Origin: Haplodiscus bocki | Lineage: Eukaryota | Length of the DNA stretch: 64,000 bases | Direction of reading: 5' to 3' | Assembly: GCA_965655095.1 (NCBI GenBank) | Contig: OZ296659.1 | Span: forward strand, 9,486,001-9,550,000 | In this document: piece after piece, positions 1-64,000 of the stretch | Numbering within the stretch: position 1 is the first letter of the stretch | Layout: each line of letters starts with the position of its first letter | Position numbers and translations under genes: made by a program | Notes under the pieces: model-generated | Seen by the model: the letters and a program-made list of their open reading frames with translations, nothing else | What the model was told of the DNA's origin: nothing | The model's database searches: none

Positions 1-275
1 AAAAGCCCTGTGAAAGAGCGAACGGAAAAGGCCCCTGCGAAAGAGCGCACGGAAAAAGCTTCCGCGAAAGAGCGCACGGAAAAAGCTTCCGCGAAAGAGC
101 GCACGGAAAAGCTTCCGCGAAAGAGCGCACGGAATAAGCTTCCGCGAAAGAGCGCACGGAAGAGGCCCCTGCAAAAGAGGGCACGGAAAAGCCCCTGCGA
201 AAGAGGGCACGGAAGTGTGCGCCCGCGAAAGAGTGCACGGAAAACCCGGTGGAGGAGCGCAAAGAAGAAGCCTCT
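1..275. repeat. GC-rich minisatellite, ~10 units of 26-28 bp (consensus ~AAAAGCYYCYGCGAAAGAGCGCACGG), truncated by the window start
   Basis: Direct tandem units are visible. Unit length varies between 26, 27 and 28 bp, so the KERTEKA-repeat ORF changes frame. Confidence 0.9.
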
Positions 276-829
276 GTAGAATGGAGTTCGGAAAAATGTA
301 TTCAAAATAGTTCCAGCATCACACAAAGATAGTCAGATCCGGTATAAAAGTCCCGAGGCTGACAATACTAGGTGTTGTGCGGTGCGGACTTACCACAAGT
401 AGGAACTTTCGCGGCAGACATGTGTTTTTTTTGGAAAAGCTCAACGGATCGTCGCTGAAAAGAAACGTTATTAAGATGTGACTTCGTGATGATTTTTTCT
501 TCGCCATATCGTTGGTTTTTGTTTATCGTAGGAATTTCAGAACAATGACTTATCAAACTGTTGTACGAAACTGGATTACGTATACTAACGGTGAACCAAT
601 TTCCAATTTTGCATTAAAAATGGCAAAGTAATTTTTTTAACAGTAATCAATTGCTTAGTAGTCGGTGCGTGTAAAGAAACCCCCGACAATTGGTATCACT
701 TTTTTTACCAGCCAGTATCGACAGATGCTATTGGTTGCTTTGTGAGTAGCCATTATGCAACTCCATATATACATGTGCTATTCCTGATACATGTGCTATT
801 ACCTGTACACCTGGTACATATATATTCCT

Positions 830-3330
830 GATACAATTTAGACAGAAAAAGGATGTCGTTTAATTGAAGGAAGAGAGGAAGGTGGAGGATAGTTTGGAGG
901 AACAACTGATCGTTGTACGGTAGATCTTTGCCTGGAGTGCCACAAACCCATTTCAATGATTACCTTCGGAAAGCTTCCAGATCTCGGATGCTCCCTCTTG
1001 TCAGGCGTGCACAAGTAAGGCCTCAACTGACAATTGGCAGGATTATGGACTTGTACAAACCCAATCTGACGACTGATTTCACACGATACGCAACATTGCG
1101 TAGGAAGCAGTTATGAAATTCTTTCGCTTTAGAGAGGCGGTCTCTAATGTCGCTAGACCGGGATAGATTCCTACCCACGAGAACACCTAAGTCTCGTATC
1201 TCTGTGAGTTCTCAGCGGCTGATCGTTCAAGATCTTCCGTTCTAGTTTACCTTTCAAAATTAACTATGCGCATTTGTCAGACGCTAGGATCATTGTGTTG
1301 TTAGTGACCCATTTTTCGATATCTGATTTGTCAAATTGGAACGTTGAGGTTGATTTACTTTCCTGAAGAATTTTCAAGTCGTCGGCAAATATATATGGTT
1401 CACTGAATTTCATGGTTTCGGGTAAATCCTCAATAATCATAGAGAAAAGAAGCGGCCCCAGCATTGATCCTAGGGGTACACCACTCGACTCTGGCCACTC
1501 TTGTCAGAACTGGTTTTTCAACCAAACAAACTGCTTGTGTCCTTACAAGTTGTCGAATAAGACACGACCGACTCCAATTTTGCCAAATTTTTGTTGAAGT
1601 TGATGGGGTACACGGTCGAAAGCTTCTGAGAAGTCTACATAATTTGTTTCTACTAATTGATTTGAGTTGTTGTCTAGTGCTCTGTGGATATCCTGCAAAA
1701 ATTGTCGCAAGTTACTGAGTACAGATCATTTCCCAACGAAACCGTGATTTTTTGTCATGTGGGTTGCAAAAAGTTGATACAGTGGTTCATAGACGCACTT
1801 TTCAGTTATTTTGTAATCAATATTCAGTAGTGATATCTCGCGATAGTTTGTCGCGTTTCTTCTATCCCCTTCTTTGTGTATAGGTGTGACAAGGTCTCTT
1901 TCCCATAATTGAGGAAGTTTTTTGTTCTCTTGATTGCCTTTAAAAGTACGTCAGAGTTGTCACAAGTGTTCTTTCGCTTATTGAAAAAGAAAACAGGCGG
2001 GATTCCATCTGGGTCTTTGCTCTTAGTGACGTCAAGATCCGTTCAAATTTCTCGAATTCTTGTTCTCGATATCTGGGTATGCTGAATTTGGTCAGCTGAG
2101 CGTGTTTGTTTGCATCCAATTCTTATGTTTGTTTTGAGGAGGAAACTCAATTGATTTTTTTTTGTTGAACAGGTTGGCTTTACCTATGGATGTGGACGCT
2201 TTTACGCTATCAAGAGTCTTAGTGAGCCGGAAATTCGAGCTTTTGTTGAGCTTCTTGCGGTGTTTGTGAGTGACGTCCGTGTGTCGCGAGCCGAACATTT
2301 TGTTCTGGTAATCATTTCTATCCTCTTCCCTAAGGTGTGTTACAGTGTTTTCAAGCTGCGTCACCTTCGAGTTCCTGTAGATTGTTTGCTCTGGAGTACT
2401 AGTCTTTTCGTTGGTAATTTTTCCGCATATGGGATATCGATGGTGTGATCCAAAGAGGAAGTGCTTGTCACTGTATTGCTCTGTGAACAACATATTTTTC
2501 AGTCAGTTTTTTGTGGTAAACCTCAAGCTTGTTATCCAATTTATTGGTGTTTTTGTCACCTACTGGTTTGAACGGTTCTTGTTCCATACTTTGCAACATT
2601 CCGTGGGTCACTCGAACCAAAACTTTTGTTCTTTTTCAGAATTTTGTGGGGATACGGTGTGCGGCAAGTCTATAGAAGTTACGAAGCAAAATTGATCAGA
2701 GCAATCAAAAATGGAGTCGAAATCATTATCGTCGCTACAATATGCTGTACAGTTGTGGTGGAGTGAGACATGGAGCCAATTTTTTGTTGTTGTTGGGAAT
2801 TTCACTGCTTGTTGGGAAAGCGGTTATCAAACAAGTTCAGGACTTGTTGTTCGTATTCGTCAGTGCTGTTCCAGTTTTCCCAACAAATAGATGAGAGGTT
2901 GAGGTCTGCACATAGCATGGCTATTCTATTCTGTGGTATCGTTTCCGGAACATTAACAATGCTTTGAACGTCATTCAAATGGGGGTTGTTCTCCGGTGGG
3001 TTGTAGTGAACACAAGTATAGTTGATAGATCCTTCGATGATCGCTTCATACGCTAGACTGCCATCTACTTCATTTTTGATCTTATGGGAGCTGATAATTT
3101 TGATTGCAATTGATGCTGCAACGTCCATATTTCTACCTTCCGATATCCGATGTTTCCTGTAAATGGCGTAGTCGTCCAAATGGAGCTCATTGTCGCTAAT
3201 GTTTTCGTTCAACCATGTTTCTGTGATGCACACTATGTTATAATTTCGAACCTTTATTAGATTTGGTAGTTTGAAACGACGTTCATAGTTCACGAGACTC
3301 CGTGCGTTCTTCTACAGGGTTTTTAGATAC
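830..3330 (-). pseudogene. LINE ORF2: apurinic endonuclease + reverse transcriptase, disrupted
   Basis: Track ORFs 2802..3293 (APE), 1264..1464 (GPLLF...FADDLK) and 753..956 (RT C-terminal segment) are pieces of one frame-broken ORF2. Confidence 0.9.
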
Positions 3331-3339
3331 CCTAGTCAG

Positions 3340-4367
3340 GTATAAGTCTTTTTGCCGTGGCTTCGCCCGAGGAGCTCTTATTCGAAGATGATGCCGTCGT
3401 TTTAGTGTCTTTGATTGATTTGGAAGCAATAGTTTTCTTCTGCTGTTTTCTTTTTACTCTTTTCTTTCTGATCGTTGTCTTCCTTCTATCTCCTTGAAAT
3501 CGACCAATACTTCGTCTTGCAGTAACTCAATTTCGTATTTCCAATTTTTCTCTGGTGGTCCTTCTTGCAACAGTTGTCTTCGCCTTCTCAAGTAAAGACT
3601 TTCGTTATGCTTCTTCTTTTCATTTTGCTTGCGACCCGCAGATGTTTTTTTGCACTAGCTCCGTTCTTTCTTGGACACTTTTGGCCAAGGCTAGACTGGC
3701 CTCGTGTTCGTTAGCAAGGGTTACCGTTAAAGTTCTTGTTTTCTTCCGTTCTCTCGGTAACTTTCCTAGTCGCCTCTACGACTTGTGTCGCTACGCCAAT
3801 AAAGGTTATTACTTCTTTTGCTTCCGCATTGGTTGAGACGCGTTTCTCATCTTTGGTGTTTGGCATATTCTGTGAGATCCCCTGTAGCCGTATAATTTTT
3901 TCGATGTTATGACTCACTTTGCTCGAATCGTTTTGCCTCCTTTGTGGAGGGCTCACAATGGCTTTTGAACTAGCAACAACATTTGCATAACTCGCTTCAA
4001 CTTTTTCACGTGTCTTCTTGAAATCTTCTTTGATCTTTTTGCCAACCGTTGGGGCTAGATTTGCTTCATTGTTCTGCAGTTTTTTTGCGAGATATCGAGT
4101 TTCCCAAATTTCACTTCGTTCTTTTCACGAGTTTGACTGCGAATATCGCTCGTTGTTACCAACGCAGGTGTTGCAGAATAGCATTGTGTTTTGTCCCAAC
4201 TCCTTGACTCTTGAATTTGCAGCTGAAGACAGGCCTGTGCGAGTAGTTATTTGATGTATGTGACATGTGCATGCCACACAAATCATCTTTCTTGACAGAT
4301 CCTTTGCTCGTTCTACAGGTCTAGTCGGATATTTTCGGGATGTTTCACTGCTGTCAAGGTACACGGA
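3340..4367 (-). pseudogene. LINE ORF1 with N-terminal PHD-like finger and basic/coiled-coil region, disrupted
   Basis: MICVAC-x4-H...LFCNTC (4125..4364) is the C-terminal half of a PHD-like finger. It lies directly upstream of ORF2 on the same strand. Confidence 0.7.
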
Positions 4368-4600
4368 GTTAACCAGTACTCAGAACCAATGAAAGGAGGG
4401 GAGAATGCAAGTTTCAGATCTCAAAATGCACGGAATAAACAGTACCAAGAGATTGGAGTGAGGACCGTAACTTAAATCTTGTCGACCTTCAGTTCAGTTC
4501 TCTCTTGCTGCTTTCTTGAAGGCTCAAGTTTCTTCGGTTGCTTGGGGTTCAATTTTTTTTTTCATTTTGCTTGGAGGACTCGAAGGTTGTTACTGACTTC

Positions 4601-5083
4601 TTATAATTTCCAAGATTTGGATCTCTCGGTGACTCTGGACGTGTAGCTCGCTGAACGCTTTTTCCAGACGGGATTTTCCTGCTTCGTCTTTGACAAGAAG
4701 TCAGTGATCACACTTAACAGGGGAGCTTGATCGTTCAAGTGCTTTTTCAGATAGCTGAAATAATTCGGACAATCATTGCGAACTGTTTGCACAACACCAA
4801 CAAGGTTCGAGGAGTTCTACAAGTTGATCCGCTTTGATTTCACATCTGGGGTACTTCGGATGAGGGGTCACAGTATTGTTTAGGACGTCGTGCCACAGGA
4901 TCACCGGGGTTTTTCCGAGGGATAAAGTGTAGTTGAGTTGAGTTGAGACTTTCTTCGAATACTGGGATTCAGGGTCGAGACTCAGCCCTGGAGTGGTTCT
5001 GATTTGATTCTTTTCTGAATGCCTTTCCACTTTTTATTGTATAGAGCTCTATGAAGGGAACTGGTTCCAATAATCGCAACCAT
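4601..5083 (-). pseudogene. SGNH/GDSL esterase-like ORF, frameshifted
   Basis: MVAIIGTSSLHRA (block I-like G-x-S), PGLSL (block II Gly), ILWHDVLNN (block III-like). Esterase domains are known in CR1-like ORF1s. Confidence 0.5.
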
Positions 5084-5334
5084 CAATCAGTATTTGGGGT
5101 CCACCACGACTGCCCGAATTTGCATTTTTAAACCGAAACTATTCAATAAGTTCCTTTTTAAACAAAATAGACCGTATTAAGCAAGGTCTAGAAACCTAAA
5201 GTTTAACTAATTAAGTATAATAATGATATCATTTGTAATTTGTGAAATAATTGCTTTTTTAATGAAAATCTTGTTTGCGTTTTATGATATGTGTCATGGC
5301 TGACGGAATTAAAGTTGTTTTTTGTTTGTTTCAG

Positions 5335-5538
5335 GCCAACAACAGTCAAGGAAAGTGGGAAGACAACCTGAAAATAGTTCACAAGTTTGCCACTGTTGAG
5401 GACTTCTGGTCTCTGTTCAATCACATCAAACCGGCGTCTCAGCTGGCCAAAGGCTGTGACTACTGTCTCTTCAAGGACGGCATCATTCCCAAATGGGAGG
5501 ACAAGAAAAACAAAGGCGGAGGCCGATGGGTGTTACAG
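5335..5538 (+). CDS. eIF4E: eIF4E (class I cap-binding translation initiation factor), internal exon A
   Basis: ANNSQGKWEDNL...FATVEDFWSLFNHI...GCDYCLFKDGIIPKWEDKKNKGGGRWVLQ. Acceptor tttcag ends at 5334, donor gt at 5539, phase 0/0. Confidence 0.97.
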
Positions 5539-7452
5539 GTCGGTTGGTTTTCTGTTGAAGAGAAAAAGCCTTGAAATAAGTCTTGGTGGCGTGGGTTATA
5601 ATTAAGAGGAGTTGAGAGGCGATTTGAAAAAGGAAAAATGAATGAAAAACAAAACTGTGCATATATATTCTTTCATCCTTTGACTTATTTGCGCTGAGCA
5701 ATAGGTTCTCTGGAATAAGTATTTAGGGTTATTGCTAAAATTTTCTTGTTTACACCATTTATCGGGACAAACTGCATGTTTTTTTTTCAATAACGACTAA
5801 ATCTGATTTTGAACAACCAAATCCGAAGAATTTTGAAGAATCATCAATTTCCGCTGTAGTTGACGAGGGAAGGTTGTGGTTTATCTGGATGAGCCTTCAA
5901 TGGTAATTTCTCTTTTATTTTTTCTAAATAGTCGATGTAGCCAAATAGGCAATACGGTGACCTAATCTATCAATACTTCCTCCACTTGCTGATGTTTCAT
6001 TTCTTTATCATAGTACTGTACAGTCCATATATAAAGCCTTTGGAAAGTTTATGAGAATCGGAGTTGTAGATTCCAAGATATCAGAGTTAAGTTTGACAAA
6101 GGTCTTTAAACTAAACAGAAGTTGCTCGATGTTTAATCTTTTTGCAAAAAGCAACATCGAAATTTTATTGAATCCCAACCAAAATTTAGTATGTGGTAGA
6201 TTGGTCTAGTTGTAACGTTTGCGCAAAAATCAGAAAAATTCTCAAATAGGTCAAGAGATATCGAGCTTTGAATAAAAAATTTTCGACTTGAAAATGCAGG
6301 TGCAAAATGTGCCCTGCACTGGGTTTTCCATTGTTGGCGTCTAAAGAGGCTTTTGTATAGCTCCAATCGGCTAAAACTAAAAATTTGCATGCATTAAACC
6401 AGCGCATGTCAATCATAATGTACGTAAAATATACGATCCATGAATTTTTGCATCATTTGAGTTCTATGGGCAAGTAAGCGTAAGACTACGAAAATTAGCT
6501 GGAAGAATAGAAAACATTTCAAAACTAGGCGGATATTGATGTGGGGCTCCTCTAGCTTCTACACTAATTTTTCAATGATTTTGCATCGCGATGCCATGCT
6601 GGAAAAGTTCCCTGGTTTAGTTGTGTGTTTACCTGATCTGTCAAACTCCATATGCCCCAGGTCAGATAATGAACTAAAGCTTTTGCAGAAAATTTTAAGG
6701 CAACTACTTTTTCGGAATCTAATTAATGAAAACTCAAAAGTGCTACAAAACTCAATTTAGAAAAATATGGGTTTCTAAGCGTTAAAATGTAGTTTGAATT
6801 TGAATTTCTCTTAATGAAATTGACCTTCCCATAGAGCTCAAAGAAATTGATTTTTCGTTTACTATGCATGTGACAGCGAAGAAGTATGTTTAGTGACCTG
6901 AAAGTTTTCATATACCACACTTTTTTTGTTGACTCACTGCTTTTGGAGATGTGACGTATTGTTTGCCGACTTAAATTTTGTTTTCATTACGGAATTACAC
7001 TTGCGCAAACAAGTATTATATCGCAGACTTGTTTTTTTTCCGATCCTTTTACAACTCGCATTTGTGCCTAGATTTTGTTCATGGGCTCTCGCATTCTTTC
7101 AAAAATGTGTTCACGTGGGCCATTTTGCAGCGTGCGAGTGTTTTAAATACAACACGAAATAATTGCTATAGCCGTTTGTGCTTGTTACACTTGTACAAAA
7201 GTTTATAAGAATTGACGGAATTAATTTATTTTTTGTTAATTTTTTTAATCAGTAGTTTCCGCAGTACCGTGGCGCCTTCAAAAATCAGCTATACTTAATC
7301 GATTTGTTCACTAGTATTCCGTTGGCGCAAGTGTTGCGATGCGCAGTTCGCCTCTGTGTAAACATTTGAGACAAACCTGAGACGAATGCTTCTGGCTCCA
7401 TTATAAAAAAATTGAGTGAATGTAACATTTTTTATTTGACCTTTGGTTTCAG

Positions 7453-7643
7453 ATTCCGAAAACTGCCAAAGACGAAGTTGACAAGTACTGGCTGGAGACG
7501 CTGTTGTGTTTAATTGGAGAGGCCTTTGAGGACAACGCTGGTGATCTAGTAAACGGCTGTGTAGTCAGTGTCAGGCTCAGGGGAGACAGAGTGTCCATTT
7601 GGGTCGGAGATAAAATTGACCAAGCATTAGTCCTCGGAATCGG
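7453..7643 (+). CDS. eIF4E: eIF4E exon B
   Basis: IPKTAKDEVDKYWLETLLCLIGEAFED...VNGCVVSVRLRGDRVSIWV...LGIG. Acceptor tttcag, donor gttag, phase 0/2. Not in the ORF track. Confidence 0.96.
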
Positions 7644-8375
7644 GTTAGATGATTGTTTACTCTCATCCCATTGAACCTGACGTTATGTTCAAATGTCTGA
7701 ACGTCTAAATTCATATTGTTCTCCATGCAGATTGATAAACGGAGATTAAATATATTCAGGTATTTGGAATTAGATTTTTCACTAAAGACAGAGATGTGCT
7801 TTTTGATGGTATTTTTTTTATTCAAAGGAAATTAAGAAATTTAAAGGAATCCTTAAAGTTTTCATTTTCTCCAAAAGCATAAAATCGGCCAAAAATTCCA
7901 AAGTTGATCTGGTCAGATAACCATTAAATAAGCATTTGTCTGAATTTTTCCCGAAAACATAGATTTTTAATCAGCAGTGTCAACGCGACTTTTTCAGATC
8001 CGAGAGGTCTTGTTTGGCGTCTATTCGATATATGAAAAGGCCTAAAATCCGAAATATTGGCACTTTCAAAATTTTTGATCTAAACAAAATCATTTAAATG
8101 AAAATAGTTAATCGCGTCGAAAAAAAACTAAAATTAACTATAAAAGATATGCTATCCTTTAAATGTACATCACTGATTAGAGAATTGTTGAAGCTTTTCT
8201 CTGCGGGATCGAAACGGTTTTACATGGTTTTTTTGTATTGGACTAAGCTTAATGCAGCTTTAGATTCATATCTGCCCTCAAAATTTAAATTGTTGGGTCA
8301 ACAAAACGAGTGCCAGCATACGTACAGTTGTGTTAGAAAACAAAGATTTTGTAGTTTTGTATCATTTTGTTTCAG

Positions 8376-8430
8376 CCACAAAATTAAAGACAGATTAAAG
8401 TTGCGACAAAGCACGTCAATAACTTTCCAG
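8376..8430 (+). CDS. eIF4E: eIF4E exon C
   Basis: (G)HKIKDRLKLRQSTSITFQ. Acceptor tttcag, donor gttagt. Phase 2/0 fits both neighbouring exons. Confidence 0.92.
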
Positions 8431-8639
8431 GTTAGTGAATTTACTTCATTTTATCTCAAACTTAACAATATATTTCGTTTTGGTTGTAAGTGTCGACGTT
8501 CTACAAGCCGGTCAAAGCTTCCGTATATTCATTCTTTGGTGATTAGTTCGGTGTCGTATCCCCTTAAGTGATTGTCTTTGAGTTTATACGATGGAGCCGA
8601 GAATGCAATTAACGTAAGTTTCTGTCCCCTTTGATACCA

Positions 8640-10700
8640 TAGCTATTTGCATTTTGATAAACTAGCGAACGGCATCTGCACTAGTGTAGATACAATAAAC
8701 TTAAGCATTGACAAGGAATTTCGGGCATTCGAATACTAAGTTGAGTCGCTGAAAATGCGAAGTTGGCACAAAGTTCTCAATTTAGTAAAAAAAGAGCTTT
8801 CAAGACTCGGTGGAAAAACTTCCACAGTCAAAGCAGAAGAAGGAACATGCACAAAAGAAATCAAATGTCGATGATCATAATCAAAATTAGCTTTTTCCAA
8901 TCTTTTGAATAGCATCCTGACAAAAAGTTGGCATTCGTTAGAAGATTTAGAGTTTGGTATTGTACATCTAAGCACAACTCAGACAGTCAGCAAAATTGGA
9001 AGTGGACACCCGAGCCGTAATTCCAAACAACCCTCTCATGAGGCAGAAAGCCGACAGCACTCAGTCTAACACATCAAAACGGGCGCCCCGTGGGAACAAC
9101 ACGAAAAAATCCAACTTGACCATTGGCAGCAGGCTAGGGCATGAAGTTTTTAATGAGTTGAGCGAAACAACTCCTATAAAACATATCTGTCTGCCGACTA
9201 TCTGAAAGCACCATTGGGGAAGATCTTATGCAGCAGTGCTCAAACATTAACGCACCCGTTTCTTTGATCGGAGTTTCTTGTTAAAATCGACCCTACGAGA
9301 GTTACCAAATGGTTCGAATGAAAATACGAAAATTATTAACGAAGAATTTGGGCAGAACACGTTGTCAACGGCAGATACTTCCTAAATAAAGAAGCTAAAT
9401 AGTGGCTTAAGGACAGCAGAGCTTCGCGGGTGGGTAAAAATTGTTGTCGACTGGAATGCTAGTAATTGCACTACTGAATGAATGACAGGTCTTGTAAAAA
9501 ATAAAACACGTGAAATCGGTTCCCTTATATTGTCTCACGATATGATGTTACCGAGACATGGCTGACCGTAGAAATTTACACCAGAGTTCTCAATGTTCTT
9601 CTGTGGCTGCTGATCTTGATCATATACATGCCATGAGAACTCTCGCTCGAAGTGGAGGGTTGACCGCACTCTTTGAACATTGCCAAACAACATTTTCTAT
9701 TTCCTGACGCTGAAGCCGTTTTACTGAAATTTATATCTGCGGGAGAGTTCATGTGGCTAATCTATGGACCACCAGAGAACAACATTGAAGAATTCTTGTA
9801 ATTTCTCCAAGAAAACGTACTGCCGCTCTCTCGAACGCATTGTGATTACTCGGGCAATTTTAGCTTCCCAGTGAACACACAGGACACAGGAGTCTTTGGC
9901 TACCAATTTGAATGGTCCAGGCGAAAAGAATGTATTCTAGGACATTCTATTGTGTTGGATGTTTTCTCCAGAAGCCGTGACACGTTGCCGGAGCTACAGT
10001 TGCCACTCTGCTCTGATGAGGTAATCAATCTTCTCTGGAAGTATATGTGACGAGAAGGTCCTAATACTGGCGGGCACAGGCAATCTATTTGAAAGAAAGG
10101 GTGATAAGTTAATGGGCCCCATTGAAACGGCGGTGATAGAAACGGTGATAAACCCATGGGCCCAATTGAAACGACGAACGAAATTACCTTTCCGGTGACT
10201 AAGAGCATGATTTTCTGGTAAGGCCTGGAGGTAACAAAATAACAAGCGGACCAACAGAATACCGCTACATGTTGAAGACGGTGGCCGGTGTCCCTTGCTT
10301 CAGGCTCAAGAGTTTCAGCTATCAGGAGCAGCTGTTTGTCGACGGACCTCATGCCAAAGCCAAGGACCTTACAGGTCGTGCAAACGATCTTAAAACAGCT
10401 CTTGCGTTTTTTGATTCCTGGCATAGTCAACCCTTTCTTGGTTGGTACGACCAAGCACACGCAAACAAACTTTTATTCTTTTATGGTCCAAATCACGCCC
10501 GTTATGCGTTGGAACCGATCAATCTGCAGTCTCACCCTTTATTTCTAATCAAACCCATTCTGCTTTTAGCAAGACTTAACACGTGACCCCGATAACTTCC
10601 GCGAGACCCGTTCTTTCAGTCGACCTCATTTTGGGGTTGGAGGGACGCACCTCTGAAGCCCAGTAGATGTACTTAAACAATCGATAAAGCTTATAATGAA
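8640..10700 (+). mobile_element. Highly degraded, internally deleted LINE relic in the last eIF4E intron
   Basis: APE-like VTETWL (~9547), IYGPP (~9760) and LGNFSFP (~9850). Faint RT-like GVP, KDL and PLFL segments at 10280-10560. Confidence 0.55.
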
Positions 10701-12189
10701 TTTCACGAAGGAATTTGTTGATTTTCTTGAAGCAACAGGTACGGAGAATGCTAGTTTCCCGGTTCAGTACTGGGGTCCATCTCTTCTTGAAATAAGTGTC
10801 ATATATCTTTTTTTTCTGTCACGCAAAGCGAGGTTTGGCTATCAATCTGTTGCTTCCTCGAAGTCATCTACACCTTCCTTTCAAGATTCATCCATTTTTT
10901 TATCAAAAGGATTTTCATTGTTGACTACTGGCTCATTACTGCTGTGATGTTGCATTAATTAATCATGAAAAGAATATTTTGTCATGAACTATCGATAATC
11001 GATATTAAACCTAGTTATTTTCAAAAACTGGTTAAAGTTGCTCAAAGGTGTTATCTGTTGTCTGCGTCTGCTGAAGCAATGCTGAAGCTTGATTCGTTCC
11101 TGGAAAAATTGTTGATTTATCAAATTTAACTTGTATTTTTTTTTTCGAACGTTGCGAAGCGACTGATTGTTGACTTTTTTCCCTGGTCAATATCAAACCT
11201 ATCTCATGTACATGTAACATTTTATCCCGCTGTACAGCTCTTGGCATTCACACGCAGTACTTTCTGAGTCACTCGAATAACAAGTCGGGAACGTTCCAAG
11301 TCGGAGCCACCCGTAATGCCCAAAATGTAAATGAGGTCCATTGTTTTCTGAAAAATAGTGGGCTTTCGAGCTAGAATTTTGGAATAATCATTTTTCGAAC
11401 GAAATTATATTGCAATTTTTGTGAAAATTTTGCCAAACAAAAACTTGAAAAATTAGTACAGCTGTTCGTTGGTACATGCTTGTGCAGAATTCTTCTACTT
11501 ATAAACGTTCTATTGGCGTTTTGGCTGTAATGTTTATCCTGAAATTAGTGAGGATACCTTATAAAGCTTTGAATATTTCTTCCCCATTAAACATACCAAA
11601 CAAGGCAAAACTAAGCAATCGAAAAAAAATGTTTATGATGGTCAAACAATTATCAATTTCGTTCTACATGATCCTGGTTTAACGATAAACTTGTTCCGAG
11701 AATTCATGATGGTTAAAACTTTTATAACGACGTCGTCATAACATTTCACAATCTTTTTCTGGGTGTTGGTAAACCGCGCTACGAACTACACCACTGTTGA
11801 TATACATGATTTTTGGGTAATTGAGGGACAGATCTTGCTAAATCGGCTCGTTTTCCTGCTTTTAGGCGTAATAAAAAACGAGCATTTAGCTAGAGACAGC
11901 ATCTAGGTAAATATAAATGGACGCTAAGCCGTATGGCTAGATCTAGGTGAAATCTGGAGCAAACTCCATATGGAGCAAATTGTTGAATGTGAAAAATTTT
12001 GGTATAAACGCTTTCTCAAGGTTCTTTCCATTATCTCTCCTACTGGTGACATCAACGCTGCATATGTTTCGAAAAGATCTTGTAAATCAAATTTTGACCT
12101 TTCCTTTCAAATTATTTTTTGGGAAAAGCTGACGTAAAACACTGGAAGATAGAAATGATTGTACTTTGCCAAGTAGTGATAGTATTACT

Positions 12190-12420
12190 TATTTTTTTTT
12201 ATATTTATCCGTGCGACATTTTATAATTTTTTCCACAACGCAGCAAAGCTGCGTGGGAGTACAGGAAAGACCATACGGACAATCATATTAGCCATGGGAG
12301 CGCGCAAATAAAAAAAACGTTTTTTATTTCCCAATCAATATTTAAAAATCTGAAACCCCAGGAACTTTTGAATTCACGAAGGTTTTAGTTAGGCTTCGAA
12401 GTTAGTCTCGAAGACTTGTT
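12190..12420 (+). mobile_element. Possible short Helentron-associated/MITE-like element
   Basis: T-rich start, perfect hairpin ACGCAGC-AAA-GCTGCGT (~12238-12254), and terminal hairpin AGTCT-CGA-AGACT (~12405-12417) followed by TGTT. Confidence 0.3.
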
Positions 12421-12578
12421 CTAACTAATCGTTCGGCCATGGCTTTTAATGGTGGCACCTGTTGTAGTTAAATCTATTTCCAATTATGCAATTGTCTTGA
12501 TGGAAGGTCAATTTTATTCGATTCCATTTTCTTACGATTGTGATCGTGATATTGAAAACATTGTTTGTGGTGTTTCAG

Positions 12579-12638
12579 GCTCACGAAGATGCAATTTCCA
12601 GGGCTGGCAGTAATCCCAAGAATATGTACACCTTATAG
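12579..12638 (+). CDS. eIF4E: eIF4E terminal exon
   Basis: AHEDAISRAGSNPKNMYTL* after a tttcag acceptor. It matches the eIF4E C-terminus (H-x-D...GS..K) and keeps the Ser209-equivalent. Confidence 0.92.
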   Translation, partial: AHEDAISRAGSNPKNMYTL

Positions 12639-12819
12639 AAGGAACAAATGGCCCCATTATTACACAATGGAACTCAGACCTCCCTCCCCGACCCGACCCG
12701 ACCGAAGATTCAGTTCCCCGTCTTCTTTCTGCCTCCTATACCCCTCTCGTCTCCCAGACACACTCGACATCAACCACTTTCATTCACTCGTTCAGTCCGT
12801 AAAGAGTAGTTTAGACAAG

Positions 12820-12950
12820 CTTTGATTGGACGAATTCATTGTAACGTCATTGATGTACTTAACTCTGATTGGACGATCCTTTGTGACATCATCACTTGCG
12901 TACTTGACTCTGATTGGACTAAAGCTTTGACATCACTTCTGTACTTCATT
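12820..12950. repeat. Three ~44-bp imperfect repeats (TGATTGGAC...TGACATCA/ACGTCA...GTACTT) downstream of the eIF4E stop
   Basis: TGATTGGAC occurs at 12823, 12866 and 12911. Confidence 0.75.
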
Positions 12951-13449
12951 TCTACTTCTCGTACTTCATACAAATGAAAAAAAAATGTCTCTGAAAGTAC
13001 CTCCATCTGATTGTGAAATAATACGACACCGGTTTATAAACACTCGGCCCACTGATGCATATAAATAATTTTATTTCAGTCAAAAGTATATTTATTTGTT
13101 AATTAATTCCTAAATTTGTTGATGTTTGTAATGTTTTAGCCGAATTTTTGAATCGATCAAATTAATTTCACCGCTTGCATGCATCAGTTGGCCAGTGAAA
13201 TACTGAACAGTAGCACCCTACCAGACATTTTGAAGTTGCTATTGAATATGAAGCTTATCTTTGCAAAATTTTGAGACCGCAAATGTCATGAATTTAAATG
13301 CCATAGTGATGTTATGACTTCTCTGTAAATAACGTGCGGACGATTTTCACTTTTTTCGTCTAAGTTTATGACGACAGTTTCTCTTTACATCTGACAAATC
13401 AAATAAGATGTAGAAAATGTCCCAAAATTGAGATTTACATTTGAGGTGA

Positions 13450-13520
13450 TTACCTAAAAATTGCTCATTACCTAAAAAATGCCTTTACCTAATTTTGGCT
13501 CATTACCTAAAAAATGCCTA
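13450..13520. repeat. Short tandem repeat of TTACCTAA(AAA)
   Basis: Four TTACCTAA cores spaced ~17-18 bp apart. Confidence 0.7.
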
Positions 13521-14796
13521 TAGTTGCGTGATTGCCTTATGGCATTGTCGGATGTTGGGAAAATTTGGTGAGGGTAAATTTAATGAGCTGGCAATCCAAA
13601 ATTTTGTCTAGTGTTGAGTAATTTTGAGTGGCCCAGCGAAATAAGCTGGTAGTTGACCAATTTTGTCGTCCAATCACCGATTACCAAATTGAGAATTATT
13701 TATTTATTACGTAATTGTGATGTAATCTAACATGATATTCATTCTCTTTAGAAGTGTTAATCAGCTACCAAAACCTGAAACTTCGGCCCTCGTTCTTCTT
13801 CAACGATGCAAGTGATAAATTTCAAGCTGGGTGTGCAAGTTTCTGGAAGTTTTCCTTAATCATTCATTAGATCGCTCCTAGCAATTTCAGGTAAAAAGTT
13901 TTTCATGACAAGCACGGGCATCAGAAAAAGCTCCACGATGCCTTACTGAAAGAATTTTTCACGCCGAGTTAGAAATTTGGTTATTATTTAAGTTGGATGC
14001 TGTAATTGAGTAATTTTTTTCTGGAAGTGTAGGTGCTTATTTTGTAACATAGTCCCAATTAAGTTTCTGAACTAGTGAACTACACTTTTTTTGCCAAATT
14101 TGACCAACTATTTCCTCAGAAGAATATTGAAAGTACGTATTTTGATGGAATATTTTTGGAAAAACAACTCCATTTGAACTTATGTATGTTTTAATTTAAA
14201 ATCATGTAAATAAAGCCCTTGTTTGTGGTACATGTACTCAGTGCAGCGATCTGAATTTGCTTTCGATTTCCCTTTAAAAAACTCTGAAATTATCGAAAAA
14301 CTACCTTTTCTGGGAATTGAAGTTCACTGAAGACTGTGCGCTGGTGCTAGTTTATTATCTCTTCTTCTGTTCGAGATCATCTGCATGTATAACTGCCGAA
14401 TTGTTATAATTGTAATTACGCGACCAAGAACACCAAATACTCAAGTATTACAACTAAACTATTGTTAAGTGCTCTTTAAGTTAACTTTTTGAAGTAACGC
14501 ACGCACTGTCAACATTTTCCTTCTCCCACTGAAAAAAGTGATAAAAGTTCTCAAAATTGATGTTCTTTGTGAAAAATGAGCAAACTCGACCGTGAAATTT
14601 GAAATATTTTGCCCAAAATATAAAAACGTGATCGAAAAGATTGAGAACGTGGAAATTTGACAACGCCAGATGTTTGATTTAGTGATTCTTCTTCCTGTCC
14701 CATAAATCGAACTTCGAAACTTCACTTTGATTCCATTTTTTTCGGTAACTTTGGTAATTTTTTTAGATGTTTTCAACTATGGAAGAGGAAAAGGAT

Positions 14797-14994
14797 GAAT
14801 TTAGCTTTCAGATAGAAGCCTGTTCAATCTTTTTGCGTGAGCAGTTTGCCTAGTCGAAATATTCATTTCAGAGTGAAATGAAAATAGTCTCCCAAAACAT
14901 TTTGGGAGCCTAAAAAATATTTCGAATTTTTTATCACTTGAAATTTAAAAGTTGTATTTTCAAGTTTGACTGAACAGGCTTTGCATCTAAATTC
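14797..14994. mobile_element. Possible ~200-bp MITE with imperfect terminal inverted repeats
   Basis: GAATTTAG...AAGCCTGTTCA (14797-14826) pairs with TGAACAGGCTT...CTAAATTC (14971-14994). Confidence 0.4.
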
Positions 14995-15989
14995 GCTTTC
15001 AGTGGCCCCCTATCGGAAGGAAAAGAATGTCAAATAAGCAAGGGAATGCCTCCATTTTTTAATAAAAATTTGTGTGTATTTGAGGTATTTTGACTTTGCG
15101 GGGCTGCGAATTATTGTGAATTAGTCATTGATTAGGTATTACGATTAATGAATAATTATAAATTTAACGTCATTTACCTAGTTATGAGAACAAGAATAAA
15201 GTCTTGACCTTTCTTCTGCTGTCTGTTTGTACATGTATACTTTCAGCTGCGAGAAGCAAGTCTTACGTAATGTTGTTGCTACGTAATGTTATGTAAAGTG
15301 AGTGAAATGAAGTGAGTATTGCAATTTTGTGATGCCCACCCAAGGTAAAACCACTTTCTTACCAAATTATATTTTTGATGGACTCATTCTTTTTACCATG
15401 TGATGATTTTGTGAGCTAGTTACAAAAAGTCAGATTTTGGTGCTTTTACTTGTAGTTGCAAAGGTGGTAGGATCCTATTTCGCTTTTCCATTTTTGAGAC
15501 CACGTGGCAGTATTCCGAAACATTGGTCAACAAATTGCACCAAAGCAGTGTAGGAACAACGGGAGACCCTGGGTAGCAGCTGGAAAGTCTTTAAACAATT
15601 CCCGGGTCGTTTCAGCAAAAGACAGCCACATTTTTACTTGTTCAGCTTCCCTGCTAGAAAATACAAATCGGTCCTCTTGTTTTTGGTTGGAAAAATCATG
15701 AAAAAACCGCATGTCCTCGTGGCCTGGTGTTGACATAGAACGGTTGTAAGGCCATAGACACGTGTTCGTGACAATGAAACCCCAAATTTTTTGTACTCGA
15801 TTTTTTTGGAAAGCTAGATAAACCTTCATCGTATACCGACCGCCCTTTGCTTTATATAAAATATTGTCGGATTGCCGAGTTGAGGGTTCGATGCTCTTTC
15901 GGTATGTGCACGACATTCTCAAACATCAGAATATTGATTTTTTTCTATTTCGACAAACCTGGTATATGGACGATGAAAGAGTACAAGGG

Positions 15990-17250
15990 TATCTCGGAGA
16001 TACTTCTTTCGAGCTAAATTCAAATTTTGAATTTTTATGAAAATGTCTGGTCGAATTTTTATGGAAATGTCTCAGTCGAAAATTGTCAAAGGAAAGAAAT
16101 CCCATTCATAAAAGATAAAAGTGGATCGGAACATCAGTTGCTAACTATAGAGACAAATAGCTCTAACTGTTATCATACGGAAGTTTTAGAGAAATTACTA
16201 TTCAAAATGAGAATGAACTTCCTCGAAAAGTTCAAAAAACTACCAAGTACACATTTCGATTTTTTTTGAAAAGAGGAACTGTCGAAACAATTACAAGTAT
16301 GTTTGAAAAATTGAAAGAACAAACTGGTAACGAAAAAACTTATCATGCTACTTTTCTGGATTTAGCTAAAGCCTTCGATACCGTCGACCATTCTTTGTTG
16401 ACAAACAAGCTAACTTAGACATACGATGACAAATCAACGGATCTGCAATCTGCTAATCTTCAGAATTTTCGACAATATATGACCTATAGTAGTTGAATCA
16501 GGAAGCTTGGAACAGTTCTTTGCAGAGTTCCTCAAAGACCTGTTGTAGGGGTTCTTATGTTTCTAGCATTCTTGAAAGGTTTTCCCAACCTTCAATTGAA
16601 CTGTATCATGACTTTTTGTGCACGAAACTTATCTTTATATGGTGATATGAACTATTCATTGGAGAGAGTTTTTGACCGTGTTTCCAAAAGGAAGAACCAA
16701 AATGATTTTAGATTCAATGAAAAAAAGTATTGTTCGGAGAAAACCATTTCGAAATTGGAAACAACTTTCGTTGAAAAATGTAGAAAGTCGCTAGTGCGAA
16801 GTATTTGAGACTTCAAATCCATAAAAATGTCAATTTCAAAAAACATATAGAATTTGGCAGAAGGAAGTGCTTCCATAATGTTCAGTTACTATGAAATTAG
16901 AAAACTTTAAGAAGAACCAAAAGTGTAATCGGAAAGCTAGAAAAATAGCAAAAGCAGTTGTTTCGAATAATTTTTGGACTCAGAATTGTTGAAAGCACAA
17001 GAGCTATAAGGTTCTCTCACAAATTATTATCACTAGGTGAACTTCATTTATTTGTATGAACTGTTCAAAGTTGTAAATACTGAGACGCCAGCATCCTGTA
17101 AATTAAAATAATTAGTATGTTCAGACGAGGAAAGAACACTTTTTTCAGCGAAATGAAAGAATAAGACTAAAAATGAGCCACACTAATGAAAAGAAAATTT
17201 GAGTTGAAAACTAGAATGAGGGAACTGTTCAATATTTATCTTGAATTCAA
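15990..17250 (+). mobile_element. Degraded LINE RT fragment
   Basis: FLDLAKAFDTVDHSLLTNKL (~16353-16412), RVPQRPVVG (from GVPQGSVLG, ~16525) and LYGD (from LYADD, ~16635). Confidence 0.8.
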
Positions 17251-17369
17251 TAGCGGATTTTGTTTTCAAGTTCAATCAATAATAATGGATTAAGTTCATT
17301 AGCATACATCGTGAGAAGAGATACTATAATTTGTGATAACGCCGGACTGACATCTGTTTTGGTGAAAGG

Positions 17370-17392
17370 ATGCCAGGAACGTCTCAGGTGAG
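17370..17392 (+). CDS. NOC4L: Probable short first coding exon of the NOC4-like gene
   Basis: ATG CCA GGA ACG TCT CAG GTG AG|gtgagc. Splicing to the tttcag acceptor ending at 17540 restores frame (MPGTSQVR-AMSGNQ). Confidence 0.55.
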
Positions 17393-17540
17393 GTGAGCGG
17401 ACATATTTGCACTTGGAAAAAGAGAATCTTAAAAACCAGCTCCTTTGAGACACCTCGAACAGGGTATTTGCCTGATCTTGCAATTTGAAAAAAAAATCGT
17501 TGAAATTGCATGTATTCACCTTTTTCATTGTTAATTTCAG

Positions 17541-18966
17541 AGCAATGTCTGGGAATCAATTGTTACAGAATTTGTGCAGAAGATTAGATGCAGCTTTGAG
17601 TGACGATGAAATCTCCAATGTTATCGAAGACATACTTGGCTTCACCAAAATTTTATGTAGAAAGAGGAAATTCCACAATTCTATCCTTGAATCAATGAAA
17701 AACCCGAACTCCTCACAGTCATTGGCAGAAAATGAATACGAATGTTTCAACAAATTGCGGGCAAAAGTCTGTCAGAAGATCTTACAGAACGCTTCCAAGC
17801 CAATTTCTCTGAAATGTTTGCAAATATTTTTCAACATTCTTTGGTGCCATTCGAAATTTTGCCAAGTTCCATTGATTTATGACAAACTGTTTATGAAAAG
17901 TTATGAAATGCTCATCGAGTCAGTTTTGTTACATGGCCCAAAAATTGTGACCAATGTTTTCGTCAGAAACGTGAACCAAAGGTTGGACTATTTGGTTTCG
18001 TTTTATCATTTAGCTACAAGCTCAAACTTTGTGGGACTTATTGCGGAAACTTCTGCGGACGAATTCTCTCATTACGTGAAAACTTTGCTGAAATTGGCAC
18101 CTCCCAAAACCCAGGAAGGTTATGACACACTTTTCGAGAAACAAGAATGCAATTCTAAAGCTTGTTTGAAGTTTCTAAGTTTTGATAATCTTAAAACGAA
18201 GTTCTCAAAAACGTGGCTCTCAGTTTTGGCAATTCCTATGGAAATATCAGTTGAAACTTCGCTTCTTTTTCATTTGTCGAACGATCTGATGCCATTGTTT
18301 TCGGACCCTCGAGATTTGACCGACTTTCTGTTCATAAAACTCGAATCAACGTTTCTCAAATCGAGATACCTGTCGCTTGATTGCTTGCAAACATTGGTTG
18401 GTAAATACAATTTAGAGTACCCCGACCTTTATGAAAAGGTTTACGAAATGTGTTCTGAAGAAGCATTCATGTTGAATACATGTTCGGACAAATTTCTTCA
18501 AGTTCTTCGAAGATTTTTGCTTTCAACCAAACTTTCATACGAGCTCTTGGTCAAGTTTTGCCTACGACTGTCGGAACGAGTTTTGAAGAGTGAAGCTGTG
18601 ACTGCTTTGAAGCTTATGGCGATGATTGACGAGATTTTAACAACGCATAAATTGTTACCGACCAAAGAACCGAATTTGCGAAGGAAAAAACCCAAAAATT
18701 CCGAAGTGGAAGAAATTTGCCAGTCTAATTATGTGAGCGAAGATTTAATAGACACTATTTTGCGAATCAAGGAAACGATGAAAACCCATTATCACGCTGG
18801 AGTAAGACACGAAGCTTCAAAGTTGGGTGAAATTTCGACAAAAGTTAGGCTGACCGATGTTTTAGAAGTTGAAGATTTGTCAGCTACGATGTTCAAACTC
18901 GCTGAGCAGAAAGTTTTGAAAGATGAAATCGTTTTTGTTGCTAAAACTGAGTTTCCGCTCTCATGA
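17541..18966 (+). CDS. NOC4L: Nucleolar complex protein 4 homolog (NOC4/NOC4L, CBF/Mak21 domain; 40S biogenesis), main exon
   Basis: Intact ~475-codon frame with FSKTWLSVL, MPLFSDPRDLTDFL, LSLDCL, YNLEYPDLYEKVY, FLLSTKL, KFCLRL and ILTTH. AATAAA at 19008-19013. The track start (TTG at 17485) lies in the polypyrimidine tract. Confidence 0.88.
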
Positions 18967-19299
18967 GTTGATAATATTTTGAGTTCGTATGTTTTTTTTT
19001 CTGAACAAATAAAGGTATTATCGGTGTTCCAAAATGATTCTCCATTCAAATAACTGAATTTGAGTTATGTGAATCAGAGCTATCAGTATGAAAAACACAA
19101 AGGTTGGCCAACAAAGAATAGTTTCTCCAACGCCGGTATGTTGTCCAATCTACATTGACGAATTTCCGTAACTTGAAATATGTATAACGTTCAATATTGA
19201 CATTATCTTGCAAGAAAGTATTAGCATAGGTCCTCTAAACTAACTTTGCAGAAGCGAAATTGAGAGGGTTAAAAGAAGGATAAAGTTGAATAAATTCAG

Positions 19300-19964
19300 A
19301 AAATTAGAAATCCGGATGAGCAGAGATGTTCAAATTAAAAATGCGTTTGTGTCGAAAGACCTTGTCGCTAAGTATTCGAGTTGTCCCCCCTGGAGAAAAC
19401 TTACTGCATACATTCCAGCCCTGTCAGAAGAAGTGCACTGCAAGATCTTTGGAATAATTGTATGGTCCGGAGATGGAACTTAGTAAGTTATCTGTGGACC
19501 GTAATAAAATCTTAGTAACTTATCTCTGGTCTAAGAAGTACGAGGTTCATTTTTGGGTAATCGTCCTCTAAGGTCTCGGATAAAATTTCTTGACCTTGTG
19601 GACACTTCACACGCCTTGAAGAAGTCAATGCTTTCTTGGTGATGATACAAAAGCACGGAAGACAGATTCCAAAAACCATGAATTAATTAAAAACTTAAAA
19701 ACACTGAAAATCTTTCAGAATGCGCAAAGTAATGGCCCATTTGATTAAAACTCACAGGTGAATTCTCCAGTTTTGCAAGATTATTCCTTCCCATTGAAAA
19801 AAAAGTCATCGCTCAATATCGAATACCCAATGCTCAAGTCAGTGTCTGAAGAGGCATATTGTCTCAGCCAGTGGAGAGTTGCTGTTTCCATTCAAGAGAA
19901 CACCCATTCAAGAGTTACGTGGACAAAAAAGATAAGCGAAACAATGTATTGAAAAATCAGTTAT
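19300..19964 (-). mobile_element. Ty3/Gypsy integrase C-terminal relic (left flank of the Polinton)
   Basis: Weak minus-strand STG-x-TP-like (~19870) and GPY-x-I-like (~19465) integrase tail motifs. Very decayed. Confidence 0.35.
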
Positions 19965-20135
19965 AGTGGTGGTAGTAATAGAAGGGGGGTTTAGAGGCAC
20001 TTATGACTCTCCATTCAAGGTAGTCGAGTAAGAGCCATTTATTGCTCCGGAATCTTAATACGTAACCAACTCTTAGTTTAACTTAATGACAAATTTGACA
20101 GCTTATCTAGTTTAGTTTTCTGACAGATTTCAAAC
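19965..20135 (+). repeat. Polinton left terminal inverted repeat
   Basis: AGTGGTGGTAGTAATAGAAGGGGGGTTTAGAGGCACTTATGACTCT...GGTAGTCGAGTAAGAGCCATTTATTGCTCC...AATCTTAATACGTAACCAAC... is the reverse complement of ~33705-33875 (about 85% identity by eye). Confidence 0.95.
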
Positions 20136-20800
20136 ATTGAAGTCAAGATTTCGCTGTGGTTCAAATATCGGATAATATACCAAAACTGATGAAAATGTTC
20201 CAGCCTCGTCGTTTTCTGAATTAATTCCTTATTGGAATCCAAAATTTACCAGAACGAATTTAAAGATTTTGACCAATTTGAAAAAATCAGCGCATATTGT
20301 CTCAAAATTTCGAAAAGTGAACTCAGATAGAAGAACATTGAAAAAAAGATTCAACGATTGAAATAGATTATACTAGCAAACGGTTCTGCCGGATCAGCAG
20401 ATCGAATTTTCAATCGTTTCAAGTTTTCTTAAAATTACGTTTTTCAGTCACTCTTCACGCGCAGTGAATGAAGCAAGCGAGTGAATATGGCGGAAGACTT
20501 GACAATCCCAGACACCTCAATCAGCAGGATCATCGTGACGCCAAAACACAATCACTGAGCTTCATTTATTTGCTTTTTGTTCGCTCGCTGTGTTCACTTG
20601 CTGATTTCATTCTTTCGGTAACGACGTGAAAAAATTTTGATAGTTTTGAAAGCTGAGACACGGTTCACTATCTCCATTTTGAAGAGGTTTGTTTGAAAAA
20701 TCTACGAAATCACTATATACTGCAATTTCGAACTATATTTCGATGAGGATTTTGTATGAGCTGACAGTACAGATACGTTGTAAGAATCCACTGTTCTTCA

Positions 20801-23800
20801 ATGTTCCTCATTAAAACGATTCGATGTGACGAATGCCAAAAAGTTTTCACATCGAAACGCATTTTGTATCAGCATATTCGCCAGAAACACAATGAAGAAC
20901 CAACATTGCATCTACGGACTTTCATTTGTGGCCACTGTGATCAAAGTCTGCCGTCTTCCTTCAACCTTCTTCGCCACATTCGAAATATTCATAATTTAAC
21001 TAGTAATTTCAAATGTCTATCATCTTCACTTGTATTCGGATGCGCAGATTTGCTTGAGAACTTGAAAGACAGATCCATCTCAAAACTTCGAGCTCTGCTT
21101 TGTCTCAACGCCCCGTCTCTGACCATAATTTAGAAACTTCTTGTGTTCAAACTTCAAAAAACGATAACTTCGAAGTTTTTCATGTGAACATCGAACCCAA
21201 AAATGTGGAACATTTCCAGTTTTAACTTCCGATGAACAGAGCATCATATCTTTTGTTAACGAGAAACTGCCCGTGTGCGGGTCAGAGACAGTGGGGATAA
21301 GCATTCATATAAAACTTTGAAAAGCATTGGCAGACCACTTTGTAACAGTGTATTTCATTTCATCAATGGTGCGTGTAGCCCATCAGTGGCACACAGACGA
21401 TTATACCAACATGATTCATAGCTTGCTTTCTCAATGGAATGATTGTTATTCTGTGGGATCTGAATAGGTTATCGAAACTCTGAAACCTCTGGAGATCAGG
21501 ATGGTCGGTCCCTTCAAAGGAACTGCATCATCTTTTATTGAGACCCCAACTGAACTCTAAAAAGTCTACGGAAGTTTGCTTAACATCAAGAATGAGAATG
21601 AAATTTGCTTTCTGTACAGTGTACTTCCTGGTTCATTTTCGCAACAAAATCATGCTGAGCAACCGTCTTCGCACTCGCCTTTCATGGATGAGCTTGCATT
21701 TGAGGTACCTAATTTTCCAATGAGTTAGAGCAAAAGACTGACATTTGAGAAACGAAACAATGTTTCAATATCTGTTTATCCTTACAATGAAGGCAGGCCT
21801 TTTAACGTTTTTTGTACAAAAAATCGAAAGTCTCGACAAAAATTCAAACTTCTGCTGCTGGTCGACAAGCAGAAAAGTCACCAACGCCTAATCAATAACT
21901 TCTCAAGTTTTGCGCATCATTTGATCGGTCGTCGCGAAAAAGGTTGAATGGTCCAAAAACAACAATGCGGCAACTGTATGCAGCCAATTGTGAAATACAA
22001 CTTCCACCAGCACGTCCAATTTTGTGAACACCAAAAACCTCTTGGAAAAAATGCCGGAAAACAAGAAGAAACTGGCACACGAAAATTGGCAAGAACGCAA
22101 CTTAATCCGTTTGTTGTATATGCCTACTTGGAAGCCATCATTGTGGCGTCCAATGAAGAAGGTGGAAACAACAGTTCAAACACAATTGAAACTGAACGCC
22201 AATACCATGCCAGCAACGACGTCGGTTTTTATTTCGTGTTGAACTGTTTCTGTTTACAATTTGCATGTCATGTATCATATCTCAAGAAGAATCTAAATTT
22301 GTTTTTGTTTCAGCAAAGTTGACTGAGAAGTCGGAGTTCTATCGAGGAATCGAGTGCACTCCGAGACTTATGAAAACTCTTCGCTCATGGTTCAACTGGA
22401 CTTGTGGACGGCAACAGACTTTTCGATGGCTTCAACTGTCTCAGGCAGAGCATCAAAAGTATTTATCCCCGCTTACAGTTATCTGTTGTATTTGTGGAAT
22501 GACAGTATCTCTCTTGGAGCGTGTTGTCCATCACTGTCATATAACTGGTAAAATTTTTGGTGGGGCCCACTCTTCCTGCAACTTGAAGGCGCGATCCACG
22601 AACTTTCTTCCTTTTGTCCATAACCTATGACGGTACGATGCACATCACGTTATCAAAAACATGAAACTTCTCCCTGAAGAAAAATTGGCTGCAACATCGC
22701 AAGCAGATGAGGTCTAAAAATCTTTCAGCATATCTGTTCCTGTTGGGTCCCATATCACGAAAAAAGGTAAAAACGTACGCGTTACAAACAACCGTAGATT
22801 CTTTGATAGCTTCCAGTTCATGTCGCAAAGTTCCGAATCTCTGTAAAAACTCTAGAAGCGGACGATTTCATCCTTTAGAATATATTTTTTTCTACAACAC
22901 TTCTGAATGAGGACTGAAACCTGCTTACTCACAAAGGTTTCTACCCATATTGAGTCCTGGACTCTTTCCAAAAGTTCACTGAATCCCTCCCAAGATATGG
23001 CAATGACTGCAAAAATACCTTAACAGGCAAAAATGATATTTCTCAGAACAAATTCTTTCAAGCCTTAGACATCTACAATATGTTTGGCTGTGGCACTCTG
23101 AGAGACTATCATGATGTGTAATTACGCACAGATGATGTTTTGATTCTAGCGGATGTTTTTGAAAAATTTCGGCAATTATGCAAGAAAGTGTATAAACTGG
23201 ATCCAGCTCAGTTCTTTTCTGCCCCTAATTTGAGCTGGGAAGGAGTGCTGATTACAAATCGCGTTGATTTGGGTCTATTGACCGACATCAAGGTGTTGCT
23301 GTTTTTCGAGAGGGGATTTCGGGGAGGTATTAACGGAATTGGTGAGCTGCGCCAATTTCATGCGAACAAAAAGGACGTGGACAATTTTGATGAATGAAGA
23401 ACAAGTGTTTATTGTGCTGCATTCTTTGATGTAATTTCTTTGTATGCCGATACTATGCAGCAAACTCTACCCTTGGACAACTATTATTGGAATGAGACAA
23501 TTACTTTGGTTGATATCCTTTCTACTGGCCATGATGCAGTGATTCGATACATTGTCGAAGTTGATATCGTACATCTTTCTTCTTGACATGACTCTCGCAA
23601 AGATTTACCTTTTGCGCCCGAAAAGCTAGTGACTCAGGAATCATGGTTATCTCCCTACGTCGAATCTGTCAATGTTAAGTTACCAAATGATGCTAGAAAG
23701 AAATTAGTTGAAACGTTAGATGAGAGTCGCTACGTCTGTCACTACCGTAGCCATAAAATTTTTGTGCGTCAGGGTCTGAAGGTCAAAACTTTTCATCGCA

Positions 23801-24855
23801 TTTTACAGTTTAAAGCAAATGGTTGAGAGATTGCGTTTTGGAAAACTTAAGATGAGAAAGCAAGCAACAGATGGTTTCAGAAAACCTTTTGCAAATTGAT
23901 GAGCAACGCTTGTTCTGGAAAAACAATGGAGAATTTGCGCAATCAACGAAAGATCTTTTCTGCTAATAACGAGAAGCGCGCCCACCAGTGTTTGATGAAA
24001 CCCACATTGAAATTCTATCAAACTATTCATGGTGGCTTCACCTCTGTTTCCTTTACTCCAAGTAGGAATGTTTGGTCAAAACCCACTCCCGCAGGAGCTT
24101 CGATACTTGATTTGTCCAAACTGTGTCAAAAAAACCACTACGACGAAATAAAACCGCGCTTCGGCGACACATAAAATGTTTATTACAAAAAAACTGACTC
24201 ATTGTTGTATAGAATCGAAACAGAAAACCTTCATTCGACACTGGCAACCTTCAAACATCTGGTGGACTTGTCGAATTACCAAGGAGAGCCTTTCTAAGAT
24301 GACAAAACCAACAAGAAAAACAACTTGCCATGACGGATGAATTACAGGGAAAAGTTTTGAAAGAAACTATTTGCCTGAAGTCATAAATCTGTAGTATTCA
24401 ATTCGAAGAGGGCGTCAAACTGAGTGCAACAGAAGTGCAAAAAAGTGTCAAGAAAACGCTAGTTCATGATTTGTGCAAAGAGTGTTTGCTGAAGAAAGGA
24501 AGAGTTGAACGGTCCATGACCCAATTGAGATCCAAAAATTATCAAATTGTTGTCAATCGTGTGCACAAAGTTGCAATGAGCAGTTATGATGACATACAAA
24601 ATTTACTCGATGATAGTTTCAAATCGCTTGCATATGAACACTGCGAAGTTGGCAAAAATCAGAAAAACGAGGGTATTGTTAGTTGTTCCACTAGATATTG
24701 CTTTTTTCCAAAAGCATAATCACTTTTTTCGAATCATAGGTTGTTGCGCTTCCTCAATAATCAGTCACATTGATGATGAAAGTGACAACGCCAGGTCGTG
24801 TTACTCAACGATTGGTTCCACTGACACAATAGAAGACAAAACTGATCATCTCTAG
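20801..24855 (+). pseudogene. Protein-primed family B DNA polymerase (pPolB) with N-terminal C2H2 fingers and an inserted endonuclease VII/HNH-type domain, disrupted
   Basis: C2H2 fingers CDEC..HIRQKH and CGHC..HIRNIH; CCICG..VVHHCHITGKIFGGAHSSCNL; HNL*RYDAH; DSFQFM; KGFYPY; LADVFEKFR..DPAQFFSAPNLSW; ERGFRGG; FDVISLY; KLMSNACSGKT; KTDS; VHKVAMSSYDD. Confidence 0.95.
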
Positions 24856-25019
24856 GTGGCTTTTCAACGTACAACTCCGCCAACAACTTCATAATCTCTA
24901 CTTCAGCAGCCAATTTTCAGTTAGATTGCCATTAGCTATATTGTTATACAAAAACAAATTTTCAAGTTTCGAAAATCGGCAATAGATAAACTTTAGGTCC
25001 TCCGAATCTTGGGTTTTAT

Positions 25020-25184
25020 NNNNNNNNNNNNNNNNNNNNNNNNNNNNNNNNNNNNNNNNNNNNNNNNNNNNNNNNNNNNNNNNNNNNNNNNNNNNNNNNN
25101 NNNNNNNNNNNNNNNNNNNNNNNNNNNNNNNNNNNNNNNNNNNNNNNNNNNNNNNNNNNNNNNNNNNNNNNNNNNNNNNNNNNN
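25020..25184. other. Assembly gap (165 N)
   Basis: Run of N. The true length is unknown. Confidence 1.
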
Positions 25185-25439
25185 GACCGCTTTGATGAGA
25201 TGGCCGCAGAGTCTGAGTAGGGTCAATTAACAAAAATGGTTTGCCCATTCATTGACTGGGAAGCAGAAGAGTTGCGAGAAGAAGATATTACGCGCGATGT
25301 CAATAGTATTCTAAGTATCATCGCAAAAAAATGGTCTAAACTTGTTTTCTAGAGTAACAGCAGTGAGTCTGATAATGGAAACTAACGAAATTTTATTCAT
25401 TGAAACAAAAAATGATTATAACAAAATTTGAATCCAAAA

Positions 25440-26035
25440 TTACATTTTCAATGCATGTTGAATTAGAGTTTAACTTCGATCTCTGAAACGGTGGTCAAAT
25501 TGGTAAGGGAGCTAATAATAAAACACTGTACCTTTGAATGGAAACTTCCTCTATTGCTACGCAACAAGCTGGGAACGTTTTCCGCGAATTGAATTTGTTT
25601 TAGATAGGGAGCCTTAAACAAACTGTTAAGTCAGCAGAGATTAGAACTAGGGTTTTGCAAAGAAGAGTTTATCTCGAAACTTCACGTTGATTCCGCTGAA
25701 AAATTCGCCAACCAATTGTTTAAACTTTTATATCATTTGATGGGCGAACCGAGTGGATCCCAAACAAAAAAGAATCATCAATTTGCCGTTGCTCTTTTTG
25801 TTTGTTTTTATATGACGATGTACACTAGCAAAAGCCAATCTCGCCCAATTTCGAGGTAGGCGGCATTGTTTACTATCTGGTAGAAAAAAAATTCACTGCC
25901 TGCCGCAGCAGTGTCCACCATTTGCCCAATGTCTTGAACCCAAAAGAAGTCGTCAAAAGAAGCCACGCCAACAAAATTCCGAGTAATACCGGGACAAAAA
26001 CCTTTGGCTAGACATATTAGGGTGAAAATATTCAT
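25440..26035 (-). pseudogene. Adenain-like (C5) cysteine maturation protease
   Basis: FVGV, IVNN...GRDWLL (G-x-H-W with H>D), VWDPLG (from FDSxG) and LQNPSSNLC* (Q-x4-5-CG, with GGA>TGA). Confidence 0.85.
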
Positions 26036-26039
26036 TGGC

Positions 26040-27373
26040 TAACGGTGAATTTTTTGAATTATTCCTGGAGTTGTCAATAAGAGTTTGACCAAATCGTTCT
26101 CCAATTAAAACTAGTTCGACTGTTTCTGGTAACGCTTGGCTGAAAGACAATTTCCCTGTTATGCCTGCTCCGGTCAAGGCGGGAGGGAGGTTCAAATTTT
26201 AAAAGCCTTTCCTTGTTGAAGTTAGGTCGAACACGAGGTAGAAATGGTTTGCCTGATAATCTTCCAAAGTAGTTCCGTTGCCGTTTGCTCAAATGCCAAG
26301 GCTGTTAAGATGTTGTTGTGCTGTCGTGTGTCGTTTGGTGCATCCAGCGGCGTCCCTGCGAGGGGTAAACCATTGCCTCTCAGAAGCTCCACTTTGTGCA
26401 AATCAAACATTTTTTACCTGAAGGGCGTTGAAGCAGTCGTTGTTCCACGGAAAACAAGTTCCATGTCATAAACGTTTTCTTCCAGAAATCAATTCACACC
26501 GAAAAGGTTTAGGTTGAATTCCCTATGTATGGATTCACTGTGCAACTTTTTGTGAGCACTCACTCGATGCTAATCTTCACATTAACCGACAAAACAGTCT
26601 TCTTGACAAACAGCGAAGCTTTTTCTACTACAATTACGGACGGATTTTTATGGAGTGCTCATACTTCAGCGTTATTCAAATCGATCAAAGTTTTGCAGAG
26701 CGCAGTGATTTGGCGATCGATAGAGGCGCAAGTGCAAAGTCACGCCCGGTATTAGTAAACGTTCGCCATCCAAAAAGTCGATATGTTGAGCTCTGTATAG
26801 GTAAAGTGAACAAATACCAGCGCTGTCGGTTTTTTTATGATTTTATCTTTCAGTTCAAGGTTCTTTTCTTTGTTTGTTCGATACTGGTGTCCTTGACAGA
26901 CAGCCCAAGTCATTATGCCATTTGGATTTGCGGTTAGTTTTGTCTTGGCAAACACCACGTGATGATAATTGTTGTTGTTACTCGAAATAAGTTCTTCATT
27001 AGGAAAAACTCAAAATTGGAAATTAGAGAATGTAGGTTTTATCTCGAGGAAAGCAGATTGTCTGGCGTCACGGCATCACTTCCGTTTAAGTTGTACCTAT
27101 TGCTTTCCAATCCCAAACAGACTCGGTCCAAGTCGATGCAGTTCCTCTTGTCGGTTGTGACAAAAAAAATCAAGCTGAGGGCTACTGCAACCTACATGTG
27201 GAAACGCTTCTTGATCCAATGATTATTCATAATTGATTAGTACAGATGGTCGATCAGAAACGTCCAGAGAACTGCGGGTGACTGGATAAGCAAACTCAGT
27301 GGAGCATCCGAAGGAGAAGTTTTGATTGCTGCTTGCGCCGCTTTAACCCGTCATCACCACTCACTGATTCCAT
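26040..27373 (-). pseudogene. Double jelly-roll major capsid protein (Polinton MCP/hexon-like)
   Basis: N-terminal SSLDV..P...QLDF..D...IDL; STFWMANV...LTANPNG; C-terminal GKLSFSQALPETVELVLIGE...IDNSRN, typical of Polinton MCP. Length ~440 codons. Confidence 0.85.
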
Positions 27374-27479
27374 TTGACTTCTGCCTCTCTCCCGTAATCT
27401 TTTCTTCTTCAACTAAATGAAAAATTGACTGCTTATATTTATTGCTGAAAGCAACACTAGCAAGTATATCAGACTGACT

Positions 27480-27965
27480 TCTTCCTACAACTTATTTGGG
27501 AGAAAAGTGGTGGTGGTGGTATCATTGAACTTTTTTCGACGGTTCAGCAATCCAAGTGATTTGCTGCCCCCAATTTGTATGTTCGGGTGCTCACCGCCCT
27601 CCCGCTCACGCCGGCGACACCCGTCCGCCCGCGCGGTTGCCCGGAGCCTGCTCCCGCGCGCCATTTGCTCGTATAATTTCAGACACATTTGCTTTTGTCT
27701 TTCTTTATTGTGAGGCAGCGGAGGAGGTTATGGTTTTTGCAGCAGCCTTTTGAATGTTCCACGCAATACTGCCTCTGTTAGTTTTTTACCGCTTATGAGG
27801 TTGGTATTTTTGGTCACAGAAATTGATGAGTTTCTTGCCCAATTCCTGGGCGACATGCATCACAAATTGTTTCACGAGAGGCATTGCCATGCGGCCCATA
27901 CGCGTTGCAAATGCGCCCAGACCTCCTGACCTAACCTGCCGTGCAGGCCCGTGGAACGTCACCAT
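27480..27965 (-). pseudogene. Small virion protein: pVI-like amphipathic N-terminus plus Arg/Ala-rich tail
   Basis: MVTFHGPARQV(R)SGGLGAFATRMGRMAMPLVKQFV..VAQELGKKL, followed after frameshifts by a GC-rich segment coding RGSRLRATARA..RRRERE..QIGG. Confidence 0.65.
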
Positions 27966-28015
27966 GTTGGGTGTTTTAATTGTCTTTTGGCAGATTTGAT
28001 GATCAAAGTGAGCAT

Positions 28016-28303
28016 CTATGTTGCTGTTGCTGTTGCTTTGCTAACCTTCCTACCTTTTGACACAACAGATCTTAACGTCTCCGTTTCGCAACAACAAAAT
28101 AAAGATGACAGTGGGCGGTTATCATTGTTGAATGTCAGATGTGCGTGGCGGTTTGTCGGAAAATCAGATTTTTCTGACAGGCTGGAAGCTAGCAAATGTA
28201 TTTTAATAGAAAGTAGAGCGTACGACTGCTTCTGTAACATCTGAAAAAGTAAATGACGCGGCGCAGCGATGAATATAAATAATAATCCCAGGACTCCCCC
28301 CAT
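28016..28303 (-). CDS. Small Polinton ORF of unknown function (hydrophobic N-terminus)
   Basis: Open 95-codon ATG frame filling the gap between the penton and pVI-like genes. No recognisable motif. Confidence 0.3.
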   Translation of the reverse strand: MGGVLGLLFIFIAAPRHLLFQMLQKQSYALLSIKIHLLASSLSEKSDFPTNRHAHLTFNNDNRPLSSLFCCCETETLRSVVSKGRKVSKATATAT

Positions 28304-28315
28304 TTTGTTGCAGGT

Positions 28316-29329
28316 GTTTTACCTGCTTGAATTGCAACGTTAGATTTGTCCGTCCACGGCTGAAAAACGGAATGGGATCGCTTGTCTCACTTCTGACAGA
28401 GATGGTTAATGAATGACTGGAAGCTTTCATATCACGACGCCATTCAGGTTTGTTGGAAGTTTGTTGAATCCTTTTCCTTTTGACAGGCACAGCTGTGAGT
28501 AGAGCGATTTGTGTTGCTCCCAATATTTTGTTTTGAACCAAGTCATAGTAAACGAACATTGTGTGCAACCCAGCTGTTAGGTCAACTGGATAATGACCAG
28601 TAGCCTCGTTTTTGCCCCTTTCTTTTTCTTTTAACTATTTCGCACTTGATTGGGATTCCTCATTTTTGTGGATTTTTTCAGTTGCGTTGTTTTCATCGTT
28701 AAATGGGCAACAGTCAACTAAATTTTCCCAGCCCAAAATGTTTTACAGGTCTTGAGGAACAACTTTGAGGAGGAACTTTTTATTTTCTGTTTGCGATCGT
28801 TGAACGAAATTGAACTTGAGTAACTGCGACGTTTCGCAAATGTCCTAGTCAAAAAGTGATTCATCGGTGTCCCAACCAACTTTGCTGCAGAAGTTGTTGT
28901 TCATCGATTGGGTGATGGAATTCAGAGAAGTAATAGCCTTTCGTTACTGAGAAAAAAATTTCCGGTGCAAATGCCTCTTCCTCAAGCGTTGATTTTGCTC
29001 TTTTAATGCAGCTACGGGGATGACCTAAGGAAACTATGCCGCTATGAAAACGCGAAATCTTTGCAAAGATGGATTTTGAGACCGACCCTTAATTTTCCTC
29101 CTGGCCTGCAAGTAGCTGACAGCTAAATAGAACTTCGGTCACATTTTCAATCAAGTTTGGTCATGATAGTTCGACTATGGCAACTTCCCATGAACCGTGG
29201 AAGAACAACGATTGTGGTAGGCGAGTTGTGAACTTGAAGGTTTTTTTTCCGCGAAAGTTGTCAACGAAGCTTATGTGACTAAGTTATTGGTGAAGCTGTC
29301 GCTTTGATTCCTTTTCGTAGCTATTTCAT
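28316..29329 (-). pseudogene. Minor capsid protein (penton, single jelly-roll)
   Basis: N-terminal FTTRLPQSLFFHGSWEVAIVELS*P and C-terminal MFVYYDLVQ..LG....LL..VP...ISVRSE..DPIPF..GRTNLTLQF. Confidence 0.88.
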
Positions 29330-29344
29330 AGTTCGTTGTTTTTC

Positions 29345-30332
29345 TTGTCGTCGTCCTCTTTTTGAAAACGCAGCAACTCGCTCTCGTAGAAGTTTCTGCG
29401 GATCAACTCTAGTTGTTGGAGTTTCTCAATCAAAAAGTGGGGAGATTCAATGTTTCGACTGCTTCAATTCGGAAAACCTCTTCAGTGAATTGTGTGAGAT
29501 ATCCACATTGGAAGAGATCTATTTTTCGGCAAATTTGAACATGTTTTCCATTTTTCAGCTTTGCTTTGCTGATTGGGTCACAGTTATAATGAAAAATTAC
29601 AAGAGCTCTGTCGGATTTTTTGAAATATTTCGGCGCCAGTTTTGTCACGCAGTTAACCGTAGAATTTACAATGCTAATGCTTACCTGAAGTTTGTCAACA
29701 AACACTTCAGTGTTATTTTCGTGGATATGCTTAAAAAAAATTATGGATCGAAAGTTTTTTTCAGCAAACTCCGACTTTTTTTCGCCGCAAGTCGTATAGA
29801 GGTGAATACCCGACTCTTGGCAAAAGCTAGAAAAATCGGGTGGAAATTCACGTCCCTTGTCAACCCATATCTTTTCCGGCCACGGTGATAGAGCGTTATG
29901 GCCCCGGCAATACTTGGGTTGATAATCACTGTGGCTACTTCTAACGCGCTAAATATTATCTTTTTAGGCTTGAAAACAGGCAGCTGCTGTTTTTCGTTGG
30001 AGTGGAACAACCCAGATGTTTGTATCGACAGCTTCGAAAAAGACTTTTTTGACTTGGTTGTTTTTAAAGGATTGCAGCATGTCAGCCAACTCAATTGAGG
30101 AGATTTTATTGAGTCTATAACTTAGAGTTTTGAGTCGTTTAAAGTTTCAGTGGGCTTGTTTGAATTTTGCGTAGGTCTCGCTTTCTCGTAGAAAATTATT
30201 GACTTCGTTGTAGCTACAGTTTGACTGCAGTTTCAGTGATATTCGGTTTCCGCAGGGAGCAGGATTTCGACACGACGTATACAAGTTATGTAAATCACTG
30301 TAGGTGATTGTTGCATGTTTTTCTGGTACCAA
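29345..30332 (-). pseudogene. Retroviral-type (rve, c-integrase) integrase
   Basis: LY...NPA..G..L.....EVNNFL..ETY..FK; LADM; ID...W.VPL; GKE-like; RFVDKL...NS..N..TKLAP; GYLTQFTEEVFRI...PTF. Confidence 0.9.
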
Positions 30333-30339
30333 ACGACGC

Positions 30340-31130
30340 CTTCTTGTACACTTCGAGCACGAAAAACTGTCACATTATCTTTGGTACTGTGTAACAGCTG
30401 CCAGGTCACTACATTTGTTTCGAGCGCAACCGCAAACGTTTCACCAAATGGGAGGATGCTTGAGTGAGCCTTTGCCAAAAGGTTTTTGGCAGTTACCAGA
30501 GGTGTATTTAACGCTTTTGGCTCGCGCCTTCCGTCGTCCAACCATATCTTTCACAGGTGCCAATTCGTGGAGCGTTTTCGAGACGATTCGAAGATGCTTT
30601 GCTCATACAGACGCTGCAGTGTGGCGTGCTCAAAGCTTACCTGGGCTGATTCAAGCGGGTTTCTCTCGTCTTCGTTTACGCTACTCCTCATTTCCGATGC
30701 TACCTTTTCAGCAAATGTGTTTGCTAGAAGGTAAACTAATAGAGGCAAACGTCTTACCAAATCGAGGGCATTCTTTTTGATTTTTTAGTAGGTGTTTGTA
30801 TATCAGACAAAAAGTCCAAAACTGCTTTTCCCGTATCGCGATCATGTAAATAGATTCGTCCAGAGACATTGTTGATTGAAACAAATTCAGTTGTGCTCAA
30901 TTTCCGACTTCGCTGCCTTCGCCGCTTCGTCAGCTTGCTCGGCATCTGACCCAATGGTGCTGACGGTGGTCTTCTTGCAGAACCTGGTAATCAAATTTTT
31001 ATGCGCGCATTTTGTCGCCGTCGGAAAGTCTTCGACACTGCTCGAAGTGTTTTGCGCAACCGTCTCACTCACGGCGCTTTCTTGAAGGTTTGGACTTTTG
31101 GAAGTCTGTTTTTCAATTGAATTTTTGTTT
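30340..31130 (-). pseudogene. Unassigned Polinton ORF(s) between ATPase and integrase
   Basis: Minus-strand fragments (GRIYLHDRDTGKAVLDFLSDIQTP; RKRSTNW) are co-oriented with the flanking genes. No family recognised. Confidence 0.4.
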
Positions 31131-31134
31131 TTCT

Positions 31135-31590
31135 TGTTCTGAAGCGAACCATTTGGCTAACATTCAGCTCATTTGTCTTAGAACGTTTTGAATTCTGGAA
31201 CAGATTGTGCTTTAACGCTATCAAATGAATAATGCGATGTCTTCCGGAACTGACTAAGTTGAGAATCTATTCTTCTTTGCAAGCTTGGTGATACAAATTG
31301 GCAATTACCACCTGGTTAGCAAGTTTCAAGCTACCTATTTTCTTTCTGCTGACCAATTCCAATTAGGCCCTTATGAAATTTTATGCTTAGTTTTCCAGCT
31401 ATACAGCTAGTTAGAACAGTATCAAAATTTATTTCGTAATGACTGTAGAAAGAGAAATTTTTTTCAAAAGATGGATTGAAGATTTTGGTTTGATTCATTA
31501 ACATATTTGATACTATTTGTGTTTTACCACTTCCACAGGGCCCACAATTGAGATGAAACCTTGTGTATTGGTACAAATGCGTTTGTTCAT
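31135..31590 (-). pseudogene. A32/FtsK-HerA-type genome packaging ATPase, frameshifted and 3'-truncated
   Basis: MNKRI...FISIV(fs)GPCGSGKT (Walker A); VVIANL (decayed Walker B, from VVIDDL); SGRHR..HL...HNLF..SK...LN. Confidence 0.9.
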
Positions 31591-31935
31591 GGTCTAGGTT
31601 CTGGTACCACGTAACCGATGCAGGTTGACAAGATACATAAAATTCCTGTTTGTTATGAACTGTTCTCGGCAAAAGCCAAGTAAGCAATCGAAAACATAAC
31701 AATCGCAACAATAATGAAGTACTGGAAGAGGAGCACTGAAAAAGACATTGAAGTGTTCCAGAACAACAACGGCACTTAAATTGGAAAGGAGGTCTCTTTC
31801 TTTCGTCTCTGTCGAAAATGAAATCGTTTGTTTTAACATGATCAACCAAGTCCACGGCAACAAAATTGATTGCTGATTCATTTGTCAATTCGGTTGATAG
31901 GCTGGTGGTGTCCTCCCTCGATGCGACAAATGGTT

Positions 31936-32145
31936 TCAGAAGGTGTATATAATGACTACCGCTTTAATCGACTGGTTCACTCTTGCTATGTCGTTTAATG
32001 TCATCCGAATGGTAAAATGTTTCCCTTTAATAGCTTGCTCAAAGAAAATTTTCGTATCCTGGGTCAAAAGCGAAGCCTTCAGATAAATTTTATCGGAAAT
32101 GGGCAGAGAAAATGTCAACGCAGGTAACTCTAGCGCAACTGACAC
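31936..32145 (-). CDS. Small accessory ORF, possibly PC4-like ssDNA-binding fold
   Basis: ISDKIYLKASL..DTKIFFEQ...FTIRMTLNDIARVNQSI fits a beta-beta-beta-helix pattern. Pattern resemblance only. Confidence 0.3.
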   Translation of the reverse strand: MSVALELPALTFSLPISDKIYLKASLLTQDTKIFFEQAIKGKHFTIRMTLNDIARVNQSIKAVVIIYTF

Positions 32146-32589
32146 ATCGTGCTCGGTAAATCATTAGATCATAAAAACCCAAATTGTTCACACAACTTCC
32201 TCTGGAAGGACTTCAGATGAAGCCAGTAGCCTAAACCAGATAAATGTCCGAGAAGCATATTGTTCACTAAAAGTGCTCTTTCCGTAAGCACATAAATGGA
32301 ACCGGGAGCAAAATTATAGTTTTTTCTCACGAAAGCAAGTTCGTTGTGGAAGATTGCATGCCAACGGATATTTTTGAAAAAGTTCATCGAACTCTCCATG
32401 CTACTGTTTCCGGTACCCATCAACCCACCATACGGAACGAAGTCATTTTTAGCATGGAAATTTATGTTTTTGTCCAGACAGTAGTAGCACGCTGCGAGAA
32501 AGGTTTTTCTTTTCGCATTTTTTCGAAAAAGATACTTTACCAGATTTAAATTGTCTTCTATTTGCTGTACTTCAACTAAGTCTCACATA

Positions 32590-33500
32590 AATTAAATTTT
32601 TTGAAAAAACACTGCTTTGTTGAACACGTTCAATATAAATGAATTTTTCCACACAAATTGAGCGTTCTGATCTATAAAGGAGTATACATTGGGGTCAAAT
32701 TCAAAATTTTTCTCATCGCAATTGTCAAATACAGAGTCGGAACATTGAGTGCATTCGAAACACTGGCAATAATCATTAGAATAGCCGAGGTCCACAGCAA
32801 GACCAGTGTTATGATGTGAAACCTTGATGTTGCCCAAACCGCGTTAAAACAAATTGATGAAATCATCCACACAATCTTTGAAAACTTATTTGATTTTTGT
32901 AGCTCTGCCAGTCTTTTAAAGATTGCTTTTTGGCGTCTCTATTCCCGTTAAACTCAGCGTAGCAAATGCGCTGGATTATTCATACAGTTTCGAAGGTGCA
33001 TCCTAATTACTTGGTTGATTTCGCTGGCTGAATCGACCTCAGTTTCTCGCCGTGTATGGAATGATCGGTTGTCACCACAGTTAGCCTCTCGCCGTGAACA
33101 GTTTTCTGGGTACGATTTTTTGAACAAATCGACGTAGTGGTTTCGAATCTTGAGAGGTGATGTTGATCGTGTCAAATTTTCAGCTATGCTTCCTTAGACA
33201 AACTTCTCTGCTCCGACAAAAGATGCCAGATAAAGGAGAATGTGGTAGTGATCTTCATTAATCTTTGAACGAATGTCTTCTGTTTTAAAATATATTCGTG
33301 TGTTGTGTGGTGTCGCATACTGTATTCACAAGGCGTGCTACCAAGCAGGTTTGGTAGTAAGATACAAATTTTCTTCGGCAATTTTACCAATGCCGGGTTG
33401 GCGGGACGGGTTGTCATCCGCAAGCAATGAATTCTGGTTGTTGGACTGTGCTAGCTGCGATCTGGTTAAACATCAAATTGGTCCTCTCTTTGGGGCATCG
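32590..33500 (-). pseudogene. Accessory ORF with HUH-endonuclease-like motifs and a Cys-rich C-terminus
   Basis: One frame with 3 internal stops carries LYLTT (33367), DHYHILLY (HYH at 33250-33242) and HYVDLFKK (Y at 33136). CQCFECTQC follows in another frame. Confidence 0.45.
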
Positions 33501-33704
33501 ACGATTTTTCGACTCCTCAAAGAAATTGAATGTTAAATATTTTTTGCATTTTGTGCTTCGTTGGTTTATGATACACGCAGAATATGAACACGAAATGGGT
33601 TGTGGATAGGCTGCTGCAGGTTAGTTTTGCATTTCTGATTTTTGCAAACATTATCTTCTTCAATTTTTGTCCTTTGTACGCCTATTTGTCTGTAATCAAA
33701 CAGT

Positions 33705-33875
33705 TGTCAAATTTGTCACACTAGTAAACTAGATGAGCCGTCAAAGTTGTTATGAAGTTAAACTAACAGTTGGTAACGTATTAAGATTGGGGAGCAATAA
33801 GTGGCTCTAACTCGACTACCCTAAATAAAAAGAGTCATAAGTGGCTCTGAACCCCCCTCTCTTACTTCTGTTACT
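33705..33875 (-). repeat. Polinton right terminal inverted repeat
   Basis: ...GGAGCAATAAGTGGCTCTAACTCGACTACC...AGAGTCATAAGTGGCTCTGAACCCCCCTCTCTTACTTCTGTTACT, ending in ACT. Confidence 0.95.
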
Positions 33876-34400
33876 TCTGGTAGTGTTTTAATATTTGAAC
33901 AGGAAGCACAATTCGAAGCTGCAAGTGTTTGATTTTTGAAAATTTTGATAAATATACTTTCAAGAACCACAAAACCCAGCAAATATCTAGTGTAGCAAAA
34001 GTACTGCTCTCTTTTTCGTCTAATTTGAAGCAATGAAAAAACCACGTTGTCTGGATCACTATCCTTCTTTCTAGGCCCAGAAATGACTCACGACGTCCCT
34101 GGGGCAGTGATCATAATCAATGAACTGCACAATGATGATTCATAAATTTTTGACTTCTTGATTCCATTCTGATTTTGGATCGAAGAAGAATGGAATCCAA
34201 TTGAGAAAAAAATTGGGTTTTGCAAGATCAAGATTTTGGGTTGTTCAGCAGACTATGTCATTGGGGTTCGTGGTTCATTTTGTGCCCGGTTGAGGCAATA
34301 CTTTCTTTGCTACTGATACCACGGCGAAGATCTCTGCCCTTTAATGGCAAACATGTCATTGCTAGTGGCATTTCTGGAAAAATATCAGTATCCATTTCTG
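33876..34400 (-). mobile_element. Ty3/Gypsy RT-RNase H relic (right flank of the Polinton)
   Basis: Minus strand: GHK (from YLGH, ~34285), ESFLGL (~34090) and RYLLGF (~33990). Confidence 0.5.
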
Positions 34401-34439
34401 AAAGTGGGTTTTGATATTGTCGGAGCATTTGATGTAATT

Positions 34440-35200
34440 AAGAGCAGATCAGATTGGTTGAAATGCATGTCTGACTTTTCACCACTCTTGTGACTCTTGC
34501 AGTAACTTTTAGAGTGTCGGAGTTCTTGTCTACAGACCACTGTTTTTCATATTCTGGACGTTTCATTAAGCCAAGGTGCCCCAGCCTCAATATTTGAAAC
34601 AACGGTTCCTACTTTCTTGGTGCCCTCAAACACTGGAGGAAAAGACCCATCGGATACTGACTACACTACATCCCACACTTAACTGTAGTCTGGTGTGGAA
34701 GCGTGCACTTTTTGGTGGCGCTTGGGAAAGGTTGATTCAGCTAGTCTCTTCGCTGAACCTTGGATCTGCAAGGGTGGCATACGATGTGCCTAGTAAAATT
34801 TGCGATGAAAGGAAAAATTTGATGTCATGAAAAATTTCATTTCGCTGCAAAAGCGATACAACCTCACAACTGTTAGAAACCACAGAAGTATGAACTTTGT
34901 TTCCACAGCCCTTGGTGTTTTCACGGACTCTCTTCGCCTTTGAAAATCTATTTGAAAATCTTTGCTGCTAGAAACTGAAAAGTCATAATTTTAAACAGGT
35001 AATAGTATGAGAAGTTCAGATTGGTACTGAATTTATAAAATTTTCAATAGAAAAAACATGCAAATACTCACTATAAACAATATTCAGTCTATTTGGTGGA
35101 TGTTCTCTTAAGGACCCGACGGTAAAGATTTTGTGCGTTCAGTAAAGCTCGCTAATCGGAACGATTCTACAAAGTGGAACGAGCTTGATATTATTTTTGC
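34440..35200 (+). mobile_element. BEL/Pao LTR-retrotransposon integrase relic
   Basis: W...(A)LFGGAWERLIQ at ~34695-34740 is a BEL/Pao signature. A GPDG..VRSVKL-like tail lies at ~35112-35150. Confidence 0.75.
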
Positions 35201-36899
35201 CGGACCTCACACATCTTCACTTGCAGCCAGTGAAACTGGGAAAGGCCTTTCTTTCGTCTTACCTCCTTCTGATTCATTTATTTTTTGAAATTCACGTTGG
35301 CTGCTGAGTTACTCCAATATTAAGGCAATAAACCAAAGCTCCATGTCAGCTTTTCTCAGCGCACGCTGGTCGCAATTCGTAGCACAGTGTGAATAAAGAG
35401 ACTGTTAAACTCACACTTGTCAGACATGGAGGGTAGGCTCTCATTCACGCTGCTGAACCAGGTGGTTCTTTATTTAGCGTTACGTTGCTACGGCATACAA
35501 TTTAAGCGTTTCCCAATGTTTGGTTGATGAGGATCATTTGAGATAAGTTTTGATGGAGAAATTCGAACTTATAGCTTTCGTAATAATTCCACCTGCCAAG
35601 CGTCTTATGCCTCGTTTATAAAGTTACGAAAAACTAAATTTGGTCCCAGTGGTACAGCATATAAAAGAATGAATTTGGGAATGAGTAGCAATTTCTCCCT
35701 GCTAACTTTTTGGGACCTCCGGAAATGCAATTTCTCTGGTCAAGTTTTGCTGAGCAAAAACGTTAATAATCGAGTGTCTTTTATAGAAATATTTTATGGA
35801 ATTATCAGGATTCTACTAAGAAGTAAACGCGAATAGTCAAAAACTGAGATTCCAAAAAAGTACTCATCTTGAACATGAAGCGACCGGGCAGCAAGTCAGA
35901 ATGGGTCTGACGTTTCAAAAATGTCTACGAAGTTTAAAAAGCTGTTCCGCATGTCTGTCAATTGAACGAAATCCTAAAATTGTTTTTCCGCTAAAATGCT
36001 GCGATGTGTGAGGAACACGAAGATACTACACTGTGGTACTAAAAAGCCACGGACTGCTAGGACTCCAGAAAACTTCCATAATTCCCAATCAGTTCAGTTC
36101 TCGGAAAAGTTAGGAACAAAAAGGGGGATCAAAAATGGAATAGTATTAGATTGCTAGTTTCAAATTTATCATCGCACCATTATTTGATAAATTCCTGAGC
36201 CGTAGTTTCTCTTGACTCGATGTTTTTCTTTGAAAGGTGCCTGATTTCTTTCGAAAGGTAAGAAACTATTTTCATCAACAGAAAATATTGTACCAATTTT
36301 AATAGCTTTTTTTCTCTTAAGGCATTATTCAACTTTTTGTAAAAATAGATCACTGAAAACATGGGGGAGGGGCAAAAATCTCCAAAAATGCGGAAATTTT
36401 GATGACTTTCTGCTTTAAAATTTGAAGTAGTTATTTTCAGAAAAAAATAGCAGTTGAAAGTTTTTTTGCTAAAAATATTTATTCAATTCTGAGGAGTTAT
36501 TCAGATATTTCTGAATGCACTACTGAAAAAATCCACCAATTACAACTTTTCCACTACTGGTCATTTTTTTGTTCCAATTACTTTCGTTTAAAACCATTTT
36601 TTTTACAGATATCGGGGTTTTCAGAGCGGGTAGTACCTCTATTTTTTGGATAGGTAACCTTTCCAAGTCTAGATACTCGAATGAGCTAAAACTAAAAATT
36701 ATATGAAGTCCATGAACCAACGCATTGTGAATAATCTTGAAGAATGATTTGAAGAACAAACTAATGAGAACAAGATTTAACATTGAGAACAAAAATGTAA
36801 CACTAAACTTGAGGAGAAAAACATTATTGAGAGTTTTTCAATCGGGTTTAGTATTTACGCAATTAGTACACCTGATTCAAGGAATAGGTTCATATAAGC

Positions 36900-39800
36900 T
36901 CTTCTAAGGACGTAACTTTAGGACTGAGAGACACCTCTGGACGGAAAGCCTGGATAAAACTTACAAAGTCCGACTGGTGGGATCTTTTGATTCAATTCCT
37001 GATAAGCAGTCTCGAAGTTTATTAATTTTCCTGGTACGTTGCTTCAAATTCAAAAAATCGTAGTTTTTTCTACAATCACGTCGTCCTCAGTTGATGCACC
37101 TAGTTTTTGAATAGGGAACTTTCCTAATTCTCCTCCTTTATTCTTTCACACTTCTCACCAAGAATATTTTCAATATTGTCAACCAACAAAAAAACAATTA
37201 CGTTAATCTCCATCACCACCAGTTGAATCCAAATCTTCCCTCATCCATCCCCATGGTTGATTAATTTCTTTTGGTCAAACAATCAGTAAGTACTATATCT
37301 GTGTCCCTCCTCATTCAAAAACTTCTTGTAAGAATATCATTCTCTTACCATTAAAAACTGATTTGGACCCGTATAAAGTTGTTCTATACCAACAAGACTT
37401 TGATTATTTTCAAGAGATTCAAGACAACCAACCATTTTATTTATCAGCTATTTTGTTTATAACAGAGTCCATACTCACACGTTTGAAACCCTTTTTTTAC
37501 CGCAAGGTAATTTCTATGTTTTTGAACAAATTCTATAAACTTTTTGAAAACAAATTCCTCATGACACTAGTCTTGATAGCGAAAACTTCCCTCAGTTATT
37601 TTCGCAAATTGGCGTATTTCTCTCTGCTTTACAAACTCTAGAAGATACCGTATTCGATATTCGATTTCGTTTTCCAGGAATGGCCCTACTAACCTAATTA
37701 AAAAATTTATAGCTTTCCATTCCCTTTGAGATCACTTCAGCCTGGTAGCAAATCAGAATAAATCGAAATTATTAATCCCCTGTCTTCTTCTCAGTGTTAT
37801 TTAGGAACTTTTTCAGTTTTCAGACAGAACGAGCTTTTTAATTTCGATTTAATAAAAATTCTACCTATTTATCTCCCATCTTTGACTCCTTCCCTTGATT
37901 ATTCCCATCTCATAAACTAGCAAATTTACCAGCAGCACAATCAACCCCAAATAGTCCAAAAAACCTGACGAAAACTCTATAGCCACTCTTACGAAATATT
38001 CTTGATACGCTACCCCGAAATGACGTTCAACGATATCACTTAGTTCCATCTGTAAACTCTTTCTCCGTCCCCGAACTCCATTAGTTTCGCACCCATCCTC
38101 TTGATTACCTCCAGCAAAAAACAGTCGAGAACACCGCCTCAAATACCACAAAGTGCAATTTCTACATTTAGATACTAAACCTCTCCTAAAACCATTCAAA
38201 CCAAACCTTGACTTATTCATGGACACATAAACCTCCTGTAATCCTTATATATCGACCTCTTTCTTTGGATGCAATTACTTCAAATACTCATCTCACTGAA
38301 CTTATACTTGCTTCTTCTACATCGAACCCTCCGGTACATATTCCTATTGAAACATCTTCATGATAACCAAAGATAGTTTTCGCAAATACACTCCCGTGTT
38401 CTGTTTTTACGCAGACCTCCTATTTTGGGAATTTATTTGTCCTGTACTTTTCTCTGCCCCATTTTGTCAATCATATAGTTTTGCTGAAACAATTTGTGCT
38501 TCACTTTCTATCAGAATAAGAATTTTTGACGCTACTCAAAATAGACACCATCTGAAATTTTTCCAGAATGCTATTAAAGCTCGTACTACCAATCACCTCA
38601 TCAGCTTGTTCCTGAATCTAGATATTCAGAAGTGTAGCGTACCTGGAACAATTGGAAAACGGCTTTTTTTTGCTATTTCAACCGATTGACCAGCTTTCTT
38701 TTCGCTGAATTTTCTCACGGAAACTGATAACCAAGACTGATCGTGCTTTTCAATAATAATTTCTCTCGAACAGATTAAGAGAAAGACTATTTAATGTAAA
38801 GCTCGAGCTGTAGCACAAATTGTTCAAGTCAAATCTCATAATGCAATTCCTATTTACGATTGCCGTGTTGAAAATATATTCCATTATTGACGTCCCGAAT
38901 TCGGCTCAAAAGCTTGAAACTGAGAAAAAGTAAATATTTCCTTTTCAAGGCCTCCCATTTAAATTGAATTATATAACCAATGAAAGAAATTTAAACCTAA
39001 ATCTCACTGTCGATGAACCTGTTTTCTCATTTGGAACCTTAAGTAATTGTGTTAACAGAAAGCGTCTTGCTCCTGAGATGATACCAGAAACCTCAAATAA
39101 TAACCATCAGTTGGAACCTCAAAAGTGCTACTGTCACCAATCATGCTTTCAGACACGACAACAACAAGACCCAGTCAAAAGGGAATCACTGCATATCATT
39201 AAAAAGTGCATTCCCTGAAGAAAAAATTGTAATTCTAGCTCACGATGTCACCATGTTTTGAGAAACGAATGAGAAACATCATCGAGCAATTTTTCGTTTC
39301 CAAAAACGATATGATGCACAACTTGAATTTACTATATAGAAAATTTTCTAATGCTTTTTCGTAAGCAACCAAGATTTACCGAACAAGCATACTAAGTTTC
39401 CTTATCTTTCACCACATAAATCGTATAACGCCATTCTTCAGCTTCACGTTTTCGAAACAGAAAAGTAATGTTTCTCCAGGGCAGAGATCATTTTCATTGG
39501 ATAACCGTAGTAGATAGAATCAAAACTTTAGTCATTTTTCTTGATGCACAATCACAATTAAACCTGGAAATAATTTCCAAGTTTCACCAAATCCCAAAAA
39601 CCACTCGCGATGAATTTCCCTTCTTTTTCCAGCTAAACTCGAACTATAAATCTGAAAACTACCTGCAAGCGTTTAGCCCGCCTCCTAATGTCAATTAAGT
39701 TTTTGATAACTTAGAAGAATCTTTTCAGGCTGCTTCTTTAGATAATATCATGACAGACGACCAATTCATCAACTAATGTAAGTACTCTGATGTAGGATGT

Positions 39801-42800
39801 TCTGAAACCACCAATGTGCCTCATGAAACGCAGCGAAACCTTAGATTGTATGTTCCAATGAAGATTCAAATTAAAAAGCCAAAACTGAACTCTCATCAGA
39901 ATTTCCCGGAAAAAATTTTGTTAGGGCGCAAGAGTGACAAATTGCTTTTTAGATGCTCGAACCGGGAAAACAAAAAGCAGGTCTGTTTCTCCGTCTGAAA
40001 GCGAAATCAAACAGTATGCTGACTCAGAGTTTGGAAAAGGTAACAGTCAATTGCTAACAAACGTTTTTTTTTAATTTTACACTCTTACCATACCGAGACC
40101 AGCATGTGACACTAGCAATTACCCTTGCAAAAGCAGACATGGAAAAAATGTTGGACTTCTCTTCTCCAAACCTATATTTAATCACTTGATACAGATCATT
40201 CGTGTGTGAACTCTAAATACAACCTACACGATCCCATTTCTCCCAAACGAACACCAATTTTTGCTTGGTTTTCGATAATAACCCCAGTTTTTCCCTAAAA
40301 AGTTCAATTGAACACTAGGAAAACATACAAACATACGATGAAACTTGGTCATTACAAGGGAGTTCTATTCTTTCCTTAGTCAAAATATACCGAGAGTCCC
40401 ACAAAAAAAGATTGAAATCAGATGTTTTTTCGTTTCAAATCCTTCCACAAACTCATCGTCCGTCAAAAGGTTCTCATGACCCCAATACACAAATTGGAAA
40501 CCTTGTTTTTATCCTGGAAAACCACAAAACGACACCATACTATTCCAGCTGGTATCGACGACTTCATTTTTTTTGGAAGAAAATTTTGAATCACAAGCTC
40601 GACCTCAACCAAATACAGTTTATAATCGAAGGAAAGTTACACAAACAGTTTTTCACAAAACAAACCCAAGCATTTTTGAGGCGCATGATATGTAGTTTCC
40701 TCTGACAGACTGCCAATCAATCCATTTCTCCTACTGGATCTTGCTCAAGTTCCAATAAAACCTCGATATGTCGTTTCGTCACAAATTTTTCAGCTGGTTC
40801 CAAATTAACACTCTTTTCTTTTTTTTCGGAAACTGTCGACATTCATCACAGGAACGGTTCAAAGACTTAAAGTTGATGTGCAATTATCGAAAAGTTTATG
40901 CACAACATAAACCGGGTTTGGGTTTTGTATATTTACCGTTTCCATTTACATTAAAGCCGAATGCCGGATTGAAAAAGCAAAACCAATGTTGCCACACAGA
41001 AAAAGATTGTTGAGTTAGAACACATTGGGACATTTGAATGAGTTGAAATAAACTCTGCAAAAAGTAACGAAGTTGGTTCAGTATTTAAAAACTCTAAAAG
41101 TGTCATCTTAAGAAATGATACGCATAACGTTGCTGTTGAATAGCTACGCCAGATCGTTAGTGAAAAACGAACCAAAACTCGAGAAAATTGAAGATGTTCA
41201 AGGAAAAAATGGAATGACTTGGATTAAAAAAGATGTATGTAATTCCTCGAAGCTATAGAAACCTTTCAAAAACATTCCTAGCAGGCATCTTATTTCAGCT
41301 CCGCTCTATAAGTTATTTCACGATGAAGTTTTTCTCAACTGGAACAAAGATCATGAATCTGTTTTCGTTCAAATAAAACAAATATTAACGGAAACGTAAA
41401 AACTGACACTTCCAGACACAAAATTTTTATTTTGTTGTATCATGGTTGATGCCTCTGCACTTTGTGGTGATTGCACTGTTTCTGTCCAAACTGATGATCA
41501 AGATCAAACGGAAGCTTTTTCATACATCTCCCACAATTTTGCAAAAGTGAACAAGAAAAAGCTATTGCGTTATGTGGATCAAGCACCCTTGTTTACATTT
41601 TAGAAATGTACGTTTCTTAGTGAGTGGCTCGGAACATCAAATGAAAGTTTTCACTTATAATAAACCCGTTCTATTTCTTTTTGCCCGTGAAAGCGATGTA
41701 AATTCATGCTTTTTCTGGAATCACAGTGCTTTCACACAAATTTCCCAGCTAGTAACAGTTTGGATTCAAACTCGAGTTTTTTCACCAGCTGAACTGTGAC
41801 AAAATATTCTCCGGTAAACTATTGCAGTACCACTGAAAAATACACAAAACGAGTACTACTTCTAGAGAAATTCACACACTTCCCTCTGAAGGTCTTCCAA
41901 ACATCCAGGAATTTTAAAATGTGATCAAGGCTGAATCAATTGTAACCTCAATTTCCAGTGACACACACCGAATCTGTTGCGAAAGTTGCAAATGCAATTT
42001 CGCCTTACTTTTCTTTGAAACAGACCACAAAAGAACAACTTCACCCACTGAAGATAAAATTTCTTTTAGAGGTTAACACCGTTTTGAACCACAATGAAAA
42101 AAATATTAACTGGAAATTATTGACTATTTGCAATGCATCCCCATTGTTGAACGAGGCCGATGTTCAAGCCGTTTTCCGTCTCTAATATTGATCTGAAGAA
42201 GAATCAGGATTTTTTGCAGCATTAATTTCACAAATGAAACTATACGACATCAGCAGAAATCTGACCCTGTTCTCAAAATTATTAGATTGCAGCTCACTGA
42301 CACCTCAACTCTAATAGCCCACAGAAACGTTCCTGTTAGAAGAAACAAAGCATTGAATCGCTTATTTGACCACTTTGAAGCTTTGCATTTCGTTAGAGAA
42401 TCTAATAATCATTCAAGGGCCCCTAACTCTGAATTTCGAAACCACCAACCCTGGAACCATCTCGCGAAAACGTACGTTTGCCTACCTCTGAAGTTATTGT
42501 TTAAACTACAAAACATATCTAGTTGATTTTTTTCATCTTCATGCTCAAGACGACACATATAGTAAATTGAAACTTTGCCTTTGTTACCTTGGTTTTTGAA
42601 ATTGGAGTGAATAATCACCAGAACACTTGATATCATTTCCAACAACTAAAGCTTCTGGAAAAGATATAGAAAATGATCCTCAATTAGATATTGCTAAAAT
42701 TGCTGAACACTTCAATCATCGTATAAGTATAGACGCAAAAGGTCCAACAAAGGCTTCTTCAAAAGACACTTCTTCATTTGCCGTTTGCGATGGCTTTCTT

Positions 42801-44500
42801 TATGCAATAAGAAAACCGACCCTGCAAAAGTGATGCTGGAACTGACGTGGATGTTTTCTCAAGAAACTCAATTATTGAGTGTGGCCCACCAAAAATAAAC
42901 TTTTCAAAGATAAAGGCTCCGGATGTTTTAGCAATCTAAATGCTAACATGCGTTTCTGTTTGAAAGTAAAAACAGTCCACGATATCCGCAGACTCCTTGG
43001 TTTTACAGCTCGGTTGAAAGCCAAAACAAGTTTTTTGGTAAATTCAATCGTACTGGCTCCCAACACAAAACTCACTGGCCAGATCAAGTTGAATTATACA
43101 CAGTTACACATAAGACAAAAAAAGCTTCAATACCTCTATATGAAAAGATTTCTGAAGAGAAACGTTGAGTCGCTAAAGAATTGAATCTGGAAATCACTCG
43201 CAATCTAGAACAGATTTTGCTTCAACTAGTTTCGTATGAGTTCACCAACTCAATCACAATACTACGACAGATCAAAGCACAGTTGTTCAAACTTCTTGAA
43301 AAAAATGAAGTGTCTCCGAAACAGTCTCTGAAACAATTCAACTGGTGCTTAAAACTTTCGGTCCTCAAATTTTTTGGGTTACGAGATAACCAAACTTAAT
43401 CGGAATTGCCCAAATCAAGAACGTGATCCAGTTTCCATGCAGGAGAACACAAACACAACGTTTCGCACACATTGTTAAAGTTATCACGACATGCATCATG
43501 CAAGGTGATTTTCAACGCTGATCATCAGCAGCAGCAACAGCAGCTGTGGCAGCAGGCCCCGTACCACACCTGCCGTTTTTCATCCGCACCGTTTTTCCCA
43601 CTGAACGCAGCGAAACCCCTTCGCGAGAACTGGTCTTCAGCATAAACTTATAGTGTGCCCTCAAGACCTTCCCGAGAAAAAAGAATCAAGTCAAGCGACT
43701 AGCCCAATTTTCATTGTTGGGCAAAATACGAACAGTCTGAGTAAGGCGCAATATTTTATGCAAGATACTCCCCGAACGCCTGTACAAAATGAAGCTATGA
43801 CCGCGTCGTCCTCTCGAGATGGAACAAAAGTTCTGTGTTTCCTTCTAGAGAATGTTCTGTGTTTCCAGGAAAAGAGCACTTGAAACAAGACGGGCTTCTA
43901 TTTGGCTGCAACTTCTGAACATTGCCTCGACTAACACGGAAGATTTAGTAGTTTGAATGTGTACTGTTCGGCTGCCACAAAACGGCAATGACCATTTGAA
44001 AGTCGAAAAGTCAGCACCTGGTACCAAAGAAAATGACGGCCGACCTGTCTCAAAAATGCATTCAAGTGTCACCACTGCGCGTCCAATGAACCAGCAACTT
44101 ATTCTTGTAGATTTTCCAACAACCTAAACATGTCATTGCCATTCAAAGCATCGTAACTTGGGCCATTGACAAGTTTGTTCACATCCACTCATTCTAAGTT
44201 GAAGGGATATTTGATACGACGACTTGGATCTTGATCCAAAGCTTTCAAGACACCTGACTTGCCTCCACCACACGAGATAAACCGAGGCTTGACAGAAACA
44301 GCGGACTCACCTGAGCAACCAGAATACGCTCTCTGTATACTGTGTCATTTACATTTGGGCCCTCCCAGAGCCTCAAAAGTAGCCTTTTGATTTTTGGCAA
44401 AAACATTAATTCTAGAAAAGACAGAGTACAACTTAGACAGGACGAAAACTAACCTCAAATGTGCTTGGAGTGTTACCAAGCAATGATGAACAAACATTGA
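36900..44500 (+). mobile_element. Heavily decayed Ty3/Gypsy element(s)
   Basis: RNase H MVDAS (41442) and VFT(D/Y)(H/N)KPV (~41647); integrase FNHRISIDAKGP (42711), GPP..DKGS (~42885) and P..TGQ (~43060); RT-like LKL..NYRKV (~40870). Outer boundaries are uncertain. Confidence 0.7.
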
Positions 44501-44599
44501 AACAAAAAGTATAAACATCAATCATCCTATTCTGGTCGCCTCAAAACTCACATAGCTTCAACAGACTCAGACGCATTGGGCCAATATGTCAAAATGATT

Positions 44600-46600
44600 T
44601 CAAATGACTGAAAACTACAAAACTCACGCTAATATGTCAAGACTAAAACTGAACTCAGATTCAGAAACAGAATTGGAGATAAAACACTAATTTGTGTCCA
44701 ATAGTCTTCCAGACCCCAGAACTCGCCCGAACTGCGTTGGAATACCATCAGTAAATCGATGTGATTTTGCGTCTTACGTTTTTGAGTAGTGCAGCCAAAA
44801 CGCTTCTCATCCACAGCACCATTGTAATAATCGCACCTTTGGTCCAACTCAGCCACGTCATATTTCCTACTCATCCAGGGCGCCTTCCAGCTATTCACCA
44901 TGAAATTTTCCGAGCATTCTTCGTTTGATCAACTCGAGGATTGTACCGCTTTCTTCAGCTGTTATCAGCTCTAAGGTGATGTCGTCGCTCAAAGTTGCGC
45001 CTCAACTCTGACTACTCTCAAAACCATGTTCACATTCTGCCCACACAGCACGCAGTAAAAGCAATTTTTGTTTCTAAGGCTGTCCTCCTGTCTCGTCGCA
45101 GAAAGAGGAACAAAAAAGGCTTTGCAGACAATTTTCTGCAATATCCAATCCAATTCTTAATGTCGGTCGTTAGTACGGGCCAAATTGTATGTCTCCTTCT
45201 CATATCTTTCTTTGGACTAGGACATTTCCATCATCTGCTGCAGCATCAAGGATCCATCAGTGCAACTTTACTGAGTGTTGCCAGCGGTTTCTTGAACTCG
45301 ATGAATGTCGATCCCAGCAAACATATTGTAGCCTGCCCCTTGTCCTCCAAATCAGTCGGCAGGCTCTTGAACAACTTCTCCAATGGTGAACAGTGAATAC
45401 TGCGAGAACGAAAACCACACTTTTCACTTCCATCTAACTACAGTCGATAGCGTGAAGTGACTTACTTTCAGCCCCCTCTTATCCCAACGCGGTTCCCCGC
45501 TCTATAATTCACCAAGAAATCCTCCAGCATTCCACATGTTACCAATGCGACTTAAAGTTCATCAAATCGACCAACTTCAAAATTTTGATCCGAGCGGAAA
45601 TGCATTGATTGCTGACTGGAAAACAAAAGGGTTGGCGGGTTGAGCTCACAGAGTTCAGTTAATAGAGTTTTCGTTGACTGACTAGCGTAATTGTTTAAGT
45701 GCTGTACGTCCCTACCGACTTCAGTTGCAGCTGGAAATCAGGTGCCAAATCTTGAGGGACCTTCTGCGTATCTGTACCATTTGTGGGAACACAAGCAAGA
45801 CCAACTAAAACTCGTGCCAAACATTTGAAATCTGAAAATGCAATGCTCTCAATCTCTGGTACACTCTTGCTCTCTCCTGGACTCACTTCACATTGAAAAG
45901 GTCGCTTTGCGGGTGGTGTATTTTCATTGGCGACCTCAACTTCAAAATTTTTCTCTCCCTGTCGAGAGTATGGCCTGCTGGCAATCACAACAAACTTGAC
46001 TTCTGATTACTGTAGTCTTGCACCATGTTCTTCACTAGAGTGGAAGTTTGAGCAATTTCTGTCGCACCTGAAGACCCAGCAACACTATCACTATTATCAC
46101 AAGAAGCTGTTTTTGAACAACGACGATTGTCGGCAACACAGTGGAAGAAACCCCTGATCCCCCACAGTTCGCGACAACACTTCATCAGTCTTTTCTTCTT
46201 CCTGCTCAATTTCACCCATGCTCAGAGTTTCAATTCTTTCTTCAATGAACTTGTGCCAGCTTTGCATCCTCACTACCACTCGACAAGAAACACTCTGCTT
46301 CACCTGGTGGTATAACTGCAGCCAACACTCTGGGGCTAGTCGTCTCGCCTCCAACTCCCTGCAGACTGACGGGTTGACAAACAGACTTTTTGTTCGCGGG
46401 AGAAAAACCTGATAAAGATTTTATAGCAATATCATTCCTCGTTCTGGCCTCCGTTTGGGCAACGCTAGTCTATTCTCTGTCATCAGCAACCTCAAATGAA
46501 TTGGAATCGTTACCTAAATGGGGAAATTTGATAAATTTTCATGGTAAGGTTTTGCAACTTCACTCGTTTTTTGAAAATGGATGCACTGAAACGGAATTAC
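44600..46600 (-). mobile_element. BEL/Pao relic (gag to integrase, largely deleted)
   Basis: SW..KAPWMS (from APWMGG, ~44880), an AADD/NPAD-like RNase H end (~45235), and gag-like LAPECW...WHKFIEER (46097..46354). Confidence 0.55.
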
Positions 46601-47904
46601 GTTTCGATCTAAAGTTAAACGAAAATAACGTATTTTAGTGGAAGTATGTTCACTCTGGCCAAGTGAACAAATTGACTTCACATTTGAAGTTTTTCTTACA
46701 CCAAATTTCAGATGAGTAAATTGCACCAAAAGTGGAAGGAAAATAAAAAGTACTCTTTTTCAAAACGTCCTTCTTGCAGTAATCGTTGGTGACTGACTCT
46801 CCGGACAAGTAAATCATGAATCCCAAGCGGAAAATGAAATGAAAACAGTTCGTGGTAATATAGCTTCAGGTAGTAAAAGCTGTTTGGTCCCGGTTAATGC
46901 TTCTTAAAAAGACTTGCAAGCTTTTGAGAGAAATTTCAACGAAACAGTTCGCAGAGACGTGGATAATGCGGTTGCGGCATTCGAGACTAAACTATCTGAC
47001 GTTAATTTCGCTGCTAATGTATATTTTGGTAACAGTTTGGGTGAAATTGTCTAAAAAAACAGTCAATGCGTTTTCTGAGCGTGTACCCGGAATTGTTGTA
47101 TTCGACCGAGAAAAGATAGATTTTCGAGGAACTGCTGATATTTTTCAAACGACCGTTTGAAGTATATTAGGCTCAAACACCGGCATAAATGAGCTTGCTG
47201 AGACATGTGGTAACATTACGGTTGAGGCCGATGTTATGTTGGTCAGTGAAAAAAACGGTGACCGAAAAACACACTCTCATCACTTATGCTTTACTGAATA
47301 CAAGACATTGTAAGACTAACAATGAGGAAAAAAAGCTTTAATTAAAAAGATTCCCCGTTCAGGCTAAGTATCTATGCAATTGAAATGTTGATTTAATGAA
47401 TAGGTTTTTTGAGCTTTCCACTCGGATATAGCTTTAGGATTGAAAGTTGTTTTCGGACAGGACCTCTGATCAAACTTACGTAGTCGAATACTTCGTGCCA
47501 TTGAGATTATTTTTTAAATCATCAAACTCTTCAGTAAAACGTAAAGGAAACAGAGCATCCTCTGCCTCTCAATGAGATATTCGAGTTTGAAAAGATGGAC
47601 AGCAAAAAAAGTTGTGAGCCAACTTTCAATTTTGCTGTTATCAAGTTTTTTGGCTTCGAACATGCATATCTGCTTGCGCGCTCACGTTTGGCTCTGAGTA
47701 ATGATAGTTTAAAAAGCGGAACATGCAATCAACGGTTGTCTAAAACAATTGTGATAATTCCATTTTTTTGCAGTTGTTTCAATGTTTTTATCAAAGCCTT
47801 AGTCTTGATATTTTTCGAAGTGTAACCAAAAATTGATGTCAACACTGTTAAAAAAAACAAATTGAACAACACGCTAAAGCGCATTCTAAGAAACGAAAGA
47901 ACCG

Positions 47905-48018
47905 CTCCCAGTACATCGGTAAGTACCTTTCTCCCAGTACCTTTCTCCCAGTACCTTTCTCCCAGTACATCGGTAAGTACCTTTCTCCCAATACCTTTCT
48001 CCCAGTACATCGGTAAGT
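47905..48018. repeat. Minisatellite of CTCCCAGTACCTTT and CATCGGTAAGTA units
   Basis: Near-perfect 14-bp units nested in a 54-bp higher-order duplication. Confidence 0.9.
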
Positions 48019-48267
48019 TTAGAACTCTTCTAATTTGATTAAACCCTTCCTAAGCCCATGGAAGTTTGAAAAGCCCGCCAATCAATACTACTTCGAAAAA
48101 ATAATTGAGTTTTTTCTGTGAAATTTCGATCACCGGATTTTTCAAACATAAGAACAAACAAGAAATAAAATTTTTGTACTTTCAGAACGAAACCTCTTCT
48201 AACTCAATTCAAAAGAAAACACTTCGTCATCTATCGTTTTTTAAATATCTTGTAAACAAAGTTTAGT

Positions 48268-51200
48268 GTAACTGGAAGATTATAAATAGTGGAAGAGATG
48301 AGAAAATCATGATTGATCGGTATTTATTAACTTCTTTGTGGGACGACGTACCGGCTGTGGCAAATCTAGCATTGATACCCACTGTTGATAGTGAGTTCAT
48401 CGGATGAGTCTACGGCATCCCTTGTATCAACTGAATACTTTTTCTTGTGTTTTCCCTTGTATCACTTCTTCTAGCTGCTTAGTTAAAGGGCAAGCTAATT
48501 CTTGTTCAACAGCGGCTTCGTGCGGTAAAATATAAGGAGTCACAAACGTTCCTGTCCGAGTCCTGGGAAAAGCCATTCTCAGTGTTTGTAACATCAGCCA
48601 CGCTGGTATGTGTAAGGGTATGTCTGTTGTTTTTACGCTCTTTTTGTGTAGTGAAGATTGGCATGCAGTTTCTCTAGAATTAAATTTATTTGCGATGACT
48701 TCAGAAGAAAATGTGTCTGCCATAACATAACATAAAATGCAGATATGGCGTTAAGAGACTCTGTATCTGTACTTGTACGACTTATCTTCCGGGACCTAAA
48801 TTTGATTGGGGTGATTGGAAGCTACCGACTCCAAGGCGAGGTTCATTCTGGGAAAAATCTTCCTCTGTTTCCTGGATTTATCCATTAGAATTCCAGAGTA
48901 TCTCCAGATCATATTCCGGGTACACCAGAACTTGTTGGTTCCGAATGATGTCGTCTGTCTTGGATAGAGCACCCAGGAAACAACTCCTTGTCCTACTGAA
49001 CTTCTGAGACGACGTTCTTGTCACTCTCTCTTCTATTTCCTCTGACACTTGATTGATTCATTAATCCTCACTCCAAGGGAAACTTTTGTTTCGTGACTGG
49101 TTTCACCTGGAACTTTCCCTCTGATTGTCAATATTGACGGCTGCTAACTTTCTTTTGCTTCTCGCTGCAGCCAATTTCGAAGGTAAAGAAACCAACAGGC
49201 GTTTGGTACTGAAAATGTTTTCTTTTTTACTTTCACATAGGGAATTATTGAAAAGAATGGGAGTGAAAAATATGATTAAGAGCACTGAAGGAGGTTTTCA
49301 TCCCTTTGATGAAAACCGACGAGTTTTTGATTACTAGCCACAACACCGTCACTAGCTTACATTACTTGGATTTAAATTGATGAAATTCATTTCGACCAAT
49401 TTTGTATTCTGTCATTGCTGATGACATCATGTTTGTTCATTTTCAGTGATAGTTCTGTTTTTGCTTCACAGAGTAAACCAACAGGGTGGAAACGTTAAAA
49501 AGAAATTCTCAGATAAAAATGTTCTCCGATTTATGTTTGTATTTATCGTAATTAAGTCAGCCGGACCGCAACACAAAGCACTTGTAGTAACTCCCACTGT
49601 TCCTGTTGGAGCTGACCAGTGTCTTTCATGTCTCTGCTGTGTTATTCTACTATCTTCGCGCCTTCATTGTAATGTGCAGTTTCCATAGATAAGGTTCAGC
49701 ATATTATGGTGTCCGATGGATGAACATCTCTTCATAAGCCCAGCAAAAATTCTTTTGAAGAATAGGTCGTTTTTGTAGAGGATAGATTCATTCACAACGG
49801 GGGAGAAATTGGAATTATATAACCATATTTCTACCTTCATTCGGTGTATCGGTACAAAGTTTGCATTAGGACCTTAGTAAAAGTTTTAATGAGTTTATAC
49901 ATAAACAACATTGTGTCGCTTCACGGATATATCACAATTCTTTATTGCGAGTGTAACATTTAGACAAAATCAAACAAGTTTATCGACTGGTTTCTAAAAG
50001 TCTGAATCAACTTCTCCTTCTCAGATTTAGATGAAGTCCAGAAGTGAAACTTTCGCATTTTAATTGTCACATCTTATCAGAAATAGTCCTTCAAAGTCCA
50101 TCATAAAATTGAAGACTCTATGGTCTATGGTTTAAAGTAGCAAAAAATAGAAGATTGATTCCAAGATATATCGTAGGTAACTTCTAAGCAACCAACTTTA
50201 CCAAAGTATGATGACTGGTTTCTTCTCTGTTTTAGCGGGTGTCATGTTGCGTGTAAAATTGCATATTGATAAGCTTTTTGCGTGAGGTAATGTAGCTCCG
50301 TGAAAAACATTGCGTCTTCTCCAGTCAATCTCTCCAGGCACATAGTCTTCCTTGTTATCACGTTTCAGTTTCCTGGGTTTTATTGTTTCTTTTACTGTCG
50401 GTCTAGCAGTAGGTTGGAAATACATCAGATATATGAAATTCTGCAAAAGACCGTAACGATAAGTGTAATTTTCCAACTTCAATGGTAGAACCGCTTTGTT
50501 GCTCCTGGGGGATCACCTAGGCTCGGTGTGTAAGTTAATTTATGTTATGTGTTATACGGTCAAGTTGAAGCATCTGTTTTTTCCCAACCGTAATTGTTGT
50601 CTAGTTCGACTTAGTTAGCACTGTTCTGTGAAATTGTTTGTTCCATGACCGTGGTTTGTACAGGCGTGCTTACTTTCAGCTCTGTTTCGAGTTCTACGTG
50701 CAATCGTTTTCCATCCGTCCTCTTGTGGCAGTCAAAGTTGCTGCCTTCATCACCCGATGTATCTCTACGTTCTGATTGACTCATTTTTTTGACCCCTATC
50801 TGTTTAGGTGTCTTCCCAGATGACGATTACTTGCCGCTGGCATCCTTCGAATTATGATTGTTCGGATTGGGCCTATCATCGGGTTCCTTGTTTTGGGCGG
50901 TCCCTGAAATCCAATTGGTCTAGAGATAAACTTCTGGTGCATTGTTCTGTTTGTCGTAGATAGTTTTTCTAGCTCGGTTCCGTTTGTTGTTCCTTTAAAG
51001 TTATGTAAAACTCTTCATTCCGGTGATTTCTTGAGCAACTTTTTGCATAGAACCAGAAAAGGTATAGGATTTTGCTAGTCGGGTTATTCGGTTTTCTTTT
51101 TGGTAATTGCATCGCTGAACAGCAGCTGGAACCTCTTCATTTTATTACCAAGATCAAATGGCTCATCGTCACTCCCCATTTGTTTCCTGTCGATTTTTTT

Positions 51201-54200
51201 GTAGACCAAAATAAATGATCTCTGGCACTTGGAGAAGAAAAGTTTAACAACTTCATTTTTGTTGCTTGATTCGATTCGAAACATTGATGTAATGCAAACG
51301 TTACCTTTTAGAATCAGTTTTGATGATGTACCACTTTATGCGTAGTGGTTGTTCACGCTTTCGGTAAGTCCAATTTTTGCGCCAACTGATTTGATTAACT
51401 TACATACAGTAGATAAACTTCGCCGACACCTTGTGTTCCTTTGAAACCAGGATCCGGAAGTTTTCTCTGTGCACCACCTCGCTCTCTTCCGCCCCCGGTT
51501 TCCACACTAATGCGTTGGTGGTTTCGAGCTGCCTCAAAAACGCGCAATGTCTTATTGGCTTGTCTCGTTTTTCTCGAAAAACAACGCCAGGTTGATGATG
51601 GCCACATCGCCATCTCTTCGTCTTTCATTTGACCGGAGGGAACATTTTTTTTGTTCCGATTGTTGTCAAATTTCAGTCCCGATGTTCGTGGTTTTGCGAT
51701 TCGGTTTCTTCTCCGTACTGACTGAAAAGTTTTTAGTTTACAGCGGTTATTGCGTATTTTCTCCGTTAGCCATCTATTTCCCCCCCAATGATATATCTCT
51801 TTCGTTTCTTTTCGTTCAATGCTGTGATGAGCTTATCAGTGGACTAATTTTTCGTTTTTTAGAGATTGATTACAGCTCTTAAAGAATTTTGTTCACTTTG
51901 TGCAACTTTTGACGTCTTTCGTTTGCTCAAGAGACGGTTTCTACTGCATATATCTTGTTGTCCTGGCAAATCAAATTGCTTGTATTAGACTTCAGTTCGA
52001 ATGTTTTGACTCCGATGTATTTTCTTGAACGAGGAGTTTTTCTGGAAGAATTTTCAAATGAGTTTTTAGTTGGTCACTTACGTTATTCCGCATAATTCCG
52101 TTCTGCAGGTGTATATGAGAACTGCACTAACTTTTTGGTTGCAAAGTGCGCTTCTCAATTTTATTCGATCACAGTTTTTTCAACGAGATAATCGCTAAAA
52201 ATGAAATGACTACCGACGAAAAATTGTGGGTATATAACAAAATTGGGAAGAAAGGCCTAGCAATCTCTTCAGGCGTGCGGAATATTGTTGTTTCACGTAA
52301 TTTTATTCTACTGGCGGATCTAGTTCCTGGTTTTTTCAACAAAACTCTTTCTTTTTCGGATAAAAGAAGTAAAATTCTGTAAATGCAATACTGTTGGCAG
52401 TACTTCAAGCTCTCCGATTGACAGTTTTTGTTCGGTTGATATTAAAAATATGCTTCAAAAATCGACCTTTTTCAATGATCCTTGTTTTCGTTTTTGCTAT
52501 GGAGTATCTTCCAAACCTGCATTGCATGCGTTGATTGCCCCTATATTTATTTTTGTTCTTTGAGATGTGTGCTAGACAGAGGGTTTGGGAGAACATTTTC
52601 AAAATTTTTTCGGCAAAAATCAAATGATTTGTTTGTCCATAACATTTGTTTTTCCATTTTATAGTTGTATCAGTCCGTCTGTTTTTTGTGATAGTTTTCT
52701 TGAAATTTGAGCAAAAAAACTTCGATAGCTAGAATAGTCTTAAATAGGTTCACTTTGCTCTGTGACCAAAGCTCCAAAAAATCTGCTTTTTTCGTTTATT
52801 TTGTATTTATCCATATTTGTGGAGTTTTGCTACATACCTTCATGCTTTTTTAGAAGATACAACATCTCTTCTGACTTGATCGATATCAAGCAATTTGTTT
52901 GTTCAATAATGTCATTAACAATTCGTACTTAATTTTTTTTCCTCGCGGTTCAACAAATAAACCCTCTAAGGAAGTGGATGGGTGATATTTTTATGTTCGG
53001 TAAACTCCTTCTAGCAAAAATAGTCGAAAGTCAGCTAAACTTTTCAAGCCGCGTTCAACTCTGTAATATTCGTTTAAATTACCTCAAGTAATTGCTGAGC
53101 TGCATTCTTTGCTTGATTTTTTGTTTATTTCATTCCTCCATACGCATATCCTCAGTTTCCTTGATATCTGTAACGGTCTTTTGATGGTGTTTTCCATTTC
53201 TGTTGAAAACTGGTCAGCAATTTTCGGCACATATGGATTGACCTTTGAGCCACTGTTGTTAAGTTTCCTCAAGTTTGGTGCAATTGTAAATAACTTACCA
53301 TTTCACTGTAATTATACCCGGAGTTACAGAACAGTTCTCTTCCCAGTTCTTTCTCAAAGTGTGAGGCTGAGATTAGTTGAAGATTTTTTCCCAAATTTTT
53401 GTAATATGAAAAGAACTGTGTCCTTTTTTTGTTCCGCTTTTTCCCTGTCCGGATTTTGATTGTAAGTTTTTGCCCCATGTTGTTTATTGTTGTGTTCGAT
53501 TCAAAAAACTTATTGAATTTCTGAACTATTATTTCGTGGTTCTTTGTTTACAGTTCGATTTTGCTGATTGGTATTTCGAACCTTTGTAACCAATCCTGAT
53601 CTTATAAGTGGCTTAATGTGTTTTGTACCTGTTATTAAAATTGGCAAAGGGTCTTCGGTCGCGTCCTTTTCGATCGTTACTTCAACCCTTCCGAGAAATT
53701 CAATTTCAATTTTGTTTACTTCTTGACATTCATCTCTCGAATTCTCTAGTTTGGTTTTAGTTTTATTTTACTTCGTGATATCAATGTAATTGGAAATCTG
53801 GTATCTCCTATGAAGTCCGTCGTTTCACTGTGTACGGTTACGTTCTTGGTGCAGTGGTTGGCTTTGTCTATTATTTTTTTGAATTATCGAAATCAGTGAA
53901 TTCGATTTTTTGAAACAAAGCTTGTTTCTGCTCCGCCTCGTTTTTCATCTTTGGTCAGGATTCCTACTTATTCCTTTTTCGATCTGAAGACATTTGTGGT
54001 GTGTCCTTTAATGTTGCAGGTATGGCATTTTTTCTCTCAAGCTAGACATTGATGCGATGGTTTCCAATTTCGCAGCTCGCAGTGCCTACATTTCCTTTTT
54101 GAGTGCTCTTTCGGTCTGGTTCTGTATTTTTGAAGCTTTTTATGGTTTGTATTGGTTTATCTTTCCTTTGTTTTCTTTGTTGGATAATACTGCATCCGGT

Positions 54201-55002
54201 GTCGGTCGTGTTGTTCTTGCTTTTTGGGGCATTTATTTTTTTGTATAATTGCCACAGTTCTTGATGTAAATAATTCATTTTCTTTCATCAGGTTGTCTCA
54301 ACATTTTGTCGGTTGTTGATGTTTGTAAGTTTTGATATTAAAAGTGCGTCGCTAAAATGCGCGAAATTGCATTTTTCCCAATGCATTTGGTTTTTTCCGA
54401 TTGGTCTTCGGGGTTTCGTCTTGGACGTTATTGGCCAGCAATATCGCTTGCAGTGTTTTAATAGTGTACTTTTTTCGTCTGAGCTAGTAATCTCCATTGT
54501 AAATTGTTATGGTTTTCGCCAATGTTTCTTCTTGCAGAGATATATGGTATTCTGGGCTTGTTGTTTCGTGTAATGCTTCGGTCGGACTACCCAGGAGAAG
54601 TCTTGTTTATTTTTTTCTTTTTCGGTCTAAGCGTCCGCAGTCACTTTTTTTATTGATGGTCAGATGTCCACTTCGTGTGGATTTTTAGTAAAGTGTTTGA
54701 ACCTGTTTAGCCATGGTTTATTCGCGTATATTCTATTTCGTTTTTCCTTTTTTCGTCCAAGCATGGTGATCTTGTTCTGCCTTCTGTCATCTTTCGATAG
54801 CTCCTTCGATTTTGGTAATTTTAATGTCTCCAGTACTGTTAAAATCTTGCTCACTGCGCCATGAAACGTTTTCTGTGAAATGATTGTAAGAGTGATTTCG
54901 CACTATATAGTGCGTAATTTGAAGGCAACTAATTCTACAAATGTATGATTAAGAGTTTCACATCTGTTTTAGCAGCACAGTATCAGGCTTGGTTATGTAA
55001 CA
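48268..55002 (-). mobile_element. Decayed Ty3/Gypsy element with gag-pol and a possible third (env-like) ORF
   Basis: PBS at 54843-54861; gag knuckle CHTCNIKGH (~54025); DTRFP (from DTGSP, ~53805); RT IAPNLRKLNNS..P.VP (~53280); integrase remnants at 51000-51500; purine tract then TG at ~49023. Confidence 0.8.
54843..54861 (-). promoter_or_regulatory. Primer-binding site, tRNA-Ser-like, directly after the ...CA end of a short 5' LTR (~54862-55002)
   Basis: The minus strand reads CA|TGGCGCAGTGAGCAAGATT, complementary to a tRNA-Ser 3' end. The candidate LTR begins TGTTACA at 55002. Confidence 0.75.
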
Positions 55003-55050
55003 CCGTCTAATCAGAAGCTATTTCGGTTACGCAATGTAGCTCCGTATTTA

Positions 55051-55629
55051 TCTATACATATTACTAAATGCGAAAATTTTTTTTTTGTGTGTGTGTGTAT
55101 TATCAAACTCCTCTGCCATTTCTTGCCCGATTTGGCTCAAATTTTGAACAAAGCTATGAATAGCAAAGGAGCAGCGAGTAAGCTGGTTCCTGGTGCCGAT
55201 TTTATCCAACTTTTGATTTTACGTCACCTTTTTGTCAGTCACACCCAAATTTTATATCCATCACGCACACACGACTTCGTCTATGCGCAACCATCACGCA
55301 CACACGACTTCGTCTATGCGCAACCAGTGTTATTATACGTACACAATGCACACAATTCACAAATCTCAAGTACCTTCCAAGAAGCTGACTGTTTTTTACC
55401 ATAGTCAATAACACGCGGCTTCCTTCCCACTCACCGACAAGTACTTTATATGCCCATTGATAAATTTTATTCGGCAATTTCCCCCTTGATTTGCTTTAAT
55501 GGTGTATAAATACAGTGTTTCACTAAATTCTTATATCACGCAACTAATAAGATACTACTAATTAGCGAAATTTGTGGCCTTGAGTGATAGGTGGCGAAGC
55601 GAAGCGAGTCACTCGGCCCAGAAAGCTAG
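55051..55629 (+). mobile_element. Non-autonomous Helitron
   Basis: A|TCTATAC 5' end; (GT)n tract; 3' hairpin GGCC..GAGTGA...TCACTCGGCC (55576-55618); CTAG|T 3' end. Inserted between A and T with no TSD. Confidence 0.85.
55258..55323. repeat. Perfect 33-bp tandem duplication inside the Helitron
   Basis: CCATCACGCACACACGACTTCGTCTATGCGCAA x2. Confidence 0.95.
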
Positions 55630-55824
55630 TCAAGTATAAATTTTATTAATCGAAGGTGTATAAAAGAACACCCTGTGTTATAAAATGAGATTTTACGTCA
55701 AAAATTCATAGTGAAAATCCGTCATTTTTATAAAATATAAACAATCAATTTTTCCTGATCTTCTTTGCTCCCATATAAAATATAACTACAAAAGCATGCT
55801 AATCTGTTTGCCGCAATCATTTTT

Positions 55825-56094
55825 TTAAGGATGGACAGTTGAATTCTGTCGTGGTCTTATTTTGTACATCAAACGAGCCAACCACTCGCCTATGTCGACC
55901 ATAGTCATAGCACTGACTCCCATCCACAAACCCAGGAGTCCCCCTACATAGCCCAACATAGCTGATACCCCCACAGCAACTTCCACGTGATAAACTGTCT
56001 CTACTCCTTTGTCACTGAGAACCCGAAGTTGGGCGACATGCTCGGCCACAGATTCTTCCTTGATTCTCTCTTCTGGTTTTCGAGGGCGGAGCAA
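55825..56094 (-). CDS. DEG/ENaC (ASIC/ENaC family) channel, terminal exon with TM2
   Basis: VAQLRV...AMLGYVGGLLGLWMGVSAMTMVDIGEW is a TM2 with the G-x-S filter. A cag acceptor at 56097-56095 gives phase 0. AATAAA on minus at 55647-55642. Confidence 0.9.
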   Translation of the reverse strand: MLRPRKPEERIKEESVAEHVAQLRVLSDKGVETVYHVEVAVGVSAMLGYVGGLLGLWMGVSAMTMVDIGEWLARLMYKIRPRQNSTVHP

Positions 56095-56782
56095 CTGACG
56101 AGTTTCGAAATGGCACCGAAAGTATTTTTTGAAAAATTTCGGCCCCGAAAAAATGAGTTCTTGAGGTAATTGTGTAAGCAACAAAACTAAACTTACGCCA
56201 ATTTTTTTGGGCAAAAAGTTGGGATTCATAGCAACATTTTTTTAAGGATCTTGACAGAAAGGGTGCTCTTTGACATGTTATATGAATGAAAAAGGACTTG
56301 CATAGGAGAATATGAGCTAGCTCTAGAATGTTACTAAGAAACAAAAAAAAATCTAGTAGTACAACCTGCATTTTGAAAAAAAAACTCGTGATGCGATTTA
56401 CATAGCTGGAAGGTTTTTTTCATCTAAAATGACAAGTCGACAAAGTCTAAAAGATCACTGTTTTCCTTGGTTAAAGACTTACTGAGTCAGTAACTGTTGC
56501 GGGCATAATATGAAAATTCAAGAAGTTTATAACCCTCTACCATATGTTGTGAGTACTGTGACAGACAAGTGAACTTCGAAAAAGAAGATGTGGACCGTTG
56601 GTCGAAATTTAATGGTGTAACCACTCAATAGTAAACAAACAAGACGCCAGCTAATTCCAATTTCTAAAATTGCCCAACAGATTTTTATGAAAATTTTGGT
56701 AAAAGGAACTTTTGGCTGAAACTTTCGATCTTTTTCTCACAATTTTAACTACCCCAAAGAAGCATAGTGAAAAAAGTGCCAC

Positions 56783-57390
56783 CTCGTCTTCTGCCATTTT
56801 CAAGAGTTTCCGGACGAGTGGATCTTGCATAGTTTGATTTGCCATTGCGTACAACTCCTGCAACAAGTAATGAACCGTCGGGAATTTGAGAGTCCGGTCC
56901 GTGTTCAGTCTGTAGTACGAGTTTTGACATAAAGGGTAACAACTTTTCTTGCATCCTTTGACTATGTTTTCCATATACTCGTCATCATCTTCAATAGTCT
57001 TTTGAATGCATTTTCGGTATTCAAATTTTTCGAGGCATTCCGATTGGGTGTAATTCCAACCAATCAGAAGCGTGCAGTTGCATGACTTATAGAGGCTTTT
57101 TAGGAAGCACATTTCTCTACAGACTTCTTCGTTGTAATCCAATTTTAAGATCGAACCCCCAAAGTTGTATTCCAACTGATCTTTGCCGTGGGTGCACTGA
57201 ATTTGCTGTGTTGATATCACTTGATTGCGGGATTCTGCTTCTACCGTTATTTTAAGTTGTTCTCCTGGACTTATGGGTATGAATGATTCCATTGAAGATA
57301 CCGAATTTCGCTCACGAGTCACTCGAACACTTCCTCCAATCGAAATTGTATACTTCCCAAGAAGAGTGCGCGGAGAGAAAAACAGAAAAA
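56783..57390 (-). CDS. DEG/ENaC channel, extracellular-loop exon with Cys-rich thumb
   Basis: GGSVRV..IPISPG..C..YNEEVCREMC..SCNC..C..C..CKKSCYPLC..YY. A ttttcag acceptor ends at 57391 and a gt donor at 56782 is in phase with the next exon. Upstream exons were not located. Confidence 0.88.
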
Positions 57391-60300
57391 CTGAAAATTC
57401 CGATTGCGTTCCATAATGATTGCTTTTTCCCTCGTGTTTGTAGCAGACCTTAATGTTTAGACAGAGATCGAATAACAATTTGAATCAGAAGATTTTTAAC
57501 GATATTATAGCGTTTTCTGGTTGAACTGACATGAAATTCGTTAAAAGGCATAATCACGTCAATTCATGTCATAGAAAAAAAGCAGAGCAATTGTTTGCAA
57601 TTGGATCCATGGCAACCACGTTAAGATTTGTATGCAAATCATTAAACATTACGGCCACAGAATGATTTGTATAGCATTGAAGTCTGATCGTTATTCGAAT
57701 TCCATTTCATTAATATATAGCTCATCAATGAAATTGACGGTCAGTTTTCATTTCGTTTCCATCGGCCATCAGCAAGAAATCACCGTCGTTATTTTTCCGG
57801 TACAACGCCACGAACGCCCCTAAATTTCGGTGAAACGCCGTTAACGCCGATCTTTTTCCCGTTAATAACCACTTCTGTGGATAACTTTGACCACCGTTAA
57901 CGCCCTTCTACCGGAAATATTTCCGCCGAACACGCGACCCGGGTATCTGACTATCAAAGTCAAAATACAACCTGATAGCAATTCAAGGTGAGAAGATAAT
58001 CTTCAAAATACAAAAACTAACATTCGGTGCAGTGAAAAACTTCGGATTTGTTCAGACGTCTGTCGGCCAGTTGAGAAAAATATAAAAATCGGGAAAAAAA
58101 ATCTGGGAAAAAGTAAATGCCAGAGGTTGTCAGGATGCCTCATTGTAATGTGATGGTGGCATAAGGCAACTTAACTGCAGCTCCGGGCATATCAAGGACA
58201 TGAAAACTTTCTCATGGTATCATTCTTCTGTGTGTAACTGTTGAACTGTGGAAAATTGAGATTTCGGGGGCTGGAGAGAGTTTCCAAAGAATCAAGCACT
58301 AACAGAGATGTTTTTTTGGTGGGTACCTCTTGCTTAAATGACTAGGTCAGCTATTTTTCTCTCCAATTGCTTTCAGCTGAACACAAAACGACACACAATT
58401 TGAAACAATACTAATGCGACCGATGAAATTCATTTTCTTATTAACGATTCACGAAACAACTCAACAATAGGTGGATGAACTGCAACTGTCCACCATTCAG
58501 CCAACTAAATTGTGCTACAAAACTCTTCTGGATGCTGAGATTCACCAATAACACATGTCCCGGACTTGTAAATGATTCAATCGCCAACTGATATTATAGT
58601 TAGAGGTCCCCGAGCTATAGGCAACACAATGTCTGATGAAGTATCTTATCTCCAAAAGACTCAAGTTGCTACCAGCTCTCTAGACACGTTGTGTCAGTTT
58701 TGGTAGATCTCAATTCCTCGTAGTGTTTGTTCGCTTTCCGCTTGTGTTTACATAACCCGATGACATATGGTATGCAACTTTGTCATTACTTTCCATCATC
58801 ATTGACATTTACGTCACCAGGCAACACTTTACTCAAGAAATGTTACACTTTTCGCATCATACTTGTTTAACCTTTCAACTATCAATAACTCGATTTTGGG
58901 AATGCATATTGCATGCATATTCCTAGATATAGCCGGTCCAAACCAAATGTGTTTAATCAAATGGGAACCCTACAAACCTAAAAGTATTCTTTTCATACTT
59001 ACCAAAAAGACCAATCTGGAGTCCCACACTATGGTTTCCACAAAAATCCCTTTGCTTACACTGGAACGCTGGCGAAGGTAAAATAGTTTCAATCGAGCCA
59101 ATAGCACTTTTTTCCGGTTACCAATCATACCACTACATTTCATCACAGTTTGCACTTAGGTAGAACATAAGTAGTAAGATAGTGAGCAGATCAGACGGGA
59201 GGGGGTTGGAGATCCCTATGTATTAAGATGGGCTATAGCGAGCGGAGTAGAACTGACGGTTAAGAAAGGAAAATAATAATCGGTAATGTATTAATCTAGG
59301 CGATGGGATTTTGCAATGTATAAAGATAAGGAGTTGGGTTTAGTGATTCAATTTTGGCACTTTGAGACTACTTTTTTTCGAAATCGACCACAAGGTACTA
59401 AGATAGGGAATTTTTTTGGTAATGAAATAAAAGAAGAATGAAATTCGGTAATCCGCCCTTATAGGCTTATAAAGTTTAGCATCGTAAAAAGACAAGGAGA
59501 GGGGTTCTACAACAAATTTGCGGCACTGTGAGAGACTCTTTTTATGAAAAAAATGGTTTTCTTCACAAAAAGTTTTTGGCGTACCTGTCGCTGGCCACCG
59601 CCCTTTGCGGATAGTCGATTGCGCTAGCTGATAGTTTATTACGCCAGCGGAAAAATTTCTGGACCTGTAATTAATTTTTACGCATGTGGATACACAATTG
59701 CATTGTTAATTTATGTCTGCAAAAGTTTTTTTGCAGATTCCAGTGAAAGAAATTTCGGTTTTGAAGGTTGTTTTCGGATCCATCAAGGTAATAAAGTACT
59801 ACAGTTGTATTATGAACAGCGAAAAGTTTGAATATGTAAAAGCATCGGTTTTCAGTTCAATCAATGAATGCAGATGGAGTTTTTCTGGTTAACTTTGTAA
59901 ACAGCAACATTTTACGTTGAGATAAAATTGAAATGTTCGAAGCAAAAAATGCAATCTTCGATGATTGAACTCATGTTCTAGTAATCACAATCATCAATCC
60001 TGATCCTAACAATTGCTTGAGACAATCAAAGACATCACATGCTAAGCGTAACTTAAAGTTATTTTGTTTTGAAGAATGTCTTGGATAAAGAAAACAGAAT
60101 GATTGAGTGTAAGAAATGTCACACATACAGTTAGACATATATGCCACAAAATTCACATTTTTTTTTCCAAACTACCTTTTAAAACTTGAAAATATTACCT
60201 CTCTAACAAGTCTGATCAATTAGTTTTGGGAAAAATTCTCAGTTGCTTCTGACGGAATAACTACAAAAAAATAGTTCTCCGTTACAGCATGACAATTAGG

Positions 60301-60949
60301 CAGTACTTCTGCGGTGAAGACTCACTGATAAAAAAAGAATATTGATTCAAGGCACAACAATTAACAACGGTGTCTGCAATACTGAAAACAACCACTACAA
60401 TTTTTGGTAAAAGTACAAGAAAGTATGGTTTCAGGCATCCTTGGGAGTTTTCACTCGAGTCATCCAGTTTGAGGCCAGACAAACATACAATAGTTTTTGA
60501 TATGGGAGTCTTAGTTTAGAATGCAAAGAGCATAGAGGCACATCATTCAAATCATCCCTAATTGACAGATCTTTTGATTTTAGGCTAATAGACGAGCCTC
60601 TATTTGCAGCGTCTGCTCCCTTTTTGAACGTCAGATAATGCAGTCAGTAAATGCAGGGAACTAGGAGAAAAATTGAGGCAGAAAACTAGACAATTGAAAC
60701 AACTGGTCACTTATTTCCCGACTGATTGGTGCTTTGAAATATTTTAGTGTGCACAGACCGGCGTGCAGTGGATTCAAGATACTGTAGAATACTGTGAAAA
60801 GGGGGCATTGAAAGAGACTGAAACTGGAAACCACCCAATTCTTGACTGAGTTTTTGGAAAGGAAGAGAAACTTTTGATTTCACCCATTAACTATCAAGAT
60901 TCAGTTGTTTCATTTTAGTCGTCAAATCAGGGCTGAAAATAAAATTTGC

Positions 60950-62300
60950 TTTTTCAAGGACACAAATTTGCCTGGAAAGTTACCAAACCCCCAGAGGCAC
61001 TCTGAATTGATCTGAAAATATCGATCTTATCCTTACCCTCATTGATGATTGCAATGTCTTTCAGAAACTTGGTCATTTTTGACTTCTCAAGGTTTTTCTT
61101 CTGTGAAGTTGAAGGTCGTTGTTTCATTGAATGTTTTCTCAATAGTCTCTATAGCAACACTTGGCACTCGTTCAATTCCTTTGAAATGTTAGCTGAATGT
61201 AACAGCTTCCTCTAGGACATCCAAAAGTTGTCTTCTCGTTCTACGTACATTCCGGTTGAAACTGAAGTTGAGCACTGTGCAGAAACAATCTACTAACTGA
61301 TACTTGAACGGAACGTCGTTCAAGTTGTCAAAAAACTATTTCACACCCTCTTTGCAGAGAGTAAGCAGTTTTAGCGCGGACCATACAGGAAACGCAACTT
61401 TGGAATCTGATCTACAACGCAATAACGGTGGGAAATTAAAGAATTTTCATGTTTATCTGCAAGAATAAAAAAAATATTCTCTGGGTAGTTTGAACAGAAA
61501 TTGGTCAGTGCTTTTAGCATAAAATCAGCCACCCTCTATGTAAAACTGTCCACTCAAGTGATTTCCAATCAACAAATGACTTGATTGATATAAAAACAGC
61601 CAACCTAAAACCTACATTTACTTTTATGTGCACAATTTTCAGATTTTGCAGGAAAAAGAAATTCTATGGACCAATCATCATCCAAAAGTTTCGCTGATTT
61701 AAATCACTAGTATCAACTATATAAACTAGTTCCGTAAATTGTTGGGAGTCAGAAACAATCAACATACGGCAAGAAAAGCGTGGAGGAGAGACCACGTCTT
61801 TGATCGTTAATTGAAGAAATTGGACTTAAGATGTGAAAAAAAACCGCTTCCATATATGGATATCAACCCGACCGACTTGCACTACATAACTTGAAAGTTG
61901 TGCGGTATGTTTTCTTACCGGTCAACGTAGCAGAGTTCGGTCTTTTAATAGAAGGTACAGAGACTACTACTGGATAGATTACCCCGGTGAAAAAGGCTTG
62001 AAGGGTACTTTGTCATTTGTTACTTGCAAGAAAACAAAATCCAGCTTTCAGGAGAAGTTAATTCTTCTTTAGCATCTCACTGTTGTCAACAAACAATGCA
62101 GTCGAAATTCAACAATCATTTGGGAAAACTGAAGAAAAAAAGTTTGGTCTGAGAAGTTGTTGAGGACGTAGGACACTGAATATAACGAAGTGTCTCATTT
62201 GAACTTCTCCTCGTATGCCATCCAAAACTGCTTCTTCTAGTTTGTACTCCACATTTGTTACAAGTAACTTTTTCGTTGCGAGTCAGACCGGTCATGTTAC
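60950..62300 (-). mobile_element. Relic of the N-terminal region of a second, different Polinton-type pPolB
   Basis: M..L.RNEKVTCNKCG.QT.....WH.RR.....IQCPT is a decayed tandem C2H2 start, with further decayed frames to ~60950. Recognition is from memory of the family. Confidence 0.4.
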
Positions 62301-63039
62301 TAATGATTGATTGACAGGATAATCTCAAACGTAAGAAACGAGTTTTAAAAGAACCAAACAAAGTGTAGAATTGTAAGAGTGATAATGACGGTTAAATAGG
62401 GGCAAATGATTGTATTTAAGTTATTACTACATAAGGAGAGAAGAAAGTCCCAAAAACAGAAAAATGTTTGAACATAACCAAAAAAGGAACATTCACGAGA
62501 AACTATCATAAAAATTGGTCTGGTTCCCATGAAATCAAGCACAATGGTTAATATCAATCAATCTTTCCATCTCCAATACCGATGACAAGAGGCGAAGAAA
62601 ACTTATCATGTCCGAATTTTAACTCTGTAATAGCGATAGTCTGTCTGAAAAAAGCAGCTATGTGGATCAACGAGCCTCCGTTGTGGTGACAGACTGTCTG
62701 CAAAAGTCTCTCACGTAGAACAAAAACCCCAAGCAAGGAGAAAGATTTTCTGAGTAACTTAATTTGGTCAACAAGCTAAATATCGTTTCAATTGTCACAG
62801 AAAACATCCTCCATAAAAGAAACGAGATTTGTTTGGGAAAAAAAAATTTAGTCAAAATTTGGAATTTTAGGATCACAGACTCAAAGAAGTATCGATGTGA
62901 ACTGTTGCTGTACACCAACATGCAAAACCTACTGAACACAATATTTTCTCCAGCTACTAATACATTGTGTTACATTGTACATTACTGTACAAATCAAAAA
63001 AATTCCCTCTTCATAATGTGATATTTAAAAACTGATACT

Positions 63040-63560
63040 TCCAGATCTGACACTTTTTGAAATCATTCATCGAAAAACTGAAGCGTTGTAAAAAGTCGAT
63101 TTCAAAATCTAACGCGTTGTACCTTTATGAATTGAAAATTTGACACGCTGTAAAATTCTGAATCCTAAACCTGACACGTTGTAAAGATTTTAATGCAAAA
63201 ACTGACACGTTGTAAAAACATTCAGTCAAAATCATATTTTTTAAGAAAAGACGAAAATTGAAAAGTATGTCATTTTTACGGAGTAAAATGATCAAAAACG
63301 TGATTCTTTGGTTGCAAAAGTTTCTTTTCAGAATCTGACACTTTTTTAATTTATTGTTCTTAAAGCTGACCAGTTGCAAATTTTTTAATTCAAAATCTAA
63401 AGCCTGGTACAAAATCAATACAAAATCTGACGCGTTGTAAAAAATTGATCCAAAATTGAACACCTTGTAAAACTTTTGACTGAAAACCTGACACGTTGTA
63501 AGAGTTCGAATTAAAATCTGACGTGCCTAAAAATTTCTGATTCCAAGTCTGATTTTTGGT
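63040..63560. repeat. Degenerate ~28-bp satellite (AAATCTGACACGTTGTAAAA core)
   Basis: More than 10 copies of the CTGACACGTTGTAAAA-like core. Confidence 0.85.
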
Positions 63561-64000
63561 TTAGTTTTTGGGTTCTCACTGACTGATTACTTCTGTTCCT
63601 AAGAATCAAAAAACTTGGAGCACAGAACAGAAATAAAAAGACTCTTTCTGGTTTTTCACGTAAGAGTTGGGAGTCGCTTGTAACATAGCAGCAACCGTCT
63701 GATTGTTGGAAATATTGTCTCAACGATTGACACCGGAAAACAAAAAACATGAAAAATTCCAGCAAAAGTCCAAACAAGGAAATATCTTAAACATATGGAG
63801 TGCGCTGTCTCTTCGACCAAACAAGGAAAAGTTGTCCATATAAGGTAGGTATGCAGTGTTTGAAATTGTATAATAGCCGCTACTTGCTACTCTGAAAAAT
63901 CTTTCCTTAACAATTGTTCACAAAAACAGCAACTTTCTTGTTCCAGCTGCCAACGTACCCACTGTTGAAATTTCATACAGAGACCTGCCTACGATCAGAA

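Follow-up and report, generated by a model that had tools for sequence, protein, structure and literature searches.

The question raised by this locus is whether a virus-like element's gene for DNA polymerase can be interrupted by an intron of the host type and, if so, where that intron begins and ends. In the window (the whole stretch of DNA that was analysed, 64,000 nucleotides from Haplodiscus bocki), the frame of a pPolB gene switches between the ORFs 21948-22322 and 22196-22630. A segment of 68 nt (22246-22313) sits at this switch; it starts with GTTTCT, has CTAAAT at 22293 and ends with TTTGTTTTTGTTTCAG. A sequence-only reading proposed this segment as a complete spliceosomal intron, and the GT, the CTAAAT and the AG are indeed found at these positions. 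Comparison with related copies suggests, with a probability of roughly 0.87, that what remains here is the rear portion of a longer GT-AG insert, likely spliceosomal, which occupies one fixed pPolB site in eight Polinton families.

The element that carries the segment is a Polinton/Maverick, and the window copy of it is dead. It spans approximately 13.9 kb between a left terminal inverted repeat (TIR) at 19983-20130 and a right TIR at 33709-33858, which pair at 85% and 93%. All nine genes of a sister element were matched in the window by tblastn. The pPolB gene (20822-24641, plus strand) aligns to residues 3-1258 of the database protein P0007 in six pieces, which contain 22 stops, and switches frame five times. 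Its decayed exon 1 (20822-22214; P0007 residues 3-469 by tblastn) contains C2H2 fingers (zf-C2H2), the N-terminal domains and the ExoI motif. The decayed exon 2 (22314-24641; P0007 residues 484-1258 by tblastn) contains the remainder of the exonuclease, an endonuclease-VII-like insert (Endonuclease_7 match below the cut-off) and the polymerase, for which PF03175 (DNA_pol_B_2) was matched in two sister copies (E 5e-21 and 1e-20). On the minus strand, a decayed block with approximate bounds of 24700-33600, traced by tblastn and ORFs, holds a putative protease and a putative major capsid gene, the integrase (29430-29948) and packaging ATPase (31331-31963) genes and four more conserved genes. In sister ORFs, Pox_A32 was over the cut-off (E 3.8e-7), rve was just under it (E 1.3e-7) and Peptidase_C48 was under it (E 0.0024). 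The candidate capsid ORF of 460 aa is without a Pfam match and was placed with an Atlas score of 0.98 in a DJR-like cluster that has PF21738 on 65% of its members. The target-site duplication and the AG...CT ends are unreadable in the decayed window copy and readable in both sister elements tested, which carry AGTAGT at their ends, show target duplications of 6 bp and span 14.9 and 14.6 kb. The TIRs of one sister measure 182 nt at 86%, and those of another 158 nt at 95%. Among named relatives of the polymerase, the closest comes from the acoel Convolutriloba macropyga and is 56% identical to a sister copy; the host is accordingly likely to be an acoel or similar animal. A poxvirus-type late-start group was ruled out for these elements by the rarity of TAAATG, which was found at two of 68 gene starts and at none of 41 pPolB starts.

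Outside the element, a host gene of the CBF/Mak21 type (NOC4-like) lies as a single ORF at 17545-18966 (plus strand), some 1 kb ahead of the left TIR, and pieces of an amiloride-sensitive sodium channel (ASC) gene lie at 55825-57484 (minus strand). Two apparent decayed retroelement remnants were also seen, one at 16280-16700 (plus strand) by RT-like wording judged by eye, the other at 2805-3311 (minus strand) by a weak Exo_endo_phos match.

Copies of this gene were compared across the 1.5-Gb genome. A DNA search gave at least 49 matches (40 of 55 candidates scored) at no fewer than 30 loci, and a protein probe across the site gave at least 224 matches from 150 of 5893 candidates scored. The protein-probe set consisted of 30 returned loci and 60 that were hand-picked from matches starting part-way through the probe. 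In all, 120 loci minus three duplicates left 117 distinct pPolB copies. In this set, whose proportions are not genome frequencies since 60 loci were picked by hand, the insert is present in 86 of 117 copies, and the excess is exactly zero in all of the remaining 31. By clustering, the copies fell into eight intron-bearing groups (A, which includes the window copy, B, f1, f4, f5, f6, f7 and f9) and three groups that are observed to be intronless (f2, f3 and f8). The insert lies at P0007 residue 478/479 in phase 1, at the same nucleotide in all eight families. This site and its phase are direct observations, as are the splice-like ends: GT and AG stand exactly at the ends predicted from the intronless spacing in 70 of 85 sister copies, and the chance of such ends, calculated from the GT and AG frequencies inside the inserts, is about 0.0014 per family. 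DNA probes from six families found 167 loci, from which 28 were dropped for weak flank alignment; the 139 that were kept overlap partly with the set of 117. Among them, 126 have the GT, 131 the AG and 121 both. A search of the 117 copies and of the window pPolB for a second intron turned up no further shared insert of at least 30 nt. In nine other genes of 11 elements (several partly covered), no insert of at least 40 nt was common to the copies, and isolated jumps stood at differing places.

Some copies are close to one another in sequence or position. L071 and L072 (f6, on different chromosomes) are identical over the 451-nt probe, a recent burst or duplication, and pPolB fragments lie close together, in clusters or as tandem copies, on C12 (L007, L008 and L016; 67.40-67.56 Mb) and on C7 (L157, L164, L165, L171 and L174; 39.97-40.00 Mb).

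Alignment with the seven closest sisters shows what remains of the insert in the window. The stretch 22225-22313 (plus strand) matches their intron at 63 of 82 to 77 of 89 bases and is the surviving 3' part of the pPolB intron, comprising interior, branch-like site, T-rich tract and acceptor. The acceptor TTTGTTTTTGTTTCAG (22298-22313, plus strand, phase 1) had been placed correctly; it is common to the sister copies, where AG stands here in the 131 DNA-probe copies mentioned above, and it resembles the acceptors of the eIF4E gene in the window. The proposed branch-like CTAAAT (22293-22298, plus strand) is aligned with CTGAC or CTAAC in three of the seven closest sisters, but a YTRAY motif lies within 50 nt of the acceptor in only five of the eight family representatives, and none is common to all. 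The sister copies share the acceptor, and they have a longer insert with a donor farther upstream, after a motif that is missing from the window. Since the excess over the intronless spacing is 71 nt in the window versus 114-126 nt in these seven sisters, some 45-55 nt have gone near 22214-22230 (plus strand), where an alignment gap marks the approximate break and the end of exon 1, the donor and the intron start are missing. The largest single gap in pairwise alignments between the window and the seven sisters was 46-56 nt in five and 30 nt in two. The family donor (GTAAGT, GTTAGT or GTTGGT, depending on the family) is absent from this dead copy altogether, a loss that is observed directly. 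The GTTTCT at 22246-22251 (plus strand), which had been taken for a weak, decayed donor, is intron interior, corresponding to intron nucleotide 53-56 in all seven of the closest sisters.

It is extremely improbable, then, that the intron of this lineage is 68 nt long and runs from GTTTCT at 22246 to the AG at 22313. The presence of GT and AG, the kept frame and the correct acceptor speak for this length, but the alignment contradicts it, and the shorter form was not found in other copies from the DNA searches. Splicing at 22246/22313 leaves a spacing one codon longer than in intronless relatives, and the product is without the FGA-aliphatic motif that is present upstream of the site in sisters and uninterrupted homologues; moreover, the frame is that of a pPolB with the stops and switches counted above. 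The compact spacing expected by the sequence-only reading, with 'VGFYFVLN' as coding sequence, is thereby lost, and this peptide is a chance translation of intron DNA.

The stops and the unconserved interior of the longer insert are likewise plain observations. Only nine of the 139 DNA-probe copies are open in frame; the other 130 have a stop or frameshift in the insert, and its in-frame stops are common to members within families. Between the eight families, identity is 65-93% at codon positions 1 and 2 and 17-72% at position 3, and the insert interiors are unalignable, exceeding shuffles (z > 2) in three of 28 pairs. Nine close database proteins (P0004, P0007, P0012, P0013, P0016, P0017 and P0021-P0023) have the same spacing and continue through the site without interruption; another four (P0001, P0002, P0005 and P0008) start inside the acceptor tract. 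When overlapping or antisense ORFs across the insert were considered, no frame was open in all eight families.

The length of the insert is less easily explained. It ranges from 66 to 126 nt and varies by family, the commonest lengths being 69, 102, 108, 108-111, 111-112, 117-118 and about 123 nt. It is a multiple of three in 83 of the 139 copies (L009-L030, L061-L297) despite the in-frame stops. This rule looked absolute in the protein-probe matches and softened with the DNA probes, where f4 has 117 nt in 14 of 29 copies versus 118 nt in nine of 29, and f6 is spread over 108-112 nt; the DNA probes were themselves copies with lengths divisible by three, which may bias the lean. Constitutive splicing does not account for it. 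The intron of f9 (L122-L148) is short, at 62-71 nt, and is stop-free and in frame in seven of 27 copies. If it were retained, the protein could gain some 23 residues within a predicted turn. Although open in these copies, f9 has the ends GTAAGT...TTTTAG at this site, where homologues are without residues.

Lengths of this kind would be expected if the insert were a hypervariable coding loop of the exonuclease domain, translated in frame or by stop read-through. This is very unlikely. The site lies in a predicted surface turn, f9 is often open, and f1 has a single in-frame stop, which falls within the donor; however, there is no peptide similarity between families, the GT and AG ends are kept, the stops are shared within families, and the 31 uninterrupted copies and the close homologues lack residues at this place. 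The lean towards multiples of three, as seen above, also weakens with DNA probes. A host-type GT-AG intron that interrupts pPolB in this lineage, as the sequence-only reading had supposed, is supported by the kept ends, the diverged interior and the uninterrupted homologues. That reading had also expected sister copies to keep the ends and the length while the interior diverged faster than codons, which is borne out for the ends and the divergence but, between families, not for the length. The prospect of intact copies reading through in one frame is realised only in the f9 copies described above, and the approximately 23 aligned residues that homologues might have contained here are found in none of the uninterrupted ones.

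The splice sites themselves resemble those of host genes, and a host-type GT donor, a T-rich tract and a YAG acceptor agree with a major (U2-type) spliceosomal intron. The donors GTAAGT, GTTAGT and GTTGGT and the acceptors TTTCAG, TTTTAG and GTTTAG occur across families, and GTAAGT and GTTAGT donors with TTTCAG and TTTTAG acceptors also occur in two host eIF4E genes, whose exon limits were taken from the translation. Inside a family, conservation of the splice sites does not exceed that of the adjoining sequence, as expected of dead copies, so that selection is visible only between families. Long ORFs of exon 2 are kept in many copies, which argues that the families multiplied with the insert in place. 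The host eIF4E exons in the window (5335-5538, 7453-7643 and 8376-8430, plus strand) have TTTCAG acceptors and GTCGGT, GTTAGA and GTTAGT donors. An eIF4E paralogue on C2 has introns, and a match on C10 extends over almost the entire domain in a single frame.

The distribution of the intron is patchy. Trees were made from about 240 residues downstream of the site (49 rows, after three short-alignment rows were left out, and 20 rows) and from the upstream part (22 rows), the 20-row and 22-row trees having one row per family. Upstream and downstream trees agree, and three changes are needed. In these trees, f9 clusters with the intronless f2, f3 and f8, and the uninterrupted P0007, P0021 and P0022 cluster with A and B, where the absence of the intron is read from database proteins on long contigs for P0021 and P0022, and P0007 may be a transcript. 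A single clade of intron-bearing rows was rejected (AU p 0.008 and 6e-11). Recombination at the intron was considered as a source of the patchy tree and rejected because the two trees agree. One gain with two losses and up to three gains at one nucleotide are equal by change count.

Several gains would follow if a mobile element (an introner, a MITE or the relic of a self-splicing intron) had hit the site repeatedly. The unrelated interiors and the lack of a single intron-bearing clade fit this idea, and introners are reported from dinoflagellate Polinton-like elements in the available text of PMC12166617. However, the insert has no terminal inverted repeat (1-6 of 15 bases at its ends match as one), the target duplication is absent in six of the eight families and 2 nt long in the other two, and DNA probes containing the insert gave matches with pPolB flanks. 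Nucleotide and phase are moreover identical in all eight families, and repeated insertion is judged improbable. Given this identity and the lack of transposon ends in the inserts, the likeliest history appears to be a single gain with two or more precise losses. Modules have also been exchanged between elements: f6 (L199-L200, intron-bearing) and f2 (L298-L299, intronless) have a close capsid/integrase block, with 89% of the capsid protein and 79% of the integrase in common over the first aligned piece, and their polymerases fall in different clades.

The site corresponds to residue 486 of P0021, which an AlphaFold model (pLDDT 86.6) places in a predicted turn (484-487) between the strands 470-483 and 488-496. 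It lies inside the exonuclease, some 40 residues beyond the ExoI motif (at 445), and the sequence missing from the window encodes much of strand 470-483. A Foldseek search with this model gave only weak hits, none at E ≤ 0.001. By the domain order in the available part of PMC11161782, where TP and vOTU precede the exonuclease in pPolB of the TP-vOTU-EXO-PALM type, exon 1 would hold the TP and vOTU.

The preferred reading, a spliceosomal intron, would work as follows. The intron was probably gained once, long ago, in a turn of the exonuclease domain and inherited through bursts of replication. The gene would be transcribed in the nucleus by the host Pol II, and the host would remove the insert by constitutive splicing before the full-length polymerase is made. 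Precise loss would need an intron-free template, and at least two such losses may have occurred, likely by recombination with a cDNA or an intronless element. In most families, unspliced RNA would run into a stop shortly past the site; the GTTAG donors that create this stop are ordinary host donors too. On a speculative reading, the intron would be a host-controlled switch, in which unspliced RNA would give a zinc finger-TP-vOTU protein without polymerase (stop near residue 480-500) and spliced RNA the replicase, and families that lost the intron via reverse-transcribed spliced RNA, or that read through it (f9), would have escaped control. Such a switch is conceivable but doubtful. If it were true, Polintons that depend on splicing and others that do not would exist side by side in one genome and exchange polymerase modules.

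An intron kept across families with near-saturated third codon positions would imply long replication while the host spliceosome was needed, and this dependence would place transcription of the polymerase in the nucleus. ORF screens would score working intron-bearing families as broken, and the start of several database proteins already falls within the acceptor. With both intron-bearing and intronless families present in the same genome, intron gain and precise loss become testable in a DNA virus-like element.

Adenovirus E2B is spliced and, like pPolB of the TP-vOTU-EXO-PALM type and the gene described here, encodes a protein-primed polymerase. Unlike in E2B, where terminal protein and polymerase are separate, the intron here lies some 40 residues into the exonuclease and not at the TP boundary, and alternative products are not indicated for it. 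Split TP genes are described in adenoviruses and a coral polinton in the available text of PMC11161782.

These elements are otherwise like animal Polintons/Mavericks, with a length of about 14-15 kb, TIRs with AGTAGT ends, a 6-bp target duplication and a pPolB that faces a block of integrase, ATPase, putative capsid and putative protease genes. Intact vertebrate Mavericks are described as being without introns (PMC8097293, citing Kapitonov and Jurka 2006), and in nematode Mavericks the core genes are intronless and introns occur only in cargo genes (10.1101/2022.07.12.499685), each according to the available text; PMC10120064, in its accessible part, applied a prokaryotic gene caller on the ground that core genes are intron-free. 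In contrast to those vertebrate and nematode elements, eight families here have a pPolB intron and three have none. Intronless core genes are a described property of Polintons rather than a taxonomic criterion, and this property does not hold for pPolB in the 86 of 117 copies. A conserved spliceosomal intron in Polinton pPolB was not found in the accessible text of the literature searched, whose scope leaves out most subscription papers and which further includes PMC12721341, PMC8502044, PMC11296320, 10.1101/2023.08.22.554363, 10.64898/2026.07.28.741278 and 10.64898/2026.10.13.758929; the supplements of PMC12166617 could list pPolB inserts. The dinoflagellate Polinton-like elements of that paper, in its available text, likewise contain intron-type sequence. 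Their introners are young transposons scattered over the elements, whereas the present insert appears to be a single old intron, fixed in its position and lacking inverted ends, that whole families have inherited. Cryptophyte Polinton-like viruses also have introns within their genomes; as described in the available part of PMC12220804, these are self-splicing group I introns of 309-376 bp within a small gene close to that for the capsid, unlike the GT-AG inserts of 66-126 nt that interrupt pPolB here.

Follow-up and report, generated by a model that had tools for sequence, protein, structure and literature searches.

The window, meaning the whole 64,000-nucleotide stretch analysed here (positions 9486001-9550000 of its contig), contains a decayed element of about 13.9 kb with terminal inverted repeats (TIRs) near 19,974 and 33,866 at its bounds. 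The inverted-repeat arms are found at 20013-20130 and 33709-33826, match at 85%, and have outer ends near 19974 and 33866. The right TIR (33709-33866) has an AGT-like end and a G tract near 33866, together with a 12-nt word that occurs twice, 40 nt apart; the left TIR occupies 19974-20130, and the window copy has no recognisable target-site duplication (TSD). Inward from the right TIR, all on the minus strand, lie the remnant of a gene with a predicted HUH/Rep fold (32652-33384, corresponding to codons ~46-291 of the 291 that sister copies have), a PLA2X-like gene (32175-32609), a small Cys-rich ORF conserved in position and recognised with markers from sister copies (31593-31957), and remnants of a packaging ATPase that is A32-like in one sister copy (31075-31665), a retroviral-type integrase located by a sister-copy marker match (29412-30506), a probable minor capsid protein or penton (28776-29292), a probable major capsid protein (26443-27009), and an adenovirus-type protease (25412-26104). 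Opposed to these, on the plus strand, is the remnant of a protein-primed DNA polymerase B (pPolB) with N-terminal C2H2 fingers (20765-24719), in which the core match spans 22721-23958 and the outer limits are set by ORF fragments. The capsid candidates are conserved ORFs at the expected places across copies and have no Pfam match; from their position we take them to be the penton and major capsid genes. The PLA2X-like gene has no relevant Pfam match, and its label is in part our assumption from a YxGPG...HD motif. The label also rests on the available text of a published description of such elements (PMC8502044). The small Cys-rich ORF (31593-31957, minus strand), which lies between the PLA2X-like gene and the ATPase, is present in all lineages examined and has no Pfam match. 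In one sister copy the integrase (L028:2291-3514, minus strand) opens with a Cys/His cluster, which we take to resemble a PHD finger, and Pfam shows only the rve domain.

The element is a Polinton, as the initial annotation had proposed. Searches of the 1.5-Gb genome identified sister copies encoding pPolB (PF03175, E 3e-14, with a 58% match in the window), an rve integrase (PF00665, E 1e-8), an A32 packaging ATPase (PF04665, E 5e-8) and a C5 protease (PF00770, E 0.0016, below the cut-off). Three sets of loci yielded TIR pairs at 8 of 10, 10 of 10 and 2 of 7 members, respectively, and in 11 of all 27 loci the ends are strictly AGTAGT...ACTACT and flanked by a perfect 6-bp TSD; the TSD has been lost from the window copy. 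The recurrent order, within which some copies have individual genes undetected, is TIR, Rep-fold gene, PLA2X-like gene, small ORF, ATPase, integrase, penton-like gene, capsid-like gene, protease, opposed pPolB, and TIR. A length of ~15 kb, AGT...ACT TIRs and a 6-bp TSD are shared with Polintons/Mavericks (adintoviruses) as described in the available text of two studies (PMC8097293, PMC8502044), as are pPolB, the rve integrase, the ATPase, the protease and a PLA2X-like gene.

The gene at 32,652-33,384 on the minus strand is real yet broken in the window copy. A deletion of ~270 nt at 33387/33388 took its start and first ~45 codons, the frame changes near 33307, at 33059-33054 and at ~32920-32900, and stops occur at 33196, 33009, 32982, 32888 and 32846. 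Intact sister copies have 283-304 codons, many with one open frame of ~291. The initial annotation had read an HUH endonuclease beside the TIR from four peptides, and its description of the locus is confirmed in part: ENLYLTTKP (33373-33347), RIYFKTE (33298-33278), DHYHILLY (33253-33230) and NHYVDLFKK (33142-33116) do share one minus-strand frame, that frame carries three stops (33340, 33328 and 33196), and a TIR arm lies at 33709-33826. The Cys segment placed in another frame (CQCFEC, 32768-32751) is the C-terminus of the same protein, and the absence of a Walker A motif holds for intact ORFs, which end at 283-304 codons. The three Rep motifs assigned to these peptides fared differently. Motif II is genuine: the HUH-UUU motif at 33230-33253 (minus strand), placed on the central strand by homologue alignment and model, has H90 in 36 of 37 homologues and H92 in 36 of 37, although the H-U-H-UUU word by itself is within chance (2 in the window against a mean of 3.9 in 30 shuffles). 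The peptide taken for motif I is off-frame, tblastn with natural sister proteins placing the homologous frame over 33384-33307 elsewhere; the true first strand belongs to the N-terminal ~45 codons deleted from the window copy. The DLFK proposed as a one-base relic of motif III lies on strand 4, outside the catalytic helix, and all 36 aligned homologues have a basic residue in its column, never Tyr. Positions 33083-33115 (minus strand) cover the last part of strand 4 and the helix in which Reps have their catalytic Tyr, a helix without a conserved Tyr here. Alignment of homologues also placed an H...CxCxxC cluster, which may form a second metal site, in the C-terminal part at 32751-32822 (minus strand).

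A DNA search of the genome returned at least 73 matches to the gene (40 of 115 candidates scored). The gene starts ~0.5-0.8 kb inside the element end and is the first gene within one TIR. Since the loci with TIR pairs had been picked via the gene itself, a second survey was begun from the ATPase, in which 64 of 148 matches were tested: the top 30, and 34 chosen because the gene had not yet been seen alongside them. The gene lies upstream of the ATPase in 62 of the 64 loci (30/30 of the top matches and 32/34 of the others) and is neighboured by PLA2X in all 62; the two ATPase loci without it still retain PLA2X. At least five lineages of the gene can be distinguished, with 24-50% identity between them. 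The initial annotation had allowed that the segment might be a separate Helitron or parvovirus insertion, absent from sister copies. This reading is refuted because sister copies carry the gene, whole, at the same place, and its shared position across at least five lineages and the ATPase-selected loci assigns it to the element. No helicase is attached to it, and its pairwise identities track those of capsid (rho 0.70) and integrase (rho 0.64), with a lower value for pPolB (rho 0.28), the pairs being non-independent; the probability left to an insertion in this copy is vanishingly small.

Comparison of diverged B lineages gives dN/dS of 0.19-0.21, indicating purifying selection, while the values of 0.45-1.7 among near-identical copies are read as post-insertion decay. 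Between lineages dS is saturated and pN is 0.31-0.44, and the gene evolves faster than integrase and capsid. Position, conservation and selection are best explained if the gene has long been part of the core set of this Polinton clade, handed down vertically. Database searches recovered 43 and 99 relatives, the 43 being without Pfam domain or name; none of the cluster members examined has a name. P0076, P0081 and P0090, the most distant relatives, are 22-25% identical, and the best genome match of P0090 is 30%. From JGI metagenomes came one 1.5-kb contig, on which the genes are ordered in the same way. Scans of IMG/VR returned no relative of the gene, the ESM Atlas nothing for the distant member P0090, and a weak search for a fused or longer form no relative of 533-2000 aa.

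The fold of the encoded protein was approached by prediction. A full-length model built from 18 sequences had a pLDDT of 56 and no confidently modelled C-terminal domain, and its PDB matches were generic ferredoxin-like folds, with Reps included among its viral matches. An AlphaFold model of the N-terminal 190 residues, built from 37 sequences, reached a pLDDT of 78.6 and a pTM of 0.79; its elements run strand-helix-strand-strand-helix-strand-helix-strand, and HUH falls on the third, central strand (89-96). A wide structure search of 48,161 chains, with 50 rows inspected, ranked pMV158 RepB first (3dkx; Z 6.3, rmsd 3.5, 107 aligned), followed by AAV5 Rep (Z 6.2, rmsd 4.5, 138 aligned), a circovirus Rep (Z 6.1, rmsd 3.2, 96 aligned) and SV40 LT (Z 6.1, rmsd 4.2, 105 aligned); HUH Rep or origin-binding domain (OBD) chains account for 18 of the 50 rows. 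In a second structure search ranks 1-14 were all Rep or OBD, among them the JCV LT OBD (Z 6.8, rmsd 3.1, 103 aligned). A predicted Rep fold, a five-stranded antiparallel sheet with flanking helices, is thus consistent across structure searches at Z 6-7, and the proposed HUH fold can be upheld because HUH Rep and origin-binding domains rank first for the AlphaFold model, with modest scores. Among the best 50 BFVD matches, 9 of the 11 named rows are Rep or NS1 (best E 5e-4), and ESM features place Rep_OBD, Viral_Rep and E1 DBD at 0.83-0.87, which serves as a lead only. The profile of the family aligns colinearly with that of 17 pMV158-type Reps through strand 1, the strand-2 His, HUH and strand 4; none of 60 column shuffles and one of 60 block shuffles reached its score of 29.4, and the hhalign probability is only 12.7%.

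Against this, Z values of 6-7 lie in the range seen for common arrangements, and unrelated ferredoxin-like folds reach 5.7-6.0 in the wide search. The HUH likeness might then be convergent, in a ferredoxin-like zinc-binding protein of other origin, as the modest Z values with generic folds close behind and the want of a sequence-level family match would allow: the protein matched no Rep when its sequence was searched against Pfam, PHROGs and PDB. Such convergence is judged distinctly improbable, given that HUH-class chains head both structure-match lists and align over residues ~7-170, that the strand-1 pattern, the upstream His and HUH-UUU follow the same linear order as in RepB, and that BFVD and ESM features agree. 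Each line of evidence is modest; taken jointly they make it very probable that the N-domain descends from HUH Reps. Two further candidates were set aside: reverse gyrase, the best PDB sequence match (E 0.013), covers only one His and was taken as chance, and PF01719 searched against the genome gave 7 matches, all below the cut-off and none with a Polinton marker.

The residues kept in the alignment fall into two clusters. The first comprises H71 (35/36), H90 and H92 of the HUH motif, and a Cys six residues before HUH (32/36); the second comprises H238 (31/32), C253 (29/30), C255 (29/30) and C258 (29/29). In RepB, according to the available text of PMC5030251, the metal is held by His39, Asp42, His55 and His57, and Tyr99 attacks. 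The H71/C83/H90/H92 set may represent the old catalytic metal site closed as a four-ligand, probably zinc, structural site; the C-terminal domain would be helical and bind a second zinc through H...CxCxxC. Where motif I would be expected, a hydrophobic strand (12-22) aligns with RepB strand 1; Thr is not conserved in it, and the window copy has it deleted. The initial annotation had called for conservation of both His and the Tyr to be checked and had named loss of the YxxK Tyr, in advance, as evidence against the nuclease it proposed. Both His are conserved, and the Tyr is not: at columns 140-146 none of the 37 sequences has one, with 1/37 at column 139 and 4/37 at column 147, and the RepB catalytic Tyr aligns to columns 142-144. 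An active tyrosine nickase is therefore not supported, and on its aligned sequence the protein fails as an active Rep on motif III. Near the RepB Tyr position Glu144 is present in 33/37 sequences, and Tyr136, at or just before the helix start, in 30/37. Tyr136 is not universal: lineage E, whose gene is intact and sits among Polinton genes, does not have it, nor do three distant relatives, and the five sequences without this Tyr that are in the tree fall together on one side of a branch (support 74/95). Lacking a cutting residue, the protein probably binds the DNA of the element rather than cutting it.

An alternative is that it remains an active, non-canonical HUH nuclease, with the His triad on a catalytic metal and the Cys as a removable ligand, which would nick or trim element ends during excision or replication, the nucleophile being Tyr136 (lineages A-D) or a water activated by Glu144. 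The His triad resembles His39/His55/His57 of RepB in the available text (PMC5030251), and the frequencies of Glu144 and Tyr136, together with selection, are compatible with catalysis. The patchy occurrence of Tyr136 speaks against it, and a fourth protein ligand would argue for a closed site. The element ends offer further counter-evidence. The initial annotation had envisaged a nickase acting on terminal hairpins, which were not borne out: none of the four TIR ends examined folds better than its shuffled versions (z +2.3 to -1.2). No end-to-end joint occurs among the joints listed, and a head-to-tail concatemer was rejected, the one tandem pair checked being a 99.9% duplicate including its flank. 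An active nuclease is on balance unlikely, and its stricter form, a Tyr-independent, metal-dependent HUH nuclease with a switchable Cys and a Glu-activated water that processes Polinton ends, is quite unlikely. Were the latter true, it would supply excision, or the freeing of ends, before protein-primed copying, and would constitute new chemistry in the HUH superfamily.

Several other features of the ends were recorded. The TIRs share an AGTAGTA-G-tract end and then differ by lineage. In lineage-A TIRs a 40-nt unit, a possible iteron, occurs two or three times in tandem (L029:1380-1520; window 33780-33840), whereas TIRs of lineages B-D are without this unit; one joint steps back 40 nt. In the TIR-proximal 260 nt of 11 ends the word TGACAG, given here as a bare count, recurs close to where the TIR stops on its inner side in roughly half of them, across lineages. 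At L028:7648-7815 the TIR has more than 10x the contig depth of the gene, and the inner boundary of the TIR shows loose ends; this pattern hints that many non-autonomous elements share the ends, depth not being a copy number. The two lineage-E copies on contig C3 (132266500-132286499) lie 15,256 nt apart and are 99.9% identical including the upstream flank, and represent either a recent segmental duplication or an assembly duplicate.

The reading we prefer, to which we give about an even chance, is that the gene encodes a DNA-binding protein of Rep descent that does not nick, is probably stabilised by zinc, and works at the element termini or at a terminal promoter. The protein of ~290 aa would have taken its N-domain from an HUH rolling-circle Rep and lost the nicking tyrosine; its most likely role would be sequence-specific DNA binding, as in the origin-binding domains of E1 and LT, with the lineage-specific inner TIR or the terminal promoter as target. 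Once bound, it may help pPolB to start protein-primed replication, or alternatively may switch on the downstream run of PLA2X, ATPase, integrase and capsid genes, with integration left to the rve integrase (6-bp TSDs). The missing Tyr, the intact lineage E without Tyr136, the lack of a terminal hairpin, core-gene status, dN/dS and the fold are all in favour of binding, and a precedent for the switch from enzyme to binding protein is described in the available text of PMC6668415. HUH is retained here, which could mean catalysis, whereas E1 and LT have lost all three motifs; Tyr136 is kept in most sequences, and the first, shallower model ranked generic folds first.

The constant company of PLA2X admits another reading, in which the protein is Rep-derived and has been repurposed as a host-modulating, RNA-binding or virion-associated factor working with its PLA2X-like neighbour. 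Adjacency in 62/62 positive loci and evolution faster than that of integrase and capsid are in keeping with it, as are three of 17 database proteins (P0152, P0127 and P0128) in which the gene runs in frame into PLA2X. Among 20 genome loci, however, the gap length keeps the two ORFs in frame in only 3, and each of these gaps contains a stop, so that HUH-PLA2X read-throughs look like decay, and a fused gene is rejected for the main lineage. The known members of the fold, moreover, bind DNA origins, and repurposing of this kind is considered improbable.

Among known systems, pE194/pMV158 RepB (PF01719), the best wide-search match, is likewise a stand-alone Rep fold without a helicase, and shares with the protein described here the HUH motif preceded by a His where strand 2 ends, a similar strand-1 pattern and a putative helical domain behind; the present protein differs in having no YLxH or catalytic Tyr, a likely fourth ligand of Cys rather than Asp, a C-terminal Cys cluster and no Pfam match. 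The OBDs of polyomavirus LT and papillomavirus E1, which give equal or best Z, also have an HUH-derived fold without catalytic Tyr. As far as the available text of PMC6668415 goes, which also sets out the HUH motifs, E1 and LT gave up all three motifs on being converted to a binding role, and each is joined to an SF3 helicase, whereas the protein here retains HUH and stands alone. Mriyaviruses and Zora-type PLVs are dsDNA elements that encode capsids and a stand-alone HUH protein, and an rve integrase is frequent in the Zora group (PMC11253617; bioRxiv 10.64898/2026.06.19.733378; available portions). Mriyavirus HUH motifs are intact (PMC11253617), and the HUH protein of both groups, which are near Nucleocytoviricota, is taken as a rolling-circle driver; here, in contrast, the HUH gene accompanies pPolB and is without the Tyr. 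Other pPolB viruses carry genes derived from parvovirus Rep, namely the aviadenovirus ORF2, an NS1 homologue (PMC10433990), and bidnavirus NS1, which lost the nuclease domain and kept the SF3 helicase part (PMC4061559), again as described in the portions available. These viruses carry the SF3 helicase part, whereas the Polinton gene corresponds to a nuclease-like part without helicase. Parvovirus NS1, CRESS Rep and Helitron RepHel have a fused SF3 or Pif1 helicase, of which the protein here has none, and rolling-hairpin replicons have terminal hairpins, unlike the four TIR ends folded here.

A search of the literature, with subscription papers, Repbase and supplements mostly outside its reach, listed no paper whose title or available text describes an HUH-fold gene in pPolB-integrase Polintons. 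For vertebrate Mavericks eight core genes are listed, none of them HUH, and 'HUH' is absent from the text available (PMC8097293), whereas here a Rep-fold gene is fixed beside the TIR. The available portions of PMC11296320, PMC11071296 and PMC12721341 likewise hold nothing on an HUH-fold gene in Polintons, and the unnamed 'Adintoc' genes of PMC8502044, at least as presented in its accessible text, could include the Rep-fold family. The family has no Pfam model. If its descent is as proposed, it would tie small rolling-circle replicons to Polintons via the nuclease domain, bidnaviruses and aviadenoviruses showing the helicase half. It would also add a case of an HUH Rep turned binder, at an intermediate stage in which the metal histidines are kept, the Tyr is gone and there is no helicase. 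We know of no settled account of how integrated Polintons are freed or how their ends are recognised for protein-primed replication, and a fixed, selected Rep-fold gene beside the TIR is a candidate for end recognition.

The surroundings of the element in the window were also surveyed. Just outside it, at 17476-18966 on the plus strand, is an intact single-exon ORF of 496 codons with a CBF/Mak21 domain (PF03914, E 3e-6), probably a host gene. Tandem repeats unrelated to the element are found at 27-240, 47905-48008 and 63042-63516, with units of ~27, 14/26 and 31 nt, respectively, and a run of negative GC skew at 37001-46000 may mark another repeat or element.
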